A stretch of 63,570 nucleotides of DNA, filler included, from a bacterium (GTDB taxonomy: Bacteria > UBP15 > UBA6099 > JAJRTR01): NCBI GenBank assembly GCA_024278215.1. It is 6 parts of 6 records of this genome, joined end to end, with 100 filler letters (N's around TTAATTAATTAA, not from the genome) between each part and the next. Parts side by side here need not be neighbours in the genome. Positions count along the whole stretch, not along the records: positions 34,517 to 38,636 come from JAJRTR010000049.1; 5 more parts are not named here. One strand, written 5' to 3'. The position numbers and the translations under genes were made by a program. The notes under the pieces were generated by a model that saw nothing but the letters and a program-made list of their open reading frames with translations, made no database searches and was not told where the DNA came from. Shown here one piece after another: positions 1-63,570 of the stretch (positions are counted from its first letter, which is position 1; the number at the start of each line of letters is the position of its first letter).

Positions 1-384
1 ATCTACGTACCGTTTCGTTGTCAACGTTTTGAATCGATGCACCACATCCGGCAATCCCAACGTAGGGGCAACCCCCTGTGGTTGCCCAATATCAGGGCAG
101 GCACGGGGGCCTGCCCCTACAAGGACAATGATGCCATGTATATGGTTGGGCATGATTATGTATTTATCCGTTTCGATTCCCTGATAATGGATTGACAATT
201 CATCCCACACCGTCTCGACCATCCGCCCCGCGTCTGTTAATGTCGATTCACCGTCCTCCACTCTCCCTAACAGGCATTTCTTGTCCCGAACGCAGACCGT
301 CACGAAATATGCGCCCGCCCTCGTGTAATCGTAACCTCTCAGACGAATGGAACGCCTGTTATGTATCTCCGGATCGTATTTCAT
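1..384 (-). CDS. REP-associated tyrosine transposase (RAYT/Y1_Tnp, IS200-like HUH), 3' end runs off the window
   Basis: Not in the ORF track (no stop in window). Manual translation: MKYDPEIHNRRSIRLRGYDYTRAGAYFVTVC...YIIMPNHIHGII...HRFKTLTTKR. Has the HUH motif (NHIH) and a typical RAYT N-terminus. ATG overlaps the hsdS stop (ATGA). Confidence 0.9.
   Translation of the reverse strand, partial: MKYDPEIHNRRSIRLRGYDYTRAGAYFVTVCVRDKKCLLGRVEDGESTLTDAGRMVETVWDELSIHYQGIETDKYIIMPNHIHGIIVLVGAGPRACPDIGQPQGVAPTLGLPDVVHRFKTLTTKRYVD
62..120. repeat. Inverted pair of GTAG-type REP palindromes inside the RAYT coding sequence
   Basis: GTAGGGGCAACCCCCTGTGGTTGCCC (62-87) and GGGCAGGCACGGGGGCCTGCCCCTAC (95-120). 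Translated in frame as VGAGPRACP...GQPQGVAPT. Confidence 0.8.
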
Positions 385-1664
385 ACCCGCTCCTCCACAA
401 ACCTTTCCGCATCTTTTATCCTGATCTCACCGGACATGAGTTTCGGTAGCAGGGCGTCGCGGATGGCGGCGAGAGTGACTGATTGTCTGTTATTCGCTGC
501 TATCGCTTTATCGAAAGGTAAAACAAGTTTGTTGTAACACTTAGCGATGTCTGGTGTAGGAAATGTCATCATTGCTCCAGCGAGAACTTGAGCACTAGCA
601 TTAGGCTGCGCTGAGCCTCCTATTGCACCTGCAACATAATTGAAGTAATCAGGAGTTCTCATATATGCCCCAACAACTCTGGCAATATTCGGATCATCAA
701 ACTGGAATCGAACAAGATATGATGCAAACACCGCATCAGGTGGTTCAACGATATATATATTCTCGCCTGTTGACGCTCCCGTTCTGGCAACAAGGATATC
801 TCCATCGATTATTCTGTACTTGTCATGTTCTCTATCATTAGCTGAGCAATATGGTACAGTGCTCCAATCGACAGTACCTCCTCGAATATCAGTGATGCGT
901 AAGAACATAGGACCAACGCATTCTAAAGCAGCACTTGTCGTGAAACCATACTGGATGTTCGAGGTTTTTTCCTTGATCTCGTTAGCACTCCATCCCTCCG
1001 GAATCTTGCCGAGGGGGGAGTCCTGGAAAGAGGATGGGAATAATGCGGCGGTGTCGGTGTCCATGCCGAACGGAGCGCGGCCTTCGGCTTTTGCGCGTAC
1101 GGGGTCGAAGTCCACAAACCACGATTTGAATATCGCCCGAGCCATCTCCTCCAGCGTCTCGTTCATCCGCCGGTTCAACTCGATCTTGTCGTCCAAAGTG
1201 CCGAGTATGTGGGCAATGGCTTGTCTATTGTTCTCATTAGGCCATCCGATTTCGAACCTCTCAAAGTCGATACGAGATAAGTTGGGGAACACAGAACCGG
1301 AACAGAGAGATAGAAGACGATCTAATCCGTGGACAAGTGCATAGAATATGAACCGAGTATCTATAGGTTCCGTTTTTGCCCTGAATGCACCGACTCCTCG
1401 CCCAATACAATACTCACGGTCAGCCCAGTTCATCCGTCCAGTTGTTGAACCACGCACACAGAACAGGATATCACCAGGCTTGCATACGCGTGTTGGTGAG
1501 GTTGTCCACAACTTTGGCGAAGGATGTGAAGAGCCAAATTCGGTTGGTCCATTAAGCAGCGGCATTCCGTCGCCAACTTGATTGTACGTCTCACCCTTCG
1601 GCGATTGCCCCATTACGATTTCGGCGACATCAGCGAGTCTCCCTCTCAGCAGTGTGTCAATCAT
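381..1664 (-). CDS. hsdS: Type I restriction-modification specificity subunit
   Basis: Two TRDs separated by the conserved segment QAIAHILGTLDDKIELNRRMNETLEEMARAIFKSWFVDF...GKIPEGW. C-terminal LAAIRDALLPKLMSGEI. Confidence 0.95.
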   Translation of the reverse strand: MIDTLLRGRLADVAEIVMGQSPKGETYNQVGDGMPLLNGPTEFGSSHPSPKLWTTSPTRVCKPGDILFCVRGSTTGRMNWADREYCIGRGVGAFRAKTEPIDTRFIFYALVHGLDRLLSLCSGSVFPNLSRIDFERFEIGWPNENNRQAIAHILGTLDDKIELNRRMNETLEEMARAIFKSWFVDFDPVRAKAEGRAPFGMDTDTAALFPSSFQDSPLGKIPEGWSANEIKEKTSNIQYGFTTSAALECVGPMFLRITDIRGGTVDWSTVPYCSANDREHDKYRIIDGDILVARTGASTGENIYIVEPPDAVFASYLVRFQFDDPNIARVVGAYMRTPDYFNYVAGAIGGSAQPNASAQVLAGAMMTFPTPDIAKCYNKLVLPFDKAIAANNRQSVTLAAIRDALLPKLMSGEIRIKDAERFVEERV

Positions 1665-1692
1665 AAGTAGTTTGTTCCTACCTTAAACAGCA

Positions 1693-2211
1693 TCACTCCT
1701 CCAGCTTCCTGAAACCGATCTTGCGCTGATCCTTTTCGGGCGGGATCATGAGTTGCCGGATCGCGTCGAATACCGCTTTGAACTGGGAGTCGTACTTATT
1801 CTCCAGTTCGTCGAGCCTGCCTGCCAGGGCTTTGTTGGACTCCAGCATTCGGCGCAGGCGGACAAACGCCCTGACGACCTGGATGCTTGCATTGACGGCT
1901 ATTTCACTGTTCAGCACACTGGCAAGCATTACTGCTCCATGTTCGGTGAAGGCGTAGGGCGGCGTTCTGCGCTTCATGAGGTTTGTGGTCGCAAATTGCG
2001 ACCTCAAGCGTTTGAACTCTTTCTCTGTTAGCTGGAACATGAAATCCTTCGGAAACCGGTCATGGTTTCTTTTCACCTGCTCGTTCAGGCGTTTAGTTGT
2101 AACGCCATATATTTCAGCAAGATCGGCATCCAGCATATCCTTCTGTCCACGGATAAGCAGGATTGAACGTTCGATGCGTTCGTCTGGTATCAGAGCCTTA
2201 CTTTTTGCCAT
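1693..2211 (-). CDS. ORF6N domain DNA-binding protein
   Basis: IRGQKDMLDADLAEIYGVTTKRLNEQVKRN..RFPKDFMFQL, PYAFTEHGAVMLASVLNS, C-terminal RKIGF. Confidence 0.9.
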   Translation of the reverse strand: MAKSKALIPDERIERSILLIRGQKDMLDADLAEIYGVTTKRLNEQVKRNHDRFPKDFMFQLTEKEFKRLRSQFATTNLMKRRTPPYAFTEHGAVMLASVLNSEIAVNASIQVVRAFVRLRRMLESNKALAGRLDELENKYDSQFKAVFDAIRQLMIPPEKDQRKIGFRKLEE

Positions 2212-3805
2212 ATCCTACCACCTTTAAGTTCTTCCTTATCACTTTTTCCAGCTTTGCCGATTCCGTGAATTGTTCTTCAAGTTTCCCGGTGAGCCGCTTC
2301 ATCTTTTCCTCGAACGGTTCATCGTCGCTATCATCAATTTCTTACGCGCCGACGTATCGGCCAGGGGTGAGGATATGACTGTGTTTTCGGATGTCTTCTA
2401 TTGTCGCGCTCATGCAGAAACCGGGGATGTCTTCATACTCTCCGGCGTCCTTGTCACCGCGCCATGCGTGGTACGTGCCAGCGATCTTTGCGACATCTTC
2501 ATCCGTGAATTCACGATGAACCCTGTCGATCAGTTTGCCGAGCTTCCGGGCGTCAATGAACAGGGTTTCTCCGCGCCGGTCGCGGAAGCGCCCGTTTTTC
2601 TTGTCACGAGCTATAAACCATAGACATGCTGGAATTGGGGTCGAGTAAAACAACTGGCCGGGGAGTGAGACCATGCAGTCTACGAGGTCGGCTTCGATTA
2701 TGTTTTTCCTGATCTCACCTTCGCCGGACTGATTGGACGACATGCTGCCGTTGGCGAGTACGAAACCGGCAAGGCCGTTTGGGGCGAGATGATGTATGAA
2801 GTGTTGTACCCAGGCATAGTTGGCGTTTCCGGCAGGCGGGAGACCGTACTTCCAGCGGGCGTCGCCGCGGAGTCTATCGCCGCCCCAGTCGCTGTCATTG
2901 AACGGTGGATTGGCGAGTATATAGTCGGCCTTCAGGTCTTTGTGCAGGTCGTTGTGATACGTGTTCGCGTTTTCCGGACCAAGGTTGCTGTCGATGCCGC
3001 GAATGGCAAGATTCATTCGGGCAAGCCGCCACGTGGTGGGGTTCGACTCCTGGCCGTAGATGCTGATGTCGCCAACGTTACCGCCGTGAGCGGCGGCAAA
3101 CTTTTCGCTTTGCACGAACATACCGCCTGAACCGCAGCAGGGGTCGTACACACGGCCTTTGTACGGGGCAAGCATTTCGACCAGTACCTGGACCACACAG
3201 CGGGGAGTATAGAACTGGCCGCCCTTTTTGCCTTCGGCCCCGGCGAACTGTGACAGGAAGTACTCATACACCCGCCCGAGAATATCCCTGGAGCGGTTTT
3301 CCTTGTCTCCCAGGCCGATGGTGCCGATGAGATCGATTAGTTCTCCAAGCCGCTGCTTGTCGAGAGCGGGCCGCGCGTAATCCTTGGGCAGCACGCCTTT
3401 TAGTGTGGGGTTCTCCCGCTCGATGGCAACCATGGCGTCGTCGATGATCTTGCCGATGGCGGACTGCTTTGCGTTGGCCTGAAGGAACGGCCAGCGGGCC
3501 TCCTTCGGCACCCAGAATATGTTTTCGGCGACATACTCGTCCCGGTCCTCGATGACGTGGTAGCGAGCTGTTTCTTCCTTGACATACCAATCGCTGGACG
3601 AGTCGGCGGTCCAGAGTTCCAGTTGCTCTTTACGTTCCTCGAAAGCATCGGATATATACTTGAGGAATATCAGGCCAAGCACGACGTGCTTGTACTCTGC
3701 GGCGTCCATATTATTGCGCATCTTATCGGCAGCGGCCCACAGAGTAGCCTCGAATCCGAGGTTCGCCCCGGTGCCGTTCCCGGTTTTCTTATTCTTACGA
3801 GCCAT
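2198..3805 (-). pseudogene. hsdM: Type I RM methyltransferase subunit with an in-frame premature TAA at 2342-2344 (real mutation or sequencing error)
   Basis: Motifs [19 protein letters not shown]. After TPGRYVGA* the same frame continues EIDDSDDEPFEEKMKRLTGKLEEQFTESAKLEKVIRKNLKVVGYGKK* (stop 2198-2200), the usual HsdM C-terminal helix. Confidence 0.85.
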
Positions 3806-4262
3806 TGGTTGCCCTTTCTACTCTATAAATCAACTATGATGGCAGTTGCATTTGCAACGCTTAATCGATTGGGAACAATCTGTTTTCAATCCCGATCACC
3901 AATTATATCTATGGGGGGTGGTACAAAGCAATAAACGATCTCATAAACACGGTTTTTCACATCCGCAACGACTTTCAGGTGCCGATGCGCCTGCGCACTA
4001 ATGAGGTAAAAACCGGCCAGGGGTAAAGGTGCCCCGACCGGGATTATTTCATGGTCTTATTTATGGAGAAGCCACTTTCCTCACGACCTCTTCATCAGCC
4101 ACACCACAAGGTGGATGAGCAGGAACATGACAATGACTGTTAATAGGGGCATGCAGAAATAAACAGCGGGGCGCGGCGTCCGCTGTGGCCAGCAGGATAA
4201 TGTCCGCGCCGCCGCAGTGTCCTCCTTCCGTTCCGTCCAGCGATCTTCATTTCATCATTGCA

Positions 4263-6704
4263 TCAGAAGCACCCGGTACATTCACCGCTGGCGTCGAGCT
4301 TCAGTACCCATACATCTGAATTTCCGGCCCCGTATGAACTGGTGACGCCTGCTACGATATAACCGCCGTCAGTGGTCTGCTGAATGGATTCCGCTTCTTC
4401 GTTGCTCGTACCACCAAGTGTGTTGGCCCATGTCTGCGAACCACTTGAATCGAGTTTCAATATCCAGACATCTTTATTCCCGGCCCCGTATGAACTTGTG
4501 ATACCCGCTACAACGTACCCGCCATCAGTGGTCTGCTGAACAGAATTCGCTTCATCATCGCTTGTACCACCATAGGTTTGAGCCCAAACCTGATTACCGC
4601 TTGAATCCAATTTCAGCACCCAGGCATCTTTCCCGCCTGCGCCTTCCGAGTTCGTGTGTCCGGCAGCTATATATCCTCCATCGTCCGTCTGTCGAATGGA
4701 GTTCACGGTATCATCGCCTGTCCCTCCGTATGTGTTGCTCCAAGCCAGGGTGCCGTCGGAATTCAGTTTTACCACCTTTAACTCCTCTTTGAACGAGTCG
4801 TATACCATTCCGGCAACTATGTATCCATAGTCTGTGGTTTGCTGTACCGAGAATGCGCCCTCGCCGGAACTTCCTCCGGAGGGGTTGTACCATGACCACA
4901 CCTGAGAACCACCGGAATCGAGTTTCGAAACCCAATCCCAATTGCCAGCACTGTATGTCTCGACAATCCCCGACACGATATATCCGCCATCGGATGTTTC
5001 ACTTATGGATGTCGCCATCTCACTGCCATATGTTCCTATCGTCTTGTCCCAGGTCTGATTGCCGACGGAATCGAGTTTCACTATCCAGTAGTCGTCACTG
5101 CCTGCGCCGTATGAGTTCGTGACGCCTGCGGTTATATATCCACCGTCCATTGTCTGTTGTATAGAAAAGGACTGTTCGAAGTTCGCGCCGCCAAGGGTCT
5201 GCGTCCATACCTGAGTGCCGGTCGCACTCAGCTTAATGATGTAGAAGTCGTAGTTTACAGGTTCATCAATCGGGTTGACATATCCGGATACGATATAACC
5301 TCCGTCCGTTGTCTGCTGTACCGAGAATGCCTTTTCATAGTCTGTACCTCCAAACGTTTTTGCCCATACGTCGGAGGATTCGGTCTGACATGTGGATGAA
5401 CAGCCGTCGCCATCGGCGGTGTTGCCGTCGTCGCACTGTTCGCTGTTGCTTGAGTCCACTGTCGAGTCGCCGCAATATGATGTTGCACCGGCGACTGATT
5501 GGCATGTGGAATCGCAAACGGTGCAGGATGTCTGTCCGTAATCGCACGTTTCGGTTGTCGTATTACCGTCATCGCAGTCTTCACCGTTTCCGGTGTCGGT
5601 CGTGCTATCACTACAGTAGGATGTGGAGCCTGCAACGGACTGACACGTTGAATCGCAAACGGAGCAGGATGTCTCTCCGTATGTGCAAGTCTCCGTCACG
5701 GTGTTGCCGTCATCGCAGTCCTCGCCGGTTTCCACGGTTCCGTTTCCGCACACGGTTCCCTGGGTGACGGTGACGGGAGTATCAACATCGTCGGTGATAC
5801 TGCCGTCGACGCGGCAGCCCGGCGTGAAGTCGCCGATACCGTACACGCATTCACCGATGTTGCCGGAAGAGATTTCATACCACAGGGCACCGCTGCTGTC
5901 GCATCTGTGTTCGAGGGTGGTGGCCGTGCCGCCCGATACAGTGCAAGTGACGGTGAACACGGTGTCGATTGTGCCTGTTGCCGGGGAAACTGATGCGGTT
6001 ATTGATATCGCACTGCTGGATGTCACAGATATTGTTACCGTATCCTGGCGGGTAGCGCCGTCATTGTCGGTCACGGTCAGCGTGGCGGTGTAGCTGTCGG
6101 CGGTGCTGTAGGTATGGCTTGGACTCTGCTCACTGCTCGTCGAGCCGTCGCCGAATGTCCACGAATAGGACGCGATTGTGCCGTCCGAGTCTGAACCGGA
6201 GCCTGTGAACTGGATAGTGAGCGGAGCAGTGCCGGACGTGACATCGGCTTGAGCGGAAGCGGTGGGCGACTGGTTCACGTCCGAATCGGAGCCGGGTGTT
6301 AACGCGCCGTCGGTGGAGCCTTCCGGTGTTACTGTTACGATGACGCTTGCAATCACCGTGACGCTGATCTGCATCGTCTGGTAGCCGCTTTTTGTGATCG
6401 ACACTACTTGAGCTCCGACTGTGACTCCGGACAGAATGTAGTACCCGTTCGAGTCCGTAGTCGTGGTCTTTCCATCACACTGAACTGTTGCTCCGGAAAG
6501 CGCTTGATAGCCGGATGGCGCGGCTCCGGCAGATCGTTTTCCAGTTACCCGTCCGGCTTCGGATGGCGCGTAGACGTATCCGGCGATACTGCCGGTGGAT
6601 TGTATCGCTACGCCACGGTCGCCACCGCCTCCTCCGCAGCCTGCCGAGTACAGCGCGGCTGTTACAATCAGGAGTACAACAATATGGAATCTTGAGTTTT
6701 TCAT
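4263..6704 (-). CDS. Multidomain surface lipoprotein: carboxypeptidase-regulatory-like domain, PKD, Myxococcus-type Cys-rich repeats, C-terminal beta-propeller repeats
   Basis: Lipobox LYSAG-C plus poly-Gly. PKD signature YSWTFGDG..SSEQSPSHTY. CGNG/CDDGN repeats. About 7 W-x-x-T-x-GG...DGGYIVAG repeats. Confidence 0.85.
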   Translation of the reverse strand: MKNSRFHIVVLLIVTAALYSAGCGGGGGDRGVAIQSTGSIAGYVYAPSEAGRVTGKRSAGAAPSGYQALSGATVQCDGKTTTTDSNGYYILSGVTVGAQVVSITKSGYQTMQISVTVIASVIVTVTPEGSTDGALTPGSDSDVNQSPTASAQADVTSGTAPLTIQFTGSGSDSDGTIASYSWTFGDGSTSSEQSPSHTYSTADSYTATLTVTDNDGATRQDTVTISVTSSSAISITASVSPATGTIDTVFTVTCTVSGGTATTLEHRCDSSGALWYEISSGNIGECVYGIGDFTPGCRVDGSITDDVDTPVTVTQGTVCGNGTVETGEDCDDGNTVTETCTYGETSCSVCDSTCQSVAGSTSYCSDSTTDTGNGEDCDDGNTTTETCDYGQTSCTVCDSTCQSVAGATSYCGDSTVDSSNSEQCDDGNTADGDGCSSTCQTESSDVWAKTFGGTDYEKAFSVQQTTDGGYIVSGYVNPIDEPVNYDFYIIKLSATGTQVWTQTLGGANFEQSFSIQQTMDGGYITAGVTNSYGAGSDDYWIVKLDSVGNQTWDKTIGTYGSEMATSISETSDGGYIVSGIVETYSAGNWDWVSKLDSGGSQVWSWYNPSGGSSGEGAFSVQQTTDYGYIVAGMVYDSFKEELKVVKLNSDGTLAWSNTYGGTGDDTVNSIRQTDDGGYIAAGHTNSEGAGGKDAWVLKLDSSGNQVWAQTYGGTSDDEANSVQQTTDGGYVVAGITSSYGAGNKDVWILKLDSSGSQTWANTLGGTSNEEAESIQQTTDGGYIVAGVTSSYGAGNSDVWVLKLDASGECTGCF

Positions 6705-6717
6705 TCTTCATACCTCC

Positions 6718-7563
6718 TCAGTATTGTTTTCGGAACGACAGACTGCCCATCGGGGAGCCCAGGTCGTCCACGTCGTATGCGCCGGCGTTTATATAGCCGA
6801 CGTCTCCCAACTTGAATGCGAGACCGACCGACAGCGCGTCGTCCGCGCAGGCCGTGCAGTCTATACCTGCACCGGGCAGGATTACGTTGTTGAGAATCAG
6901 CTTGTGGAAGTCGTACTCGGAATAGTCGGCGTAGATCACGAGTTCGGGGTTCACCGCGTACTGCAGCGATGCGAACATGCCGGTTTCCTCCGGCAGGTCG
7001 CCTGTAATCCAGTTCACACCAATATTGGCACGGGCGCGTCCATATTCGAAAGCGAGTGCCGCATAGGGTTGTGTGAAATCTACATCCGCGCCGCTGGACT
7101 GGCCGAAGTACATCATGCCGCCGAGTGCTATCTGGCCGTTCCAGGGCATGCGCACAATCCGGTTGTCAGGCACCCACTTCACGCGCACCACGTCAGCGGA
7201 ATGTGTAAAACCGGTGTCGCCGGTTGGTCCGTGAATGGTGACGTCGTATTCCTGTCGGGCGTAACCGATCTGGAATCCTTGAACGCCCACGAGCGCGTAC
7301 ATATTCGCGCCCTCTGCGTGGACGCGCAGCCCGTCCGCAGAAACCTTTCCAACGGTACCGAACAGCACGTAGTCCGTCCCGACAGTCACATCAGTGGGAA
7401 CCTGTGTATCGCTGGAAAGCATCTGCGTGGTGGTATCGAGCGGAGTGATAGGCTGGAACGCCTCATAGCTGTAAGGTTCAACGCTGTCCGACGCCGATAC
7501 CGAGATCGCAATCAGCAGCATTTGCATAAGTATGATAATGAACAAAGATTTTGCATGATGCAT
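6718..7563 (-). CDS. Secreted, probable outer-membrane beta-barrel protein
   Basis: Signal peptide (ISVSA), amphipathic strands, C-terminal aromatic residue (SLSFRKQY), RBS AAGGAGG. Co-oriented and 13 bp from the lipoprotein gene. Confidence 0.6.
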   Translation of the reverse strand: MHHAKSLFIIILMQMLLIAISVSASDSVEPYSYEAFQPITPLDTTTQMLSSDTQVPTDVTVGTDYVLFGTVGKVSADGLRVHAEGANMYALVGVQGFQIGYARQEYDVTIHGPTGDTGFTHSADVVRVKWVPDNRIVRMPWNGQIALGGMMYFGQSSGADVDFTQPYAALAFEYGRARANIGVNWITGDLPEETGMFASLQYAVNPELVIYADYSEYDFHKLILNNVILPGAGIDCTACADDALSVGLAFKLGDVGYINAGAYDVDDLGSPMGSLSFRKQY

Positions 7564-7625
7564 CGCGCACCTCCTTGGGTTGTTGTCACCGGGGATTCAG
7601 TTGGTGGTGGAATGTGTCCCAATAT

Positions 7626-7760
7626 AAAAGGACGACCCCGGTTGCCTAACCAAGAGAGTACGCGAACGTAGCCCCAGGGTTGCCGAGGCCGCCCCAAAAA
7701 AGCAGACAGCTTTAAGGGCTACGTTCGTCACGCGCACATTGCGCGCTCTTGGTTAGGCAA
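7626..7760 (-). ncRNA. Putative structured leader RNA, copy 1 (unassigned family)
   Basis: 15-bp perfect P1 (7642-7656/7746-7760), 6-bp P2 (7731-7745), 12-bp perfect P3 (7663-7674/7716-7727) enclosing the core CTGCTTTTTTGGGGCGGCCTCGG. The 3' tail CCGGGGTCGTCC-TTTT is complementary to the core. Homologous to 37766-37915. Confidence 0.7.
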
Positions 7761-7765
7761 TTGGG

Positions 7766-7774
7766 ATTATATCA
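7766..7774 (-). promoter_or_regulatory. Extended -10 promoter (TGaTATAAT) directly upstream of leader copy 1
   Basis: TGATATAAT 5 nt before P1. The identical motif lies 6 nt before P1 in copy 2. Confidence 0.65.
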
Positions 7775-7866
7775 CAGCCTCGGCAATCCCCGGAAGGGGA
7801 AAAGCAAAATTGTCTGGTGGGGCGGCGCTCGGCATAACCTGATAAAGAGCTCTGCCAGACGGTGTG

Positions 7867-8631
7867 CTACCACCGAAAGCATTCGGAAACAAAGTCACAC
7901 GTGGGACATAAAAACCCGCGATTGGGGTAGAATCGCTTATCAGCAATAGCGTGTACAACCTGCTCGATAGTCCGGTACATGCGGTCCCATTGTTTTGGGC
8001 CTCGTGTTGTTTCTAAGACTTGTACACGAGGTTTTTTGTTTTTCACGATGATGTTATAGCGGCACGCGCCCTCGTCGCGCCCATCCTGTTGTGCAACCAT
8101 GTAGGTGTAAATGTCGGCCTGCAGCGCGGTGTCGACCTGGAACTGTGACCATGAGGAACGTGAAGTTTTCAATTCTGTGATCGTTCCGTCAGCGTCGAGC
8201 CTGTCGAGGTAGCCCAGCAGTTCTACTCCGGGTAGTGTTTCCCCGGTGACAGGGTTTGTCAGGGAAGATCGGAGTTCCAGTTCCACGGCCATGGGCGTCA
8301 CAATGTTTTCGCTGATTGAATCGACATACGCTTGCACTAACTTCGTTCCCTGCGCCTGCATGTCCTCGGGAGTGGTTCCGTTCGACCACTTCACAGGCAC
8401 TGTCGTTCGCGCCGTCCAGTCCTCCTCGAACGCCTTCTCCAGTTCTTCGGTCGTGAGTGGCTTGCCTGCCATGTGGCGACGGTAATAATGGGCAATGGTT
8501 CCGTGGACAGCCGAACCGAGTACCAGAGCAGGTGACACTTTCTCCGGCACGATGCCTTTTTCATACTTGAAGTAGTAGGACAGTGCGCATCTGAGATAGC
8601 CGTCAATTCTTGAATACGATAATGTCAACAT
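7867..8631 (-). CDS. PD-(D/E)XK RecB/AddB/Cas4-like exonuclease with probable 4-Cys Fe-S staple
   Basis: LSYSRI..YLRC, GSAVH, GYLDRLD...ELKTS, Q-x-x-x-Y, C-terminal CPTCDFVSEC. Start reassigned to ATG 8631 after AGGAGG. Confidence 0.85.
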   Translation of the reverse strand: MLTLSYSRIDGYLRCALSYYFKYEKGIVPEKVSPALVLGSAVHGTIAHYYRRHMAGKPLTTEELEKAFEEDWTARTTVPVKWSNGTTPEDMQAQGTKLVQAYVDSISENIVTPMAVELELRSSLTNPVTGETLPGVELLGYLDRLDADGTITELKTSRSSWSQFQVDTALQADIYTYMVAQQDGRDEGACRYNIIVKNKKPRVQVLETTRGPKQWDRMYRTIEQVVHAIADKRFYPNRGFLCPTCDFVSECFRW

Positions 8632-8689
8632 TTTGCTTCCCCTCCTTTCACAGGAGAGGACTTGATGCCGCCCCCTCCCGTGGATTCGT

Positions 8690-9595
8690 TTATGCTGCGA
8701 GTAGTGTTGAAGCATACCGTTCCATGTCCGACTGTTTCTGTGGCTGGAATGCCTGCGCCGCTCGCGTGATCGAATTCACTGCATCGAACAGGGTGCGGCC
8801 TCCGTGATACTCACGGTTCGCTGACCGGACAACCCTGTCGGCTGCCGTGTGTCCCATCGCGCTCGCGACGCCGGTGATGATCTCGGCTTTGTCGCCAGCA
8901 GTCAGGTACCTGCTTCTTGCCCGGTCCATTCGTTCAAGGTACTCATGAGAGCGATTTAATACCGTGTTTAGGTCGGGCAACTGAATTTCATTATTGCCCA
9001 GGTGCATCCAGCGGGATCTCATTATGTCTCCGACAGGTACCATCATGCCGTTGCTGCATATCCAGCGATATACGCCAGCGTGAACCTGCAAACTACCCTG
9101 ACCGTTTTCCGAATTCGTGAACTCAATCATCGGAGCCAGTTCGCCGACTTGCGCTGAGGTTGGAACAAGTTTCACTTTCGTGAGATCAAAACTGAGTGTG
9201 TAGTTTACGGGCATCAGGCCGATGCCGCTGTCCTGTGCCGATTGCAATATGTCGAGCAGCATGATGTTGTCGAGCTTTTTGTACCGGGGTGAGACAACTC
9301 CGTAGAGAGTGTTATCGTGGAACCGGTACAGACGCTCGGTCTCACCCTGCTCTCGACTCAGACGGTTGAAGATGATAGCCCTCTCGACAGGTGTCAACCT
9401 CTCGCGCCAAAAGTCGGTGGGAATCCCGCACTGTACGCAAAGCTGTTTTATTGCTGTGCCGGTCACCCTGACTGGTTTATTCCTGAAGTAGAACGAGCCG
9501 TTGCCATATATGATGTCACCGGTTGTTGCATGTTCGTCATGCTTCGCTGCATCGTTGGCTTTCAGTTGCTGTATGAGTCCTTCCATCTTGTTCAT
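8690..9595 (-). CDS. DUF932-family phage/plasmid protein
   Basis: GVVSPRYKKLDN, NSENGQGSL...YRWICSNGM, H-x-G, TLFDAVNSITRAAQ. RBS GGGAGG before ATG 9595. Confidence 0.75.
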   Translation of the reverse strand: MNKMEGLIQQLKANDAAKHDEHATTGDIIYGNGSFYFRNKPVRVTGTAIKQLCVQCGIPTDFWRERLTPVERAIIFNRLSREQGETERLYRFHDNTLYGVVSPRYKKLDNIMLLDILQSAQDSGIGLMPVNYTLSFDLTKVKLVPTSAQVGELAPMIEFTNSENGQGSLQVHAGVYRWICSNGMMVPVGDIMRSRWMHLGNNEIQLPDLNTVLNRSHEYLERMDRARSRYLTAGDKAEIITGVASAMGHTAADRVVRSANREYHGGRTLFDAVNSITRAAQAFQPQKQSDMERYASTLLAA

Positions 9596-9680
9596 AGTTA
9601 TTCCTCCCATAAAAGTTCAGGGCCGAGAGCATTGATTCGCTCCCGACCCCGTATTTCTGTGTTATTGCTGTGCTACTTGC

Positions 9681-9845
9681 TTACTCAGCCTCTGCTGGCT
9701 GCGGGTCTTTCTCCGCCTTGCGTTTCCTTCTCAGCGTCAACCAGCGTTCAGTTAAATCGTTGCCGATTGTGAATCCGATTGCGCCCAGGAACGAACAGAC
9801 GATGATGGCGATGCCGATGCAGACATACTTCATAATTGTGCTCAT
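9681..9845 (-). CDS. 54-aa single-pass membrane peptide (below the ORF-track cutoff)
   Basis: AAAGGAG RBS. Sequence MSTIMKYVCIGIAIIVCSFLGAIGFTIGNDLTERWLTLRRKRKAEKDPQPAEAE. Co-oriented with neighbouring genes. Confidence 0.65.
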   Translation of the reverse strand: MSTIMKYVCIGIAIIVCSFLGAIGFTIGNDLTERWLTLRRKRKAEKDPQPAEAE

Positions 9846-9922
9846 AACGAGTCTCCTTTTTTGATAGATAAACAGAGGGCCGAAAAGGCATAAGCGCCCC
9901 TCCGGCTCCTGCTGTCTGGGGG

Positions 9923-10384
9923 TCAGATAATAGCTCGCGAAAAGTCGAGAAGCTTTTCAATGACTCTTGATGCGTCGCGTCTCGATATGTTCGCTGTGGA
10001 ATCCATACTGCACTGATTTCTCAGCCAGGCACGCGCTTCTTCTTTGCTGTCAAAGTTCTCGTCGAACAGTTTGCGCAGCATATTGACTTGCTTTTCAGTG
10101 GCTTTGTAGCCGTTGCCGTTTCCATTACCACATGACGAGCCACCGTTACGCCCGTTGCCTGAATTGCGTGACTGTGAACTGGACGGGATTGCTGTCGATG
10201 GTACGGTGCCGGACGCGCCGCCGTTGATCTGGCGTTGCACAGCTTCTCGCGCCTGATGGAATAGGTAATCTGCGATCTGGTCAACGTTGTTGAATTCGCT
10301 TTCTGCTTCGATAGTGACCATGTAGGTTTCGTTCTCATAATCACCGGTTGACACTTTCTTCGTGAAGTTTGCCAATATCTTCAT
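9923..10384 (-). CDS. Hypothetical mobile-element protein with Gly/Asn linker and a C-terminal ATEKQ...DASRVIEKL helical module
   Basis: RBS GAGGAGG. The C-terminus resembles the small helical domains seen on phage/plasmid recombination proteins. Confidence 0.6.
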   Translation of the reverse strand: MKILANFTKKVSTGDYENETYMVTIEAESEFNNVDQIADYLFHQAREAVQRQINGGASGTVPSTAIPSSSQSRNSGNGRNGGSSCGNGNGNGYKATEKQVNMLRKLFDENFDSKEEARAWLRNQCSMDSTANISRRDASRVIEKLLDFSRAII

Positions 10385-10563
10385 CTCTGTACTCACCTCC
10401 TCGTTTCAAGATTATGAGCAGTTGCTAATGACGTGCTCAGGTCGCATCGGCTCGGTAGTAGTCAGATAAAACCGATCCGAATTCACAACGTTCTTATGGA
10501 AGTTTTTCGGGCTTTTAATTAGTGGGGTACGGACAGTTTCGTGTCATTGTCCAGGACAGACAT

Positions 10564-11556
10564 CTATGCTGTGACGTACGTGTGGTAGAGAATAGAATCC
10601 GGGTTATACTCAGCCTCCAGATACATTCGATCCACATCGTCCAGCCAGGCCTCGAATGCGTCCTGCTCCCGAAGTTCGGCCATGCGCTCACGGTAGCTTT
10701 TCACTGGTGTCTGAACCGGTGCTGCTTCCTCGGACAGGGTTTCACCGATGTACTCCTCGACATCTGCGCGGAGGAATTCCAGCATGGCTTCGTCGTGGTG
10801 TGACTGACGTGGCAGACGCGGTCGCGCATGTCTCCTGCTGCCTGCCGCCTGTCCAGTCCATCCACTACCGTAATCGAACGCCAGGCAAGCCTCCTGTTCC
10901 TTCCATGCGAAATCCACGCAGCCGGGAATATTTCGTTCCTCTCCATATACATCCTCTGTGGTGAGCTTCGGGCAAAAGCGATCCATCACCTCGTACACCA
11001 GCTTGCGCTCTGTCGTCATTGTCCACTCCGGGTCAATCCAGTCAGCACGTTCGTATCCCGTGATCGCCGGGCGGATACCGCTGCCACTGCATCGGAAGCA
11101 TGAGCCGGTATCGTGTTCGCCGTTCCTGCGGGTGAAGTGCGCCACGCCTGAGCCTCCGCATCTCCGGCAGGTGGGATACACCTGCACGAACTCCATGCGT
11201 GGTTTTCCATCCAGCATCGCGTCCCAGGCTTCCCACACCGGATCGCGCAGTTCCACCGACCAGTCCAAGCCTTCCTGCGTGGCGTCAATCGCCTCGAACA
11301 GCGATTCGGGCAACCTGGACTCCACCGAGCAGGCTACGTAAGGCTCCGGCACGTGGGGCGGGACGGATACGGCGTACCCCGTTTGCGCCACCAGCCACCG
11401 GTGGGTTTCACCGTCGTCGCCTACTGCTGCGAGTTCGGCGCGTACACTATCTTCGAATGCTGAATGCTTCCGGCAGCGGTCGTTGTTATCGACACCGCCT
11501 CCGATACTACCTTGGTCCATCGTGGATACAAACCACTTACACTGTCTACAATTCAT
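10564..11556 (-). CDS. Hypothetical protein with DnaJ-type CxxCxGxG zinc-finger pair and N-terminal CxxC
   Basis: CRRCGGSG and CFRCSGSG, CRQC at the N-terminus, RBS AAAGGAGG. Confidence 0.65.
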   Translation of the reverse strand: MNCRQCKWFVSTMDQGSIGGGVDNNDRCRKHSAFEDSVRAELAAVGDDGETHRWLVAQTGYAVSVPPHVPEPYVACSVESRLPESLFEAIDATQEGLDWSVELRDPVWEAWDAMLDGKPRMEFVQVYPTCRRCGGSGVAHFTRRNGEHDTGSCFRCSGSGIRPAITGYERADWIDPEWTMTTERKLVYEVMDRFCPKLTTEDVYGEERNIPGCVDFAWKEQEACLAFDYGSGWTGQAAGSRRHARPRLPRQSHHDEAMLEFLRADVEEYIGETLSEEAAPVQTPVKSYRERMAELREQDAFEAWLDDVDRMYLEAEYNPDSILYHTYVTA

Positions 11557-12443
11557 GGTAGACCTCCTTTGTTATGTGATAGCCCCTGTAAAGTGGGGCA
11601 AATGCAAACGGGCAGTTTTACGTCATGCCCAGGACGGGTGCGGTTTAACGTCGCGCTGGACGGGGATGTGGGGTAAAGAGCAGTTCGGGTCGGAACCGGG
11701 TCCCTTTACGGGTGCCGGTCCGTGCCGATCTGCGTGGGTTGGCAGCGACGGTGATGGAACATGACCATCGCGTAGTGGAGCAGGCAGGTGGGCCGGATAG
11801 GCGGGGCGGGGTGTCATGGTATAGTGACAAGAGTGGGGTGTTCGGTCATCGCTGCGTGGAAGTGGGGCTGGGGTGGCGGGGCTCAACCTTCGATAGCGGC
11901 AACCACCTTCGCTTAGTTCAGCGGTCGGTTAATGTGATTGAAGTTAGGCAGGGCGGTGTGACCTTCGACACCCGGCACCCTGTAACCGGATACAGTTATA
12001 GAATGCGGTCAACCCGCGCTCGTGTGGTTGTAGAACGACCCGGTGGGCACCGAACTTGACTTCGGCTTTCACATGGGGGTATAGGGGGGGTACCCTCCGC
12101 TGGCCTCAAAAACGCCATCAGGCCGGGTTGGGCTCATATATTATATTAAGTGGATTTTCCTTCATTAGGGGCCGTCATCGCCGCGAACGGCGGGGGGGGG
12201 GCATCAGTTAGAAAGTTAGACGTAAAACGTCATGTTTGGGACATTCAGCCCCCTGTCAGTTTTCTGTACGGCGGGGGTTAAGTGGTTAGACAGGTTAGCC
12301 AAATGCCCGGTAAAACACGGGGTTAGACGGCAGTTAGAAAGAGGACCCGCCCTTTTTTCGATCAAGGCGAGTCCTCAAAAACATTCGGTATAATGGGGTT
12401 TTTTATTGATATGGGGTGTGTCTGCGCAAAGCTCCAAATCGAG

Positions 12444-12486
12444 CTTGCACGGCGGAGGTCGAGGGTTCGAGCCCCTTAGTCTCCAC
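12444..12486 (+). other. att site: 3' fragment of tRNA-Ala(TGC) from the anticodon loop to the acceptor end
   Basis: CTTGCAC-GGCGG-AGGTC-GAGGG-TTCGAGC-CCCTT-AGTCTCC-AC. No matching D-arm or 5' acceptor strand upstream. Confidence 0.85.
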
Positions 12487-12492
12487 TTCAAT

Positions 12493-12520
12493 AAAACCGC
12501 TCTAAATGGGCGGTTTTTTT
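12493..12520 (+). terminator. Intrinsic terminator after the tRNA fragment
   Basis: AAAACCGCTC-TAAAT-GGGCGGTTTT followed by further T. Confidence 0.8.
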
Positions 12521-12619
12521 ATATTCTGTCTCTTTTCAGCCCTCTAACTTCATCCGCGATTTACCGCCAGTGTCATTACTTTTGCATTACTTGTTGACCG
12601 CTCATTGCTATTTTTATTA

Positions 12620-12797
12620 GAGCCGATTGCAAAATTCTGATTCTGGTGCGGTCGGCTGCTATTGTCCATAGCTGCGTTGTCGGCACAAAATCGTCCTCGA
12701 CGTATTCTACAAGTACGTCTGCGGGGATTTTACACCTCCGCCTTCTTCTGAACATTTTCGCTCGACCTCGCTACGAACATAATTTCGCAATCGGCTC
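12620..12797. mobile_element. MITE family 1, copy A (178 bp)
   Basis: TIR GAGCCGATTGCAAAATT/AATTTCGCAATCGGCTC, with TTA on both sides. Confidence 0.85.
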
Positions 12798-12812
12798 TTA
12801 CTCATATTACTG

Positions 12813-12841
12813 CCTCCTCGTTACTTGCGAGGAGGTTTTTT
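12813..12841 (+). terminator. Hairpin plus T-tract
   Basis: CCTCCTCG-N7-CGAGGAGG-TTTTTT. Confidence 0.55.
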
Positions 12842-12927
12842 ACAAGCATAGCGCCTAAAGGACAAATTCCGGTCATGTCCCCGAAATTCTTGCAAAATAT
12901 CTGTTTTGCACAAGTTCAGAATATAAT

Positions 12928-13116
12928 TCAAACAGCCTCGACAACAAATCTGCCGGCCGATGTATCGAATTCCTTGAACTTGCCCTCGAACACCTTTTCT
13001 TCTCCGAAGAGATTTCTCGCTTTGAAAGTACCGTTTTCCGCTACAATCCTGGTCGCTGTCTCCAGAACTATTTCTTCATTTCCATCCTTTATAATGAAAA
13101 CAGATGTCTCACACAT
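12928..13116 (-). CDS. cooT: CooT-family nickel-binding protein (62 aa)
   Basis: MCETSVFI..GNEEIVLE...NLFGEEK pattern with Cys at position 2. RBS AGGAG. Confidence 0.75.
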   Translation of the reverse strand: MCETSVFIIKDGNEEIVLETATRIVAENGTFKARNLFGEEKVFEGKFKEFDTSAGRFVVEAV

Positions 13117-13136
13117 ATTGGGTATACTCCTCTCCT

Positions 13137-13164
13137 GTATTACTAATAATATTATAGTAATCAC
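13137..13164. promoter_or_regulatory. NikR-like operator overlapping the cooT -10 box
   Basis: GTATTAC-N13(AT-only)-GTAATCAC inverted repeat, with TATAAT on the minus strand inside it. Confidence 0.55.
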
Positions 13165-13293
13165 AAAGCAATGTTTATATATAAGTGAGAATATTTCTGA
13201 ACTGACAGCTTCAGAATCATGTGTGGATAATGATGTAAGTAAACATCAATTGTGTATAATAATGTAAGGATGAAATGAAGATTGGAGTATCGA

Positions 13294-14802
13294 ATGACAC
13301 AGCAGGAAAAGAATTTCGAGGGAAGTCTAAAAATACGTCTTTATAATACAAAATCGAGAGAAGTGGAGCTTTTCCAGCCTTATTTCGCGCCGCGAGTAGG
13401 GATATATTCCTGCGGAATGACGGTTTACGGATATGCGCATGTGGGACATATTCGCACATACACCAACAGCGATGTGCTGCGAAGGCTGCTGGAATATGCC
13501 GGCTATCAGGTTACACAGGTAATGAATGTGACGGATGTCGGGCACATGACATCGGACGAAGACGCGGGAGAGGACAAGCTTGAGCTGGGCGCGAGGCGTG
13601 AAGGGAAGACGCCCTGGGAGATAGCGGAGTTTTATGAAGATCATTTTTTCAGCACGATTGCCGAATGCAATATTACACGTCCCGAGGTCATAAGCCGCGC
13701 GACGGAGCATATAGGCGAACAGATCGGGCTGGTGAAAAGGCTTGAAGATAATGGATATACGTATAAGACGGATGTGGGAGTGATCTTTGACACATCGAAA
13801 TTCGGGCGGTATGCGGAGTTTGCAAGGCTGGACCTCGAGGGGCAGGAAGCAGGTGCCCGTGTCGCTGTGGACGATCAGCGTCGAAACCCGCAGGATTTTG
13901 CCCTGTGGATCACTAATCAGCCGAACCACATTATGCAGTGGAACAGTCCGTGGGGGCGCGGTTTCCCGGGCTGGCATATCGAGTGTTCAGCAATGGCGAT
14001 GCGTTATCTCGGCGATCAGGTCGACATCCATACCGGCGGCATCGACCACATCCCCGTACACCATACGAATGAGATCGCGCAGTCCGAGTGCGCGACAGGC
14101 AGACAGTATGTCAAATACTGGTTTCATTCCGCGTTTCTGAATGTGGATGGGCGGAAGATGTCGAAGTCGCTGAACAATCTTTATACGCTTGATGATGTCA
14201 GGGCGCGTGGATATTCGCCGCTCGCGTTGCGCTATCTTTTTCTGAACGGTTTTTACCGGCGCGACATGAATTTCACATGGGAAGCGCTCGAGAGCGCCCA
14301 GCGTGGTCTGGCGCGGCTCTGGGGCGCGTGCGCCGAGTTACCCGCTCCGACCGGTGTTGTCATCCCCGGATTTATCGAAAAATTCGAGTCGGCCATATCC
14401 AATGACCTGAATACGATGAATGCCCTGGCTGTTGTATCCGGCGTTCTCGAAACGAAGGGTCCGCCCGAAAGCAAAGCCTCGACAATATATAAGATGGATG
14501 AAGTATTCGGACTTGATCTTGCGAACTCGCGCACCAGGCTGTCTGATTTCTGGCGGCTCAGGGGGCTGCGTCCCGAGCATAAAATGCAGGCGGAGAGTAT
14601 GGCCGACAAGAGGGAAAAGGCCAGAAAAAACAAGAACTTTTCGGAAGCCGACCGGCTGCGTGACAGGATCAACAACATGGGGTTCCAGGTCGAGGACACG
14701 CCGCAGGGGCCGAAGATCGTTCCGATGTTTGATTTCGACTTCGCGGCTATGCGCAAACCGGTTTGCGGGCATTGCGGCGTTGATGAAAAGACAGGGTGCT
14801 GA
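13294..14802 (+). CDS. cysS: Cysteinyl-tRNA synthetase
   Basis: CGMTVY..AHVGH, PGWHIECSAM, DIHTGGIDH..HHTNE, KMSKS, ADRLRD anticodon-binding domain. Confidence 0.97.
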   Translation: MTQQEKNFEGSLKIRLYNTKSREVELFQPYFAPRVGIYSCGMTVYGYAHVGHIRTYTNSDVLRRLLEYAGYQVTQVMNVTDVGHMTSDEDAGEDKLELGARREGKTPWEIAEFYEDHFFSTIAECNITRPEVISRATEHIGEQIGLVKRLEDNGYTYKTDVGVIFDTSKFGRYAEFARLDLEGQEAGARVAVDDQRRNPQDFALWITNQPNHIMQWNSPWGRGFPGWHIECSAMAMRYLGDQVDIHTGGIDHIPVHHTNEIAQSECATGRQYVKYWFHSAFLNVDGRKMSKSLNNLYTLDDVRARGYSPLALRYLFLNGFYRRDMNFTWEALESAQRGLARLWGACAELPAPTGVVIPGFIEKFESAISNDLNTMNALAVVSGVLETKGPPESKASTIYKMDEVFGLDLANSRTRLSDFWRLRGLRPEHKMQAESMADKREKARKNKNFSEADRLRDRINNMGFQVEDTPQGPKIVPMFDFDFAAMRKPVCGHCGVDEKTGC

Positions 14803-16152
14803 ATGGTCTCCTTTTTACTTCATTTTGTTCCTTTTACGCTGTTGTCGCTTTTGCTGATACATATAGTATTCAGGAAATCCGACAAGAAAATCGGCGGGCT
14901 CAACATCAAGGTCTTTTTCATACTTCTTGTGGCTCTATATATTTACAGGCCGTTTGTGATAGCCACATGGATGATCAGTCCCGCGGGCATGATAGTTTTT
15001 GTAGTAGTCGTGTTCCTGTGGCGCGCGCGCAAAGGTCTGCGCTCGATGGCAGTCGCGTCGAATTTCGTTCGTTTCATCACAATGCTTATTTTCCTTTATC
15101 CGTTATATCTCGCCGGTACAGTTCTTTTGTTCTCCATCACCACCGGTTACGACTGCGGGAGAATGGAGAAGCAGAGGGGGCTTTCACCGATCTTTTCGCT
15201 TTGCGACAAAAAAAATGTCGAGACGGCAAAATCATTTACCGATTCCATTTTTCATTGCCGCAACGGTTTTCCGAGTGCGTCGCGCGAGTTGATATATGTC
15301 GGTTTCGGCGCGGAGACAAACCCCGATTTGCAGGCATTGCTTGGCGTAGACGTAAAAACCGGAGAGATCAAACGGAAGTATCGCATACACTCGGTTTTCA
15401 GGGGCTACTGCAATGCGGAACTCAAAACATGTATATTCCTCGTGTCGCCGATGAACACGATCCGGCTGTGGAACGACGAAAAGGAGGAAGTGATAAAGGA
15501 TTTCTTCACTCCCAGGGACAGGCCCAGGTTTATGAGCGTCGACAGTGAAAATCCGGACATCGTATATGTCGCTTCAGACGCCGACTGGATAGCGGAAGTC
15601 AACCTCCGCAAACAGGAAATAACAAGAAGATTCCACATGCCCAACGCGGCGCTTGCCACAGTATCGAACACGCCGAAACGTGTGATCGCCAACACGAGCA
15701 TGTTTTTCAGGCCGTTCATGTATGCGGCAGACAAGAAGACGGGGAAAACAGAGCGCATAGCTGTCGGGATGTTGAGAATGTGGAAGAACTGGGGATTTTT
15801 CTTCCACGTCGAGGGTGACCCGGATCGAGAGCGCGCTTTTATCGGCGCGCCTATGGAATCGGCTGTGTATATGGTCGACCTCGAGAGGAAAAGAGTCGCG
15901 TGGCGCTACCAGTTGCCCATCGGCATCCGCGACCTCGGCTACGACAGCAGGAGACAGGTTCTGTATGCAAGCAACTTTGTTAACGGTTATGTCTATAAGA
16001 TAGATGTATCCGGCGAAAAGCCGGTAGGTCTGGGAAAGATTTATGTCGGTCGGCGGGTGCGGTATTTCAACTATGAACCCGACGAAGATTTCTTCATCGC
16101 GGCATCGGCGAACGGTTTCTTCAAGTATTCGCCTGCCGACGCCGGCCCCTGA
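14803..16152 (+). CDS. Membrane protein with N-terminal TM helices and YncE-like beta-propeller
   Basis: About 4 hydrophobic helices followed by repeated blade motifs (VYVAS, LYASNF, VYKID). Confidence 0.65.
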   Translation: MVSFLLHFVPFTLLSLLLIHIVFRKSDKKIGGLNIKVFFILLVALYIYRPFVIATWMISPAGMIVFVVVVFLWRARKGLRSMAVASNFVRFITMLIFLYPLYLAGTVLLFSITTGYDCGRMEKQRGLSPIFSLCDKKNVETAKSFTDSIFHCRNGFPSASRELIYVGFGAETNPDLQALLGVDVKTGEIKRKYRIHSVFRGYCNAELKTCIFLVSPMNTIRLWNDEKEEVIKDFFTPRDRPRFMSVDSENPDIVYVASDADWIAEVNLRKQEITRRFHMPNAALATVSNTPKRVIANTSMFFRPFMYAADKKTGKTERIAVGMLRMWKNWGFFFHVEGDPDRERAFIGAPMESAVYMVDLERKRVAWRYQLPIGIRDLGYDSRRQVLYASNFVNGYVYKIDVSGEKPVGLGKIYVGRRVRYFNYEPDEDFFIAASANGFFKYSPADAGP

Positions 16153-16275
16153 CCCGGTGCGACCGGACCCCGAAAGGACATTTTCCCGGTTCCGGCCCGC
16201 ACTGGTTGAAATATGCGGGACAGCAACTGCGGTGTCGGCGCGAAGTCGCCCGCAGGGGTTTAATCTCCCGGCAGT

Positions 16276-17181
16276 TTATGCCTCCGCGGGTTTGCCGATA
16301 CGCAACCCGATACGCTCGGTTCCTATCCGCCATCCGTCGCGCGCGTTGTAATATACCCACAGTTCGCCATTGGGCCTCGGCACAGCATCCAGTTGATAGA
16401 CCAGCGCTTTTTCCCAGCCGTCGCCCGGTGCGAAAAGAGGTTCCGTGTATGGTTCCTCCCATATCCTGCCGTCGCGCGAAAACATCACCGTTATTGCTGA
16501 CCTGGACTTGTTTTTATGATCCGAATATATCCCGTTGTTGAAGCCTACCCACCTGTTGTTTTCCTCGTCGCGATAAACCTTGATAGCGCCCGCGCCCTTA
16601 TTGCGCAGCGGGTCGCGGTCGTCGGGCTCTATCATCGGCGTTTTTCTTTTCCTGTATGGGCCAAGTATATTGCGCGATTCGGCGAAACCGATATATTTAG
16701 GCTCTGCGAATCCAAGGTCCTTCAAAAAAACATTCCCCGCGCTGTAGTACAGTCTGAACATGCTGCCGTTTTTAACCACACACGGGCAGGCTACTGTACC
16801 TGCGCCGTCTTTTTCCCATTTCAACTGCGGGTGGAGGATGCGCTTCGGAGACGACCAGTCCCACAGGTCCTTTGATCTGCGAACAACAATATTCGATTGC
16901 CACGGGTTCACATGCAGTTCGTGAAACAAATAATATGTGTCGGCCTCTTTAATCAGGAAACACCTCATGCCGCGCCCCACACGGTTCCTGCGCCGCCACT
17001 TCACGCCGTCTTCGCTTGTATAGTGGTAGATAAACAGCACGGTGTTGAGGAATATATGCCATATTCCATCGGGCGCCTTGTCATCGGGCAGGACGACGGG
17101 GTCGCCCAGCAGCCACTCGGGCCAGATCGGCTCGATCAGCGGGTTATCGGGATGTGCGCTCCATTCGAGTTCAAGATTCAT
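16276..17181 (-). CDS. Five-bladed beta-propeller glycoside hydrolase-like protein (GH43/32/130 type)
   Basis: NPLIEP, GDPVVL, CPCVVK..FRLYYSA, IGFAES, LWVYYNARDG. Confidence 0.7.
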   Translation of the reverse strand: MNLELEWSAHPDNPLIEPIWPEWLLGDPVVLPDDKAPDGIWHIFLNTVLFIYHYTSEDGVKWRRRNRVGRGMRCFLIKEADTYYLFHELHVNPWQSNIVVRRSKDLWDWSSPKRILHPQLKWEKDGAGTVACPCVVKNGSMFRLYYSAGNVFLKDLGFAEPKYIGFAESRNILGPYRKRKTPMIEPDDRDPLRNKGAGAIKVYRDEENNRWVGFNNGIYSDHKNKSRSAITVMFSRDGRIWEEPYTEPLFAPGDGWEKALVYQLDAVPRPNGELWVYYNARDGWRIGTERIGLRIGKPAEA

Positions 17182-17259
17182 CTGCTTCTCCGGATCATGA
17201 AGTTCTCAATACAAGCAACTGGCTCCTTATTCTACACTGTTATCCGGCGTATGCCGAGA

Positions 17260-18192
17260 CTATCGATCCGAAACTAACGGATCGCCCTGCAACCAGCCGT
17301 GAGTAAACCCGAACTCCTCGACGGCGTCGAGCACTTCGGCATATTCATCGCCCGTAATCCTGCGTGATACTTCCGGTTCATCCGGGGCCTTATACGCCGG
17401 GAAATATTGTTCCATGATGCTGATGTGCACATCCGTGGAAAGTTCGTTTGCGATAAAACCAAGCACATCGCGGCTGCCTGCCCTGCCGTTCGGCAACACC
17501 AGGTGGCGTATCAACAAACCGCGACGCGCTATGCCGTTGTCGTCGAGATGAAGAGCCCCGACCTGCCGGTACATTTCCCTGACCGCCGCCCTGTTTTTCT
17601 CGACATAATCATGGCAGCCTGAGAATCTCTTTGCTGATTCGTTGTCTCCATATTTCATGTCGGGCATGTATATGTCGATGATGCCGTCGAGCAGCCGGAC
17701 GGCGTCGAGACTCTCGTAGCCGCCGCAGTTATAGACCAGGGGGATCGTCAGTCCGTCGCGTGCGGCGATATCCAGCGAGCGGAGAATCTGCGGCATGAAA
17801 TGAGTAGGGGTGACAAGATTTATATTATGGCATCCGCGCGCTTGCAGTGCGAGCATCATCTGTGCCATACGCGCGGGCGGCGCGGGATTGCCGTTTCCGA
17901 GATGGCTTATGGGGTAGTTCTGGCAGAACATACATTTGAGGTTGCAGTGGGTGAGGAAAATCGTGCCGCTTCCGCGGCTGCCCGATATGGGAGGTTCTTC
18001 GCCGTGGTGGTCGTTAAAGCTCGAGACTTCGGCGACTGCGTCCGCGCCGCAGACGCCGAGTTCGCCCGTCGCGCGGTCCACTCCGCAACGCCTTGGGCAA
18101 AGAGTGCAGCATTCCAGCATCGCTGCCGCCCGTGTCGCCCGCTCCGCCAGTGCGCCGCTCCGCGACATCCGCACATACGATGCTTCCCGCAT
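17260..18192 (-). CDS. PflX-like radical SAM protein
   Basis: CTLCPRRCGVDR, GEEPPISG..GSGTIF, CNLKCMFCQN (CxxxCxxC), GCHNINLVTPTH, DIYMPDMKY. Confidence 0.9.
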   Translation of the reverse strand: MREASYVRMSRSGALAERATRAAAMLECCTLCPRRCGVDRATGELGVCGADAVAEVSSFNDHHGEEPPISGSRGSGTIFLTHCNLKCMFCQNYPISHLGNGNPAPPARMAQMMLALQARGCHNINLVTPTHFMPQILRSLDIAARDGLTIPLVYNCGGYESLDAVRLLDGIIDIYMPDMKYGDNESAKRFSGCHDYVEKNRAAVREMYRQVGALHLDDNGIARRGLLIRHLVLPNGRAGSRDVLGFIANELSTDVHISIMEQYFPAYKAPDEPEVSRRITGDEYAEVLDAVEEFGFTHGWLQGDPLVSDR

Positions 18193-18240
18193 TGCTGTCC
18201 CCCGGGGGCTCGAATCCAGCATATTCAGTGAAGCCCCACA

Positions 18241-20031
18241 CTACTGCTGCGGCTGTGGCTGTGGCTGCTGCTTGATGCCCTGGAGACGGATGTCCGCCGG
18301 GTTCGACGCATCACCCAGGTCTGCATCCATCTTGTCTTTCATAAGTAATTGCAATGTTGCGGCGATCAGCTTGAAGCCCTTAAACTTGTCTTTGTCGCCA
18401 AAAAGGTCACGCTCCGCGCGAATGAAAAGCGTGTTGCCTTTTGCCATACACTTTACGCCTTTATCGCTCGCGCTGAATTTACCTTCGCGGAAACCGCGGG
18501 CGTCTATGATACTGCATTTCGGGATGCTGAGTGTATTGGCCAGCGGTGCATAAGCCAGCAGCGGCACCGAGCCCAGCATTTTGCTGATGTCGGCTTCCAG
18601 CTCGAGAGTATCATCGAGCAGGATGAAACCATAGATATTGATGATCCGGTTGCGCGGGTCCCTGTCGCCTTCGCTGAATACGCCGTCGACTATTGTCCTG
18701 AAATAGAAGTACTTATCGTCATAAGCGAAGTCTATAGAACGGAGGTCCATATCGTCGATAGTCGTTTCGGACGGATCGTCCGGGTCGACGGCAGCCCTGT
18801 AGAACGGGATGTCGCCGGGCGACACTTTCGCGCCGAGCGCCGGATTGATCTCATGAATCGACGGCAGCATCGTCACGCTTGAGCGCACCGGGTCGCTGGC
18901 TGAGAGGATGCAGTTGGCGGCGGTGGCGGGCATCGCGGCGGACCAGTCCCGTTCGTCAAAGAAATCGGCGATGAGGCGTACTCTGTCGAGCGCGGCTCCT
19001 GATGTGTCGAAGCAATCCAGCGTGACACCGGTTATGCCCGCCTCGAAGGCTTTCGGGTTGCTGTACGCTTGCAGTTTTATCTGCTTGTCTTTGATAGCGA
19101 TATTATCAATAATGGGTGTGTTGAAGTGCCTGTACCCGGCGAATGGGTATTCGAGTGGCAGGTTCGATTTTGGTGATCTGAAATCGATGATGTCTTCGGT
19201 GTTGGGGGCCACGAGCACGTCGAGCACATTGTTGTCCTGCACTTCCACAATATTAAAGTGATAAAAGCCGCCGCTCATTGAATTATAGAACCGCTCACCC
19301 AGGGGGTCGGGCTCCGCGCCGCCGCAACCGATCATCATATAGGTCGTCTCGTTGCGCACGAAACGGTCGTAAGCGTGAACATGGCCGAAGTAGACACGTT
19401 CCACCGCGTACTTGTCCATCAGCTTGAAGAACTTCTCAGTCGTACCGCGTCCCATGCCGTGGTTCCACATGCGGATGCCCGGCGGCGCATGCATGAAAAG
19501 GAACCTTTTTTTATCGGTCTGCAACAGGCCTTCTATCCATGCGAGTTGCTCATCGGTGATGGTATATCCGCGTGCCGCGGCGTTGTCGAAATAGATAAAA
19601 CGGCTGTTGCCTACGTCGAAGTAGCCGTCTGTCGGGCCGAACATGTGCACGTACCGCTCGAGCCCGCCCTTGACATGCGCCTCGTGGTTTCCGACAACAG
19701 AAATATATGGAACCCGCACATCTTTTATCTGGTCATAGTAATGCTCGTACTCGCTCTGTTTTCCTGAATGCACAAGGTCGCCCACATTGATTATAAACAG
19801 AGGTTTCATGTCCTGCGCGAGGTCCATGAGATATTCGAACATGGCATCGCCGTCACGCGTGTCGCCGATTACGACGAACCGGAATCTGTCCGGCTGGTCT
19901 GCCGGCTGGGGCGCGATCCTGTCGATCTGGGTAGTGTTCAGAAATTGAGGCAGGTCTGAAACTTCGACCGCGCCGGCAACAAATGCAGACAGGAGAATTA
20001 CCGACACAGCAATAATTGATATTCTTTTCAT
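18241..20031 (-). CDS. Secreted calcineurin-like metallophosphoesterase with C-terminal extension
   Basis: Signal peptide; GDTR, GDLV, GNHE, HAPP and GHVH motifs. Confidence 0.85.
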   Translation of the reverse strand: MKRISIIAVSVILLSAFVAGAVEVSDLPQFLNTTQIDRIAPQPADQPDRFRFVVIGDTRDGDAMFEYLMDLAQDMKPLFIINVGDLVHSGKQSEYEHYYDQIKDVRVPYISVVGNHEAHVKGGLERYVHMFGPTDGYFDVGNSRFIYFDNAAARGYTITDEQLAWIEGLLQTDKKRFLFMHAPPGIRMWNHGMGRGTTEKFFKLMDKYAVERVYFGHVHAYDRFVRNETTYMMIGCGGAEPDPLGERFYNSMSGGFYHFNIVEVQDNNVLDVLVAPNTEDIIDFRSPKSNLPLEYPFAGYRHFNTPIIDNIAIKDKQIKLQAYSNPKAFEAGITGVTLDCFDTSGAALDRVRLIADFFDERDWSAAMPATAANCILSASDPVRSSVTMLPSIHEINPALGAKVSPGDIPFYRAAVDPDDPSETTIDDMDLRSIDFAYDDKYFYFRTIVDGVFSEGDRDPRNRIINIYGFILLDDTLELEADISKMLGSVPLLAYAPLANTLSIPKCSIIDARGFREGKFSASDKGVKCMAKGNTLFIRAERDLFGDKDKFKGFKLIAATLQLLMKDKMDADLGDASNPADIRLQGIKQQPQPQPQQ

Positions 20032-20126
20032 ATATATAACCTCCCTGATGCTCACGATAAATTATATATTCCCTGCATCCCATTTCAATGGTTGCTGATA
20101 ATATCACACGCATCGTCCGGTGGATT

Positions 20127-20152
20127 GAAGCTCCCCGCGGCAAGCTGCGGGG
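20127..20152. repeat. IS200/IS605-end-like GC hairpin remnant
   Basis: GAAGCTCCCCGCGGCAAGCTGCGGGG. No transposase nearby. Confidence 0.35.
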
Positions 20153-20200
20153 CGTTGGAGATGCGCCATTACCGCGTAAGCGGAAACCCATTTTCTTGTT

Positions 20201-20231
20201 GAGCCAATCAGCATGATTTTGCAATTGGCTC
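20201..20231. repeat. Minimal MITE family 1 remnant (ends only)
   Basis: GAGCCAAT-CAGCATG-ATTTTGCAATTGGCTC. Confidence 0.55.
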
Positions 20232-20339
20232 TTATTGTGAATGGAGTGCCTGGGAAAGCACTGAAGCGCCCAAAGAAAAGAGCCCCTCTGTTAAGAGGGG
20301 CCGGACAAAAAGTGAGGGTGATATGTCCAACGGGAAAGA

Positions 20340-20744
20340 TCACGCCGGAACCGATTGAGGGGTCCTGTTGGGGGTTAGGATGATCCTCACGGCATCCAGC
20401 AACTCTTCCACGTTGAAGGGCTTGGTAAAATACTTCTTCGCGCCGCATAAAAAACTTTTCATCTTTACTTCCAATGCTGTTTTCCCGCTTAAGATGAAAA
20501 CCGGCACTCTCTCGTCGCTTGATGCTTCTAATGAAACCTTTCGGCACAAATCGAAACCATCGCCGTCCAGCAGTATCAGATCAAGTAGAATAAGATCAAG
20601 CTCTTGTTCCCTTATGATCCTCTCTGCTTCGAGACGACTATCAGTAACTATCGCATTGTAACCTTCTGACAACAAAATATCAAGCAGAAGTTCCGCCATT
20701 TCCGGATCGTCTTCAACTAAAAGTATCTTTTTGGCCTCTTGCAT
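20340..20744 (-). CDS. Single-domain response regulator receiver
   Basis: ILLVEDD, DLILLD, DGFDLC, PVFILSG, KPF. Confidence 0.9.
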   Translation of the reverse strand: MQEAKKILLVEDDPEMAELLLDILLSEGYNAIVTDSRLEAERIIREQELDLILLDLILLDGDGFDLCRKVSLEASSDERVPVFILSGKTALEVKMKSFLCGAKKYFTKPFNVEELLDAVRIILTPNRTPQSVPA

Positions 20745-20893
20745 TTGTTTTCCCGGCCAGTACTGTATTAACATCCTTTTCCTTTTCGCTCAAACGTGCC
20801 CACCTGCAACTGCTCTTACACATCAAGCAGGATGCTTCTATGATGTGTATTACCCCGTAATTGCGATACTCAAACAAAAAAAACAAATCTTTG

Positions 20894-21072
20894 GAGCCAA
20901 TTGCAAAATTCTGATTCGGCGGCGGTCGGCTGCAATTGTCAACAGCTGCATTGTCGGCACAAAATCTTCCTCGACGTACTCTACAAGTATGCCTGCGGGG
21001 ATTTTGCACCTCTGCTTTGCTTTAGACCAATTTCGCTCGACCTCGCTTCGAACATAATTTTACAACTGGCTC
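20894..21072. mobile_element. MITE family 1, copy B
   Basis: GAGCCAATTGCAAAATT...AATTTTACAACTGGCTC, with TTTG on both sides. Confidence 0.85.
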
Positions 21073-21296
21073 TTTGGTAACACTTTAGACGCTATCCGAA
21101 GTAAAGTCGCGGAATTCCGGGGACATGACTGGAATTTGTCATTTAATTCCGGATCGTCCCCAGGAAAAACTTAACATGGACGTTCACAGGACTTGCGGAA
21201 CAGTAGCGGGCATGATAAGGTGACTACAGAATATAAACACGCCACTGAAGGGAACAGCGGCATTTCACACAGAAAAACTGTTCGAGGAGACAAACT

Positions 21297-22463
21297 ATGA
21301 AACTACCGGAGTATTTCGAATTTCACGACAGGACAAAAGTAATATACGGACAGGGAACAATCAAACAAACAGGTGAAGAAGCACAAAAACTAGCCGGAAC
21401 TAAAGCACTGGTTGTCACGGACCAGCCGATAAAAAAACTGGGCTTCGCGGACACGGCGGCGGCGAGCCTCGATAAATCGGGTATAGAAACAGCGCTTCTC
21501 ATAGACGATGTCCCGCAGGACTCCGACGCCGACATGATAAACGACATAGCCGCCCGCGCAAAAGCCGCCGGTGTCGATATATGTATTGCCGTGGGCGGCG
21601 GAAGTGTGATCGACACTACCAAAATGTCGAATCTCATCCTGTCCGAGGGCGGCGACCTGCTGGCCGACCACCAGGGGACATTTCTCCAATCTAGGCCACT
21701 GGGCCCAATGATCGCTGTCCCCACAACAGCGGGCACGGGAAGTGAGGTCACATTCGCCGCCGTGATCAAAAGCAAGGCGCAGAATATGAAAGTTTCATTC
21801 GTCAGCCATTTTTTCGCGCCCAACACGGCCATACTCGACCCCGAGGTAACCCTCACCCTCCCTCCGACCCTGACCGCCGGCACCGGAATGGATGCCTTCA
21901 CTCATGCCGTCGAATCGCTCCACAGCCTGCAATCTCAGCCTATCGCCGACGCACTCGCCGCCGACGCTGTGCGACGCATATATGAATACCTTCCCAAAGC
22001 CGTCGAGGACGGCTCGAATATCGACGCGCGCGGCCAGATGCTCATCGCATCCTGCATCGCGGGCCTCGCGTTTTCAAACGCGCTCGTCGGCATCGTCCAC
22101 GGCATCGCACACTCGGTCGGTGCCATCGCGGGTGTGCCCCACGGCCTCGCGAACTCGATCATTCTCCCTTACGGCATGGAGTTCAATATCGACTTCTGCG
22201 CTGAAAGATACGCCATCGCCGCCCGCGCCATGGGTGTCCCGCCGAGCGGGGACGCAATGCGGGACGCCGGGGCCGCCATTGATAAAACACGGGAACTGAT
22301 CGCCGCTGTCGGCCTGCCGACGAAACTCAGCGAGGTCGGCGTCCGCGAAGATCAGCTCGACTCGATTGCAGACCTGACACTCGGCGACGGAACCGTTTTC
22401 ACCAATCCGCGAATGGTCTGTGACACCGACGAAGTGCTCGAAATACTTAAGAAGGCTTTTTAA
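21297..22463 (+). CDS. Iron-containing alcohol dehydrogenase
   Basis: GGGSVID, PTTAGTGSE, GMDAFTHAVES, HGIAH, PHGLAN. Confidence 0.95.
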   Translation: MKLPEYFEFHDRTKVIYGQGTIKQTGEEAQKLAGTKALVVTDQPIKKLGFADTAAASLDKSGIETALLIDDVPQDSDADMINDIAARAKAAGVDICIAVGGGSVIDTTKMSNLILSEGGDLLADHQGTFLQSRPLGPMIAVPTTAGTGSEVTFAAVIKSKAQNMKVSFVSHFFAPNTAILDPEVTLTLPPTLTAGTGMDAFTHAVESLHSLQSQPIADALAADAVRRIYEYLPKAVEDGSNIDARGQMLIASCIAGLAFSNALVGIVHGIAHSVGAIAGVPHGLANSIILPYGMEFNIDFCAERYAIAARAMGVPPSGDAMRDAGAAIDKTRELIAAVGLPTKLSEVGVREDQLDSIADLTLGDGTVFTNPRMVCDTDEVLEILKKAF

Positions 22464-22537
22464 CTATGACCGGTATCGGGAAGGTTTAAGAAAAACAATT
22501 CACCAATTGTCGATTTAAATTTATCGGGGAGGCTTTC

Positions 22538-22948
22538 ATGTCGGAAATATTCAAAGATTCGGAACATTTTTACAGTGTACTGTATCCTTTTTTTCTGAAA
22601 TTGCGGGACGACCCGAAAATGGGACCGGCAGTATTCGGCAGCGGACTGATCGTCAGGTTCGAGTACCATGATCCCGAGGCTGAAATAACAATCGATTGTC
22701 CCAACAACGAAGTCATCAAGGGCGAAACCGATGTCAAACCTGTTTTAACGATGACGATGAAGGCCGACGTGGCCCACAAGTTCTGGCTCGGCAAGATAAA
22801 TCTCGCGATGGCGCTTGTGAAAAGAGACATCGTCTCGAAAGGGCCGATGTCGGCGGCGATGAAACTGCTGCCGCGCATAAAGGGCGCATACCCCATGTAT
22901 AACGATTACCTGGTGGAAATCGGGATGGCCGATGCCAGGAATGCGTGA
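22538..22948 (+). CDS. SCP2 sterol/lipid-binding domain protein
   Basis: LTMTMKADVAHKFWLGKINLAMALVKRDIVSKG pattern. Confidence 0.75.
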   Translation: MSEIFKDSEHFYSVLYPFFLKLRDDPKMGPAVFGSGLIVRFEYHDPEAEITIDCPNNEVIKGETDVKPVLTMTMKADVAHKFWLGKINLAMALVKRDIVSKGPMSAAMKLLPRIKGAYPMYNDYLVEIGMADARNA

Positions 22949-23032
22949 TGTATATCTGAAGAAAACCCCCTGTCTCGCATATTTTACGAATCCGGGCTGT
23001 CTGTGATCCTGAAAACTATGCGGACAAAAAGG

Positions 23033-24553
23033 CTACAGAAGGTAGTTCAATCTCAACATGTAGTAATTATCGTCAAGAGAGATAGAAGCGTATGAAGTGC
23101 TCATATTTTCATCGTGTGATATATACGCCAGATCGAGGAGTACGTCCTCGTTTGGCCTGTGCCGTACACCGATGCTTGTTTCCGTGATGTCATAGTCGTA
23201 GTCGGTACTTCCGGTATCCACATCTGTCTTGAGATATTCAGCAAACAGGGATGTGAAAGGGGTCGATTTGTATTCGAGTCCGATGCCCCAGAAGCTGTTG
23301 GTGTCGGAACTGTCATAACCCGACTCCCACCCGGTGCCTGTGTAATGAATCCTGTCCCGACCGACTGTGCCGTGAAGGATCGCGTTGTCGCTCAGGACCA
23401 CCCCGCCGGCGAGTCCGTATACAATATCCCGGATCTTCCTGTTATCGTCATATCTGTTGTCGTTCCATGTGAGATAGATCCCTCCGCGCGTAGCGTTCTT
23501 GCTTTCTTCGCCACTCCACGGCCATGAATACTTTATGCCGATCTCGCTGGACTTCATAGACGGGTCCTGTATTTCAGGGCTACTGCCTGAGACGATCAAC
23601 CGGTCATGCCCCGTCGTATCTCTCGACACTACGCTGACTTCGACGTTCTCATCGAGTCCATAAGTGAAATAGTAAGAATTTATTTTTCTTTCCGAATGAA
23701 TTTCCATCGGTACACCAGATATAGCATATCGCGAGGATGCGCTGTATTTCTGATAGCCCCAGCCGACGCGGGCCGAGTCTTCATTGATCACATCGGCGGT
23801 GGGAATGAGCATAAGACCGGTGAGCCCGAATCTCGACACGCCGTTATTGAGATAGCGGGGGCCGTGTCTGGGCTGCTTCATTTTCGGCAGTTCACCTTCA
23901 CCTTTTCTTTTTACTTTAGTGCGGCCTTTCGAAGTGTCCTCTTTTTTGGCGATCTTCTTCTTTTCCGTTTTTCTCTTTTCGGTTGTTTTTTTCTTGCGCC
24001 GTTTGCTCGTTTTTCTCTTTTCGGATTTTGGCTCTTCCTCTTTTTCGCCCTTGAGCTTCAAATCCTCCACAACTACTTCTTCGTCACTTTTTTTTACTGC
24101 TTTCCTGCGTCTGCTGGACTTCCTGGCAATATCTTTCGGCGCTTCTTTTTTTGTGATGGTTTTTCTTTTCCGCGATGATCCTTCTTTAGAAGATACCTTC
24201 CTTGTAGATGAGGCTTTCTGCCCCTTCACCGCCGCCTTGAAGGTATATGTCATTCCTTCTTTTATCGTTCCTTCGGAGTCAAGCACTGTCGCGACAGAAG
24301 AATAGGTGTCAACCTTGATGAGGTGTATTCGCGCGATATTCGCGCCATCGGCATATATATCGTATTCCTGCCCCTCGGCAAGGCCTGCGCCCGTGCCGAG
24401 GTAAAACATCAGACTTCCATCCTCGAATATTATATTGATGCGACCTGAAAACTCCGCTACATCACAGCGTGCAGTCTGCGGTAGAAGCAGTGCCGCCATC
24501 AGTAAAAAAATACTGGCGAAAAGACATATTCTGCCTGTTTTTATAACGGTCAT
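23033..24553 (-). CDS. YjbH-like outer-membrane beta-barrel with an N-terminal small beta domain and Lys/Arg-rich linker
   Basis: Signal peptide, FGLTGLMLIPTADV, amphipathic strands, C-terminal YMLRLNYLL. Confidence 0.6.
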   Translation of the reverse strand: MTVIKTGRICLFASIFLLMAALLLPQTARCDVAEFSGRINIIFEDGSLMFYLGTGAGLAEGQEYDIYADGANIARIHLIKVDTYSSVATVLDSEGTIKEGMTYTFKAAVKGQKASSTRKVSSKEGSSRKRKTITKKEAPKDIARKSSRRRKAVKKSDEEVVVEDLKLKGEKEEEPKSEKRKTSKRRKKKTTEKRKTEKKKIAKKEDTSKGRTKVKRKGEGELPKMKQPRHGPRYLNNGVSRFGLTGLMLIPTADVINEDSARVGWGYQKYSASSRYAISGVPMEIHSERKINSYYFTYGLDENVEVSVVSRDTTGHDRLIVSGSSPEIQDPSMKSSEIGIKYSWPWSGEESKNATRGGIYLTWNDNRYDDNRKIRDIVYGLAGGVVLSDNAILHGTVGRDRIHYTGTGWESGYDSSDTNSFWGIGLEYKSTPFTSLFAEYLKTDVDTGSTDYDYDITETSIGVRHRPNEDVLLDLAYISHDENMSTSYASISLDDNYYMLRLNYLL

Positions 24554-24815
24554 AGTGTCTCCATATAGAAATTGCTTGTTTCTCATCCTGTTCAGCTTTT
24601 CAAAGTCTACTTGGCACCCTGTTGCCTGTCAAGCAGACATTGAATGCGGTCGGTCGGATTTCTCACAAAGAAACTCAGGACTCCTGACCTGGAGGAAAAG
24701 AGTTTGACACCAGTTCGTAGACGAGGCGAAGGTTTGTGTTGGGATAACGGGTCTGTGATTCGTTGAGAGTTTCGATCAGGGTGAGCAATGCGTTGTCTGA
24801 GGAGTGATTTGTGAG

Positions 24816-24915
24816 NNNNNNNNNNNNNNNNNNNNNNNNNNNNNNNNNNNNNNNNNNNNTTAATTAATTAANNNNNNNNNNNNNNNNNNNNNNNNNNNNN
24901 NNNNNNNNNNNNNNN
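24816..24915. other. Artificial contig linker
   Basis: N-run/TTAATTAATTAA/N-run, 100 bp. Confidence 0.98.
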
Positions 24916-25097
24916 CTACTTCCACTGCGGCGGTCTCAATCTTTATCCGGAAATAGCTCAATGAAAGGAATTATCATGCGCTCGGACTTGCACCACAACA
25001 TCTTGTGGCTACCCACTCAAAACCCGGAAGCGCGAATTGTAAAGCTGCTCGTCGACGGCTATGGCTATTGTTAAACAATAAGTGCTATAATCACGAT

Positions 25098-26084
25098 ATG
25101 ACTGAACGAACTGATCTGAATATTGTTTTTCTTGACACATCCACACTTGACAGGGGCGACATATCTTTCGAGAAATTCACGTCGCGCTGGCATTGCACAT
25201 TCCATGACCGGACAACACCGGCTGATATGCCTTCGAGGCTCGAGGGTATGAATGTCGCGGTGACGAATAAAGTCGTCATCGACAGGGCCGCCATGAGCGC
25301 TGTGGAGGCAGGCAGCCTGGAGCTTATCGCTATCGCCGCCACCGGCACGAACAATGTCGATCTTACATCTGCCGCCGAGCGCGGACTGCCCGTGTGCAAC
25401 GTGGCGGGCTACTCAACCAGTTGTGTTGTGCAGCAGACTTTTGCATACCTGCTGGAGTTCTTCTCGAACATCAGCGGCTATGCCCGGGACGTGCGGGAAG
25501 GCGCGTGGGAAGCAAGCCCCATCTTCACATTACTGTCGCGTCCGGTGTCAGAGTTGCGCGGCAAGATCATCGGCATAGTCGGGCTCGGCGCAATCGGCAG
25601 CGGTGTGGCAACAATCGCAGAAGCATTCGGCATGAAGGTGCTTGTCGCAGACCGGCCCGGCTCGAAAAGGCCTGTTCCGAGCGGTCGCACAGCACTGGAT
25701 GAAATGCTGCCGCGGGTGGACGTGCTTTCTCTGCACTGCCCGCTCACCGCACACACCGAGAACCTCATCGGCGCAGCCGAGCTGGCGAAGATGAAACCCA
25801 CATCTATTCTCATAAACGTAGCGCGCGGCGGCATAGTCAATGAAGAAGCGCTCATACAGGCCCTGCGCCTCGGGAAGATCGCCGGCGCGGCCACGGATGT
25901 GCTTACCACCGAACCGCCCCCGGCGGATCACCCGATGATCGTCGCGGCGAAAGAACTCGATAATCTCATCGTCACACCCCACACCGCCTGGTCATCGCTC
26001 GAAGCGCGGCAGTTGCTCGTCGACGAAATAGCCGACAACATCGACGCTTTCCTCAAGGGCGAAAGCCGCAACCACGTCGCGTGA
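25098..26084 (+). CDS. D-2-hydroxyacid (glycerate/hydroxypyruvate-type) dehydrogenase
   Basis: ATGTNNVD, GIVGLGAIG, LHCPLT, INVARGG, DVL..EPP, TPHTAW. Confidence 0.93.
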   Translation: MTERTDLNIVFLDTSTLDRGDISFEKFTSRWHCTFHDRTTPADMPSRLEGMNVAVTNKVVIDRAAMSAVEAGSLELIAIAATGTNNVDLTSAAERGLPVCNVAGYSTSCVVQQTFAYLLEFFSNISGYARDVREGAWEASPIFTLLSRPVSELRGKIIGIVGLGAIGSGVATIAEAFGMKVLVADRPGSKRPVPSGRTALDEMLPRVDVLSLHCPLTAHTENLIGAAELAKMKPTSILINVARGGIVNEEALIQALRLGKIAGAATDVLTTEPPPADHPMIVAAKELDNLIVTPHTAWSSLEARQLLVDEIADNIDAFLKGESRNHVA

Positions 26085-26149
26085 AATTTCCGCATTTCTT
26101 TGTGAGGATTCCGGGCCGGGGGCAATACATTGCAGTCCCTCATATAAAA

Positions 26150-26318
26150 GAGCCAATTGTAAAATTATGTTCGTAGCGAGGTCGAACGAAATTATTCAGA
26201 AACAAGGCGGAGGTGCAAAATCCCCGCAGGCGTACTTGCAGAGTACGTTGAGGAAGATTTTGTGCCGACCACGCTGCTGTTGACAATTGCAGCCGAATCA
26301 GAATTTTGCAATTGGCTC
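26150..26318. mobile_element. MITE family 1, copy C
   Basis: Same TIRs, AAAA on both sides. Lies between convergent genes. Confidence 0.85.
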
Positions 26319-26324
26319 AAAAGA

Positions 26325-27302
26325 CTATTCCTCGAACGGGAGCGACATGTAGATTTTATCCCAGCCTTTAACTTTTACCGTGTTGTAGAATTGCTTTAAA
26401 CCGGAAAAGTCGACATCGCCGGCGGAGACCCAGCGACCTGCGGTCTGCCTGAAATAATTGTGGAACGGTGCGAAGTCCGCATTCTCGTGCATGTTGTAAA
26501 GTACATTTTTAATTCTTTTAAGGGGTTTTTCGCCAAAGCCGTCGCGCACGACGATAAGTGTGTTGGGGAAAGGTTTTGAACATGCGATGGGCAGGGCTTC
26601 CACCAGACGTTCGTCGGTTTCGAGCATCACATATTTCATGCTGAGCTCGTCGATGACCACAGCGTCCACTGCGTTGAAAAGCAGCGCGAGCGCTGAAGAT
26701 TCGCGATTGAGCCGATGAAAATTATGGAAAAGATAGTGGGGCGCGAATTCGTATTTCTGTTCTTCAAAAATATTGTTCAGCAAAGCCCAGGCCGATTCGT
26801 CGGGAATGGCGATTCTTTTTCCGAAAAGCGAATCGAGCATCTGGTCGGCGCCCGGGTCGATTGATTCGGGCATCATGTATATACACGTCTTCGAGGAGGT
26901 TTCGCCCACGCTCTGGTAGACGGCAATGGGGTGGATGGCGGATTTTTCGCTGCCGTACTGCGACTGCATGTAGTAGTATGAGGGCAACCATGCGACGTCG
27001 ACGCTACCGTCTTCGAGTTTTTCGATTACGTCCGTCCAATTGTTAAATTTTTTGATTGTGATGTTGAGGCCATAATCTTTTTTTAGGATTGCCTGGAGCC
27101 TGAGAAGATCGTCCCAGATAATGACAGAGCCGCGACCGAGCAGCGATGTCGACAGGTTCATTGCGAATGTCACATTATACGTTTCCGCGACGGTTGTTTT
27201 TTCCGCCGCCGCCGGTTCGCCGATGCAGCACAGGGTGAAACATGCAATAAAAAATATTGCGGCGATGATGTGCCCTGATATCCGGATGCCGTTTGTGCTC
27301 AT
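26325..27302 (-). CDS. PhnD/SsuA-like periplasmic substrate-binding protein
   Basis: Signal peptide; F..WTDVIEKL..GSVDVAWL, LFGKRIA, ALLFNAVDAV, SKPFPN..IVVR. Confidence 0.65.
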   Translation of the reverse strand: MSTNGIRISGHIIAAIFFIACFTLCCIGEPAAAEKTTVAETYNVTFAMNLSTSLLGRGSVIIWDDLLRLQAILKKDYGLNITIKKFNNWTDVIEKLEDGSVDVAWLPSYYYMQSQYGSEKSAIHPIAVYQSVGETSSKTCIYMMPESIDPGADQMLDSLFGKRIAIPDESAWALLNNIFEEQKYEFAPHYLFHNFHRLNRESSALALLFNAVDAVVIDELSMKYVMLETDERLVEALPIACSKPFPNTLIVVRDGFGEKPLKRIKNVLYNMHENADFAPFHNYFRQTAGRWVSAGDVDFSGLKQFYNTVKVKGWDKIYMSLPFEE

Positions 27303-27486
27303 GATCTCCAGCCGGTGTGGAATGTCGCAGTGCGCCGCGGTCCCAGTCTCACCGCCTTTCATTGTACAATTACTTTCACCCGTTGTAAACTTACAGAGAC
27401 AGAGTAAAAGTCAGGTATTATGAAAAATGAAGTATCCTGTAATTTCAGGACACAAGAGCGACGACGACATCAATGACAGTAGAAAA

Positions 27487-27592
27487 GAGCCAATTGCAAA
27501 ATTATGTTCGTAGCGAGGTCGAGCGAAATTATTCAGAAGCAAGGCGGAGGTGTAAAATCCCCGTAGCAGAATCAGAATTCCGCAATTGGCTC
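27487..27592. mobile_element. MITE family 1, copy D (internally deleted, 106 bp)
   Basis: Both TIRs retained, AAAA flanks. Sits in a divergent promoter region. Confidence 0.85.
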
Positions 27593-27626
27593 AAAAGAAG
27601 AAATCTGTGAATAGCCGAGTGATGAC

Positions 27627-29465
27627 GTGAAGAACGGCATTGTGACAAGACTTACGATAATAATCGGCCTTATGGTGCTGCTTACCGCCGCCATAGTGTA
27701 CTATGGTTCCGATATGCGGTTTTCCCTGCTGTACAGGTCCCAGAAAGAAAAACGGGTGACATTTCTCGCGCGGTCAATGTCGTATGGATTGAAAAACATC
27801 CTTGTGTCGGCAGGCTCGGAAAACGAAGTGTCGCGGCTTGTCGAAAATGTCATGCGAAGCGCGATGGCTAACGATCCTACGATAACAGGTTGCAGGGTGG
27901 AGAATAAGGAAGGCAAAATACTCTACAACTTCCTGATGCCGGGCGCGGGGGCGCGGGGCGCGTCAAGTGTGAGTGTGGATGTAAAGTCCGAGACGGGCAG
28001 GATAGGCACGATCACACTGTACTACATACACAACGACATCTTTTCCGATGAGAAAACACAGCAGGTGGTGGCGATAGCGGGCACAATAGCTTCAATGGTG
28101 ACTTACCACATGAAGCGATTCGATTTTTTCCAGGTCAGGTTCCTTGCGGAAAAGATCATCGAGGAAGACCCTGATGTTATCTACAGCGAGGTGACCGGCC
28201 CCGGTGACAGGGTTGTGTACTCGCATAAAATGGAAGAGTTCAAGGATATGCTTTCCGAAGAAGTTAATCGGACATCCGCCGATGTCAGCCCGTTGCAGCC
28301 TGTTGTAGTGCAGGAGATAGGCGAGATAGGCGATTATGGGCGGGTAGTGGAAGTAGCGGTGCTTGTGCACGAGGGAAACCGCCGCCTTGGTGTTGTGAGA
28401 ATCGGATATTCGACGGCATCGCTCAACAGAGCCATGGTGAATTCGCGGCGGATACTGACACTTGTTATCGCGGGGATAACGCTGCTCGCGCTGGGCCTCG
28501 GCATCGCGCTTGCCCGCAGCATCGCGCGTCCGCTGGTGGACCTCACGGATGTTGCGCGCACAATATCACCCGAGGGATTCACTGGCGACGTGCAACTCGA
28601 AAAGGCCGCGAAGGAGATCGAAACGCTCAAAGCTTCTTTCACCGACCTCGGCGACAGGCTTTCCTCTCGCCGGGACGAGATCGGCGCGCTCGCCACTTCC
28701 TTTAAAGACCTTGTTGTCGCACTCGACACTTACATAAAACAACTGAAGGTTTCCTACCGGCAGATCAGTGTTGCCGACCGCCTCTATGCCATGGGACAAC
28801 TCACAGCCGGTATCGCACACGAAATAAATAATCCCCTCACTATCATTTCTACATACATACAAGTCATGCTCAAACGCGATGACATCGACCCGGAAATGCG
28901 CGGGGAGCTCGATACAATAAAAGAGGAAATAGCGCGCATCGCCGAAAGAGTGAGCGAACTGCGCTCGTTTACACAGGAAACGCAATTCGAGTTTGCTACG
29001 ATCGACCTGCATTCCGCGCTGAATAAAACGCTGTCGCTTTTCCGCTACCAGATAAATAAGAAGGGCGTCACTCTCAAAGCGGAATTCGACGATCAGCCGG
29101 TGTTCGTTACGGGCGACGAGGGCAAACTGCGCCAGGTTTTTCTCAACCTCATGCTGAATTCGCTCCAGGCTATGGCCTACTCGGAAACAAAGGTGCTCGC
29201 AGTGGCGACCGAAGTGACTGAAGCCGAAGTCAGGATACATTTTTCAGACACCGGCTCCGGGATCGACGGCAAAGAGATGGACCATATTTTCGACCCGTTC
29301 TTCTCGACAAAAAAGGGAAGCGCGGGCACAGGGCTCGGACTTTCGATCAGTTACAGCATAATCGAGACACACAACGGCACGATCAGGGTCGAATCGACAC
29401 CCGGCGAAGGCGCTACATTTACGGTAATACTGCCGCCTGCGGCTGAAAACGACATCCAGAGTTAA
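27627..29465 (+). CDS. Membrane sensor histidine kinase (NtrB-like, HAMP)
   Basis: Two TM helices; AGIAHEINNPL, QVFLNLMLN, DTGSG, FDPFFSTK, GTGLGL. Confidence 0.95.
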   Translation: MKNGIVTRLTIIIGLMVLLTAAIVYYGSDMRFSLLYRSQKEKRVTFLARSMSYGLKNILVSAGSENEVSRLVENVMRSAMANDPTITGCRVENKEGKILYNFLMPGAGARGASSVSVDVKSETGRIGTITLYYIHNDIFSDEKTQQVVAIAGTIASMVTYHMKRFDFFQVRFLAEKIIEEDPDVIYSEVTGPGDRVVYSHKMEEFKDMLSEEVNRTSADVSPLQPVVVQEIGEIGDYGRVVEVAVLVHEGNRRLGVVRIGYSTASLNRAMVNSRRILTLVIAGITLLALGLGIALARSIARPLVDLTDVARTISPEGFTGDVQLEKAAKEIETLKASFTDLGDRLSSRRDEIGALATSFKDLVVALDTYIKQLKVSYRQISVADRLYAMGQLTAGIAHEINNPLTIISTYIQVMLKRDDIDPEMRGELDTIKEEIARIAERVSELRSFTQETQFEFATIDLHSALNKTLSLFRYQINKKGVTLKAEFDDQPVFVTGDEGKLRQVFLNLMLNSLQAMAYSETKVLAVATEVTEAEVRIHFSDTGSGIDGKEMDHIFDPFFSTKKGSAGTGLGLSISYSIIETHNGTIRVESTPGEGATFTVILPPAAENDIQS

Positions 29466-29515
29466 CCCGCATATTTTCAATTTATTGTGATTTGCAACAG
29501 AGGAAGATCCGTTAT

Positions 29516-29547
29516 AAAAAAAACACCCTTAAACTGAAGGTGTTTTT
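29516..29547. terminator. Bidirectional intrinsic terminator
   Basis: A8-CACC(C)TT...AAGGTG-T5. Confidence 0.7.
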
Positions 29548-29582
29548 CCTTAATGCGATTTTAGAATACGTCCAATAGCGAT

Positions 29583-29633
29583 CTATTTGCCTTTGGGACG
29601 CGGTTTCGGGGCAGGTCTCCAGCTTGTCATCAT
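29583..29633 (-). CDS. Putative 16-aa Pro/Lys/Arg-rich peptide MMTSWRPAPKPRPKGK
   Basis: RBS AAGAGGTGA, its own promoter, and a downstream terminator. Confidence 0.5.
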   Translation of the reverse strand: MMTSWRPAPKPRPKGK

Positions 29634-29670
29634 ATCGTTTCACCTCTTTATAAAGGATTTCTATATCCTT

Positions 29671-29699
29671 ATTTTATCCTAAATAGCGACTTTAGTCAA
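29671..29699 (-). promoter_or_regulatory. Sigma70 promoter
   Basis: TTGACT-N17-TAAAAT. Confidence 0.7.
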
Positions 29700-29735
29700 C
29701 AAATAGTTTAGCTTTGGTTGAAAAAGAAAACTGTA

Positions 29736-29913
29736 GAGCCAATTACAAAATCATGTTCGTAGCGAGGTCGAGCGAAATTGTTCAGAGCAAGGCGGAGGTG
29801 TAAAATCCTTGCAGGCGTACTTGTAAAGTACGTCGAGGACGATTTCGCGCCGACAACGCAGCTATGGACAATAGCAGCCGACCGCAGCAGAATCAGAATT
29901 TTGCAATTGGCTC
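29736..29913. mobile_element. MITE family 1, copy E (178 bp)
   Basis: Same TIRs; flanks TGTA/GGTA. Confidence 0.85.
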
Positions 29914-29927
29914 GGTAGAACTTCGGC

Positions 29928-30431
29928 TTATTCCTGCCTGTACTCGTCGGGAATATCGGATGCCGTGTACGGATCAGCATAAATCTTTTTGTCATCCGAT
30001 ACGTAAGTGTATATCTTGTTGTCACGGCAGTATCCGAAAAGCTCGTATGAATCGCCGAAGGATGTGTCGATTCTCATGACGCTTCCTGTTTTCGGGTCCC
30101 AGTATTCTGTATTATAGACATATCTGTGTATGGTCTTGTGCCTGTTGAAGAATTCGTCGTCGAGATAGTAAGGATATTTGCCCTGATCGAGCATATCCGC
30201 GTCGAGCGCTTTCACAACTTGCTTTATCGCTTTTTCGCACTTCATGCCGACCTGCTTGTTCGCCATAAATTTTTTTTCCGATTTCTCATTGACTTCACGC
30301 AGTTGGTTGACAGCGAGCCAGCCGACGACGACAACGGCGACAAAGAGAAAAAGAATCAATGCGACGGCGCCTCGATCATTATTATTTTTCGACGGTTTCA
30401 GATTGATCTGTTGTCTGTTTTTTTCATTCAT
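29928..30431 (-). CDS. Pilin/pseudopilin-like membrane-anchored protein
   Basis: Basic leader, DRG/AVALILFLFV hydrophobic helix, G-x-YP motif. Confidence 0.5.
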   Translation of the reverse strand: MNEKNRQQINLKPSKNNNDRGAVALILFLFVAVVVVGWLAVNQLREVNEKSEKKFMANKQVGMKCEKAIKQVVKALDADMLDQGKYPYYLDDEFFNRHKTIHRYVYNTEYWDPKTGSVMRIDTSFGDSYELFGYCRDNKIYTYVSDDKKIYADPYTASDIPDEYRQE

Positions 30432-30444
30432 GGAATTATTCCTT

Positions 30445-31236
30445 TTATATTGTTGAGAGTATACAAAGCGATGCTTCCACGGCATTGCACAGGCACACGC
30501 CGGTGTTTTCGACCTGTTCACCCTCGATGAACGGCACACGGTTGGCGACGCCTTTTATTGAAATGTAAAAAACATTGTCGTCGACGGCGGAACAGACAGC
30601 GTAGAAAGCGGCGGCCTCCATGTCGATCAGAAAAGGCATTTTGCGTTCGAGCATGTTTTTCAGGATGATGAATTTTTCCGGCGGGTCGAGTTCGGCCTTA
30701 AGCGGGAGGCCGGGTCGCCGGATACCGCCCGAGCCGTCCGGGGCGGCGCCCATGCAATAGAATGTGTCTGTGCTGATCATGCGGCCTGTAGTGAAAGCGA
30801 TGCCGTTATTAAGAAGGATGCTTTTCGTTTTTTTCAGATAATCGGGATTCGCGGGCCTGAGCGGGTCGCCGGGGTTGTAGTGAAAGGAAGCCCCGTCGTG
30901 GCTTTCCGCTTCGTCCACGACAACCACCGAACCGTTCGGCACGAGCCCCGACAGGCTGCCGCATGTGCCGCTATGCACGAATTGGCGCGCGCCGCACAGA
31001 TACAGTTCGGTGAGCCCCACCTCGACCGAGGCGGAGCCGAGGCCCGTGAGGCACATTGTCGCCTCGAGGCTGTCGGTAGAGATCGTGTAGGTCTGAAACT
31101 CGCGGTATCTTTTCACCAGCGCGTGCCGCACGCCGAGACTGTCGAGCGCGCAGGTGAGGTCTTCGGCGTCTTCCCCGCACACGAAAAGGACTTTCCGCCC
31201 GACATCCTTTGTTGTGAGTCCGGTGTTTGGGAGCAT
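30445..31236 (-). CDS. Nucleoside phosphorylase (PNP/UDP family)
   Basis: TGLGSAS, GTCGSL, HDGASFHY, STDTFY, IDMEAAA. Confidence 0.85.
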   Translation of the reverse strand: MLPNTGLTTKDVGRKVLFVCGEDAEDLTCALDSLGVRHALVKRYREFQTYTISTDSLEATMCLTGLGSASVEVGLTELYLCGARQFVHSGTCGSLSGLVPNGSVVVVDEAESHDGASFHYNPGDPLRPANPDYLKKTKSILLNNGIAFTTGRMISTDTFYCMGAAPDGSGGIRRPGLPLKAELDPPEKFIILKNMLERKMPFLIDMEAAAFYAVCSAVDDNVFYISIKGVANRVPFIEGEQVENTGVCLCNAVEASLCILSTI

Positions 31237-31484
31237 GATTAATAATAATAGTATTCCGGCATGTTTACCACGCACAAACAAGATTGAGTGCGCCACACAC
31301 ATAACCCGCATATTTCACAAATCCGGGATAAAAAATCCATTTCAAGCGCTTTGTCTTCCGCCGGGAATCAATTTCCGGCACTGAAAGCGACAATGAATTG
31401 TCGCACTCCAAATTCAAGTCAATACAGAACTTGTGCGTTTTTGAAATATGTGCAGTCAATGTTGTTAAATAAGCAGTATTGATG

Positions 31485-32912
31485 TTAATGCCCATTCCAC
31501 ATCTCGAGGCGGTCGCGGTAGTAGACCTCGATGGCCTCCAGGTTCTGCCAGCCCTGGCCCTTGAGCAGGTTCATCACATTCACGGCGAAGAGTTCCTGCA
31601 CAGGCAGATAGCGGTCATAAACATCATAAGGGTCGCCCCGGGTCTCGTCGGGGGTGTCGTCGAGTCCGACGATGAGGTAGACATAGTAGAGGACATACTG
31701 GTTCATATCGGAGTATCCGCTATCGGAAAGTGTGACGGTGGTGGTGTGCAGACCGTCGATAGTCGACGTCCATGTTTCCGTGATGGACGCCGTTGTCCTG
31801 TCGATGAGATAAGAGTGAAGCGGCTGGTCGTCTTTTTCGATATTGACTTTCACTTTGCCGCTGATCAGGGTTTCATCCTTTATCAGTTCTACAAAAAGGT
31901 AGGGCTTTGTTTTGCCTTCTTTATAGAAGAAGCGCTGGAGACTGTTCTGGTCCGGGTCGAGCATCTTGATGTATGAATCCATGAGAGAGCTGGAGCCGAG
32001 GAAGAATTTGCAGAATTCGGCGGAAAGCAGGTAGGCGATGCCGCCGACCGTAGCGCCGTCTGCGCTCTTGAGGTGCGCCCACTTCATCTGTGCGAAGTCC
32101 AGCCACATGGGATAAGTGCCTTCGTTCTCATCGATATAGAGGTCGCCGTCGTTGTCGCCCCCCTGGTAGAAACGGAACTGGCGGCGACCGCTCTCGATAC
32201 AGTTGAAATCACAATTCACCGTTATGTCCACTTTATAGTAGCTGCCCCATGAGTCGGTGCCGTTTTCGGCGACAACCTTGTAATCATATTTGTATGTATC
32301 TAAAGAATACAGAGAACCGAATATCGTGTAGTCGGGAGTGGTGAGAGAACGGGCGCGTTTGATGCTGTAGGGGCTGGAGTGCGACAGCGCCGCGCAGACC
32401 CTGTTGCCTGAATAATCCGGGAGGGAATCCATATACTGATCGAGCGCGGGTCCCGTGACGATCTCGAGTTCGGCAGGAGAATAGCCGGTGCCTGAAGCGG
32501 AGATGCAGAACCGTGTGCCGGAGACGAACGGCAGACCGTCGGGCTGTATGTCGTAGACCTTTCCGATCAGTCCGGACGGTCGGCCCGATGTGTAAAACCG
32601 TTCGGCGACAGTCACAGTCTGGGTATCCGCAAGCGATGCTTCGAGCATGGCGGAACCGGCGAGAATGGTAGTGGTGACAGGTCCGACATCTGTGGAAGCA
32701 AGCGACTTAAGCGCATATACGCCGGAAGCAGCGACAGGGTCGGACGCATCGCCGCCGCCCCCTCCGCAGCCCGCCGCCGCAAGCAAAACAGCGACCAGAA
32801 AAACACTTAACGCCGCTCGTGATAATGTTGATTCCGTGATGGCCCTCACAATATAAGATTCTAACACAGATTGTTCCGGGAAGAAACCTCTCATCAAGTG
32901 AGCCGATTGCAC
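31485..32912 (-). CDS. Lipoprotein with ZU5-like domain (true start probably downstream, e.g. GTG 32849)
   Basis: LAAAG-C-GGGGG lipobox; VYDIQPDGLPF...LSHSSPY. Confidence 0.7.
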   Translation of the reverse strand: MQSAHLMRGFFPEQSVLESYIVRAITESTLSRAALSVFLVAVLLAAAGCGGGGGDASDPVAASGVYALKSLASTDVGPVTTTILAGSAMLEASLADTQTVTVAERFYTSGRPSGLIGKVYDIQPDGLPFVSGTRFCISASGTGYSPAELEIVTGPALDQYMDSLPDYSGNRVCAALSHSSPYSIKRARSLTTPDYTIFGSLYSLDTYKYDYKVVAENGTDSWGSYYKVDITVNCDFNCIESGRRQFRFYQGGDNDGDLYIDENEGTYPMWLDFAQMKWAHLKSADGATVGGIAYLLSAEFCKFFLGSSSLMDSYIKMLDPDQNSLQRFFYKEGKTKPYLFVELIKDETLISGKVKVNIEKDDQPLHSYLIDRTTASITETWTSTIDGLHTTTVTLSDSGYSDMNQYVLYYVYLIVGLDDTPDETRGDPYDVYDRYLPVQELFAVNVMNLLKGQGWQNLEAIEVYYRDRLEMWNGH

Positions 32913-32924
32913 CGCATCGGCGGA

Positions 32925-33839
32925 TCACCCGTTATTTATTCTGTAGACAGCATTCGAGCTCGGCAGGTCGCCAACAGTCATTACATAGACCTCGCCGCCG
33001 CGCTTAATAAAATCCCTGACATATTCCCGCTCGTCCAGTATGGTCTGGATTTCACCGGGAATCGGGTCGCCCTGCCTGAACGCCAGCACAGCAACCCTCG
33101 TGTCCCGGAAACTTCCCTCGCCCCGCAGCGCATGTTCCATCGCATATTTCAGAGAATCGTCGATAATTCCGTCGTAGCAGTCACCCTGAAGATTTATCCT
33201 GAACGTTTTGAATGCCGAGAACCTTGTGTTGAGATTATTGAGGAAGATGACATCCGGGTTCTGCCCCCTCGACATGCTCTCCAACTCATCTTCCGTATAC
33301 CTGTTTGCAAGACAATATTTAAGCTCGTCGAACAGCGCCATGCACGTTGTTTTGCGCCTGTGATCGCCGTCGATCAGAGAGACTTCGCCCCGCGCGTGAT
33401 CGAAATAAATGACTCCCGCCCGCCACTGAGGATCGATCTTCTCAAGTTGCGCTTCGGCATTCCTTATCGGGTCCGGAGCGAGCTTCGCGATGGCAGGATA
33501 CTCCGGCGGTCCGGCATCCGCCCCGCACGACCTCGCATAATCGACGGCCCCGCACCCCTTGAACTCCGTATCCCCGTGCGCAATTACCACAGACGGCCTT
33601 TCGTGTGGACTGTAAACAACATTTCCGGCAGTGTTCAAAACATTAACATAAGGCACATGCGACAGAATCTGCCTGACAGCCTGGTTCCTCGCGTCACTGC
33701 ACATATAAACATCCGTAGTAATATTCCTCGGGATATTCCGAAGTTCCCTGATGAAAAATCTGCCAGTTTCATCACGAATCCCATTGAAACTTATCCTCTC
33801 GTATTTCGCCCATGTCAGACTGATATTCCTTGCCGGCAT
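32925..33839 (-). CDS. Divergent beta-class carbonic anhydrase-like protein
   Basis: CSDAR, NTAGNVV, H-x7-CGA. Confidence 0.6.
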   Translation of the reverse strand: MPARNISLTWAKYERISFNGIRDETGRFFIRELRNIPRNITTDVYMCSDARNQAVRQILSHVPYVNVLNTAGNVVYSPHERPSVVIAHGDTEFKGCGAVDYARSCGADAGPPEYPAIAKLAPDPIRNAEAQLEKIDPQWRAGVIYFDHARGEVSLIDGDHRRKTTCMALFDELKYCLANRYTEDELESMSRGQNPDVIFLNNLNTRFSAFKTFRINLQGDCYDGIIDDSLKYAMEHALRGEGSFRDTRVAVLAFRQGDPIPGEIQTILDEREYVRDFIKRGGEVYVMTVGDLPSSNAVYRINNG

Positions 33840-34160
33840 ACTGCTCCTCCTTCACACGAAATTGTCGCTATCAAACCTGAATCAGTAACCATTCCGGGTC
33901 AAATTCCAATGTTAAATACATATCCCGATCCATCATATCATGGAACTCATTCTCCCACAATTCTGAAACACAAAACGCGCTTCAGGCACATTAGAGATAA
34001 TTGAGAAAGCCGAACTTTATCAACAGCATATCCTGACCACCGGATTATCACAGAAAACACATAATTACGCAACTCTGCAAGGAGCGAAACAGCAGATTTT
34101 CCTGGATACTCCCGGCCACCCGACCATTACGGTATTACGGCAGTTAAAAGTAAAAACATC

Positions 34161-34189
34161 TTTACATCCGAAATAGAGAGTACTATAAT
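34161..34189 (+). promoter_or_regulatory. Sigma70 promoter of tRNA-fMet
   Basis: TTTACA-N17-TATAAT. Confidence 0.75.
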
Positions 34190-34194
34190 CCTTA

Positions 34195-34268
<74 letters not shown>

Positions 34269-34332
34269 TCAGAAAAAGCCCCGATAACGACGCTGTTGAT
34301 TTTCTCCCTCAAAAAAATAATTTTCACAAAAG

Positions 34333-34361
34333 TTGACAAATAGCAATTATTATGCTGTAAT
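34333..34361 (+). promoter_or_regulatory. Sigma70-like promoter for a gene lost at the contig end
   Basis: TTGACA-N17-TGTAAT. Confidence 0.5.
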
Positions 34362-34416
34362 GTTTTTATGTTTTAGAATCCCTACGGAAGTGATAACAAA
34401 TGCTGGTTATACGAAA

Positions 34417-34516
34417 NNNNNNNNNNNNNNNNNNNNNNNNNNNNNNNNNNNNNNNNNNNNTTAATTAATTAANNNNNNNNNNNNNNNNNNNNNNNNNNNN
34501 NNNNNNNNNNNNNNNN
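34417..34516. other. Artificial contig linker
   Basis: N/TTAATTAATTAA/N. Confidence 0.98.
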
Positions 34517-35270
34517 TTCTTTCCTCTTTGTTGTACACGATATGTCCGATATAGATTTCGTTCCGGAGCATGCGCGAGAACGAAGCAGCCCTCCATTTGT
34601 TGCCGCGAACGGTCGGGATGCTATTATCGTTCAGCCACTTACAGATCAATTTATATCCTTTCCCGTCGGCATACATCTCAAAGATGCGTCGCGCGAGCGG
34701 CGCGGTAACCGGGTCCGGTTCCCATTTCACGCGCCTGTGGCCGTTGTCTTTGACTTCGACCCTTTTGAAACCGAATGGCGGCGGTCCACCCGTGGAATAG
34801 CCGTTCCTTGCAAGATATTTCTTACTGCGCTCGACATCTTTCACATACTCGAGCCGCGAGAATTCGGCGACAGCGCGGAGAATCTCGATTATCAGTCTGC
34901 CCAGAGAATCCTCGGTATCGAACGGTTCTTTGTAATAGAAAATGGAGATGCCGCGCTCTCGCAGTTTTTCGGTGGCGATGTATGACTCCATCGTGTTGCG
35001 CCCGAACCGGGACACAGACCAGGTGAGCACCAGGTCGAACGGTGGCGGCTTGATCTGCGAATCTTTCAGCAGGCGGGAGAATTCCGGTCTCTTGAACGAG
35101 CCGCCGGATTTCACGTCTGCGTAAACCACGTAAACGGGTTTGCCGCGGCGCGCCGCCTCCTGCTTAAGAGTTTCGATCTGGGATTCGATGGAAAGCCCCA
35201 CATCCGCCTGCATCTGCGTACTGACACGTACATAGATGGCGCACGGCCTGATGATTTTCTCATTCTTCAT
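34517..35270 (-). CDS. Large serine recombinase (3' truncated by contig end)
   Basis: YVRVST catalytic Ser, SG...RPEF, SRFGRN, GGPPPFGF, recombinase domain W...MLRNEIYIG. Confidence 0.92.
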
Positions 35271-35991
35271 CCTTTGCCTCCCCTCCTTTTAAGACACAGG
35301 TTACCTCTGAATCTGAAATAGATGAAGCCGTTTCAGAGATGTCCTGGGATGGTTGGAGTCCATGCTTCGAGGTCACAACCAGCTCCCGCTGATCGGTTCC
35401 GAAAAATTCATTGAGTGTGTTTTGTATGTATTCAATATCGACCATGAAAACCCGCCCCATAGAAAATGTTTTTAGGACATCGCATCCGGCAGCGCATTTC
35501 ATTCGGCGATGCGAAGCATGAAATCATGTCCTGATATCTACACCCCGGTTTTCAGGGGACGACTGGACAAAGTTTTGAAATTATTTTGAGAAAGGCGATT
35601 GGAGCTGGGGTATCGATTCGGGGCAAAATCCGGATCGGCAGCAATTCGGAAACGAGGATTATCTTGCTCGGATCGGGGCGATCCTGTAAAATCCGGGTAG
35701 TAGGAAGTCAGTAAAATGGATAGGTCGAAAGACGGAGGCGATTACCCGCAGGCGCGGTCAAGCCGGCAGACTGCGATTCTGTAACAAAGCGTGAGCATCA
35801 GGCGGTCTGGATTTAGTGAAAGTTATTTGACAGAATTTTAGAAATCATAATGCTGTTCACATCCATAGAGTTTTTATATCTACGTCTTGCCTCAATGTGA
35901 ATTGTTTATTTGCTTGTGATACGATGAAAAAAAGCCCCTGCTTGTATGACAGAGGCCTGTTTTGAGTTTGTTGATAATAATCTTGTAAAGA

Positions 35992-37629
35992 TTATTGTGT
36001 CGCAGCAGCATACCAATATTGAGTTACGCAGGTTGTGAAATCGCAGGATTGTCCCGATTGCGGTGTGTAAACCCTGCTGATGTTTCCCGCAAGGGAGTCT
36101 GTACTAACGGAGGGTGCGCTGCTGTTGAGTATATATCCCCTTACAGTTGTTTTCTCATCAACCTGGCATGAACCGATGGTCGTTTGCGTTGTCCCCTGTC
36201 CAACGAAAGCGTTTCCTGCAATAGTACCAGTGATAGTAGGAAGGCTCGCTCCGTTCAGAGTTCCGGTCAGGGTGCCTGAGTTACCGCTTTTTGCGAGCGT
36301 CACCGAAATGTCGTGGGTGTCCTGAGCAGAAATTGAATCGTTACATGAGCTGTATGCAACATACGCTCCGGTTGTTGAGGAGTAAGAACCGGCGATATTC
36401 GATGTAGCGCCAGATGGTATCAACGTGCCGCCTAAAACTGCGGCGTTTAAGTTGTCGATGTCTGAACCGGAAGAGTCTGTAAAATAAACCCTTCCCAATC
36501 CTCTGCAGGACCAATGAGTATATGTTGCTGAGTCTGAGCCCTCGGTAAATGAAACAACAAATTTCAAACAGTCGTTATAGGTTCCAGCATTAACTGCTTT
36601 CATCTCTTGGGTTACAGTCGTTGTAGCAGTGAGAGATGTATCTTGGCTCCCATTTGAGTGAGAAACGGTGGCAGTAATATTCCAGGATTCTCCACTAGTC
36701 ATATTCGCCTTACCGAACAACAGCGGTGGCGAGTAAGTTTGAAGATCATTTGTGTCATTGCTAAAGATACCATACAGATACAGATTCCCGCTGCTGTCAA
36801 AGGCGAAGTAATCAGTGCTGTCTCCATCATATCTTCCATATGTTGTCGTGCCGTTTATTGTTTTTGTCTCAATGAAACCCATCACAAAAGGATATTCACT
36901 CCTGCTGGTGTCGGGCAAACCTTCATCAAAGCTCCAAATGTCCCCAACGGCAATGGTCTCATAATCTGCAATATCAATCGAACTGCCCGACGAAGAGTAG
37001 CTTGATACATACATATCGAGGTTTGATGATATGGCGGAGTCGTTGTCCAGAGTGGCGACACAGCCGTTGACAGTCGTCTGGCCGGTCAAATCAACACTCG
37101 CCGCATCGTTTTCAACCTGTGTTTGAATTGAAATAATTTCTGTCACCGTAAAATTCGAAAGCGCCTGGCTGCTTGCAACTATTTCCGAAGTCACAAGCTC
37201 AGTTATTGGGTTGATGCTTACAGAAGTAGAGGTCACAATTGCCCGCATCTGGACATTATCTGAAGAATCTACGGCAGCAACAACCAGGTTGCTTGCGGTG
37301 CTTACGCCCACGGGCAATACCAGGCTGTATATGCCCGAACTGTTACTTTCACCGGATGCCAGAAAATCCCCGGACCTGTCGCCGTTATCATCAATAAGGA
37401 AAGCCTTAATGGTGACATTTGCCCTGAAAACAAAGTCGCTATGCACAGAATCGGCCGCTGAGCGCCCGGCTGATCTGCCAAGAGAAACTCCGGATGGTGC
37501 GCTGACAGTACCTGATATAGTTGTGCCTGTCGGCGTCGCTGTCCCCCCGCCACCGCCGCCGCCGCAACCGGCGAAAATAAGCGCGAGACAAATTACAGCA
37601 GTCGAAATACCAAGTGATTTTTTCATCAT
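35992..37629 (-). CDS. Ser/Thr-rich surface lipoprotein
   Basis: LIFAG-C-G8 lipobox; TISGTVSAP beta-sandwich; INPITEL; V-x-AGTY..C..GLG motif domain. Confidence 0.85.
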   Translation of the reverse strand: MMKKSLGISTAVICLALIFAGCGGGGGGGTATPTGTTISGTVSAPSGVSLGRSAGRSAADSVHSDFVFRANVTIKAFLIDDNGDRSGDFLASGESNSSGIYSLVLPVGVSTASNLVVAAVDSSDNVQMRAIVTSTSVSINPITELVTSEIVASSQALSNFTVTEIISIQTQVENDAASVDLTGQTTVNGCVATLDNDSAISSNLDMYVSSYSSSGSSIDIADYETIAVGDIWSFDEGLPDTSRSEYPFVMGFIETKTINGTTTYGRYDGDSTDYFAFDSSGNLYLYGIFSNDTNDLQTYSPPLLFGKANMTSGESWNITATVSHSNGSQDTSLTATTTVTQEMKAVNAGTYNDCLKFVVSFTEGSDSATYTHWSCRGLGRVYFTDSSGSDIDNLNAAVLGGTLIPSGATSNIAGSYSSTTGAYVAYSSCNDSISAQDTHDISVTLAKSGNSGTLTGTLNGASLPTITGTIAGNAFVGQGTTQTTIGSCQVDEKTTVRGYILNSSAPSVSTDSLAGNISRVYTPQSGQSCDFTTCVTQYWYAAATQ

Positions 37630-37765
37630 TCTCTACCCCCTTGATTTTTTATAAAATTCGCATGGCGAACATAAAACGCATAAACGTTATAGAAAACAGA
37701 CTTTAAGAATTTCTCTTTGAATTCTTTACCTGGAAGTGATATTGGATAGAGGTCTACTAAACCTG

Positions 37766-37915
37766 AAAGGGCAGACCCCGGTTGCGCAACAAACGGAATG
37801 TGCCGATCACTCAGCGACCGTTGTTCCGAGGCTGCCCCAAAAAGCAGCTCAGGGTCGCTAGTGAATAATAAGATATGGTGGCACATATCCATAAAAAAAC
37901 TCCGTTCGTTGCGCA
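37766..37915 (-). ncRNA. Putative structured leader RNA, copy 2
   Basis: 15-bp P1 (37783-37797/37901-37915), P2 (37872-37889), P3 (37807-37819/37853-37864), core CTGCTTTTTGGGGCAGCCTCGG, tail CCGGGGTCTGCCC-TTT. Confidence 0.7.
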
Positions 37916-37921
37916 GTCGAT

Positions 37922-37930
37922 ATTATATCA
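37922..37930 (-). promoter_or_regulatory. Extended -10 promoter (TGaTATAAT) of leader copy 2
   Basis: Same motif and position as in copy 1. TTGACG lies further upstream with a short 14-bp spacer. Confidence 0.65.
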
Positions 37931-38181
37931 TAGTAAATGGGCGTCAACACTGTTTTCAAAAAATTTTTCAAGGTATTTGTCGCTGAAGATTACCTCGTCG
38001 ATTTTTAAGGAATCCGAAGGCGTCGGATTGGTGTGGAATACCATTAAGACCGGACATAATTTCCTGTAGCGAAATTGGCATGATTGCAGAGGGTTTTTCC
38101 CCCATGTTTCCCCTTCCTTAAGACACTTCACTATTACATTTACAGACAGCTCCATCGAAGAAGTTTTATGAGCTGTATCTG

Positions 38182-38293
38182 CTGGGCAAGTTTTTCAAAA
38201 ACGCGGGCAAGAATCCTGAAAACGCGGGCAAAAAGCCCCAAAATGCGGGCATGAACCGGGAATCTGCGGGCACGGACTTGTGTAATGCGGGCA
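38182..38293. repeat. Heptamer GCGGGCA array with exact 21-bp period (5 perfect, 1 degenerate)
   Basis: Starts at 38182 (CTGGGCA), 38203, 38224, 38245, 38266 and 38287; 14-bp spacers differ. Confidence 0.9.
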
Positions 38294-38354
38294 AAAACAC
38301 CTTATTTAACCTTGTTTTTTCGCTCGCCGGGCGTTCTGTGAGCATCCTGAAAAA

Positions 38355-38383
38355 AATATAGAAATATTTTCCCCTTTAGTCAA
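38355..38383 (-). promoter_or_regulatory. Sigma70 promoter firing toward the 21-bp array
   Basis: TTGACT-N17-TATATT. Confidence 0.55.
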
Positions 38384-38474
38384 GCCACTTTTAATATTCA
38401 CATCCAAACTTCCACACCGGTCGGCATTGAAATTGTCTATATAACCGGCAAATCTAATAAGGAGGATTTGCCGA

Positions 38475-38636
38475 ATGAACGTTGTCGAACTCCGTTGTAA
38501 CGACCCGAAATGCCAGTGTTCAAAGAAAGGGAAGCTGCTCGTCAAGCTCTATAACTTTCCCGAATCGGCCCGGGCCGAAGATGTGATCGTTGAAGTTCCG
38601 TGTCCCAAGAAGAAATCGAAAGTGGTCGGGTTGAAA
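38475..38636 (+). CDS. Small Com-like zinc-ribbon protein (3' end at contig break)
   Basis: AAGGAGG RBS; ELRC..CQC..KLL...EVPCPK. Confidence 0.55.
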
Positions 38637-38736
38637 NNNNNNNNNNNNNNNNNNNNNNNNNNNNNNNNNNNNNNNNNNNNTTAATTAATTAANNNNNNNN
38701 NNNNNNNNNNNNNNNNNNNNNNNNNNNNNNNNNNNN
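38637..38736. other. Artificial contig linker
   Basis: N/TTAATTAATTAA/N. Confidence 0.98.
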
Positions 38737-38877
38737 GCAATTGTCAACAGCTGCATTGTCGGCACAAAATCTTCCTCGACGTACTCTACAAGTACGCCTG
38801 CGGGGATTTTGCACATCCGCTTTGCTTTAGTCCAATTTCGCTCGACCTCGCTTCGAACATAATTTTGCAACTGGCTC
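38737..38877. mobile_element. MITE family 1, copy F (cut by the contig start)
   Basis: Near-identical to copy B; ends in GGCTC. Confidence 0.85.
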
Positions 38878-39078
38878 AGGCATTCTCCCGATTTTTCACC
38901 CGCATTGGTGGAATATGCGGGATAAACGTGCAGCAGATGGTAGACGCATTGAAACATGGGAAGTATGATAATATAATAGATGGTCCCTTGATACAGGATC
39001 GTGAAAGCCCTTGAAAGAGGGGAAGGGGCGGAAAAGAAAGAGTCGGAAGGAGATCAAACCACAACGGAGATGAGGAAC

Positions 39079-39349
39079 GGGCTGTGCTAGGCGGGGTGTT
39101 AGCGGTACCCTGTACCCGCAATCCGCTACAGCGGGGTTGAATCCCCGGTTGAGGCGCTGTCCTGTTCGGTCTGCCCCCGGTAAGCGGTGTTGAGGACCGG
39201 GCCCTGCGCAAGGAGCGCCCGTGAATCCCGTCAGGGTCGGAAGGCAGCAGCGGTAAGCGGTCACGTTCTTGTGCCGCAGATCAGCATGGTCTGAGCTGGC
39301 TGCCGGGGTAAGCGCGGGTGGGAAGTTGTCGAGGCCGGGTGCACAGTCC
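39079..39349 (+). ncRNA. ffs: Signal recognition particle RNA, long Alu-containing (Bacillus-type) form
   Basis: 5' GGGCTGTGC pairs with 3' GCACAGTCC. Alu region GCTAGGCGGGG..TAGCGGT..AATCCGCT. Helix 8 TCAGG-GTC-GGAA-GGC-AGCAG. Directly upstream of dnaX. Confidence 0.93.
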
Positions 39350-39398
39350 TTTTCTCCTCTCCGCAGGGTTCGTCTTCAAGCGGGAGTCCGTGTTCTCC

Positions 39399-41288
39399 AT
39401 GGCATATATTTCTTTATATAGAAAATACAGGTCACGTGATTTCGACGATCTCGTCGGCCAGGATCACATCACTACAACCCTGAAAAATGCCATTATCCGA
39501 AACAGGATAGGCCACGCATATCTCTTTTCAGGGCCGCGCGGCACAGGCAAGACCAGCACGGCCCGCATCTTCGCTAAAGCGCTCAACTGCCTCAGTTCCG
39601 ACGGCCCCACGCCCAGCCCGTGCAACGAGTGCGACGCCTGCACCGCTATCGCCACGGACAGTATGTTCGACGTGATCGAGATCGACGCCGCCTCCAACCG
39701 CGGCATCGACGACATACGCGATCTGCGCGAGAAGGTCAGGGTACCGCCCGCGCAGGCACGTTACAAAGTCTACATCATCGACGAAGTCCACATGCTCACG
39801 AAAGATGCTTCCAACGGTCTCCTGAAAACACTCGAAGAACCGCCGCCGAAAGTCGTTTTCCTGCTTGCCACCACCGAGCCGCAAAAACTGCTTAGCACTA
39901 TTCTCTCGCGCTGCCAGCGCTACGATTTCCGACGCCTCACCGACAGCGAAATCGCCGGCCACCTGACAAATATCGCTTCCCGGGAAGGTTTTACCATCGA
40001 GGACGAGGCGCTGAATACTATCGTCAAGGCCGCCGACGGCTCGATGCGCGATTCCATCAGCCTGCTCGACCAGCTCGTCTCTTTCAGCGACGGACAGGTG
40101 CTCGCCAAAGATGTCAACGAAGTATTCGGTCTCGTCGAAAAGAAGGAAATCGGCAACTTCATGAACGCTGTCTTCAGCGGCGACACCGCGACGACCTTCT
40201 CGCTTTTCAACGGCTTCTTCCAGGCAGGCAAAAGCTTCAGTCTTTTCATTCGTCTCCTGCTCGAATACATCCGTGACCTTTACCTTATCAAACAAAAAAT
40301 CAAACCATCATCGACAACATATACCGATAGTGATATCAAGGTTCTGCGCAGACAGGCCGGAGCGGTTTCGAGGGGGGCGCTGGTCGCGATGCTCGACGAA
40401 CTCGCCCGCGTCGAGGACCGCATCAGGTGGGAAACTTACCCGCGCATCATTCTCGAGGTAATGGTCGTGAAACTTCTCGATATGGTCGCTGGCCCAGGTC
40501 TCATCGGCGATGTCGCCCCCGGCACGACCACAGATGTAAAAGATACCGCCGTTCCGCCCACGCCGGCTGGAAAAAAAACCACGCCATCACCCGCTCCCGC
40601 CCGGAAACCGGCGCCAGAGCCGAAACCCGAGTCCCCCGCGCCGGCTCCGGCAAAGGCACCGACACCCCCTGCACGGCAGGATGAGCCGGACTTTTCCGAA
40701 GAGCCCCTTCCTCCCGAACCGAAACCCGCACCCGCGCCGCCGAAAACATCCGGCGGCGACCCGCGCATGATGCCGGTTCCCGACATAAACGACGATCAGT
40801 TCCCGCCTGTCGAGGACGACGACTTCATCTTCGAGGACGTCGACGACCCGGACCTCAATAACATTCGCAAGAACTGGAAAAACATTCTCTCTGAAGTCAG
40901 AGGCATCAATCTCACAGCTTATTTTCAATTGAAGAAGGGTGTTCCCGCAACACTCGACGACGGGATGGTCGCGCTCGTATTTGATCCGCGGCATGAGTTC
41001 CAGAGAATAAAATCGCTTGACGCTCAAAATGCGAAATCACTCGAGAAGGCTATGGATAAGGTGCTCGGGACCGACTACAGAATAAACGTGGTATCGAGTG
41101 CCGACAAAGATAAAAAGAAACCAGTTGAGAGCGGCGGCGGACTGGAACTCGAGGTTCAGAAAACAGAATCCGGGCCCGAAAAGCCGCCGGTAAAAACTGA
41201 AGAGAATAAAAAGAAGAAAAAATCCGGAGGGCCGCATCTCGCCGACCTTTTCGAAGAGATTTTTCCGGACAGCAAGGAAATAAGTTGA
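39399..41288 (+). CDS. dnaX: DNA polymerase III subunit tau/gamma
   Basis: LYRKYR, GPRGTGKT, EIDAASN, IIDEVHML, SRCQ; Pro-rich linker. Confidence 0.97.
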   Translation: MAYISLYRKYRSRDFDDLVGQDHITTTLKNAIIRNRIGHAYLFSGPRGTGKTSTARIFAKALNCLSSDGPTPSPCNECDACTAIATDSMFDVIEIDAASNRGIDDIRDLREKVRVPPAQARYKVYIIDEVHMLTKDASNGLLKTLEEPPPKVVFLLATTEPQKLLSTILSRCQRYDFRRLTDSEIAGHLTNIASREGFTIEDEALNTIVKAADGSMRDSISLLDQLVSFSDGQVLAKDVNEVFGLVEKKEIGNFMNAVFSGDTATTFSLFNGFFQAGKSFSLFIRLLLEYIRDLYLIKQKIKPSSTTYTDSDIKVLRRQAGAVSRGALVAMLDELARVEDRIRWETYPRIILEVMVVKLLDMVAGPGLIGDVAPGTTTDVKDTAVPPTPAGKKTTPSPAPARKPAPEPKPESPAPAPAKAPTPPARQDEPDFSEEPLPPEPKPAPAPPKTSGGDPRMMPVPDINDDQFPPVEDDDFIFEDVDDPDLNNIRKNWKNILSEVRGINLTAYFQLKKGVPATLDDGMVALVFDPRHEFQRIKSLDAQNAKSLEKAMDKVLGTDYRINVVSSADKDKKKPVESGGGLELEVQKTESGPEKPPVKTEENKKKKKSGGPHLADLFEEIFPDSKEIS

Positions 41289-41309
41289 ATATTTTAGGGG
41301 GACAACAAT

Positions 41310-41636
41310 ATGTCTTTTAATATGCAGAACATGGGCAGCATGATGAAAAAAATGCAGGATGACATGGCCCGAATACAGAAGGAACTCGAAGAAGCGAAGA
41401 TTACCGGGGCCGACCCGAGCGGCAAAGTCGTCTGTACGGTGAACGGACAGCGGGATGTGCATGAAATAAAGATCGACCCGTCGGTCGTGGACCCGGACGA
41501 CATGGAGATGCTCGAAGACCTCGTGCTTTACGCGGTCAGGGACGCGATGAAAAAAGCGGAGGCGTTCTCGACCGAGAAGATGGGCGCACTCACGAAAGGC
41601 CTGCCGAATATTCCCGGACTCCAGATGCCGTTCTGA
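41310..41636 (+). CDS. ybaB: YbaB/EbfC nucleoid-associated protein
   Basis: KIDPSVVDPDDMEMLEDLV; located between dnaX and recR. Confidence 0.93.
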   Translation: MSFNMQNMGSMMKKMQDDMARIQKELEEAKITGADPSGKVVCTVNGQRDVHEIKIDPSVVDPDDMEMLEDLVLYAVRDAMKKAEAFSTEKMGALTKGLPNIPGLQMPF

Positions 41637-41731
41637 TGTAAATTCATGGATGTTTCCGCCAATTTCACCGCCCGTTTCGTCACCGGCAAACGGTTGCCGT
41701 GCTTAATTGGTGTAAACGAGACTGATAATAA

Positions 41732-42331
41732 ATGAACCGCCCACGCTCACTTGCAACACTTATAGAAGCGCTCCAGAAGTTTCCGGGAGTCGGACCGCGC
41801 ACGGCGCAACGCATGGCTGACGCCGTGCTCTCGATGGACTATGAGGCAGCCCGTGAAATATCACGCGCCGTGCTCCGCGTCAAGAAGACAATTGTCAACT
41901 GTTCCGTATGCGGAATTCACACCGAGCGCGACCCCTGCGATATATGCGACAATGCCGCGAGAGACCGGGGCTTTATTTGCGTGGTGGAGGAAGACGAAGA
42001 CGTGTTTGCGTTCGAGCGTTCGGGCGCGCATCCGGGAGTGTATCATGTGCTTGGCGGCGTGATAAAAGCAAACAAAGGCGTAGGCCCTGATAAATTGCGC
42101 ATCGGGCAGCTGGCCGAGCGGGTTCGCGAGGGCGGCGTGCGGGAAATCCTGATCGCGACCGACCCCAGCCTTTACGGCGAAACGACCGCGGCTTATATTA
42201 TTGAGTTGCTGAAAGACACCGGAATAATAATGACAAGACCCGCAAGAGGCATTCCCACCGGGGCAGACCTCGATTATCTCGACAGCGAGACTCTTTCACA
42301 TGCTTACACGGAAAGAAAGGAGATAATGTGA
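41732..42331 (+). CDS. recR: Recombination mediator RecR
   Basis: PGVGPRTAQR, CSVC..PCDIC, ICVVE, YHVLGG, GETTA, GIPTG. Confidence 0.95.
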   Translation: MNRPRSLATLIEALQKFPGVGPRTAQRMADAVLSMDYEAAREISRAVLRVKKTIVNCSVCGIHTERDPCDICDNAARDRGFICVVEEDEDVFAFERSGAHPGVYHVLGGVIKANKGVGPDKLRIGQLAERVREGGVREILIATDPSLYGETTAAYIIELLKDTGIIMTRPARGIPTGADLDYLDSETLSHAYTERKEIM

Positions 42332-42402
42332 TTCGTTTTAACGACAGAACACAGCAATCGGCTTGCAGCAAATAACAAATATGAAGAGAGAAGGTAAATA
42401 AC

Positions 42403-42900
42403 ATGATTTTACAGGCACAGAGAGTAGGCGTTTTTGTAGATGTGCAGAACCTGTTTTATTCCGCGAAATATCAGCACCACATGAAAGTGGATTTCCAGAA
42501 ACTGCTGGCGCTATGCCTCAACGAACGTCAGTTGATACGTGCGCTTACATATATTGTCCAGACGCCCGACATCGACCAGTCGAGCTTCATCAATTTCCTG
42601 TCGAGCATCGGCTACGAGGTCAAATCGAAAACGCTGCGCGTGCGGCCCGACGGAACAGCGAAGGGCGATTGGGACATGGGTATCGCCATCGACACCATCG
42701 CCATGGCGGACCGGCTGGATGTCGTTGTGCTCGTATCCGGCGACGGCGACTTTGTCGATCTCGTGGACATGCTCAAGGCTCGCGGCGTTATTGTCGAGAT
42801 TGTTTCTTTCCCCAACAACACAGCGGAAGACCTCAAGCTCGCCGCCACTCTCTACATGCCTCTTGACCGCAGCATTCTCATCAAGGGCTCGAAGGCGTAG
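42403..42900 (+). CDS. NYN (LabA/DUF88) domain protein
   Basis: FVDVQN, KGDWDMGIAID, VSGDGDF. Confidence 0.9.
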   Translation: MILQAQRVGVFVDVQNLFYSAKYQHHMKVDFQKLLALCLNERQLIRALTYIVQTPDIDQSSFINFLSSIGYEVKSKTLRVRPDGTAKGDWDMGIAIDTIAMADRLDVVVLVSGDGDFVDLVDMLKARGVIVEIVSFPNNTAEDLKLAATLYMPLDRSILIKGSKA

Positions 42901-43074
42901 AGAAAATTTCATAATATCGCAGCCGTTAACCGATGTTTTTTCTGTAAAGAAACCGAAACCGTGTAAGTTTTTGTTCCGAACTATATTGACAATACAGCGG
43001 CTGTGTAATTTAATATAAAAGTATAAAAACTCTGAACAGACAAACACATAAAACAACAATGGGGGTAAAGAAGA

Positions 43075-44058
43075 ATGAAAAAAACAGTTATCCTGGGATT
43101 AGTGTTGGTATTTGCAATCGCGGGGCTGGCCTGTGAATCGGCGCGCGCGTCGGACACGGCGGCAATGATTATAAAAGTCACAGGAAATGTCAAGGTGCAG
43201 CGCGGTGCCAAACAAAAAGCCATCAAATCGAAGTTCCCGCTTAAAATGGGCGACAAAGTGCTTGTGGCGGACGGCTCGTCGGCGCTGATACTGTTTTCGA
43301 ACGGCAAGAAGATTACAGCCACAACCGACCTGGAGATTAATGAAGCGGCGATGAAGATAGAAGGTAAGGAAGTGAGTGCAGTGGCGGGTGCGTCGAGTAT
43401 GCTGATGAAATCAGTGGCCGGCGGCGACAAGAACGCGGACCTGAAGGCGAAGGGCGGTGTCGGCGGCGCGGTGCGCGCGGCGGCGAAGACAGAGGTGCAG
43501 CTTCTTTCATACCTTAACACCAGCACGCTGAACACACGTCCTGTATTCGCATGGGAGCCTTCGGCGAAAGCGGACAGCAGTAAAGTCACTCTCATGGACG
43601 AGGACGGCGAAGAACTGTGGTCGGGAAAAACAGCGGATAAGCTTATCGCCTATCCTGACGATATGGACCCGCTCGAGCCGGGCATGGAATACACTTATGA
43701 AGTAAAATCGGTAATCGACGGCGATGAGATCGAAGCGGCCTCGACGTTCTACATTCTCGACGAGGACGAAGCGGCGGAGGTCAAAAAAGCTGTTGATGCC
43801 ATTAAGAAACAGTATGCAAAAGATGACGATGTGATAATCCAGCACATGTTGCTCGCGCAGTATTATAAGGAAAAAGAATTATACATGGACGCTATCGACG
43901 AGCTGAAAAGTCTCGTGGCGCTCGACGAATACGATGTCGCTTCCAGGATGGCGCTTGCGGATATCTACGACACGGTCGGTAACAAGGGCGCGTTCAAGGC
44001 CGAGATAGCGAAGGTCGAGGAAATCGAGAAAGAGATCGGCGACCCAACAGCTTTTTAG
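43075..44058 (+). CDS. Secreted FecR-like/DUF928/TPR protein
   Basis: Signal peptide; V.GNVKV..L..GD...DGSSALILFSNG; RPVFAW...LEPGMEYTY; C-terminal TPR. Confidence 0.65.
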   Translation: MKKTVILGLVLVFAIAGLACESARASDTAAMIIKVTGNVKVQRGAKQKAIKSKFPLKMGDKVLVADGSSALILFSNGKKITATTDLEINEAAMKIEGKEVSAVAGASSMLMKSVAGGDKNADLKAKGGVGGAVRAAAKTEVQLLSYLNTSTLNTRPVFAWEPSAKADSSKVTLMDEDGEELWSGKTADKLIAYPDDMDPLEPGMEYTYEVKSVIDGDEIEAASTFYILDEDEAAEVKKAVDAIKKQYAKDDDVIIQHMLLAQYYKEKELYMDAIDELKSLVALDEYDVASRMALADIYDTVGNKGAFKAEIAKVEEIEKEIGDPTAF

Positions 44059-44079
44059 TACATTAGTTTGCGAGGTTAC

Positions 44080-44114
44080 ACCCGGGCAGTTCTTTCAGCG
44101 AATTGCCCGGGTTT
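44080..44114 (+). terminator. Intrinsic terminator-like hairpin
   Basis: ACCCGGGCAGTTC...GAATTGCCCGGGT-TT. Confidence 0.6.
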
Positions 44115-44206
44115 GATCGTTTATAGGGGATCATTCGAAAAAGAGTTTTTTTCTACGCCGGGTAAAAAATCATACAAAACAGAAAACCGGCAGCATTACA
44201 CAACAG

Positions 44207-44265
44207 GTAACACTTTAGACATCTGAAGCAAAGTCGTGGAATTCTTCACTTGGCTAAAGTGTTAC
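44207..44265. mobile_element. MITE family 2 (59 bp) with target duplication
   Basis: TIR GTAACACTTTAG/CTAAAGTGTTAC flanked by the direct repeat CACAACAG. A related left half occurs at 21077-21117. Confidence 0.75.
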
Positions 44266-44292
44266 CACAACAGGGATTTTGAGGAGTCGCAC

Positions 44293-46703
44293 ATGAAAAT
44301 CGTCAAGAATTTTGTTGTTCCCGTTATTCTCATTTCTCTTGCCGCGTCGGGAATCATATTCCTGCTTTTTAAGATGGGCACATTCGACGCGCTCGAGCTC
44401 AAGACACTCGATTTGCGTTTTATCACACGCGGCGAACGTGAGTATAAGAACGAAAACGCGCGCGACGTGGTGAAAATCGTCGGGATAGACGCGAAAAGTA
44501 TCGAGGAAGTGGGGCGGTGGCCGTGGCCGCGCGGCGTGATCGGAGAACTTGTCTACGGCATTTGCGGCGACGGGGGTATGGGTGTCGGTTCCGATTCTGA
44601 TGCTGGTTGGGAAGACGCGGGAGATGACGAAGGTTGGGAAGACGCTCCGGACGACGAGGGCTGGGAGGACGTGCCCGGTGAGGAGTCTGTGGAAACAGGT
44701 GATGCTGCCGGTACGGCTGACGATAACGGCACGGCGCAGGCTGAAGAGGAGTCCACTGAGACCGCGAAACCTATCGGGAAACACAGGGTTGCGGGCATTG
44801 ACATTCTTTTCGACCGCGCTGAGCGCGACTACAGCAAATACCTGTACCGCAAAGGTTCCATGATGGACCCCGCCCAGCAGGATGCGATGGCTGTCGAAGC
44901 GCTGGATCTCTGCGATTCCGTTGTCCAGATTTCGCTTTTGAAATGGGCAGATGAAGGTGTCAACGTCGGTCGCGGCGACCGGAGCGCGGAACATGTTATG
45001 AACGGGGCAAAAGTTATTTATAATACGCCGCTGCCGAATTTTCGGACTCCGAATTCATCATTGGGCACCGCGAATATGCAGCCCAGCAGATTCGACGAGC
45101 GCGTCCGCAAAGCGCGTATGTATTATAAGTTTGATAATGAAGAAGGATATATATATCCATTCGCGCTGGCGTCACTGGCGTCGTTCCTTGGGGTCGACCA
45201 GAAAGATATAATCGTCAGGGAAGGCAAATACGTCAGGGTCGGCGAATATACGATTCCCGTCGATAAAAACGGCGACATATACATCAATTACCGTGGCAAG
45301 GAATACGAGCCGGATAAGGACGGTAACGTCAATAAGGACAACATACTTTCAGCGCTCGATGTGATGCAGACGCCTGAGATGATACCGATGATGATGCAGG
45401 GCAATTACATTTTCCTTGTCGGCGTGACGGACCCGGACATAAAGGATATTTTTTACACGCCGTTCGCGCAGGCGCAATCGACATATCCGAACAATGCTAT
45501 TCTCAACGGGATCGAGATACACAAAGCGATAATCGACACGATTCTCCAGGGCGATTATCTTCACGACGTATCGCCCGCTACAGTGTTTATATTTATTTTC
45601 GCGGCGGCGGCGGTCGTCACAATTCTTACGCTGATCCGCCTGTGGCTCGGCGCGCTCGGCATGGTCGCGATCGGTGCGGCGCACTTCTATTACGCTGTCA
45701 CGGCTTTCAATTCGTCGGGAGCGATCTACCCGGTATTCTCGGTGATTATTGTGCTGCCGGTCTGTTCGCTGCGACGATTTTCTATCGCAATTTCGTCGTC
45801 GACAAAGAGAAAAACCGTGTTAAAAAAGCGTTCGGAAGTTATGTCGCGCCGCACGTGCTCGCCGAACTGATGGACAACCCGGACAACCTGCAACTCGGCG
45901 GAAACCGCAGCAAGGTTTCGGTGCTGTTCTCCGACATACGCGGCTTCACCACAATCAGCGAAAACCTCGAACCCGATACGCTCATCCAGGGTCTGAACCA
46001 CTACCTTGAAAAGATGACGAACCTTGTGCTGGACAACTCGGGCATGATCGACAAGTTCATCGGCGACGCCGTCATGGCTATATGGGGCGCGCCTGTCGCA
46101 CACGAGGAAGATGCTAAGAAAGCGGTTGCTTCTGCTGTAAAAATGGAGATCGTGCTGAATGAAATCAGGCCGCGCGTGCTCGATCTCTGGAACAACAAAG
46201 AGGGACTGGACATCCGGATAGGGGTAGGCATAAACACCGGCATAGCCACGCTTGGCAACATCGGCTCGGCGGGCAAACTCGACTACACTGTCATCGGTGA
46301 CACGGTCAATCTCGCCTCACGGCTCGAAGGTCTCACCAAGCAATACGGCGCTTTCACCATTATCAGCGAAACTACTTATGAAGAGGTGAAAGACGAGTTC
46401 GACTGCTGTCTGCTGGACAAAGTCATGGTCAAAGGGAAGGTGCTTCCTGTCGGTATCTACCAGGTATTCTGCGAGAAGGGCCGCCTGCCGGACGTGACGA
46501 GAAAGATGATCGAGCAGTTCGAGAGCGGCATGAATTATTACCTTGATAAAGAATGGGAAAAAGCGATTGTTTCATTTAAGAAATCGCTGGCTGTCGTCGA
46601 CGGACACAAGGCGTCGCTGCTGTACATCGACAGGTGCGGCCACTACGCGGAGAACCCGCCGCCCGACGACTGGGACGGATCGTTCGCCTGGAAGACGAAA
46701 TAG
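44293..46703 (+). pseudogene. CHASE2-domain class III adenylate/guanylate cyclase, split by a frameshift near 45750
   Basis: Frame 1: GRWPWPR, GIDILF, GIEIH and TM helices. Frame 2 continues GLFAATIFY..AFGSYV, LFSDIRGFT, DKFIGDAVMA, GDTVNLASRLE, WDG. Confidence 0.85.
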
Positions 46704-46758
46704 AGTGCGGGCAGTTACAAATTTTTCAACAGGCTCTGACGGGCAGAGGTGGATAAGT

Positions 46759-48567
46759 ATGATGATAGAACGCAACAGGTATCTTCTGGTGATTATAACA
46801 TTAGTTGCGGTGGCGCTGGTTGCTGCGGGATGCGGCGGCGCGGGCGGCGGCTGGAGCAGCGGCGACGTCACACCGGCGAACACAAGCGCCGGCAGTGTGG
46901 CGGGCTATGTGTATCAGTCGGCGCAGGCCGCGAGCAGACAGGCTGCGGCAAGGCAGGTGCTCGTGCCGCTCGAAGGCGCTGTTGTTACAATCAACGGCCT
47001 ATCCGACACTACGAACGAAAGCGGCTACTATCTGATCGAAAACGTATCCGCCGGCACTTACAGCCTGGAGATAAGCGCGACAGGATTTACGACCGTAACT
47101 GTACAATCGGTTTCAGTCACCGGCGGGCAGACGGTAACGGCTACAGCCGAGGATGACGGCACTTACGCACTGACACCGTCGGCCACGGCGAGTTTCGAGA
47201 TAGATTCCTCGCCCCAGGGCGCGGCGATATACATAAACGGCGCGGATACTGAAAGCGTTTCACCCAATACATTCGATATAATCGCCGGATCATATTCGAT
47301 AAAGCTGATCAAATCCGGATACGAGAATTATGAGACAACAGCCGCCGTTTCGTCGTCGGGCGGTTCGGTGACTTATGCGATGGCACTGAAAGTGTCGTCG
47401 ATAACGGCAGTCACGACGAACCTTACAGTGACTTACGGCGGGACGTCGGCACCGTCATATACATGCACCTACTCGGACAGTTCGACCGGCAGTTGCCCAA
47501 CCCTCACATGGACTTCAGCCGACACTTCCGTCGCCACCGTGGACTCGACAACGGGAACTGTAACGGGCATAGCAGGCGGCACGACAACAGTCACCGGCAC
47601 AAGGTCTGAAAGCAACGCGAGTGTTTCCATACCTGTCACTGTTATATCGTCGGGGGACACTGTCAGTTCGGCCACCATAGACGCATCGGGCGTGAGCAAC
47701 AACGCGCTGAGCCTCTCCGGCGGTGCCACAGCAACCTTCACGAGCGTTTGTGTTTACTCGTTGTCGGGAACCACTGCCTGTGACGGTTCATGCGTATACA
47801 GTTCGTCGGATACGACCGCTGGAACGATAACATCAGGCGGTGTGTTCACCTGCGCGGTGGCGGGTGGCAGCACGGATGTCAAACTAACCTGCGGTTCGAC
47901 GGACAGCAACACGGTGGAAGTGTCGTGCGCTGTCGAAGACACGAATATCGAATTGAAGCTGTTCGGGGCACCCGACACCGACGGCGACGGTGAGGCGGAC
48001 ACGGCTTACGCGGACTCGATAACGCTCGATCCGGGCGATAGCCTGATCGTGCGGGTGAAGGTCGAGAACGGCGACGACCTTACCGGCTTCAGGACCGATC
48101 TCGAAATAAACGGTGGCTACATCTCGCCGAAGACACAAACCGATTCGTCGAACTGTTCGGCCTACGACGATACCGCTTACGATTCGTCGTCTATCTGCAT
48201 CACTAATTTCGGAACAGTTATCTCGCCGTCGAATCCTTTCTTCGGCAGCGACGACCTGGATACCATCAGTGCGGCGACCTATGTGAGCAACTCGACTGTC
48301 GAACCACTGACCTGCGTGGACACGGCGAAAAAAGCGAACCGGCTCGACTGCGCTGTCTCGACAAGGCAATCCGGCGATGTCCAGCCTTCCGCGGACGGTT
48401 CGGGCTACTTCGCGTATTTCCTGCTGGAGACAAGTTCGTCCATTGCGTCCGGCACGCAGACAACTGTTTCTATATCGTCGGATACCATGCAGATAATGAC
48501 AACCGACGGTGTCGAGATTACAATCGGCACCAGCCAGGTTTCGGACCTGACGATTACGTTCAATTAG
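46759..48567 (+). CDS. Lipoprotein: carboxypeptidase-regulatory-like, PEGA, Ig-like (Big_2) domains and C-terminal cohesin-like domain
   Basis: LVAAG-C lipobox; SSPQGAAIYING (PEGA); WTSADTSVATV (Big_2); PGDSLIVRVKVEN..LTGFRTDL...ADGSGYFAYF (cohesin-like). Confidence 0.75.
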   Translation: MMIERNRYLLVIITLVAVALVAAGCGGAGGGWSSGDVTPANTSAGSVAGYVYQSAQAASRQAAARQVLVPLEGAVVTINGLSDTTNESGYYLIENVSAGTYSLEISATGFTTVTVQSVSVTGGQTVTATAEDDGTYALTPSATASFEIDSSPQGAAIYINGADTESVSPNTFDIIAGSYSIKLIKSGYENYETTAAVSSSGGSVTYAMALKVSSITAVTTNLTVTYGGTSAPSYTCTYSDSSTGSCPTLTWTSADTSVATVDSTTGTVTGIAGGTTTVTGTRSESNASVSIPVTVISSGDTVSSATIDASGVSNNALSLSGGATATFTSVCVYSLSGTTACDGSCVYSSSDTTAGTITSGGVFTCAVAGGSTDVKLTCGSTDSNTVEVSCAVEDTNIELKLFGAPDTDGDGEADTAYADSITLDPGDSLIVRVKVENGDDLTGFRTDLEINGGYISPKTQTDSSNCSAYDDTAYDSSSICITNFGTVISPSNPFFGSDDLDTISAATYVSNSTVEPLTCVDTAKKANRLDCAVSTRQSGDVQPSADGSGYFAYFLLETSSSIASGTQTTVSISSDTMQIMTTDGVEITIGTSQVSDLTITFN

Positions 48568-48628
48568 TTACAACAGAGCTTATTTCCCGGTCGCATCATC
48601 CGGGCGCCGGGCAACGGGAGTTAATATT

Positions 48629-49189
48629 ATGAAAAACATTATATTCGTTTTGTTCTTCGCAGCAGCGGCAATATTTGTAATGCCTGCCGCGACGCATGCC
48701 GACGACGCGGGAAGTGATAAAACCCCTGCGGTTTCTTTATCAGGCACAGTGCGTGTCGAGAACGGAGAACGATACCTGCTAACCCTGATAAACGTCGAAA
48801 ACATATCCGGCCTGAACTCGGCGCGCGTCGATGTCGTCTACGAAACAGAAGCGCTCGAACTGATAAACGTGTCGTCGGACACCGATATCGAAACAACCGG
48901 AAAGCAGAATTTCCTCGGCCCGAATGTCCTTCACGTCAACAGCATAAAAGAGAAAGGCGTTTCGGAATACGCCGTATCCAGAACATGGAAGAAAGGCGGC
49001 GCGCCCGCTGGAGCGTCAGGTTCGGGGGCGATAGGACTGCTTGTCTTCCGCATACTTGACGATAAGGAAACACAACTCTCCATAAGAAGAAAAACGCTGC
49101 TGCTGTTGAGCGACGAAGAGACGCCGATACCGGAGATGTCGCCGGAATTTAAGATAAACGGATTCACTTATAAGCTGGGCGGCGAGTGA
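48629..49189 (+). CDS. Secreted single cohesin-like domain protein
   Basis: Signal peptide (ATHA); INVENISGLNSARVDVVYETEALEL...NFLG...GASGSGAIGLLVFRIL. Confidence 0.7.
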   Translation: MKNIIFVLFFAAAAIFVMPAATHADDAGSDKTPAVSLSGTVRVENGERYLLTLINVENISGLNSARVDVVYETEALELINVSSDTDIETTGKQNFLGPNVLHVNSIKEKGVSEYAVSRTWKKGGAPAGASGSGAIGLLVFRILDDKETQLSIRRKTLLLLSDEETPIPEMSPEFKINGFTYKLGGE

Positions 49190-49280
49190 GAAAGTGTCAA
49201 TCCTGTGGACTGGCGCAAACTTGTTTGTTCACAGTCGATAGCAACAGAGCGATGAATAAAAAAAGTGCAGGGAACAACTA

Positions 49281-52200
49281 ATGAAAAGAAAATATTGCCT
49301 GATAACGACAATAATGCTGTTCGCGACGATTTTATTCGTTCGGACAGTAAATGCGGACGAAAGCGGCTGGCGGCTGATAAGCATACCGTGCTACACGGCT
49401 GCCGGAGGTGCGGGCGCTTTATTGTCGCCGGTGCCCGAGTATGTGTACGAGATAGACGGCACAAGCAGCTATGCCCTTGCCGGCGAGGATATATCGCCCG
49501 GAAAGGCATACTGGATGTACTTCGACAGCGAGCCGCAGCCGCAGGCAGGCTGCATGACCATTTCCTACAGCAGCGTCGATGTCCGGCTCGATCCCGGCTG
49601 GAACCTTATCGGAAATCCTTTCATTTACGACGTGCCGCTCACCGGCGAATGGGACAATGTATACGAATATGATTTCACGACTGAAAAATATAAAAAAGTA
49701 AGTGTGTTGAAACCCTGGCACGGGTATTTTATCAAGGCCCCGGCATCGTGCGCCACGGGCTGCACGTTTACGATTGCCAACCCCGCGCCCGGCAGCATGG
49801 CGGGCCGCGCGGACGAACCGCATCTCGCTCGCGTCGTCGCCTGCCCGGCTTCCGGCGATGCAGACGGCAACAGCCTCGTCGACGCCAGCGATCTGTTCGC
49901 GATTAGTCAGAACTACGGAACATTGGTGACGAGTTCGACCTCTCTTTCGATCAGCCGCGCGGACACCGACGGCAACGGCATCATCGACGCCAGCGACCTG
50001 TTCGCGATCAGCCGCAATTATGGCGACACCTGCGAAGCGGGCATGACAAATGCTATCCCGGCGGCCGTCACGCAGAATGTCACCACTTCGCAGGACACGG
50101 CGCTTGACATCACACTTTCCGGTTCGGATGCGGACGGCGACACGCTTTCTTACGCAATCGTATCGAATCCGCTGCACGGCACTCTCACTACGACTTCAAT
50201 ACCGGCAGTCACATACACGCCGGAATCAGGCTACTACGGACAGGACAGCTTCACTTTCAAAGTTAACGATGGCACGGCGGATTCTCTTTCCGCGGCGGTT
50301 ACGATTACAATCGACCAGTCGAGTGTTCCTTCTGTGCCGGAAGTCACAGGCATCGAGGTCATACCCGATCCGAACCGGCGTTTCTCGTCGCTGCTCGTTA
50401 GCTGGGACCCGCCGTCCGACACTTCAGTCAACGCCTTCGACATCTACTGCAACGGCTCGCTCGTCAACACCTGCCCGGAGCAGCTCCAGTGCTTCAGCGG
50501 AATGGATTGCGACCCGAATATCGTATACACGTATTACATCAATATCCCCAACGTTTCCGGCGCTCCCGCCGACCCCAGCAGTTTCTCGTGCGATGTGCAG
50601 ATACAGGCTTTCACGATCGACAGCACGAATCTGATAGCGGCGCAGAGTCAGCTCACGGCGGCGGTCGCGGCGAGCACCTTCGCGCACACCGCCGATTCGC
50701 CTTACGCGGGCGGCACGACGAAAAAGGAAGGCACGCCCGAAGACTGCTCGGGCGTCCGCAACTCGCAACGTTCCGCAAACGCGGGCGGGTCGACTGTCGT
50801 CCTGCCCAACGCGCGCATCGAGGCATGGCGCAAGGAAAGTTCGTCCGAGAGCCCCAACGGGACACTTGTCGCGACCGTCTACTCGAACGACCAGGGCTAC
50901 TACGAGTTCTCAAGTCTCGATCCCGGCTACTACAACTTCATCGCTTTCCATGATAACGGAACCACACAGACCGACGACGATGTGTACAGTATGCTCGAGA
51001 GCATCAACATACAGCCTTCTCCGTTCAATGAAGGCGGATTCAACGATCTGGGTGACATGAAACTCGAAGAGACCGGAAGCATATACGGAAAGATCAAACT
51101 TGCGCTCGACGCGACCGGAGGAAACCTGCTGGCGACACCCGACGACACTTATATGGGCATCGACGTCTATATACCCGGCACGTCGTTCACTGCGAAAACC
51201 AACAGGTCCGGCGAATTCTACATCCTCTATCTGCCGCCCGCGACATATTCCATCGTGGCCGTAGCAGACAACTACGCGCTCGCACAGCGTGACGACATAA
51301 AAGTCGAGAGCAAACAGATAACAACCGTCACGCCCGACCTGGTGCTGCTCTCGTCCATCGGCAGCGTCGTCGGAACCGCCACATTCGCGGATTCGAGCAA
51401 CGACGGCGACGCATCCGTCGCGCTCCAGAAAGACGACGACACTTCGGTCGTGAAAACCGTCAGCACACTCACTGACGGCACTTTCACTTTCACTGGGCTC
51501 GCCACCGGCACCTATACACTGACGATCAATCGCTACGGCTGGCAGGCATACACACAAACATCCGTGAACGTGCTCAGCAACACGACCACCGACCTCGGCA
51601 CCATCGGCCCCATCGCGCGCATCCCGGGTCCTTCGATCAGCACGATAAGCCCGACTTCCGGCGACAACGACTCCGCCACCACTATAACCATCACCGGCTC
51701 GGAATTCGCCACGGGTACACTATTCTACATCGAAAAAGGACTGCTTGAAGCGCAACTCGAATCAATCACTTATGTTTCTGAAACAGAAATGACAGCCTCG
51801 GTTCCGGCAGGCTACGACTGGGGCATCTACGATATAAAAGCGGTCAACCCGGACACGCAATCGGTCACACTGAGCGAAGTTTTCAGCGTGACACTCCCCG
51901 CGCCGACGGTCACCTCGATATCGCCCGCGGAAATGGACAACAGCGTTGCGGAGGAAGCGACGATAACCGGCACCGGCTTCGTCGACGGCGCGTCGGTGCG
52001 CATCGGCACAACACTGACAAGCAATACAACGGTAGGCAACGGCGGCGCGTCGATTACAACCACTATCCCTGCGGGAATTACCGCGGGCGTTTATTCTGTC
52101 GAAGTGACCAACCCCGACTCCGCCGCGCGCTCGGCAACCCTCTCCACGGCGTTTACATCGAAGGCCCTTTTCCTGATCGAGCCGAGCCCCTACACGGAGG

Positions 52201-54739
52201 GGACGCTCAGCCTCGCGAAGTCCGCCACGATGACATTCACCGCGACATGCAGTTTCACAGATGGAACCAACACCACGCAGACGGACTGCTCGAGCGATGT
52301 CCAGTGGTATTCGACGAACCCGGACGCTGGAACTATCACACTTACAGGCGGCGCGTTCACCGCCGTCGCGGCAGGCACGACGATTGTTACGGCACAGCGC
52401 GGCACAGTCTCCAGCTCGGAACTCGATATCGCAGTCTACGATCCGGCAAATATATTCCTCGACAGCGGGCAGCGAATTTATTACACGAAAGACCACCAGT
52501 CGGCTTCCGTATCCGGCGACTTCGACGGCGATGGCTACATGGATATGATGTCGTCCAACTCCGGTTACGGACGCGCATATCTCAACAACGGCAGCGGAAC
52601 GCTAGCGCATGACGGCACATCGAACGCCTGCTCCGTGTCGGAAGGGTTCTCCGCGCTCGACGCGGCCGACTTCGACGGCGACGGCGACCTGGATGTCGTA
52701 TGCCTGTGGGACTCAGGCGGCTACGGGTCCGGCATACTCGGCAACAACGGCGATACGAGCGACTGGATCGGCGGTCTCGGCGGCTACGCCAACGGTGTGC
52801 AGGCGACGTCGATAGTTGCCGCCGACTTCAACATGGACGGCAGGCCCGACTGGGCTGTGGGCAATCCGGACGGTGGTAATGAAGTGCTGTTTGTCAACAG
52901 TGACGGCACGTCCACATCCTCGGGACAATCGCTCGGCTCATACAACACCGGCTGGCTCGCCGCGGGCGACGTAGACGGCGACGGCGACAACGACCTCGTC
53001 GAAGGCATCGCCAATGGCGGCAACCGCGTGTGGATAAACAACGGCAGCGGCTCGTTCACCGACAGCGGCCAGTCGCTCGGCAGCGGCATGACTATGTTCG
53101 TGCTACTGTCCGACTTCGACGGCGACGGCGACCTCGACATGTTCGACGGCACAGGTAGTTACGAGGGCGACCCCGCCGAGGCCGACACGATATGGCTCAA
53201 CGACGGCAGCGGAACCTTCACCGCGGGCAGCCAGTCTTTCACAGCTACCCTGACTTCCTCCGCGGCGGCTGTGGATGTCGATAACGACGGCGATTACGAC
53301 CTCATTGTCGGCGTCGCAAAAGGCGGCGGCGACATTCTCTATCTCAACGACGGCAGCGCGAACTTCACCGACAGCGGCCAGTCGTTCGATCCGTCATACA
53401 CGAACAGCATCGGAATCGGCGACTTCAACGGCGACAACGACGTTGACTTCGCCGCCGCCGCGCTCTCCGGGATTGTTGTATACTATGGAGGAAACGGCGG
53501 GGTGCCCGCCAACACGCCGCCGCAGGCACCGTCTTCACTTTCCGCTTCCGCCTCCGACGAAGATGGCGACGAGCTTTATAACGACGTCACCCTCACCTGG
53601 AACTCAGGCTCAGACTACGAAACACCGGACGCGCTACTAACTTACAATCTGAACATATACAGGTCCGACGGCTTCACTATCAGTTCGACAAATCACAGGT
53701 TCGGTCCAGGCCTCATGGGACACTCGATGACTGTTTCTTTGAAAAACCTTCCGGATGGCTATTACTCCTGGCGTGTGCAGACGGTCGATTCGGCATATAA
53801 AACATCGGAATGGTCTGTGCCCTCGAACTTCACAACCGGCATGATATTAGTCGAAAAAACCGGGCAGTTCAGCAGCAGCGATACTGGCGCGTCGCTCGCC
53901 GCCGACCTCGACGCGGACGGCGACGTCGACGTGATCGAGGCCCGCGACGCTACCGGCGGCGGACTGAATGTCGTGTGGACAAACGACGGCTCCGGCTCTT
54001 TCTCCGAATACTCTTCATTCGGTTCGGCGGACACCGGCGCGCTCGTCGCGGCGGACATAGACGGCGACGGCGACCCCGCCGCCGTCGAAGCCGCAAACGG
54101 AGACGGCACAATCTGGCTGAATAACGGCTCCGGCACCTTCACCGACAGCGGCGAGGACATTGGAAGTTACGCCAACGACATCATATTATTCGACGCGGAC
54201 AACGACGGCGACCTGGACCTGCTCACTGTCAACTCCGGCTCGGAATCTTTGCTTTACAGAAACGACGGCACCGGCGCTTTCAGTGTTTTCGCGTCTCTCG
54301 GCTCACACAGCGCTTATGCCGCGGACGCCGCGGACGTGACCGGCGACGGCCTGACCGATGTGGCGTTAGCCGCAGGCACTGAAGGTATGTTGCTTTATGG
54401 AAACGGCGGCGACGGCTCATTCTCTCTTATCGACGATTACTCGGGCGGCGGTGCCGACATCAATAATGTAGTCATTGCCGATATTACCGGCGACGGATAT
54501 TCGGATTACATTATTTCCGACGAAGATGATTACGTGAGAGAACTCACGGGTAAAGGCTATGTAACAAGCTTCCCCTGGTATTCGACAGCTTACGGGATTT
54601 CGCCTACAACTACTGTTGCCAGGCACATTGCAACGGTGGACATCGATGTTGACGGCGACACGGACATCGTAGTCTTCAACTACAACCAGTCGCTGCAGGT
54701 GTTGCTGTTCGACCATTACGACTCCGGAACATCGTATCC
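49281..54739 (+). CDS. Giant secreted adhesin (>1800 aa, 3' truncated): dockerin, cadherin-like Ig, carboxypeptidase-like, IPT/TIG, FG-GAP/VCBS propellers, FN3
   Basis: Duplicated GDADGNSLVDASDLFAISQNYG / ADTDGNGIIDASDLFAISRNYG; DADGDTLSY..G.DSFTFKVNDG; PSISTISP; many DFDGDGDLD repeats. Confidence 0.88.
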
Positions 54740-54839
54740 NNNNNNNNNNNNNNNNNNNNNNNNNNNNNNNNNNNNNNNNNNNNTTAATTAATTAANNNNN
54801 NNNNNNNNNNNNNNNNNNNNNNNNNNNNNNNNNNNNNNN
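54740..54839. other. Artificial contig linker
   Basis: N/TTAATTAATTAA/N. Confidence 0.98.
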
Positions 54840-55390
54840 ATACGATGGCAGCGATTGTCGGAAAACTTGTTTCGAGAAGGAAAGTCGCGGATGCGCTATT
54901 GATCGCGATGACTATTCTCATATCGTTCTTTTATGCGAATCGCGCGACGGCATACAGGGAAATATGGCGCGACGACTACACGCTGTGGAGCGCGGGCACG
55001 GCGTGTGCACCGGAATCTTATGTCGCGCACAACAACCTGGGCCGCGCATATTATGACATGGGAAAGAACGAGGCGGCGGCTGCGGAGTTCGAAAAGGCAG
55101 TCGCTCTCATGCCCGGCTTCCCGACGATAAGGAGGAATCTCGCGCAGTTTTATGCGTCACTTGGTCGCTTCGACGAGGCGCACAGGCACTACGAGGCGCT
55201 GGTTCTGCAGAATGCCTTCGATGCAAACGCGCTGCTTCCTTATATTGCTGTCAAAGTGAAAATGGGCAGAAAGCGTGAGGCGCTGATACTGATAGATCGC
55301 ATGTTGCCGCTCCCTGAGTTGCCGGAAGAACTTCGGTGGGAACTGTTGCGTATGCGCGAAAATATCACAGCGACTGAAAAGGAGAAATGA
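54840..55390 (+). CDS. C-terminal part of a TMTC-like membrane TPR protein (5' truncated)
   Basis: Last TM helix, then W.DDYTLW......P....AHNNLG and TPRs. Confidence 0.75.
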
Positions 55391-57282
55391 CTGCGCTCCG
55401 GCCCGTTGAAGCGGTACATTATATGATGCCACTGCACTACTTACTCGCATTTATTCTGACTGCCGACATCGTTTTCACACTGGCGGCGGTAGGTGCCTGC
55501 GACAACTTCATAACGCCCGGCGAGACTGCGCTCGGGGTGTCGGTTGTGTCGTTCATCGTGTGGCTTGCGGGAAAAGCCGTCCTGTCGGGCAGATACAGGC
55601 TACCGCGAATAAACGTGCCTTTAGTCTTTCTGCTGCTCTGGGTGGCGGCGGAGTTCGTCGCTTCGCTGCTGAGCACGCATCCCCAATACTCGCTCGGTGA
55701 GATGAAACTGCTTTTCGTATACGCGGCAGTCGCTGTCGCGGCGGCGGCGACAAAAAAGCAAAACCGCAGGGATGCCGAATATTTCTATATAGTGATTGCC
55801 GTTGCGGTGCTCGCGATGTCGGCGCACGGTATACTTCAATACTTCGGGTACGACATCATGCCGGCGCAGAGCAGGTACGCGCTATCGCCGTTGCGGCATG
55901 ACCGGGTGTATTCGATATTCGGCAACAGCGCGCTGTTTGCCGAGTTCCTTTCGGTGGCGGCGGCGGGCCTGCTGTTCGCCGCTCTGGAGAAGTCGAACAG
56001 TATCCGTGTCCGTCTGATCTCCGCGATTGCAGTGCTGCTTGCCGCAGTGTGCATCATTATGACGGCATCCCGCACGGCGATCCTGGCCGTCGGCTGTGCG
56101 GCGATTTTCATTGCGGTGTATCGGATTATAATTACCGAATCCGTAGTTCGCAGGCTGGGCGCGGCAATGATAATTATCGTCTTTACAGCGGCAGTTGGGT
56201 TTGCTGTCGCGCGACAACACGGCAACGCGAAGAATCAATCCGCGCAACTGCGTCTTCTCTACTGGCATTATGCAGTCGAAATGTACCGGGAAAGTCCGGC
56301 GCTCGGGAACGGAGCGGGTCACTTCAAGCTGGCGTATCTCGACAAACAACGCGAATATTTCAGCGGCCCGCATCTACAGCGCATGGAAGCCGCCGTACTT
56401 TATGAAAAACCGCGTCATCCACATAACGAATACCTCAACATACTTCTCGAAGCCGGGCCTGCCGGTCTGTTGTTCTTTATAATGATATTTGTAACGGGAA
56501 TCGGTGCCGCCCTGCGGAAGGGCGCGCCACCCGACGGCGGCGCTATGGGGGCCATGCTCGCCGCGTTCGCAGCCGTGAGCCTGCTCAGTATGCCACTGAG
56601 CGTGCCGGTCACGGGTATGCTGCTCGCATTGATCGCTGGCGCAATCGGTGTGCCGGGTGCGACCGGCGCGGACGCGGGGGAACCGCACGCGCTGCCGGTG
56701 TTATTCCAGAAACCATATTTGAAAGCAGTGCTGATAATAATTGTCGCGGCGGTCGGCGCGATGCTGCTGTCAAAACAGTTCAACGCGCTGGAGGCACGCA
56801 TCTACCTGACGAAAGCAAAACGCGCTCAGCCGAACCTGCAACATGAAAACGCGGAGCAGTACGCACGGAACGTACTTAGGATATACCCGCGTATGGGTGA
56901 AGCGCATTTCATGCTCGGCGTGACCGAGCTGAGGCTGGGCAGGGCGGAGGACGCGCTCGAACAGTTCGCGCTGGCGGGCGAGACGTCGAGTGACCTGAAT
57001 CTCGAGATCAATACGAGCCTCGCAATGGCGGCGGCGGGGCGGATATACGACGCGATAGACGTAATGAAAGAAGTAGCGGCGGCCTCGCCGATGGATATAC
57101 GTCCGAGGAAAATACTTGTAAAATATTATTCGCAACTCGGGTATTATGAAGACGCCCTCGAAGAGATGAAGACTGTAATGAAGTTCGAAGGAAAGCGCGA
57201 AGAAAACATAAATGCGTATAAGCAACTCGAGAAACTTGTGGACGAAACACGCGGTGGCGGCAGTGAAGGGACGGCACGATGA
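55387..57282 (+). CDS. O-antigen-ligase-like (Wzy_C) protein with C-terminal TPRs; possible O-oligosaccharyltransferase
   Basis: SIFGN, TASRTA, RLLYW, PALGNG.G.F, HPHNEYLNILLEAG. Confidence 0.85.
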   Translation: MTALRPVEAVHYMMPLHYLLAFILTADIVFTLAAVGACDNFITPGETALGVSVVSFIVWLAGKAVLSGRYRLPRINVPLVFLLLWVAAEFVASLLSTHPQYSLGEMKLLFVYAAVAVAAAATKKQNRRDAEYFYIVIAVAVLAMSAHGILQYFGYDIMPAQSRYALSPLRHDRVYSIFGNSALFAEFLSVAAAGLLFAALEKSNSIRVRLISAIAVLLAAVCIIMTASRTAILAVGCAAIFIAVYRIIITESVVRRLGAAMIIIVFTAAVGFAVARQHGNAKNQSAQLRLLYWHYAVEMYRESPALGNGAGHFKLAYLDKQREYFSGPHLQRMEAAVLYEKPRHPHNEYLNILLEAGPAGLLFFIMIFVTGIGAALRKGAPPDGGAMGAMLAAFAAVSLLSMPLSVPVTGMLLALIAGAIGVPGATGADAGEPHALPVLFQKPYLKAVLIIIVAAVGAMLLSKQFNALEARIYLTKAKRAQPNLQHENAEQYARNVLRIYPRMGEAHFMLGVTELRLGRAEDALEQFALAGETSSDLNLEINTSLAMAAAGRIYDAIDVMKEVAAASPMDIRPRKILVKYYSQLGYYEDALEEMKTVMKFEGKREENINAYKQLEKLVDETRGGGSEGTAR

Positions 57283-59426
57283 GTCCTGACCTGACAAGCG
57301 CGGCGGTCGAAACGATAATGATTTCGTGCGGGCTGACCTTCCTCGTCGCAGGCTCGCACATGATACAGAAAGCGTTTCACCAGGAATATGACGCGGCGGA
57401 ATCTTTCCTCGCGGCAACTGTGCTGGGCATATCATGGATCGTCATAACGGGCCAGTTGCTCGGCGCGCTCGGCATGATCACCATCTACAACCGGATACTT
57501 ACGGACGCGGCCTATCTCGCTTTTTCGCTTGCTGTCTACAGGAGATATTACCCGATCAGGCTGCGTCCCGAACAGAGTCTGGGGCGGCTTAAATCACCTG
57601 CCGTCAAGCTGATACTCATACTCGCGATGACCGTCGGCGCGGCCCTGTGGCTGTGGGCTTTCGTCTCGCCGCCTCCGCCCTGGGACGCCTTCGTATACCA
57701 CCTTTACTTTCCGGCTTCATGGATCGACAGGGGCGCGATATTCCCTGTAACAGTCCCCTTCGGCGACCAGGCCGGCACATATTTCCCATCGAATGTCGAA
57801 CTCATATACTTGTGGGTTCTCCAGTACCTCGGCCAGGACTTCGGAACAAATATCGTACAGTTCTTTTTCCTCACTGTAGCGGCGACCGCCGCCTACAGGC
57901 TGGCGAGGATATGCGGCGCGTCACGCGCGATAACGCTGTGCGCGGTCTTGTCGATATTCTTCATGCCGTCGATCGCGCATCAGGCAGCCGCATCCGAGGT
58001 GGATGTAGCGTTTACAGCTTTTTTTATCACGTCGCTGTATTTTATCCTTCGATGGTACGAAGACCCGGAACGGAAAGTCAACTTTGTGCTTTCATGCCTC
58101 TGCGCGGGTCTCTTCGTCGGCACCAAGTCCATCGCGATCCCGTTCGCCCTGTTCCTGCTGCTGCCGGTCTTCGCGTTTGTTTTGTACAAAAGAAAACCGG
58201 CCCCATGGCTGCTCGCGGCCCTGCTGTTTGTGCCGTTGACAGGCGCGTTCTGGTACGCGCGTAACCTGTTGCTGACAGGCAATCCGATATTCCCGCTCGC
58301 CGTCAACCTCGGCGATATCGAAATACTGCGCGGCGCGTACACGCGGGAGACTATGCTCAATTCGCTCTTTCACACCGACAGCCTCGCGCAATGGTTTAAG
58401 CTGATGGGGCATGAATGGGGCTATCCGTTTTTATTTTTCATGCCGCTCATGTCGACCGTTGTTATTATCAAGAAGAACATGCGCGCGATTCACAGGATCG
58501 TGCTTGGCGTGTTTCCATTCGCGATAATGGCGATATGTTTTTTTCTCGTTCCTTATAACAGGGAAGTTCGTTTCACCTATACGGCGTTCGTGCTCGGCGC
58601 CGCGGCAATGGGAGTTGCACTCACTGACATGAAGCGGCCCCGCCCTGAAATATTCGCCTGGGCGCTCGCCGCGCTTTACGTGCTGAACCCGATGCTCACC
58701 GGCGACGGTTTAGCGGGTGCCTATCACTTGCAAGTTGTCAGGCAGATCAGAAACATCATAACCGCACCGGTCGAGACATACGCGCTTATGCGGTCGGGCG
58801 CGCTCGTCGCGGGCGCGGGTGCTTTCATACTCGCCGCGACCCTGATAATCCTGATTATCAGGCAGCGATGGAGCAGATGGAGCAAACCGGCGGTAATCCT
58901 GTCGCTGATAATATGTACAATATCGATATTCCCGATTTCCGCAAATTACCCGGATTATCAATATGATTATTACGCCTCGACTCCGATGGGGCAGGCGTGG
59001 AAGTGGCTGCACAGCAACATCAGGGAACCCGCCAATATCGCCTTTACCGGCACAGATATCGCGTATGGACTGGTCGGTCCGCGACTCAGGAACGATGTAT
59101 ATTATGTCCCGGTAAACAAACACGGTTTCAGTGAATTTCACGAATGCAACGAGTACCTGAAGCAGACGGGGCGCTATACGGCACCAACAACGGACAGGAT
59201 AGACTTCTGCCGGCGCGACCCCGACCCGGTGCAATGGATAGAAGGCCTGCGACGCCGCGACACCGACATGCTTTTTATCAGTGTGCTCCACCAGAACGAC
59301 CGCCCGCACCTCGCCCACGACACAGCCTTCTTTCCCATCGAGCGCGCCTGGGCCGACGCGAACCCCCGCAACTTCAAGCTCTTATTCGCCAGTTCGTATG
59401 TAAGAATCTACGAAGTCGTTTTGTAG
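57279..59426 (+). CDS. GT-C fold (ArnT/PMT-like) integral membrane glycosyltransferase
   Basis: WDAFVYHL, YFPSNVE, EVDV, GTK, WYARNLLLTGNPIFP; many TM helices. Confidence 0.75.
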   Translation: MSPDLTSAAVETIMISCGLTFLVAGSHMIQKAFHQEYDAAESFLAATVLGISWIVITGQLLGALGMITIYNRILTDAAYLAFSLAVYRRYYPIRLRPEQSLGRLKSPAVKLILILAMTVGAALWLWAFVSPPPPWDAFVYHLYFPASWIDRGAIFPVTVPFGDQAGTYFPSNVELIYLWVLQYLGQDFGTNIVQFFFLTVAATAAYRLARICGASRAITLCAVLSIFFMPSIAHQAAASEVDVAFTAFFITSLYFILRWYEDPERKVNFVLSCLCAGLFVGTKSIAIPFALFLLLPVFAFVLYKRKPAPWLLAALLFVPLTGAFWYARNLLLTGNPIFPLAVNLGDIEILRGAYTRETMLNSLFHTDSLAQWFKLMGHEWGYPFLFFMPLMSTVVIIKKNMRAIHRIVLGVFPFAIMAICFFLVPYNREVRFTYTAFVLGAAAMGVALTDMKRPRPEIFAWALAALYVLNPMLTGDGLAGAYHLQVVRQIRNIITAPVETYALMRSGALVAGAGAFILAATLIILIIRQRWSRWSKPAVILSLIICTISIFPISANYPDYQYDYYASTPMGQAWKWLHSNIREPANIAFTGTDIAYGLVGPRLRNDVYYVPVNKHGFSEFHECNEYLKQTGRYTAPTTDRIDFCRRDPDPVQWIEGLRRRDTDMLFISVLHQNDRPHLAHDTAFFPIERAWADANPRNFKLLFASSYVRIYEVVL

Positions 59427-59654
59427 ATATAACAGGAATGCATTATCGTTTTGATACTTTTCATCGATTCAAGTCTACCCACTCTGGGACGATGAATGAT
59501 TTTTCGGATTTCTCACGGTTTTTCACCCACGTTTGTGAAATACGCAGGCTACTCTACTATACTTCTGTGTAGTAGTTTGCGGCAATCTTAACATATTGCA
59601 AAACAACAATATGTCGACATTAGAGCTTATGCCACATATCATTTTATCATAATG

Positions 59655-59682
59655 TTGACAAAGGTTCGTTATGTGATACAAT
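59655..59682 (+). promoter_or_regulatory. Sigma70 promoter
   Basis: TTGACA-N16-TACAAT with TG extension. Confidence 0.65.
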
Positions 59683-59707
59683 TAAAATAGGGAAAGGAGA
59701 AAAACAA

Positions 59708-60244
59708 ATGGATAATAAAACATTGCGAGAAAAGATTTTGAAAATTGAAAGCACGGCGAAAAAATGTCATGAGTTGAGCATTATGAGGGGATATGATGAT
59801 GATTTAAAGGAGATGCTTCTGAAAATCATAATCGACTCAAACAGAATAATTGAGGGTATCGAAAACGACCCGGATGTGTTAAGCGGAGCTGTCAAGAGAC
59901 GTATCTTCCCCGGAGGGATACATACAAAAGATCGAATCGAGGAAAACAGACGTGAAGACATTCACATTGTTGCTTACTGGATGTCCAAGTACGAACATGT
60001 TGATTTGTTTCCTCAATACAATCAGACAGATGCATTTAATTATCTTTCAGGAGTTTTAGGGATCAAACATAACACCCTGAAAAATTATAGGGATTCTTTT
60101 GATCCATATACCGGGAGTCACAGAAGAGGGTGGGTAGATGGGCCTCGCAGTGATATGAATAGAAGAGTTTTCAATCGTCTTGAAAAGCTGAACAGAGAGG
60201 AGGTCCTGGAGATGGTAAAAAGGATAATTGTTAAGTATAAGTGA
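59708..60244 (+). CDS. AT-rich hypothetical protein with a motif seen in restriction/HNH-associated N-terminal domains
   Basis: AFNYLSGVLGIKHNTLKNYRDSFDPY..SHRRGW; RBS AAGGAG. Confidence 0.6.
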   Translation: MDNKTLREKILKIESTAKKCHELSIMRGYDDDLKEMLLKIIIDSNRIIEGIENDPDVLSGAVKRRIFPGGIHTKDRIEENRREDIHIVAYWMSKYEHVDLFPQYNQTDAFNYLSGVLGIKHNTLKNYRDSFDPYTGSHRRGWVDGPRSDMNRRVFNRLEKLNREEVLEMVKRIIVKYK

Positions 60245-60276
60245 GAATTTTGCTATTTATGAAATATGCTATGAGA

Positions 60277-60328
60277 TGCCGCCGCTGGATTAAAAATGAC
60301 CCTTTATGCTGAAGTAATAATGACCCCA
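60277..60328 (+). mobile_element. IS21-like terminal repeat; element cut by the contig end
   Basis: TG-start followed by two AATGACCC sub-repeats; contig ends about 90 bp later. Confidence 0.55.
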
Positions 60329-60417
60329 CAGTAAGACAATATAATACCAGTAACAGGGAGAGGAAGCAAGGGCAAAGGGAAGCCCCCATGGGGGCGGCGT
60401 AGGGCCTAATTTTGTTG

Positions 60418-60517
60418 NNNNNNNNNNNNNNNNNNNNNNNNNNNNNNNNNNNNNNNNNNNNTTAATTAATTAANNNNNNNNNNNNNNNNNNNNNNNNNNN
60501 NNNNNNNNNNNNNNNNN
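60418..60517. other. Artificial contig linker
   Basis: N/TTAATTAATTAA/N. Confidence 0.98.
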
Positions 60518-61050
60518 AAGAATACTATCATTCGCTTATTATTGTACCTGAGAATTCGGATACCTACAGTTTTGACGACCTGAAAGATAAATCCTTCGCC
60601 TTTGTCGACCCTCTTTCAAATTCGGGAAGATATTACCCGCTTTCGTTGTTGATAGAGCGAGCCACGGACCCTTCCCGCTTTTTCTCCAGCCACACTTACA
60701 CATACAGCCATTCGTCATCCATCGAGATGGTGGCATCGGGAGACATAGCCGGCGCCGCGGTAGACAGCCTCGTGTTTTCCTACATGGTGAAAAAAAATCC
60801 GGTATTGCGTAAACAGATAAGGATTATTGATAAATCTCCACCATACGCTACCCCGCCGATTATTGCTCTGGACACTCTGGATGACGGTATCAAGCATAAA
60901 GTAAAACAGGTTCTGCTCACAATGCACAAAACGATCAGGGGAAAAGAGATTCTGGATGAACTTGGAATAGAAAGATTTGATTCAATAGAAGATAAGCAGT
61001 ATGACAGTGTTAGAAGACTCAAGACAGAGATTATTGAAAATGGGTTTTAA
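60518..61050 (+). CDS. PhnD-family substrate-binding protein (5' truncated)
   Basis: YYHSLIIV..FDDLKDKSFAFVDPLSNSG, SH..SIEMV..GDIAGAAVDS, YDSVR. Confidence 0.85.
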
Positions 61051-62453
61051 TGATTAAATTCAGAACACTAAAGTCGAAATTCCTGTTTTTCTCGGTGGGC
61101 GGGACCCTTGTTTTCGCGATTCTGATTTCGTGGATGGTCCACTGGAATTACAGGAATAACATGACCGCCGAACTGCGCCGAAGAGCGGATGTACTCTCCA
61201 GCGGTTTGAGCGCCTCGCTGCACAAAGCTGTTCTTACTGAAAACAAATCTCTTATCAGCCAGATTACAAATGAATATAAACAGATAGATAAAGACATTGT
61301 ATATATTTTCATAACTGATCTTCATGGAGATGTTGTTTATCATACTTTTGACAGCGGTTTTCCGGAAGATCTCCTTGAACTGGCAAAGACGTGCGACAAC
61401 ACTACTTCCATAGAGACGGAATTCGGTCCTATAGAAGAAGTTTCAAAAGGAATGATCGGCGGCAAGGCGGGATGTGTCCATATAGGCATTTCATCGGCAA
61501 AGATAAAACATGAAATATTGTTAAACCTGCAAAGTCTTATTCTTATCCTTGTCATTATCTGGGTTGCCGGCCTCGCTGTAATCAGCTATCTCGCCTCCAG
61601 CGTTACGAAACCGATTTTAAAGGTTATCGACGCTTCCAGAAAACTGGGTGAAGGCGAAAACAACATTCGTATCGAGGTCGACACAGAAGACGAAACCGGC
61701 CAGCTGGCTCAAGCATTCAACTCGATGGCCGATTCGCTGGATGAAAACCAGCGTAGAGTCCTGCAGGCCGAGAAGCTCGCCGCGATAGGCAGGCTCGTTG
61801 CCGGGGTCGCACATGAAATCAACAATCCCATAATGGGAATTCGCAACTCTTTTGATCTCATAAAAAGAATGGACGATACACCGGAAAAAGCAAAAAAATA
61901 TATCGGTCTGATTGAAGAGAGTCTTACGGGAGTAGAAAAAATCGTCAGGGAACTTCTTTCATTTTCTCGCCAGAAGCAGGAACCGCTGAAAACATTCACA
62001 CCGAAAGAAGTTATTGAAAAATCAATTGATTTCATCGAACATTTGTCGAAAAAGAAAGACGTTAATATCCGTTTTGATTATTGCAGCGAACATTGTATGC
62101 CCGTGTATGGCGCGCCGGATGAACTCAGGCAGGTAATCATGAATATGATAGTAAATTCGCTGGATGCGATGCCGGACGGCGGCGAGATCAAAATCAGTAC
62201 TCACTGTTCCGACGGCACGGATTTTGCAGAAATTACAATTAGCGATCAGGGGACGGGTATCCCGGATGATGCGCGCGACAAGATATTTGAACCGTTTTAT
62301 ACGACCAAGGATGTCAGCAAAGGCACTGGTCTCGGACTATACGTATGCCATGAGATTGTTGCCAGGATGGGTGGCTCCATCAGTGTCGAAAGCAACCCGG
62401 AAAGAGGAACACAGTTCACTATAAAGCTTCCTGTGTGCAAGGGTGAGCAATGA
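61050..62453 (+). CDS. HAMP sensor histidine kinase
   Basis: DETGQLAQAFN, AGVAHEINNP, DQGTG, FEPFYTTK, GTGLGL. Confidence 0.95.
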   Translation: MIKFRTLKSKFLFFSVGGTLVFAILISWMVHWNYRNNMTAELRRRADVLSSGLSASLHKAVLTENKSLISQITNEYKQIDKDIVYIFITDLHGDVVYHTFDSGFPEDLLELAKTCDNTTSIETEFGPIEEVSKGMIGGKAGCVHIGISSAKIKHEILLNLQSLILILVIIWVAGLAVISYLASSVTKPILKVIDASRKLGEGENNIRIEVDTEDETGQLAQAFNSMADSLDENQRRVLQAEKLAAIGRLVAGVAHEINNPIMGIRNSFDLIKRMDDTPEKAKKYIGLIEESLTGVEKIVRELLSFSRQKQEPLKTFTPKEVIEKSIDFIEHLSKKKDVNIRFDYCSEHCMPVYGAPDELRQVIMNMIVNSLDAMPDGGEIKISTHCSDGTDFAEITISDQGTGIPDDARDKIFEPFYTTKDVSKGTGLGLYVCHEIVARMGGSISVESNPERGTQFTIKLPVCKGEQ

Positions 62454-63532
62454 GAGTTTTTGTTGTCGATGACGAAAAGATCAACCGAATAAGCCTGGTC
62501 GATTTTCTAAATGATACGGACCGGTATGAAGCCACAGAGTGTCCGAGCGCGGACGAGGCGCTTGCGTGCCTGGATATTCGAAGTTACGACATAGCTCTTG
62601 TCGACTACAAAATGCCGGGCATGGACGGCCTCGAATTTTTAAGTATAGCAAAAGAAAGACATCCGGATATGGACGTTGTGTTGATGACGGCGTACGGGAC
62701 TGTCGATGTGGCCGTGGAAGCCATGAGATGCGGTGCCCTCGATTTTATCCAGAAGCCGTTTACAACGGATGAACTCCTGTTGAAACTTGATCGATACGCC
62801 AGACACAAGGAAATTGTAAAAGAGAATATCCTTTTAAAAAAAGAGCTTACGGATCGTTACAGTTTCCATGAAATGGTTGGAAAGAGCAACAAAATGGTCG
62901 AGTTGTTCACACAGGCCATGGCTTTCTCGGAGAGCGAGTCGCATGTTCTTCTTATCGGAGAGAGCGGCACCGGGAAAGGCCTGCTCGCCCGCGCCCTGCA
63001 TTATTCGGGCAAGAGCAATAAGAAGCCGTTTGTCGAGATACATTGCGGTGCTATTTCAGGCAGCGTTCTTGAATCGGAACTTTTCGGACACTCGAAAGGA
63101 GCTTTCACGGGTGCTATCAGAGAGAGAGAGGGCAAGCTTGAATCCGCGAAGGACGGGACAGTATATCTGGACGACATTGATTCCATGCCGCTCGAATTGC
63201 AGACTAAATTGCTGCGTGTGTTGCAGGAAAATGAATTCGAGCGGGTCGGGTCCAACAGGATTATCAAGCTGAAAGCCAGAGTGATCGCTTCCGTCAAACC
63301 GGATATAACCGAGAAGGTCGGAAACAGGGAATTTCGCGAAGACCTGTATTACAGGTTGAATGTTCTTAATCTGGTAATACCGCCGCTCAGAGAGAGAATC
63401 GAGGACATACATATTCTTTCGGAATACTTTATAACTGGACAGTACCAAGTTTACCATCAAGCTGCAAGGCGAAAGTCAGGTAATCTACCAGGGTCGGCGT
63501 TTTCGAGGATGAATAACGCAAGGTCGGCCTGA
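62450..63532 (+). pseudogene. Sigma54-dependent response regulator (NtrC family), C-terminally truncated
   Basis: Receiver domain, GESGTGK, ESELFGH, GAFTGA, FREDLYYRL. Homology stops after EYFI (~63432); no WPGNxREL or HTH. Confidence 0.8.
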
Positions 63533-63570
63533 TTATCCCCGGCAAAGAGAAATTCGGGAAGTGAATGCCT

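Follow-up and report, generated by a model that had tools for sequence, protein, structure and literature searches.

Results

Two copies of a folded RNA stand at the head of operons on separate contigs

The DNA analysed here, referred to as the window, is a stretch of 63,570 nucleotides made up of six contigs joined by runs of N (24816-24915, 34417-34516 and three more). On the first contig (1-24815) a nuclease gene is followed by a putative RNA element, designated copy 1, and by genes for two secreted or surface proteins, while a separate 4.1-kb contig (34517-38636) carries a second element, copy 2, ahead of an operon that comprises a lipoprotein gene and, as its last gene, a large serine recombinase. 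The neighbouring genes are the following:

7867-8715, minus strand: upstream PD-(D/E)XK nuclease gene, the last of a conserved four-gene module
6718-7563, minus strand: first gene behind copy 1, encoding a 281-aa secreted protein of no Pfam or PHROG family
4263-6704, minus strand: second gene behind copy 1, encoding an 813-aa lipoprotein with an AGCGGGG lipobox and PKD, Cys-rich and propeller repeats
35992-37629, minus strand: gene downstream of copy 2, encoding a 545-aa lipoprotein with an AGCGGGG lipobox
34517-35270, minus strand: large serine recombinase gene on the contig of copy 2, co-oriented and cut by the contig end

Each element consists of a promoter-like box, a closing stem (P1), an inner stem (P3) with a large apical loop, and a tail behind P1 that is complementary to a core within this loop; the pairing of core and tail is referred to as the loop-tail helix. 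Their parts are located as follows:

7766-7774, minus strand: extended -10 box of copy 1, TGATATAAT, 5 nt before P1
7626-7760, minus strand: copy 1 RNA, about 135 nt, taken from the start of P1 through the first U-run, scoring 128.5 bits with model R1
7746-7760, minus strand: 5' strand of copy 1 P1, 15 nt, pairing perfectly over 15 bp with 7656-7642
7642-7656, minus strand: 3' strand of copy 1 P1, pairing with 7760-7746
7731-7745, minus strand: P2 hairpin of copy 1 at the P1/P3 junction
7716-7727, minus strand: 5' strand of copy 1 P3, pairing with 7675-7663
7663-7675, minus strand: 3' strand of copy 1 P3, pairing with 7727-7716
7696-7701, minus strand: six U preceding the copy 1 core in the apical loop
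7683-7695, minus strand: copy 1 core GGGGCGGCCUCGG, lying in the apical loop and forming the 5' strand of the loop-tail helix
7630-7641, minus strand: copy 1 tail CCGGGGUCGUCC, which abuts P1 (0 nt) and supplies the 3' strand of the loop-tail helix
7621-7629, minus strand: U-rich run UUUUAUAUU behind the loop-tail helix of copy 1
37922-37930, minus strand: extended -10 box of copy 2, TGATATAAT, in the same layout as in copy 1
37766-37915, minus strand: copy 2 RNA, 150 nt, scoring 133.1 bits by covariance model
37901-37915, minus strand: 5' strand of copy 2 P1, pairing with 37783-37797
37826-37838, minus strand: copy 2 core GGGGCAGCCUCGG, assigned by motif and loop-tail pairing
37766-37781, minus strand: copy 2 tail CCGGGGUCUGCCC (37781-37769) plus UUU

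Both copies have a TGnTATAAT box 5 or 6 nt ahead of a 15-bp P1 and a P3 loop that carries CUGC, a U run and the core GGGGC(G/A)GCCUCGG, which is complementary to the 12-13 nt abutting P1, with U residues next. In DNA letters, the apical loop of copy 1 reads CTGC, six T and GGGGCGGCCTCGG, and its tail CCGGGGTCGTCC (7641-7630) abuts P1 and is followed by TTTT. Copies 1 and 2 hold the only two occurrences of the core motif in the window, where 0.02 would be expected, and the tail motif also occurs twice against 0.34 expected, a count reached in 2 of 100 shuffles. A structured RNA had been proposed at these sites from the sequence-only reading, and both copies proved to be as described, with predicted folds of -70.8 kcal/mol for copy 1 (z -6.3) and -67.2 kcal/mol for copy 2 (z -5.7) that were equalled by none of 200 shuffles in either case. 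The copies share 72% of their aligned columns, and the sequences of P1 and P3 differ yet still pair, which upholds the original view of conservation at the level of structure rather than a recent duplication. An 88-aa reading frame across copy 2 was considered as a coding leader peptide and was judged to be non-coding, because the length of the U-run varies between the copies and breaks the frame.

The RNA forms an uncatalogued family with a patchy distribution

Over the whole window, an SRP RNA and one tRNA alone passed the gathering thresholds of Rfam 15, and neither RNA copy was matched. With the limit relaxed to E-values up to 10, copy 1 matched suhB only, at 14.8 bits against a gathering threshold of 41, and copy 2 had three plus-strand matches near 18 bits (gathering thresholds 44-60). 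The C4 and isrK models matched neither copy even at this limit, nor did any known riboswitch or self-cleaving ribozyme model in Rfam, so that the initial failure to recognise a named family holds. Literature searches found no description of such a knotted leader RNA. The folded RNA encoded at both sites is real and has no catalogue entry; as a family it is new, but its kind, a pseudoknotted leader on mobile DNA, is familiar.

A first search used an exact pattern joining core and tail. Over the genome species set it returned seven stretches, of which L001, L004 and L005 are true members; L002, L003, L006 and L007 were discarded as chance matches since neither P1 nor a promoter box is present. 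The same pattern returned four stretches from metagenome contigs, namely L008, a near twin of copy 1, L009 and L010, in which the RNA and its flanks are identical to L001 over the stretch compared, and L011, which is likewise identical to L004. Viral contigs gave no match to the strict pattern, and none of the 41 viral loci found with a relaxed pattern passed model R2 at E-values up to 1. Covariance searches of related genomes yielded further homologs. A model built from six sequences matched in 7 of 100 genomes related to G001, and a refined model matched 6 of the 12 species genomes of the phylum of G001, one copy each. The seventh match of the first model, G081, is a small genome (0.8 Mb) from a different phylum; a third model matched 4 of 151 genomes drawn from that phylum, 1 of 139 genomes in the order of G081, namely G081 itself, and 2 of 16 genomes in the class of G205.

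In total 14 distinct members were obtained: nine long forms (133-172 nt) from large-genome uncultured bacteria, the two of the window included, and five short forms (91-116 nt) from small-genome bacteria of a different phylum. The spread of the RNA is patchy, which fits carriage on mobile DNA, the setting that had been suspected from the start.

The window also carries a large-type bacterial SRP RNA (39082-39346, plus strand, 204 bits) with a 656-aa ORF next to it, and a tRNA-Met at a contig end (34195-34268, plus strand). This SRP RNA is 76-92% identical to those of all 12 genomes of the phylum of G001, the near-full-length matches being 79-83% identical, and the CysS protein of the window genome shows only 36-43% identity to its counterparts there, which makes mixed evidence for placing the window genome in that phylum.

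P1, P3 and the loop-tail helix are maintained by compensatory changes

The three helices are all kept by compensatory changes. In an alignment of nine sequences, two-sided changes occur at 9 of the 17 pairs of P1, and 94.6% of the cells are paired compared to 33-48% when the partners are slid by 1-3 columns; P1 begins 0-2 nt past the modelled 5' end and has conserved pairs (UGC..AAC) beside its joint with the loop-tail helix. P3 occupies the same place in all 14 members, with 6-15 bp of unrelated sequence, while the P2 hairpin at the P1/P3 junction is found in some family members only.

The pairing of loop and tail, put forward on the basis of the two window copies, is real and covarying: it comprises 11-15 standard pairs in 14/14 members, with energies of -19.9 to -27.1 kcal/mol. 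These pairs were counted by script, the MAFFT alignment having set three tails one column off register. With shuffled tails the native energy was reached in 0-1 of 500 trials, and the most divergent cores favour their own tails by 4-14 kcal/mol. Compensatory changes are seen at otherwise invariant positions, where CUUGG faces CCAGG (L069, L077) and CUCUG faces CAGGG (L070); moreover, UUGCC faces GGCAA in L077. The spacer between P1 and tail measures 0-2 nt in every member, and in eight of the ten members examined no stretch within 600 nt on either side pairs better with the core than the tail does. One position of the loop-tail helix is a U-G pair in 13 of the 14 members, and the covariance model scores the reverse strand at 17-23 bits compared to 128-133 bits for the forward strand; both point to an RNA on the forward strand of the element and not to a DNA repeat.

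Conserved parts outside the helices are the U-run ahead of the core and ACAA-type linkers behind it. P1 and the loop-tail helix may stack on a continuous 3' strand with the 5' end at their joint, and in such a stacked geometry P3 would fold back alongside P1. The 3' strand of the short forms runs from P3 into P1 without a break, opposite a 3-nt bulge, and judged by geometry the three helices of the shortest members could coexist only with a sharp kink at this bulge. A small local hairpin that rivals the tail for the core shows nothing but one-sided changes in nine members, and only one of the five short forms has it; a two-state switch is therefore not established.

The RNA precedes mosaic lipoprotein genes or large serine recombinase genes

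Tabulating the downstream genes showed that the orientation of the RNA is not random, a co-oriented gene lying behind it at all 14 loci. At the nine long-form loci the co-oriented genes include a large lipoprotein with a GCGGGG lipobox. At the five short-form loci the start codon of a large serine recombinase is found 1-21 nt behind the RNA, which leaves no room for another promoter and makes the RNA the 5' leader of this gene. The initial link of the element to surface-lipoprotein cargo is thus borne out in every large-genome locus, but as a general reading it was too narrow, as the five short forms head serine recombinases.

A gene for a secreted protein of 279-283 aa comes first behind the RNA in copy 1, L008 and L025, and these genes are homologs; the labelling of the 281-aa product as a beta-barrel is a lead from a language model. 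The lipoproteins behind the RNA are mosaics (PKD, Cys-rich, RCC1 or propeller repeats, a papain-like domain and others) and not orthologs, which looks like an exchange of cargo behind a fixed leader. Copy 2 and L020 are about 90% alike in their RNA, compared to 37% identity over 186 residues in their downstream proteins, and the leader RNA is much better conserved than the cargo genes. The lipoproteins of L008, L020, L023 and L024 contain a papain-like protease domain, Cys-rich CGNG..CDDGN, RCC1-like and NHL-like repeats, and a sulfatase-modifying-factor-like end. Behind the lipoprotein genes of contig 1 (1-3805, minus strand) lie a type I restriction-modification set, with HsdM at 2342-3805 (minus strand) followed by a 172-aa and a 427-aa ORF, and an IS200/RAYT-like ORF, the 427-aa and RAYT-like ORFs having been named by eye; a RAYT-like gene is also found behind the lipoprotein of L020.

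The upstream context is variable, a four-gene module being present at five long-form loci and absent from the others. The module precedes the RNA in the window (7867-11556, minus strand), L022, L024, L025 and L008 with 30-65% protein identity, and consists of a Cys-rich protein of 268-330 aa, a second protein, about 157 aa long, that matches GemA and attachment proteins weakly, DUF932 and a Cas4-like PD-(D/E)XK nuclease. In viral contigs, 28 pattern matches to the upstream nuclease protein included no true relative, and none of six loci with relatives of the recombinase had the RNA upstream, whether searched by model or by eye. The short forms L026, L068 and L077 share a YTGCGATTTT motif and have T-arm-like hairpins at 60-110 nt ahead of the RNA, and these may be attachment-site remnants or terminators; a tRNA attachment site was rejected, since ARAGORN finds no tRNA adjoining the short forms.

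A promoter-like box and a terminator-like signal frame the RNA

A -10-like box lies 3-8 nt ahead of P1 in each of the 14 members, reads exactly TATAAT in nine of them and is often preceded by TG. Upstream operons, where present, end in a terminator-like hairpin before this box, most clearly in L022. A TTGAC(A/G)-like hexamer is situated only 13-14 nt ahead of TATAAT in copy 2 (window 37915-37985, minus strand) and L021, and L020 has TTGAAA at the same spacing, which is unusual among sigma-70 promoters; in L025 the spacing is the canonical 17 nt.

Behind the last G-C pair of the loop-tail helix at least three U follow in 13 of the 14 members, L024 having only UU. These U-runs are short or interrupted, with UUUCAGGUUU in four members. 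The two strands of the helix are 29-52 nt apart, and the intervening stretch pairs upstream. The helix accordingly has the G+C-rich stem and the U-run of a terminator and lacks the short loop of a simple hairpin; a consensus terminator scanner (loops of 3-8 nt) did not report it at either window copy. Besides the knot, no alternative terminator or anti-terminator hairpin was found in copies 1 and 2.

Upstream complements of the core are confined to two members

The element had been likened in the sequence-only reading to the P1 c4 and P4 CI antisense RNAs, in which a loop is complementary to both an upstream and a downstream site. The downstream site is present in all 14 members, but the upstream site did not hold up as a family trait: in a scan of ten members, the nine long forms and one short form, upstream core complements occur in copy 1 and L008 only, the other eight having none. 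In copy 1 they are situated as follows:

7777-7786, minus strand: shorter upstream core complement TTGCCGAGGC, also in L008
7818-7833, minus strand: stronger upstream core complement, -30.5 kcal/mol, about 60 nt upstream of the promoter box

The stronger complement (7833-7818), which was missed in the first reading of the sequence, lies inside a long-looped terminator-like hairpin just past the nuclease stop codon (7818-7860, minus strand); in L008 the 5' arm of this post-nuclease hairpin itself resembles the core. This hairpin may be what is left of a second element, or the core may truly pair with it.

Discussion

We tentatively favour, at somewhat less than an even chance, a reading of the RNA as a cis-acting pseudoknotted 5' leader of mobile elements that would most likely serve as an attenuator, the loop-tail helix and the U-run being the candidate terminator; such a leader would probably limit how much of the downstream genes is transcribed. 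In the model, a self-contained promoter and leader module would ride on mobile DNA, with transcription predicted to start 0-2 nt ahead of P1. The RNA (91-172 nt) would fold into P1, the inner P3 and the U-rich apical loop, of which a core of 12-14 nt would pair with the tail behind P1 to give a pseudoknot, and P1 and the loop-tail helix could stack end to end with the 5' end of the RNA at the joint. The transcript would run on into the genes for surface lipoproteins or large serine recombinases, the G+C-rich loop-tail helix and the U residues would act as a terminator-like signal that part of the transcripts pass to reach these genes, and the efficiency of knot formation would set the share of read-through, possibly under the influence of a factor that shifts this balance. 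The integrase and the surface cargo would thus be kept low or conditional.

Attenuation is favoured by the G+C-rich loop-tail helix with at least three U behind it in nearly all members. Against it stand the short or interrupted U-runs, down to UU in L024, and the kinked helix that the shortest members need for the three helices to coexist; the distance between the strands, with an intervening stretch that pairs upstream, argues against a canonical terminator hairpin, and we know of no proven pseudoknot terminator. Like the textbook attenuators that rely on intrinsic terminators, the RNA has a promoter-proximal G+C-rich helix of 11-15 bp followed by U residues ahead of genes. Unlike in intrinsic terminators, an apical loop 29-52 nt upstream supplies the 5' strand of the helix, a pseudoknot results because the RNA in between is paired to the 5' portion of the transcript, and the U-runs are short. 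The put RNAs of phage HK022 consist of two plain stem-loops without a pseudoknot and suppress termination. By analogy, the knotted leader may resemble them as a promoter-proximal structured RNA of a mobile element that acts in cis on its own transcription complex, but it is pseudoknotted and is proposed to cause termination.

A second explanation, which we regard as doubtful though credible, is that the knot buries the 5' end at the joint of P1 and the loop-tail helix and shields the mRNA from 5'-end-dependent decay, giving strong, host-independent expression; the U-run would then be a spacer or a ribosome landing site and not a terminator. The layout speaks for such protection, with P1 0-2 nt from the predicted start and the tail 0-2 nt from P1 in 14/14 members, as do the travel of the family on mobile DNA in two phyla and the conservation of the RNA of copy 2 and L020 (about 90%) compared to that of their proteins (37% over 186 residues). 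A plain 5' hairpin would suffice for this purpose, however, and protection leaves the conserved core, the U-rich and A/C-rich linkers and the U-run after the helix unexplained. In flavivirus xrRNA, a three-helix junction holds the 5' end inside while the P3 loop pairs just 3' of P1. In its modelled fold the knotted leader would likewise pair its P3 loop 3' of P1 and enclose the 5' end; it differs in being bacterial, 2-3 times larger and without a pseudoknot at the 5' end, and in lying at the very start of a transcript, whereas xrRNA lies inside the 3' UTR.

It is unlikely, in our estimate, that the RNA is a sensor, i.e. a riboswitch-like or protein-binding leader in which a ligand or protein stabilises or blocks the knot and so switches the integrase or surface genes. 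The compact pseudoknotted fold with its conserved unpaired U-run and ACAA-type linkers would suit a sensor, as would the conserved P1 pairs UGC..AAC next to the joint, and second-messenger riboswitches typically act on genes for surface adhesins. The genes behind the RNA, mosaic lipoproteins at nine loci and serine recombinases at five, nevertheless show no metabolic or transport theme, and to our knowledge recombinase genes are not riboswitch targets; the family has a covarying structured fold, as expected of a riboswitch, and lacks the coherent gene set of a single signal. Moreover, no alternative terminator or anti-terminator hairpin was found beyond the knot, and no Rfam riboswitch matches. 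In the preQ1-II, SAM-II and fluoride riboswitches, a hairpin loop pairs with a 3' tail to form a pseudoknot. The knotted leader shares with them the loop-to-3'-tail helix and the conserved linkers at the 3' edge of a 5' leader, and differs from them by the missing model match, a much longer closing stem, non-metabolic genes and no known ligand. A bolder form of the sensor reading, to which we likewise give a small chance, holds that the knot is a two-state sensor moved from host to host, in which a cellular signal or a factor of the element gates the loop-tail helix as terminator.

A processed antisense RNA that acts in trans appears improbable. The P1-P3 rod would in that case be excised, and its loop would pair with the tails of new transcripts and, at copy 1, also with the upstream sites, stopping transcripts. 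The CI RNA of the phage-plasmid P4 is made from the leader transcript of the mobile element itself and follows a seqA/seqB/seqC pairing logic (PMC4825925). Like this RNA and the c4 RNA of phage P1, the knotted leader is a structured RNA that stems from a leader transcript of the mobile element carrying it, and its loop can pair with a sequence a short way further down that transcript; the pairing of both phage RNAs is tied to premature termination, to which the proposed action of the knotted leader may be likened. The loop complementarity in 14/14 members, the two upstream complements of copy 1 and L008, the better one at -30.5 kcal/mol, and the mobile-DNA setting would agree with an antisense RNA, and a molecule of the shortest members may be unable to hold the full rod and the knot at once. 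On the other side, the upstream complements are absent in eight of the ten members examined, the C4 and isrK models give no match at E-values up to 10, and the downstream genes are lipoproteins and serine recombinases, neither replication nor anti-repressor genes. Moreover, the target is fused to the closing stem, 0-2 nt away, so that the pairing is probably intramolecular and a pseudoknot fits better than an antisense target. Of the attenuator, antisense RNA and riboswitch named as options at the outset, the attenuator is tentatively favoured here from the sequence.

We consider it very improbable that the RNA is a new self-cleaving ribozyme: small pseudoknotted RNAs beside prophage integrase genes are a known setting of hammerhead, twister, pistol and hatchet ribozymes, and the short forms (91-116 nt) do lie directly ahead of recombinase genes at 5/5 loci, but conservation is strongest within helices and not at junction nucleotides, no known model matches, and no candidate cleavage site was identified. 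A DNA-level element (recombinase attachment site, paired operators or miniature transposon) is hardly conceivable, for although P1 is a DNA inverted repeat with a nearly palindromic base in some members (GTTGnnCAAC) and the element adjoins recombinase genes at five loci, G-U pairs are kept on one strand only, as in the U-G pair of the loop-tail helix (13/14), the forward strand outscores the reverse one (128-133 compared to 17-23 bits), the promoter box and tail are conserved outside the repeat, the arms are 70-130 bp apart, and genomes hold one or two copies, the two in one genome being different. A miniature inverted-repeat transposable element was rejected in view of the single copy in each of six genomes of the phylum of G001 and the two in the window, which are 72% alike.

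The analysis adds a well-supported RNA family from never-cultured bacteria, with an unusual topology in which the top loop pairs with the nucleotides directly behind the closing stem and can enclose the 5' end. If the 5' end is protected, the family would be a bacterial counterpart of the nuclease-resistant viral RNAs. Should the loop-tail helix terminate transcription, as the favoured attenuator reading has it, a terminator can be built from a pseudoknot, which would provide a control part that is compact and does not depend on the host. Were the knot a two-state sensor, one portable RNA would license both the integrase and the surface cargo of serine-recombinase elements, and the family would stand as a new class of riboswitch-like RNAs and as the first terminator in nature made from a pseudoknot. 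The presence of one leader ahead of recombinases and mosaic lipoproteins in two phyla suggests a portable expression-control module of mobile DNA.

Follow-up and report, generated by a model that had tools for sequence, protein, structure and literature searches.

The window analysed here is a stretch of 63,570 nucleotides, filler included, in which six contigs of one bacterial genome are joined by N44-TTAATTAATTAA-N44 linkers. One of these contigs, 4,120 bp long (window 34517-38636), carries on its minus strand a structured leader RNA of 150 nt (37766-37915), termed copy 2 below. At a distance of 136 nt downstream, the same strand encodes a 545-aa lipoprotein (35992-37629), in which the lipobox AGC is followed by a poly-Gly stretch, and further on a large serine recombinase (34517-35270; Pfam Resolvase 3.8e-27, Recombinase 2.1e-19), which is incomplete at the contig end. 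The tRNA-Met and the SRP RNA that lie beside copy 2 in the window come from other contigs.

All elements of the leader that the initial annotation had described, namely P1, P2, P3, core and tail, could be located on the minus strand, to which all coordinates in this paragraph refer. Read directly from the sequence were an extended -10 element TGa-TATAAT (37922-37930), 6 nt upstream of P1, the P2 hairpin GAUAUG/CAUAUC (37889-37884 with 37877-37872), the CTGC-T5-GGGGCAGCCTCGG segment (37847-37826) and the U-run after the tail (TTT, 37768-37766). P1 pairs its 5' strand (37915-37901) with the 3' strand (37797-37783) in 15 bp including one G.U, and a single linker A (37782) comes next. P3 pairs 37864-37853 with 37819-37807 and has a small internal loop, with U opposite GA. 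Its terminal loop comprises, on the 5' side, a competitor strand CUGAG-CUGC (37852-37844), followed by a U5 loop (37843-37839) that precedes the core, GGGCAG-CCUCGG (37837-37826). The core is the common partner of two strands: the competitor, which mimics the tail and is the local partner of the core, and the tail itself, CCGGGGTCTGCCC, i.e. CCGGGG-U-CUGCCC (37781-37769), with which it forms a 12-bp pseudoknot (predicted duplex energy -22.3 kcal/mol). The predicted fold of copy 2 has an energy of -77.1 kcal/mol (z -7.2), and none of 200 shuffled sequences was as stable.

A second member of the same RNA family, copy 1, lies at 7759-7626 on the minus strand (nhmmer E 4.6e-5), with its core at 7694-7683, its tail at 7641-7630, a UUUU run at 7629-7626 and a -10 box at 7771-7766, all on that strand; its predicted fold is likewise stable (-83.2 kcal/mol, z -7.2). 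The helix sequences of the two copies are entirely different, and core, tail and -10 box are kept. Covariance model R1 gives 131.4 bits to copy 2 and 117.1 bits to copy 1; model R2, whose training set excluded both window copies and their closest relative L006, gives 117.6 and 93.3 bits, respectively. The proposal that the two loci carry one structured RNA with compensatory changes is supported by the family-wide pairing counts given below. Behind copy 1, also on the minus strand, come a gene for a 281-aa secreted protein (6718-7563) and a gene for an 813-aa Cys-polyGly lipoprotein with PKD and CarboxypepD_reg-like domains (4263-6704). The earlier claim of a Cys-polyGly lipoprotein directly behind both copies thus holds for copy 2 but not for copy 1, where the lipoprotein is the second gene. 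On the opposite strand of the two window copies R2 scores only 14.2 and 23.6 bits; such reverse-strand matches stem from the near-palindromic P1.

Exact-pattern scans followed by searches with R1 and R2 yielded 13 distinct members of about 110-160 nt: the two in the window, seven in phylum genomes and four on metagenome contigs. The phylum in question is small and uncultured; six of its 12 genomes contain the seven members, and there are one or two copies per genome. In G002 the two copies are on separate contigs, as they are in the window, where the initial annotation took them for possible parts of one island split by assembly. The pattern scan of metagenomes returned 37 loci, six of which are real (L006, L013, L024, L029, L032 and L037), including identical sequences (L013 = L024 = L001; L029 = L002). 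We judged the other 31 to be chance matches. Nine of these were scanned with R1, which found core-sized local matches in five (E at least 0.66) and none in four, and the remaining 22 are, by eye, tRNA genes or G+C-rich coding-like sequence that lacks a -10 box, P1 and the second half of the tail. The locus that the first pattern found on a viral contig (L041) was also taken for a chance match, with no full-length R1 match, and a looser second pattern gave no loci on viral contigs. A blastn search ("distant" mode) with copy 2 in phage and plasmid collections gave no match. Among the weaker model matches, G006:C120 (E 0.07) has neither core nor tail and was discarded; G002:C2, G007:C21 and G004:C269 show fragment matches only (E 0.56-0.98).

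Searches of Rfam 15 place this RNA in no catalogued family. At gathering thresholds, the whole window contains only the SRP RNA and a tRNA; at E up to 10, the region of copy 2 has just two chance matches, on the other strand and outside the element; the region of copy 1 has a single match of 14.8 bits against a gathering score of 41; and six related loci have none at E up to 1. None of the terms that we sought occurs in the text of a 2026 preprint (10.64898/2026.10.21.760802). By the measure of Rfam 15, this is a previously uncatalogued leader RNA.

The 13 members constitute a real RNA family. The fold predicted for them is a three-way junction closed by P1 (11-17 bp), with a variable P2 (only some members have a predicted P2-like hairpin) and with P3 (about 10-13 bp) carrying the conserved loop. 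MAFFT alignments A1-A4 and A6 misplaced P2 and P3, and we used the model-guided alignments A5, A7 and A8. In A8, 90.6% of 466 cells are paired, where shuffled alignments give 72.6 +/- 1.2. Both-sided changes are shown by 23 of 37 pairs (13.8 +/- 1.8; the observed value was reached in 0 of 500 shuffles), and pairing falls to 37-51% when the 3' partners are displaced by 1-3 columns. Both-sided changes are seen in 12 of the 15 pairs of P1, with 97.3% of its cells paired, and in nine of the ten pairs of P3, counts that are favoured by the fitting of A8 to a model containing these two helices. The pseudoknot, which the initial annotation had proposed as a long-range pairing of core and tail, was counted in register, the register of the tail being fixed by our own search pattern: all 156 cells (12 bp in 13 members) are canonical, so that complementarity of the tail is kept in every homolog. 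Both-sided changes occur at four of the 12 positions: position B5 alternates between G-C, A-U and U-A, and B1, A1 and A5 change in single lineages. The observed value was reached in 0 of 2000 shuffles. The long-range pairing therefore covaries, albeit the helix is mostly invariant, with a shuffle mean already at 148.9 of 156, and the covariation comes from few lineages. The pseudoknot includes 21 G.U and no A.C, which identifies the transcribed (sense) strand as the folding strand; P1 and the pseudoknot together have 30 G.U and one A.C on this strand. A coding function was dismissed, since no reading frame is open across all 13 members. The helices are strongly conserved in their sequences as well as in their pairing; invariant bases lie in P1, core and tail, and the junction strands are variable in A8. 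Because these strands are unconserved and the conserved bases are mostly within helices, no obvious ligand pocket is visible.

The family consensus of the core, GGGCRG-CCUCGG, makes up the 3' half of the P3 loop. According to the models, it has two mutually exclusive partners, i.e. the 5' half of the same loop, with which it would form a hairpin extending P3, and the tail, with which it would form the pseudoknot. The initial annotation had noticed a local CTGC/GCAG fold of the core that would exclude the tail. Such a fold is predicted in all 13 members (-8.9 to -16.7 kcal/mol), but it is larger than claimed: in copy 2, CUGAG-CUGC would pair with nearly the whole core in 9-10 bp (-13.9 kcal/mol). 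The pseudoknot duplexes range from -20.0 to -24.9 kcal/mol across members. The two states are within about 1-14 kcal/mol of each other, the penalty for the pseudoknot loop not counted. The local partner of core position B5 covaries as well (U with A, C with G, U.G). Mutually exclusive pairings, as expected of the expression platform of a riboswitch, are therefore predicted by energy models for every member, and with a local fold predicted to exclude tail pairing in every one of them a two-state device is a fair reading of this RNA.

A -10-like hexamer lies 5-6 nt upstream of P1 in all members and is preceded by TGn in 11 of them. From the conserved position of this box we infer that the RNA begins at or beside the +1 of its own promoter, transcription starting at the first base of P1 or 1-2 nt from it. 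No more than 0-2 nt separate P1 from the tail in 13 of 13, and the tail is followed by 2-4 U in 13 of 13. In 12 members the next ORF on the same strand is found 37-136 nt downstream of the RNA; behind the thirteenth, L032b (6787-6925), lie a further promoter and a second copy of the RNA instead of a gene. A promoter of their own would hardly fit in front of the genes at six loci (L001, L037, L049, copy 1, L006 and L045), where the spacer measures 43-63 nt. Thus, the RNA has a covarying structured 5'-UTR domain, as expected of a riboswitch; the conserved unpaired nucleotides of a pocket are absent from A8.

The G+C-rich 12-bp helix abuts the U-run in all members. Several observations speak against attenuation at this helix: the U-run is short (2-4 U), the strands of the helix are 41-58 nt apart with an interrupted loop where an intrinsic terminator has a short one, a terminator consensus scan of the leader of copy 2 found no terminator, and on a housekeeping contig of this organism canonical terminator-like sites are not enriched (17 found, 17.3 expected). 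Rho scores above the curated cut-off in eight of the 12 phylum genomes. The spacers have a C/G ratio of 1.58 vs 0.88 in 27 control upstream regions, with the C>G skew missing in three of the 13 and the top control value (1.79) overlapping the range of the members; this C-rich, G-poor composition is suggestive, and only suggestive, of a possible Rho site. Several members also contain, 15-45 nt downstream, a stretch complementary to the first half of the tail. We rejected this "anti-tail", which is weak compared with shuffled spacers (mean z -1.0; only four of the 13 members have at most 23 of 500 shuffles as good).

As proposed at the outset, the genes behind the RNA appear to encode exported proteins and lipoproteins: signal-peptide, lipobox or membrane-segment N-termini were found in all 12 downstream ORFs. 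The 545-aa lipoprotein behind copy 2 matches no Pfam or PHROG family, and a search of a protein atlas gave no lead (best score 0.86, unnamed clusters); it is 36.5% identical over 178 aa to the lipoprotein behind the L001 copy. L032a and L045 are the two most divergent RNAs that have a gene behind them, and their downstream proteins are homologous (52% identity). Upstream, five loci have conserved backbone genes. The surroundings of the RNA look mobile, with recombinase- and transposase-like neighbours, in line with the initial view that the RNA resides on mobile regions. The serine-recombinase element of that view does adjoin copy 2, but a serine recombinase was seen at none of the 11 other loci examined (Pfam analysis of the immediate neighbours of six, ORF lists for the rest), which instead have a DUF932 / PD-(D/E)XK module, a tyrosine-recombinase-like match or transposase-like ORFs.

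The explanation that we consider best, with a confidence somewhat short of even, is that the RNA is a leader switch acting in cis, whose pseudoknot would attenuate transcription together with the U-run. With hardly any linker between P1 and the tail, the pseudoknot helix is able to stack on P1, and we suppose that it does so end-on-end, with the 5' end of the transcript at the nick. The pseudoknot state would be OFF, the strong helix against the U-run attenuating transcription either intrinsically or through Rho, via the freed C-rich, G-poor spacer. With the local hairpin formed, the tail would be single-stranded and RNA polymerase would continue into the downstream genes, so that the controlled products would be exported proteins and large surface lipoproteins encoded on integrative or mobile DNA. 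The balance could be tipped by a host factor, a small molecule or the kinetics of folding. A more elaborate version, which we think rather unlikely, assigns two jobs to the one 12-bp pseudoknot, namely a conditional stop of transcription and the burial of the 5' end by stacking on P1, as a bacterial counterpart of the topology of viral exoribonuclease-resistant RNAs (xrRNAs); a signal from the host (small molecule or protein) would flip it, and mobile elements would thereby time the display of large mosaic surface lipoproteins.

The ZTP/pfl, c-di-GMP-II, preQ1-III and fluoride RNAs are attenuating riboswitches in which a 3' tail pairs with a hairpin loop. Our RNA resembles them in being a multi-helix 5' leader just past the promoter, with a covarying pseudoknot between a loop and the 3' tail, a competing pairing, a U-run past the 3' strand and a coherent set of exported or surface genes. 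Unlike them, it has no match in Rfam 15, its junctions are unconserved and its helices conserved in sequence, a ligand pocket is not evident, and its pseudoknot, at 12 bp, is of unusual length and would serve as the terminator helix itself. If the leader-switch explanation is true, we are dealing with an orphan class of regulatory RNA, in which the terminator-like helix is a long pseudoknot competing with a built-in mimic strand. The host phylum is known from metagenomes only, with next to nothing known of its gene control, and the fixed link of the RNA to genes for exported proteins and surface lipoproteins on mobile DNA would give a handle on the timing of envelope-protein expression, e.g. 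in exclusion, adhesion or phage defence at the surface. The general reach is limited by the small size of the family (13 distinct sequences), barring its extension by wider model-based searches; the RNA could nevertheless be a compact system in which to study termination driven by a pseudoknot and the shielding of 5' ends.

Several other explanations were weighed against the leader switch. The RNA could be a constitutive stabiliser or shield, in which P1 at +1 and a pseudoknot that buries the 5' end spare the lipoprotein mRNA from 5'-end-dependent decay, with no switching at all. The invariable placement of the -10 box 5-6 nt ahead of P1 and the minimal linker to the tail would fit such a role, as would the similar lengths of P1 and P3, which allow the loop of P3 to extend as far as the base of P1. 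The topology recalls flaviviral xrRNAs, in which, too, P3 of a three-way junction uses its apical loop to pair with single-stranded RNA immediately 3' of P1 and the geometry puts the 5' end inside the fold; our leader is, however, bacterial, about twice the size and located at the +1 of an mRNA, its competitor hairpin and U-run have no xrRNA counterpart, and the likeness is one of topology only. Stems at the 5' terminus are established stabilisers of the ompA and aprE leaders, in which a long mRNA likewise opens with a helix at its very 5' end. Those are simple hairpins, as opposed to the 150-nt junction considered here, which has a pseudoknot and whose alternative fold is conserved. Indeed, a simple 5' hairpin would suffice for protection; the competitor hairpin (13 of 13) and the conserved U-run would be left unexplained; and RNase J was detected at the cut-off in only two of the 12 phylum genomes. 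We consider this role improbable. Still less credence can be given to an RNA for processive antitermination, which would bind RNA polymerase and render it resistant to terminators and Rho over long acquired operons for surface proteins. Like HK022 putL/putR and Bacillus EAR, the RNA is a structured, promoter-proximal element of mobile or accessory DNA, situated before long envelope-related operons (genes for 545-1159 aa or multi-gene units); its conserved helix sequences are as expected of contacts with a protein or RNA polymerase, and the phylum has Rho. Its architecture is different, though, it matches none of the antitermination RNAs known to Rfam in sequence or structure (at E cut-offs of 10 or 1), and pairing in two alternative states is not known from put RNAs.

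The possibility that the element functions as DNA, as an integron attC-like or other recombination site with the three-way junction as its variable terminal structure, is in our opinion slight to the point of neglect, and its integron form was rejected for the lack of IntI in the 12 phylum genomes and for the strand asymmetry of G.U and A.C. What speaks for it is the base of P1, where GCNNAAC...GUUNNGC resembles the R''/R' boxes of attC sites (consensus RYYYAAC / GTTRRRY): positions 6-8 are A, A and C, opposed to G, U and U, in 11-13 of 13 members, and copy 1 reads GCCTAAC...GTTAGGC. The R/Y pattern flanking AAC/GUU fits only some members. The inverted repeat, inside which about 110-130 nt form a variable branched structure, would also suit a long attC site, as would the mobile DNA around it. 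However, the integron integrase profile TIGR02249 exceeds its cut-off in none of the 12 genomes, which have only generic tyrosine recombinases, as do 14 control genomes; there are no cassette arrays but one or two copies per genome, and the upstream backbone is conserved at five loci. The fold of an attC site is on the bottom strand, whereas this element folds on the gene-sense strand (30 G.U vs 1 A.C; 93-118 bits vs 14-24 on the reverse), has a covarying pseudoknot partner outside the P1 repeat and is accompanied by a promoter box at a fixed distance. Finally, we attach a low probability to a stand-alone or dual-function sRNA that would act in trans, with core and tail as a surface recognized by a protein or another RNA and the position relative to genes being secondary. 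Promoter, three-way junction, pseudoknot and U-run would then amount to a complete transcription unit. Its own promoter box and a 3' end made of a helix plus a U-run in 13 of 13 members are what such an sRNA would have, and the conservation of the helices in sequence, not in pairing alone, points the same way. Against it, the spacer to the start codon is only 43-63 nt at six loci, with no evident second promoter, orientation and adjacency to genes for exported proteins are kept in 12 of 13 members, and the homologous downstream genes retained behind divergent RNAs are typical of cis elements. The L032 copy at 6787-6925, which precedes a promoter and a second copy rather than a gene, would be more easily understood as an sRNA, but tandem copies occur among cis riboswitches as well.

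The element at 37766–37930 is encoded on the minus strand, and direct reading of that strand recovered every pairing that the initial annotation had named for it. An extended -10 box (TGa-TATAAT, 37930–37922) is followed, after a six-base spacer, by the 5' strand of helix P1 (37915–37901), the P2 hairpin (37889–37872) and the 5' strand of P3 (37864–37853). The P3 loop (37852–37826) reads CUGAG-CUGC, U5, GGGGCAGCCUCGG, its 3' half being the core; the 3' strands of P3 (37819–37807) and P1 (37797–37783) come next, and after one A the tail CCGGGGUCUGCCC (37781–37769), which pairs with the core and runs into UUU (37768–37766). The fold has a predicted energy of -77.1 kcal/mol (z -7.2), a stability reached by none of 200 shuffled sequences. 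The same annotation took this stretch for the second copy of a leader (copy 2), and the other copy was indeed found at 7759–7626(-) (copy 1: -83.2 kcal/mol, z -7.2). The P1, P2 and P3 sequences of the two have nothing in common; what is kept is the -10 box, the loop core, a P1-proximal GCAAC and the tail.

Relatives were sought with an exact pattern covering core and tail in genome, metagenome and viral collections. All three loci from the genome collection were real, and six of the 37 from the metagenomes were accepted after sequence reading; the remaining 31 were tRNA genes or other chance matches without -10 box, P1 and second tail half, and the only viral locus was a chance match too. A covariance model of P1 plus P3 (R1), used to find more diverged members, revealed a second, tandem copy in locus L032, a second copy in genome G002, and copies in G004, G005 and G010, which brings the family to 13 distinct sequences. 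The two diverged copies in L032 (6787–6925 and 7023–7155, plus strand) are separated by 97 nt, have a -10-like box apiece and are followed by a single gene. A further model, R2, drew on ten sequences and left out both window copies and their closest relative; it scored copy 2 at 117.6 bits (14.2 on the opposite strand) and copy 1 at 93.3 bits (23.6). Genomes G001, G002 and G003 belong to the same order, which makes up the entire phylum in our genome set (12 genomes), and the RNA is present in six of these 12. It is rare and so far limited to one small uncultured phylum, and nothing resembling it was found in phage and plasmid collections.

In the model-guided alignment A8, whose counts favour P1 and P3 because it was fitted to them, both-sided changes occur at 12 of the 15 pairs of P1 (97.3% of cells paired) and at nine of the ten pairs of P3 (87.9%). 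Over all 37 pairs in A8 there are 23 with both-sided changes against 13.8 in shuffles, and 90.6% of cells are paired against 72.6 ± 1.2%; none of 500 shuffles reached the observed values, and slid controls gave 37–51% pairing. The core-tail pseudoknot was left out of the model behind A8. It is paired in 84.6% of cells in the raw columns, since roughly half of the rows have a one-base bulge that offsets its second half; counted in register, each of its 156 cells (12 pairs in 13 sequences) is canonical. At position B5, four sequences have G-C, eight A-U and one U-A, and further both-sided changes are seen at B1 and A1 in locus L050 and at A5 in L045, so the long-range pairing is kept by compensatory changes, as originally proposed. 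The in-register value was reached by none of 2000 shuffles, although their mean is already 148.9, most positions being invariant, and the support therefore comes from few lineages. Across P1 and the pseudoknot there are 30 G.U pairs and one A.C, which suggests that the gene-sense strand is the one that folds, consistent with an RNA. No reading frame is open across all 13 members. A real RNA of unusual architecture with a clear gene association is well supported.

Every member has, on the 5' side of its P3 loop, a complement to the core, in effect a predicted mimic of the tail, and the resulting local hairpin prolongs P3 (-8.9 to -16.7 kcal/mol, predicted in all 13). The partner of core position B5 in this hairpin covaries as well (U with A, C with G, and U.G in copy 1). 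The earlier suggestion that the core can fold locally to the exclusion of tail pairing thus extends to the whole family. Core-tail duplexes are predicted at -20.0 to -24.9 kcal/mol. Added to a fold with core and tail unpaired, they give pseudoknot totals from 13.7 kcal/mol below to 1.1 above the nested minimum, before any pseudoknot loop penalty, which is beyond ViennaRNA; the two states are therefore plausibly near in energy. P1 and tail are joined by 0–2 nt in every member, a geometry in which the pseudoknot helix could stack on P1 with the RNA 5' end at the nick.

A -10-like hexamer lies 5–6 nt upstream of P1 in all members, preceded by TGn in 11, and 2–4 U directly follow the tail in all 13. 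The next same-strand ORF starts 37–136 nt downstream in 12 of them; the thirteenth (L032b) has the second RNA copy behind it instead. Since the RNA lies at differing distances from the start codon, it is unlikely to mask the ribosome-binding site directly. Our tentative preference, which we hold at slightly less than even confidence, is conditional transcription attenuation with read-through by a cis-acting leader, since the U-run abuts a 12-bp G+C-rich helix and the spacers measure only 43–63 nt in six loci. Transcription would stop when the pseudoknot forms and proceed when the local hairpin does. Several points speak against this: the U-run is short, a consensus scan of the copy 2 leader found no terminator, canonical terminators are not enriched in the window's organism (17 versus 17.3 expected), and the junctions are unconserved across A8, so no ligand pocket is visible. 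A Rho-dependent variant is possible: Rho scores above cut-off in eight of the 12 genomes of the phylum, and the spacers are C-rich and G-poor (C/G 1.58 versus 0.88 in 27 control regions), with three of 13 showing no skew.

A stand-alone sRNA and a constitutive 5' shield or stabiliser are both unlikely in our estimate, and a processive antitermination RNA is more doubtful still. Least probable by far is a DNA-level site of the attC type. The P1 base does resemble the attC R''/R' boxes (GCCTAAC...GTTAGGC in copy 1, for example), but in none of the 12 genomes does an integron integrase reach the TIGR02249 cut-off; weaker matches are to generic tyrosine recombinases and occur in all 14 control genomes too. 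Cassette arrays are absent, the sense strand is the folding strand, the loop's covarying partner lies outside the inverted repeat, and the promoter box stands at a fixed distance; on these grounds the attC reading was rejected. Attenuation by a leader would place the RNA nearest, in mode of action, to riboswitch-type attenuators with loop-to-tail pseudoknots, and its topology is nearest to the xrRNA three-way junction; it is not itself an example of either. No Rfam 15 family matched the members scanned, and the RNA belongs to none. Full-text literature searches and a term search within one preprint turned up no description of the motif, and prior publication is possible. In kind it appears to be a structured cis-regulatory leader of unusual architecture, for which the function given here is a proposal from sequence.

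A Cys-polyGly lipoprotein had been expected downstream of both window copies. One follows copy 2, as well as L001, L003, L037, L002 and L049, but copy 1, like L006, L050 and L048, is followed by a signal-peptide protein and only then by a large lipoprotein. L045 precedes a membrane or lipobox-like protein and L032a a homologue with an added zinc ribbon (52% identity). The large lipoproteins have 80–195 N-terminal residues in common (55–74% identity in most pairs), the remainder being variable. Those at 4263–6704(-) and 35992–37629(-) in the window and in L037, L051, L052, L053 and L006 are mosaic, with unrelated C-terminal parts that in some contain PKD, NHL, DUF4215 or beta-propeller repeats. 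The genes past the copy 1 lipoprotein (381–3805, minus strand) resemble type I restriction-modification subunits, judging by eye from N-terminal sequences. A third Cys-polyGly lipoprotein start (AAGCGGGGGGD) lies at about 32700–32860(-); sequence reading and a full-sensitivity R2 scan of the window, which returned two copies only, found no leader upstream of it.

Upstream of the RNA, copy 1 (7867–11556, minus strand), L052, L053 and L057 carry a three-gene module of a 157-aa protein that weakly matches GemA (E 3.9e-4), a DUF932 protein and a PD-(D/E)XK nuclease; L006 shows only the last gene, where the available stretch ends. Identity across the five loci is 39–65%, and together the genes make up the backbone of an unclassified mobile element. 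In the window, a 330-aa protein that belongs to no known family also stands ahead of the module. The serine-recombinase element described around the leader is confined to copy 2: an ORF near the RNA in L055 is matched by a tyrosine-recombinase model, and neighbouring ORFs in L032, L051 and L056 look transposase-, integrase- or helicase-like by eye only. Association with mobile or accessory DNA thus holds generally, but association with a serine recombinase does not.

Five linkers of the form N44-TTAATTAATTAA-N44 (24816–24915, 34417–34516, 38637–38736, 54740–54839 and 60418–60517), made up by the window's ten runs of 44 N, divide it into six contigs. Copy 2 is located on the 4,120-bp contig 34517–38636. 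Despite their apparent adjacency, tRNA-Met (34195–34268) and SRP RNA (39082–39346) are on other contigs; features on opposite sides of a linker, the tRNA-Met and the serine recombinase among them, cannot be taken as genomic neighbours. About 250–370 bp ahead of the promoter of copy 2, direct repeats with the core YGCGGGCA recur every 21 bp (38181–38293, both strands) in what looks like a putative iteron or regulator-binding array of the small recombinase-bearing element; TRF reported 2.8 copies at 38198–38255, and by eye about six units extend beyond that span on either side. A small ORF truncated by the contig end (38475–38636, plus strand) encodes paired Cys motifs (CxxxxC ... CP), reminiscent of the phage Mu Com zinc finger; its 54 available residues had no Pfam or PHROG match. 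The window also contains a MITE-like repeat family with units of about 105–180 bp (12620–12797, 20894–21072, 26150–26318, 27487–27592, 29736–29913 and 38737–38877) bounded by a 17-nt inverted terminal repeat (GAGCCAATTGCAAAATT), which has 13 matches in the window at up to three mismatches against 0.18 expected. The last unit is truncated at a contig start, so such repeats probably caused part of the window's assembly breaks.
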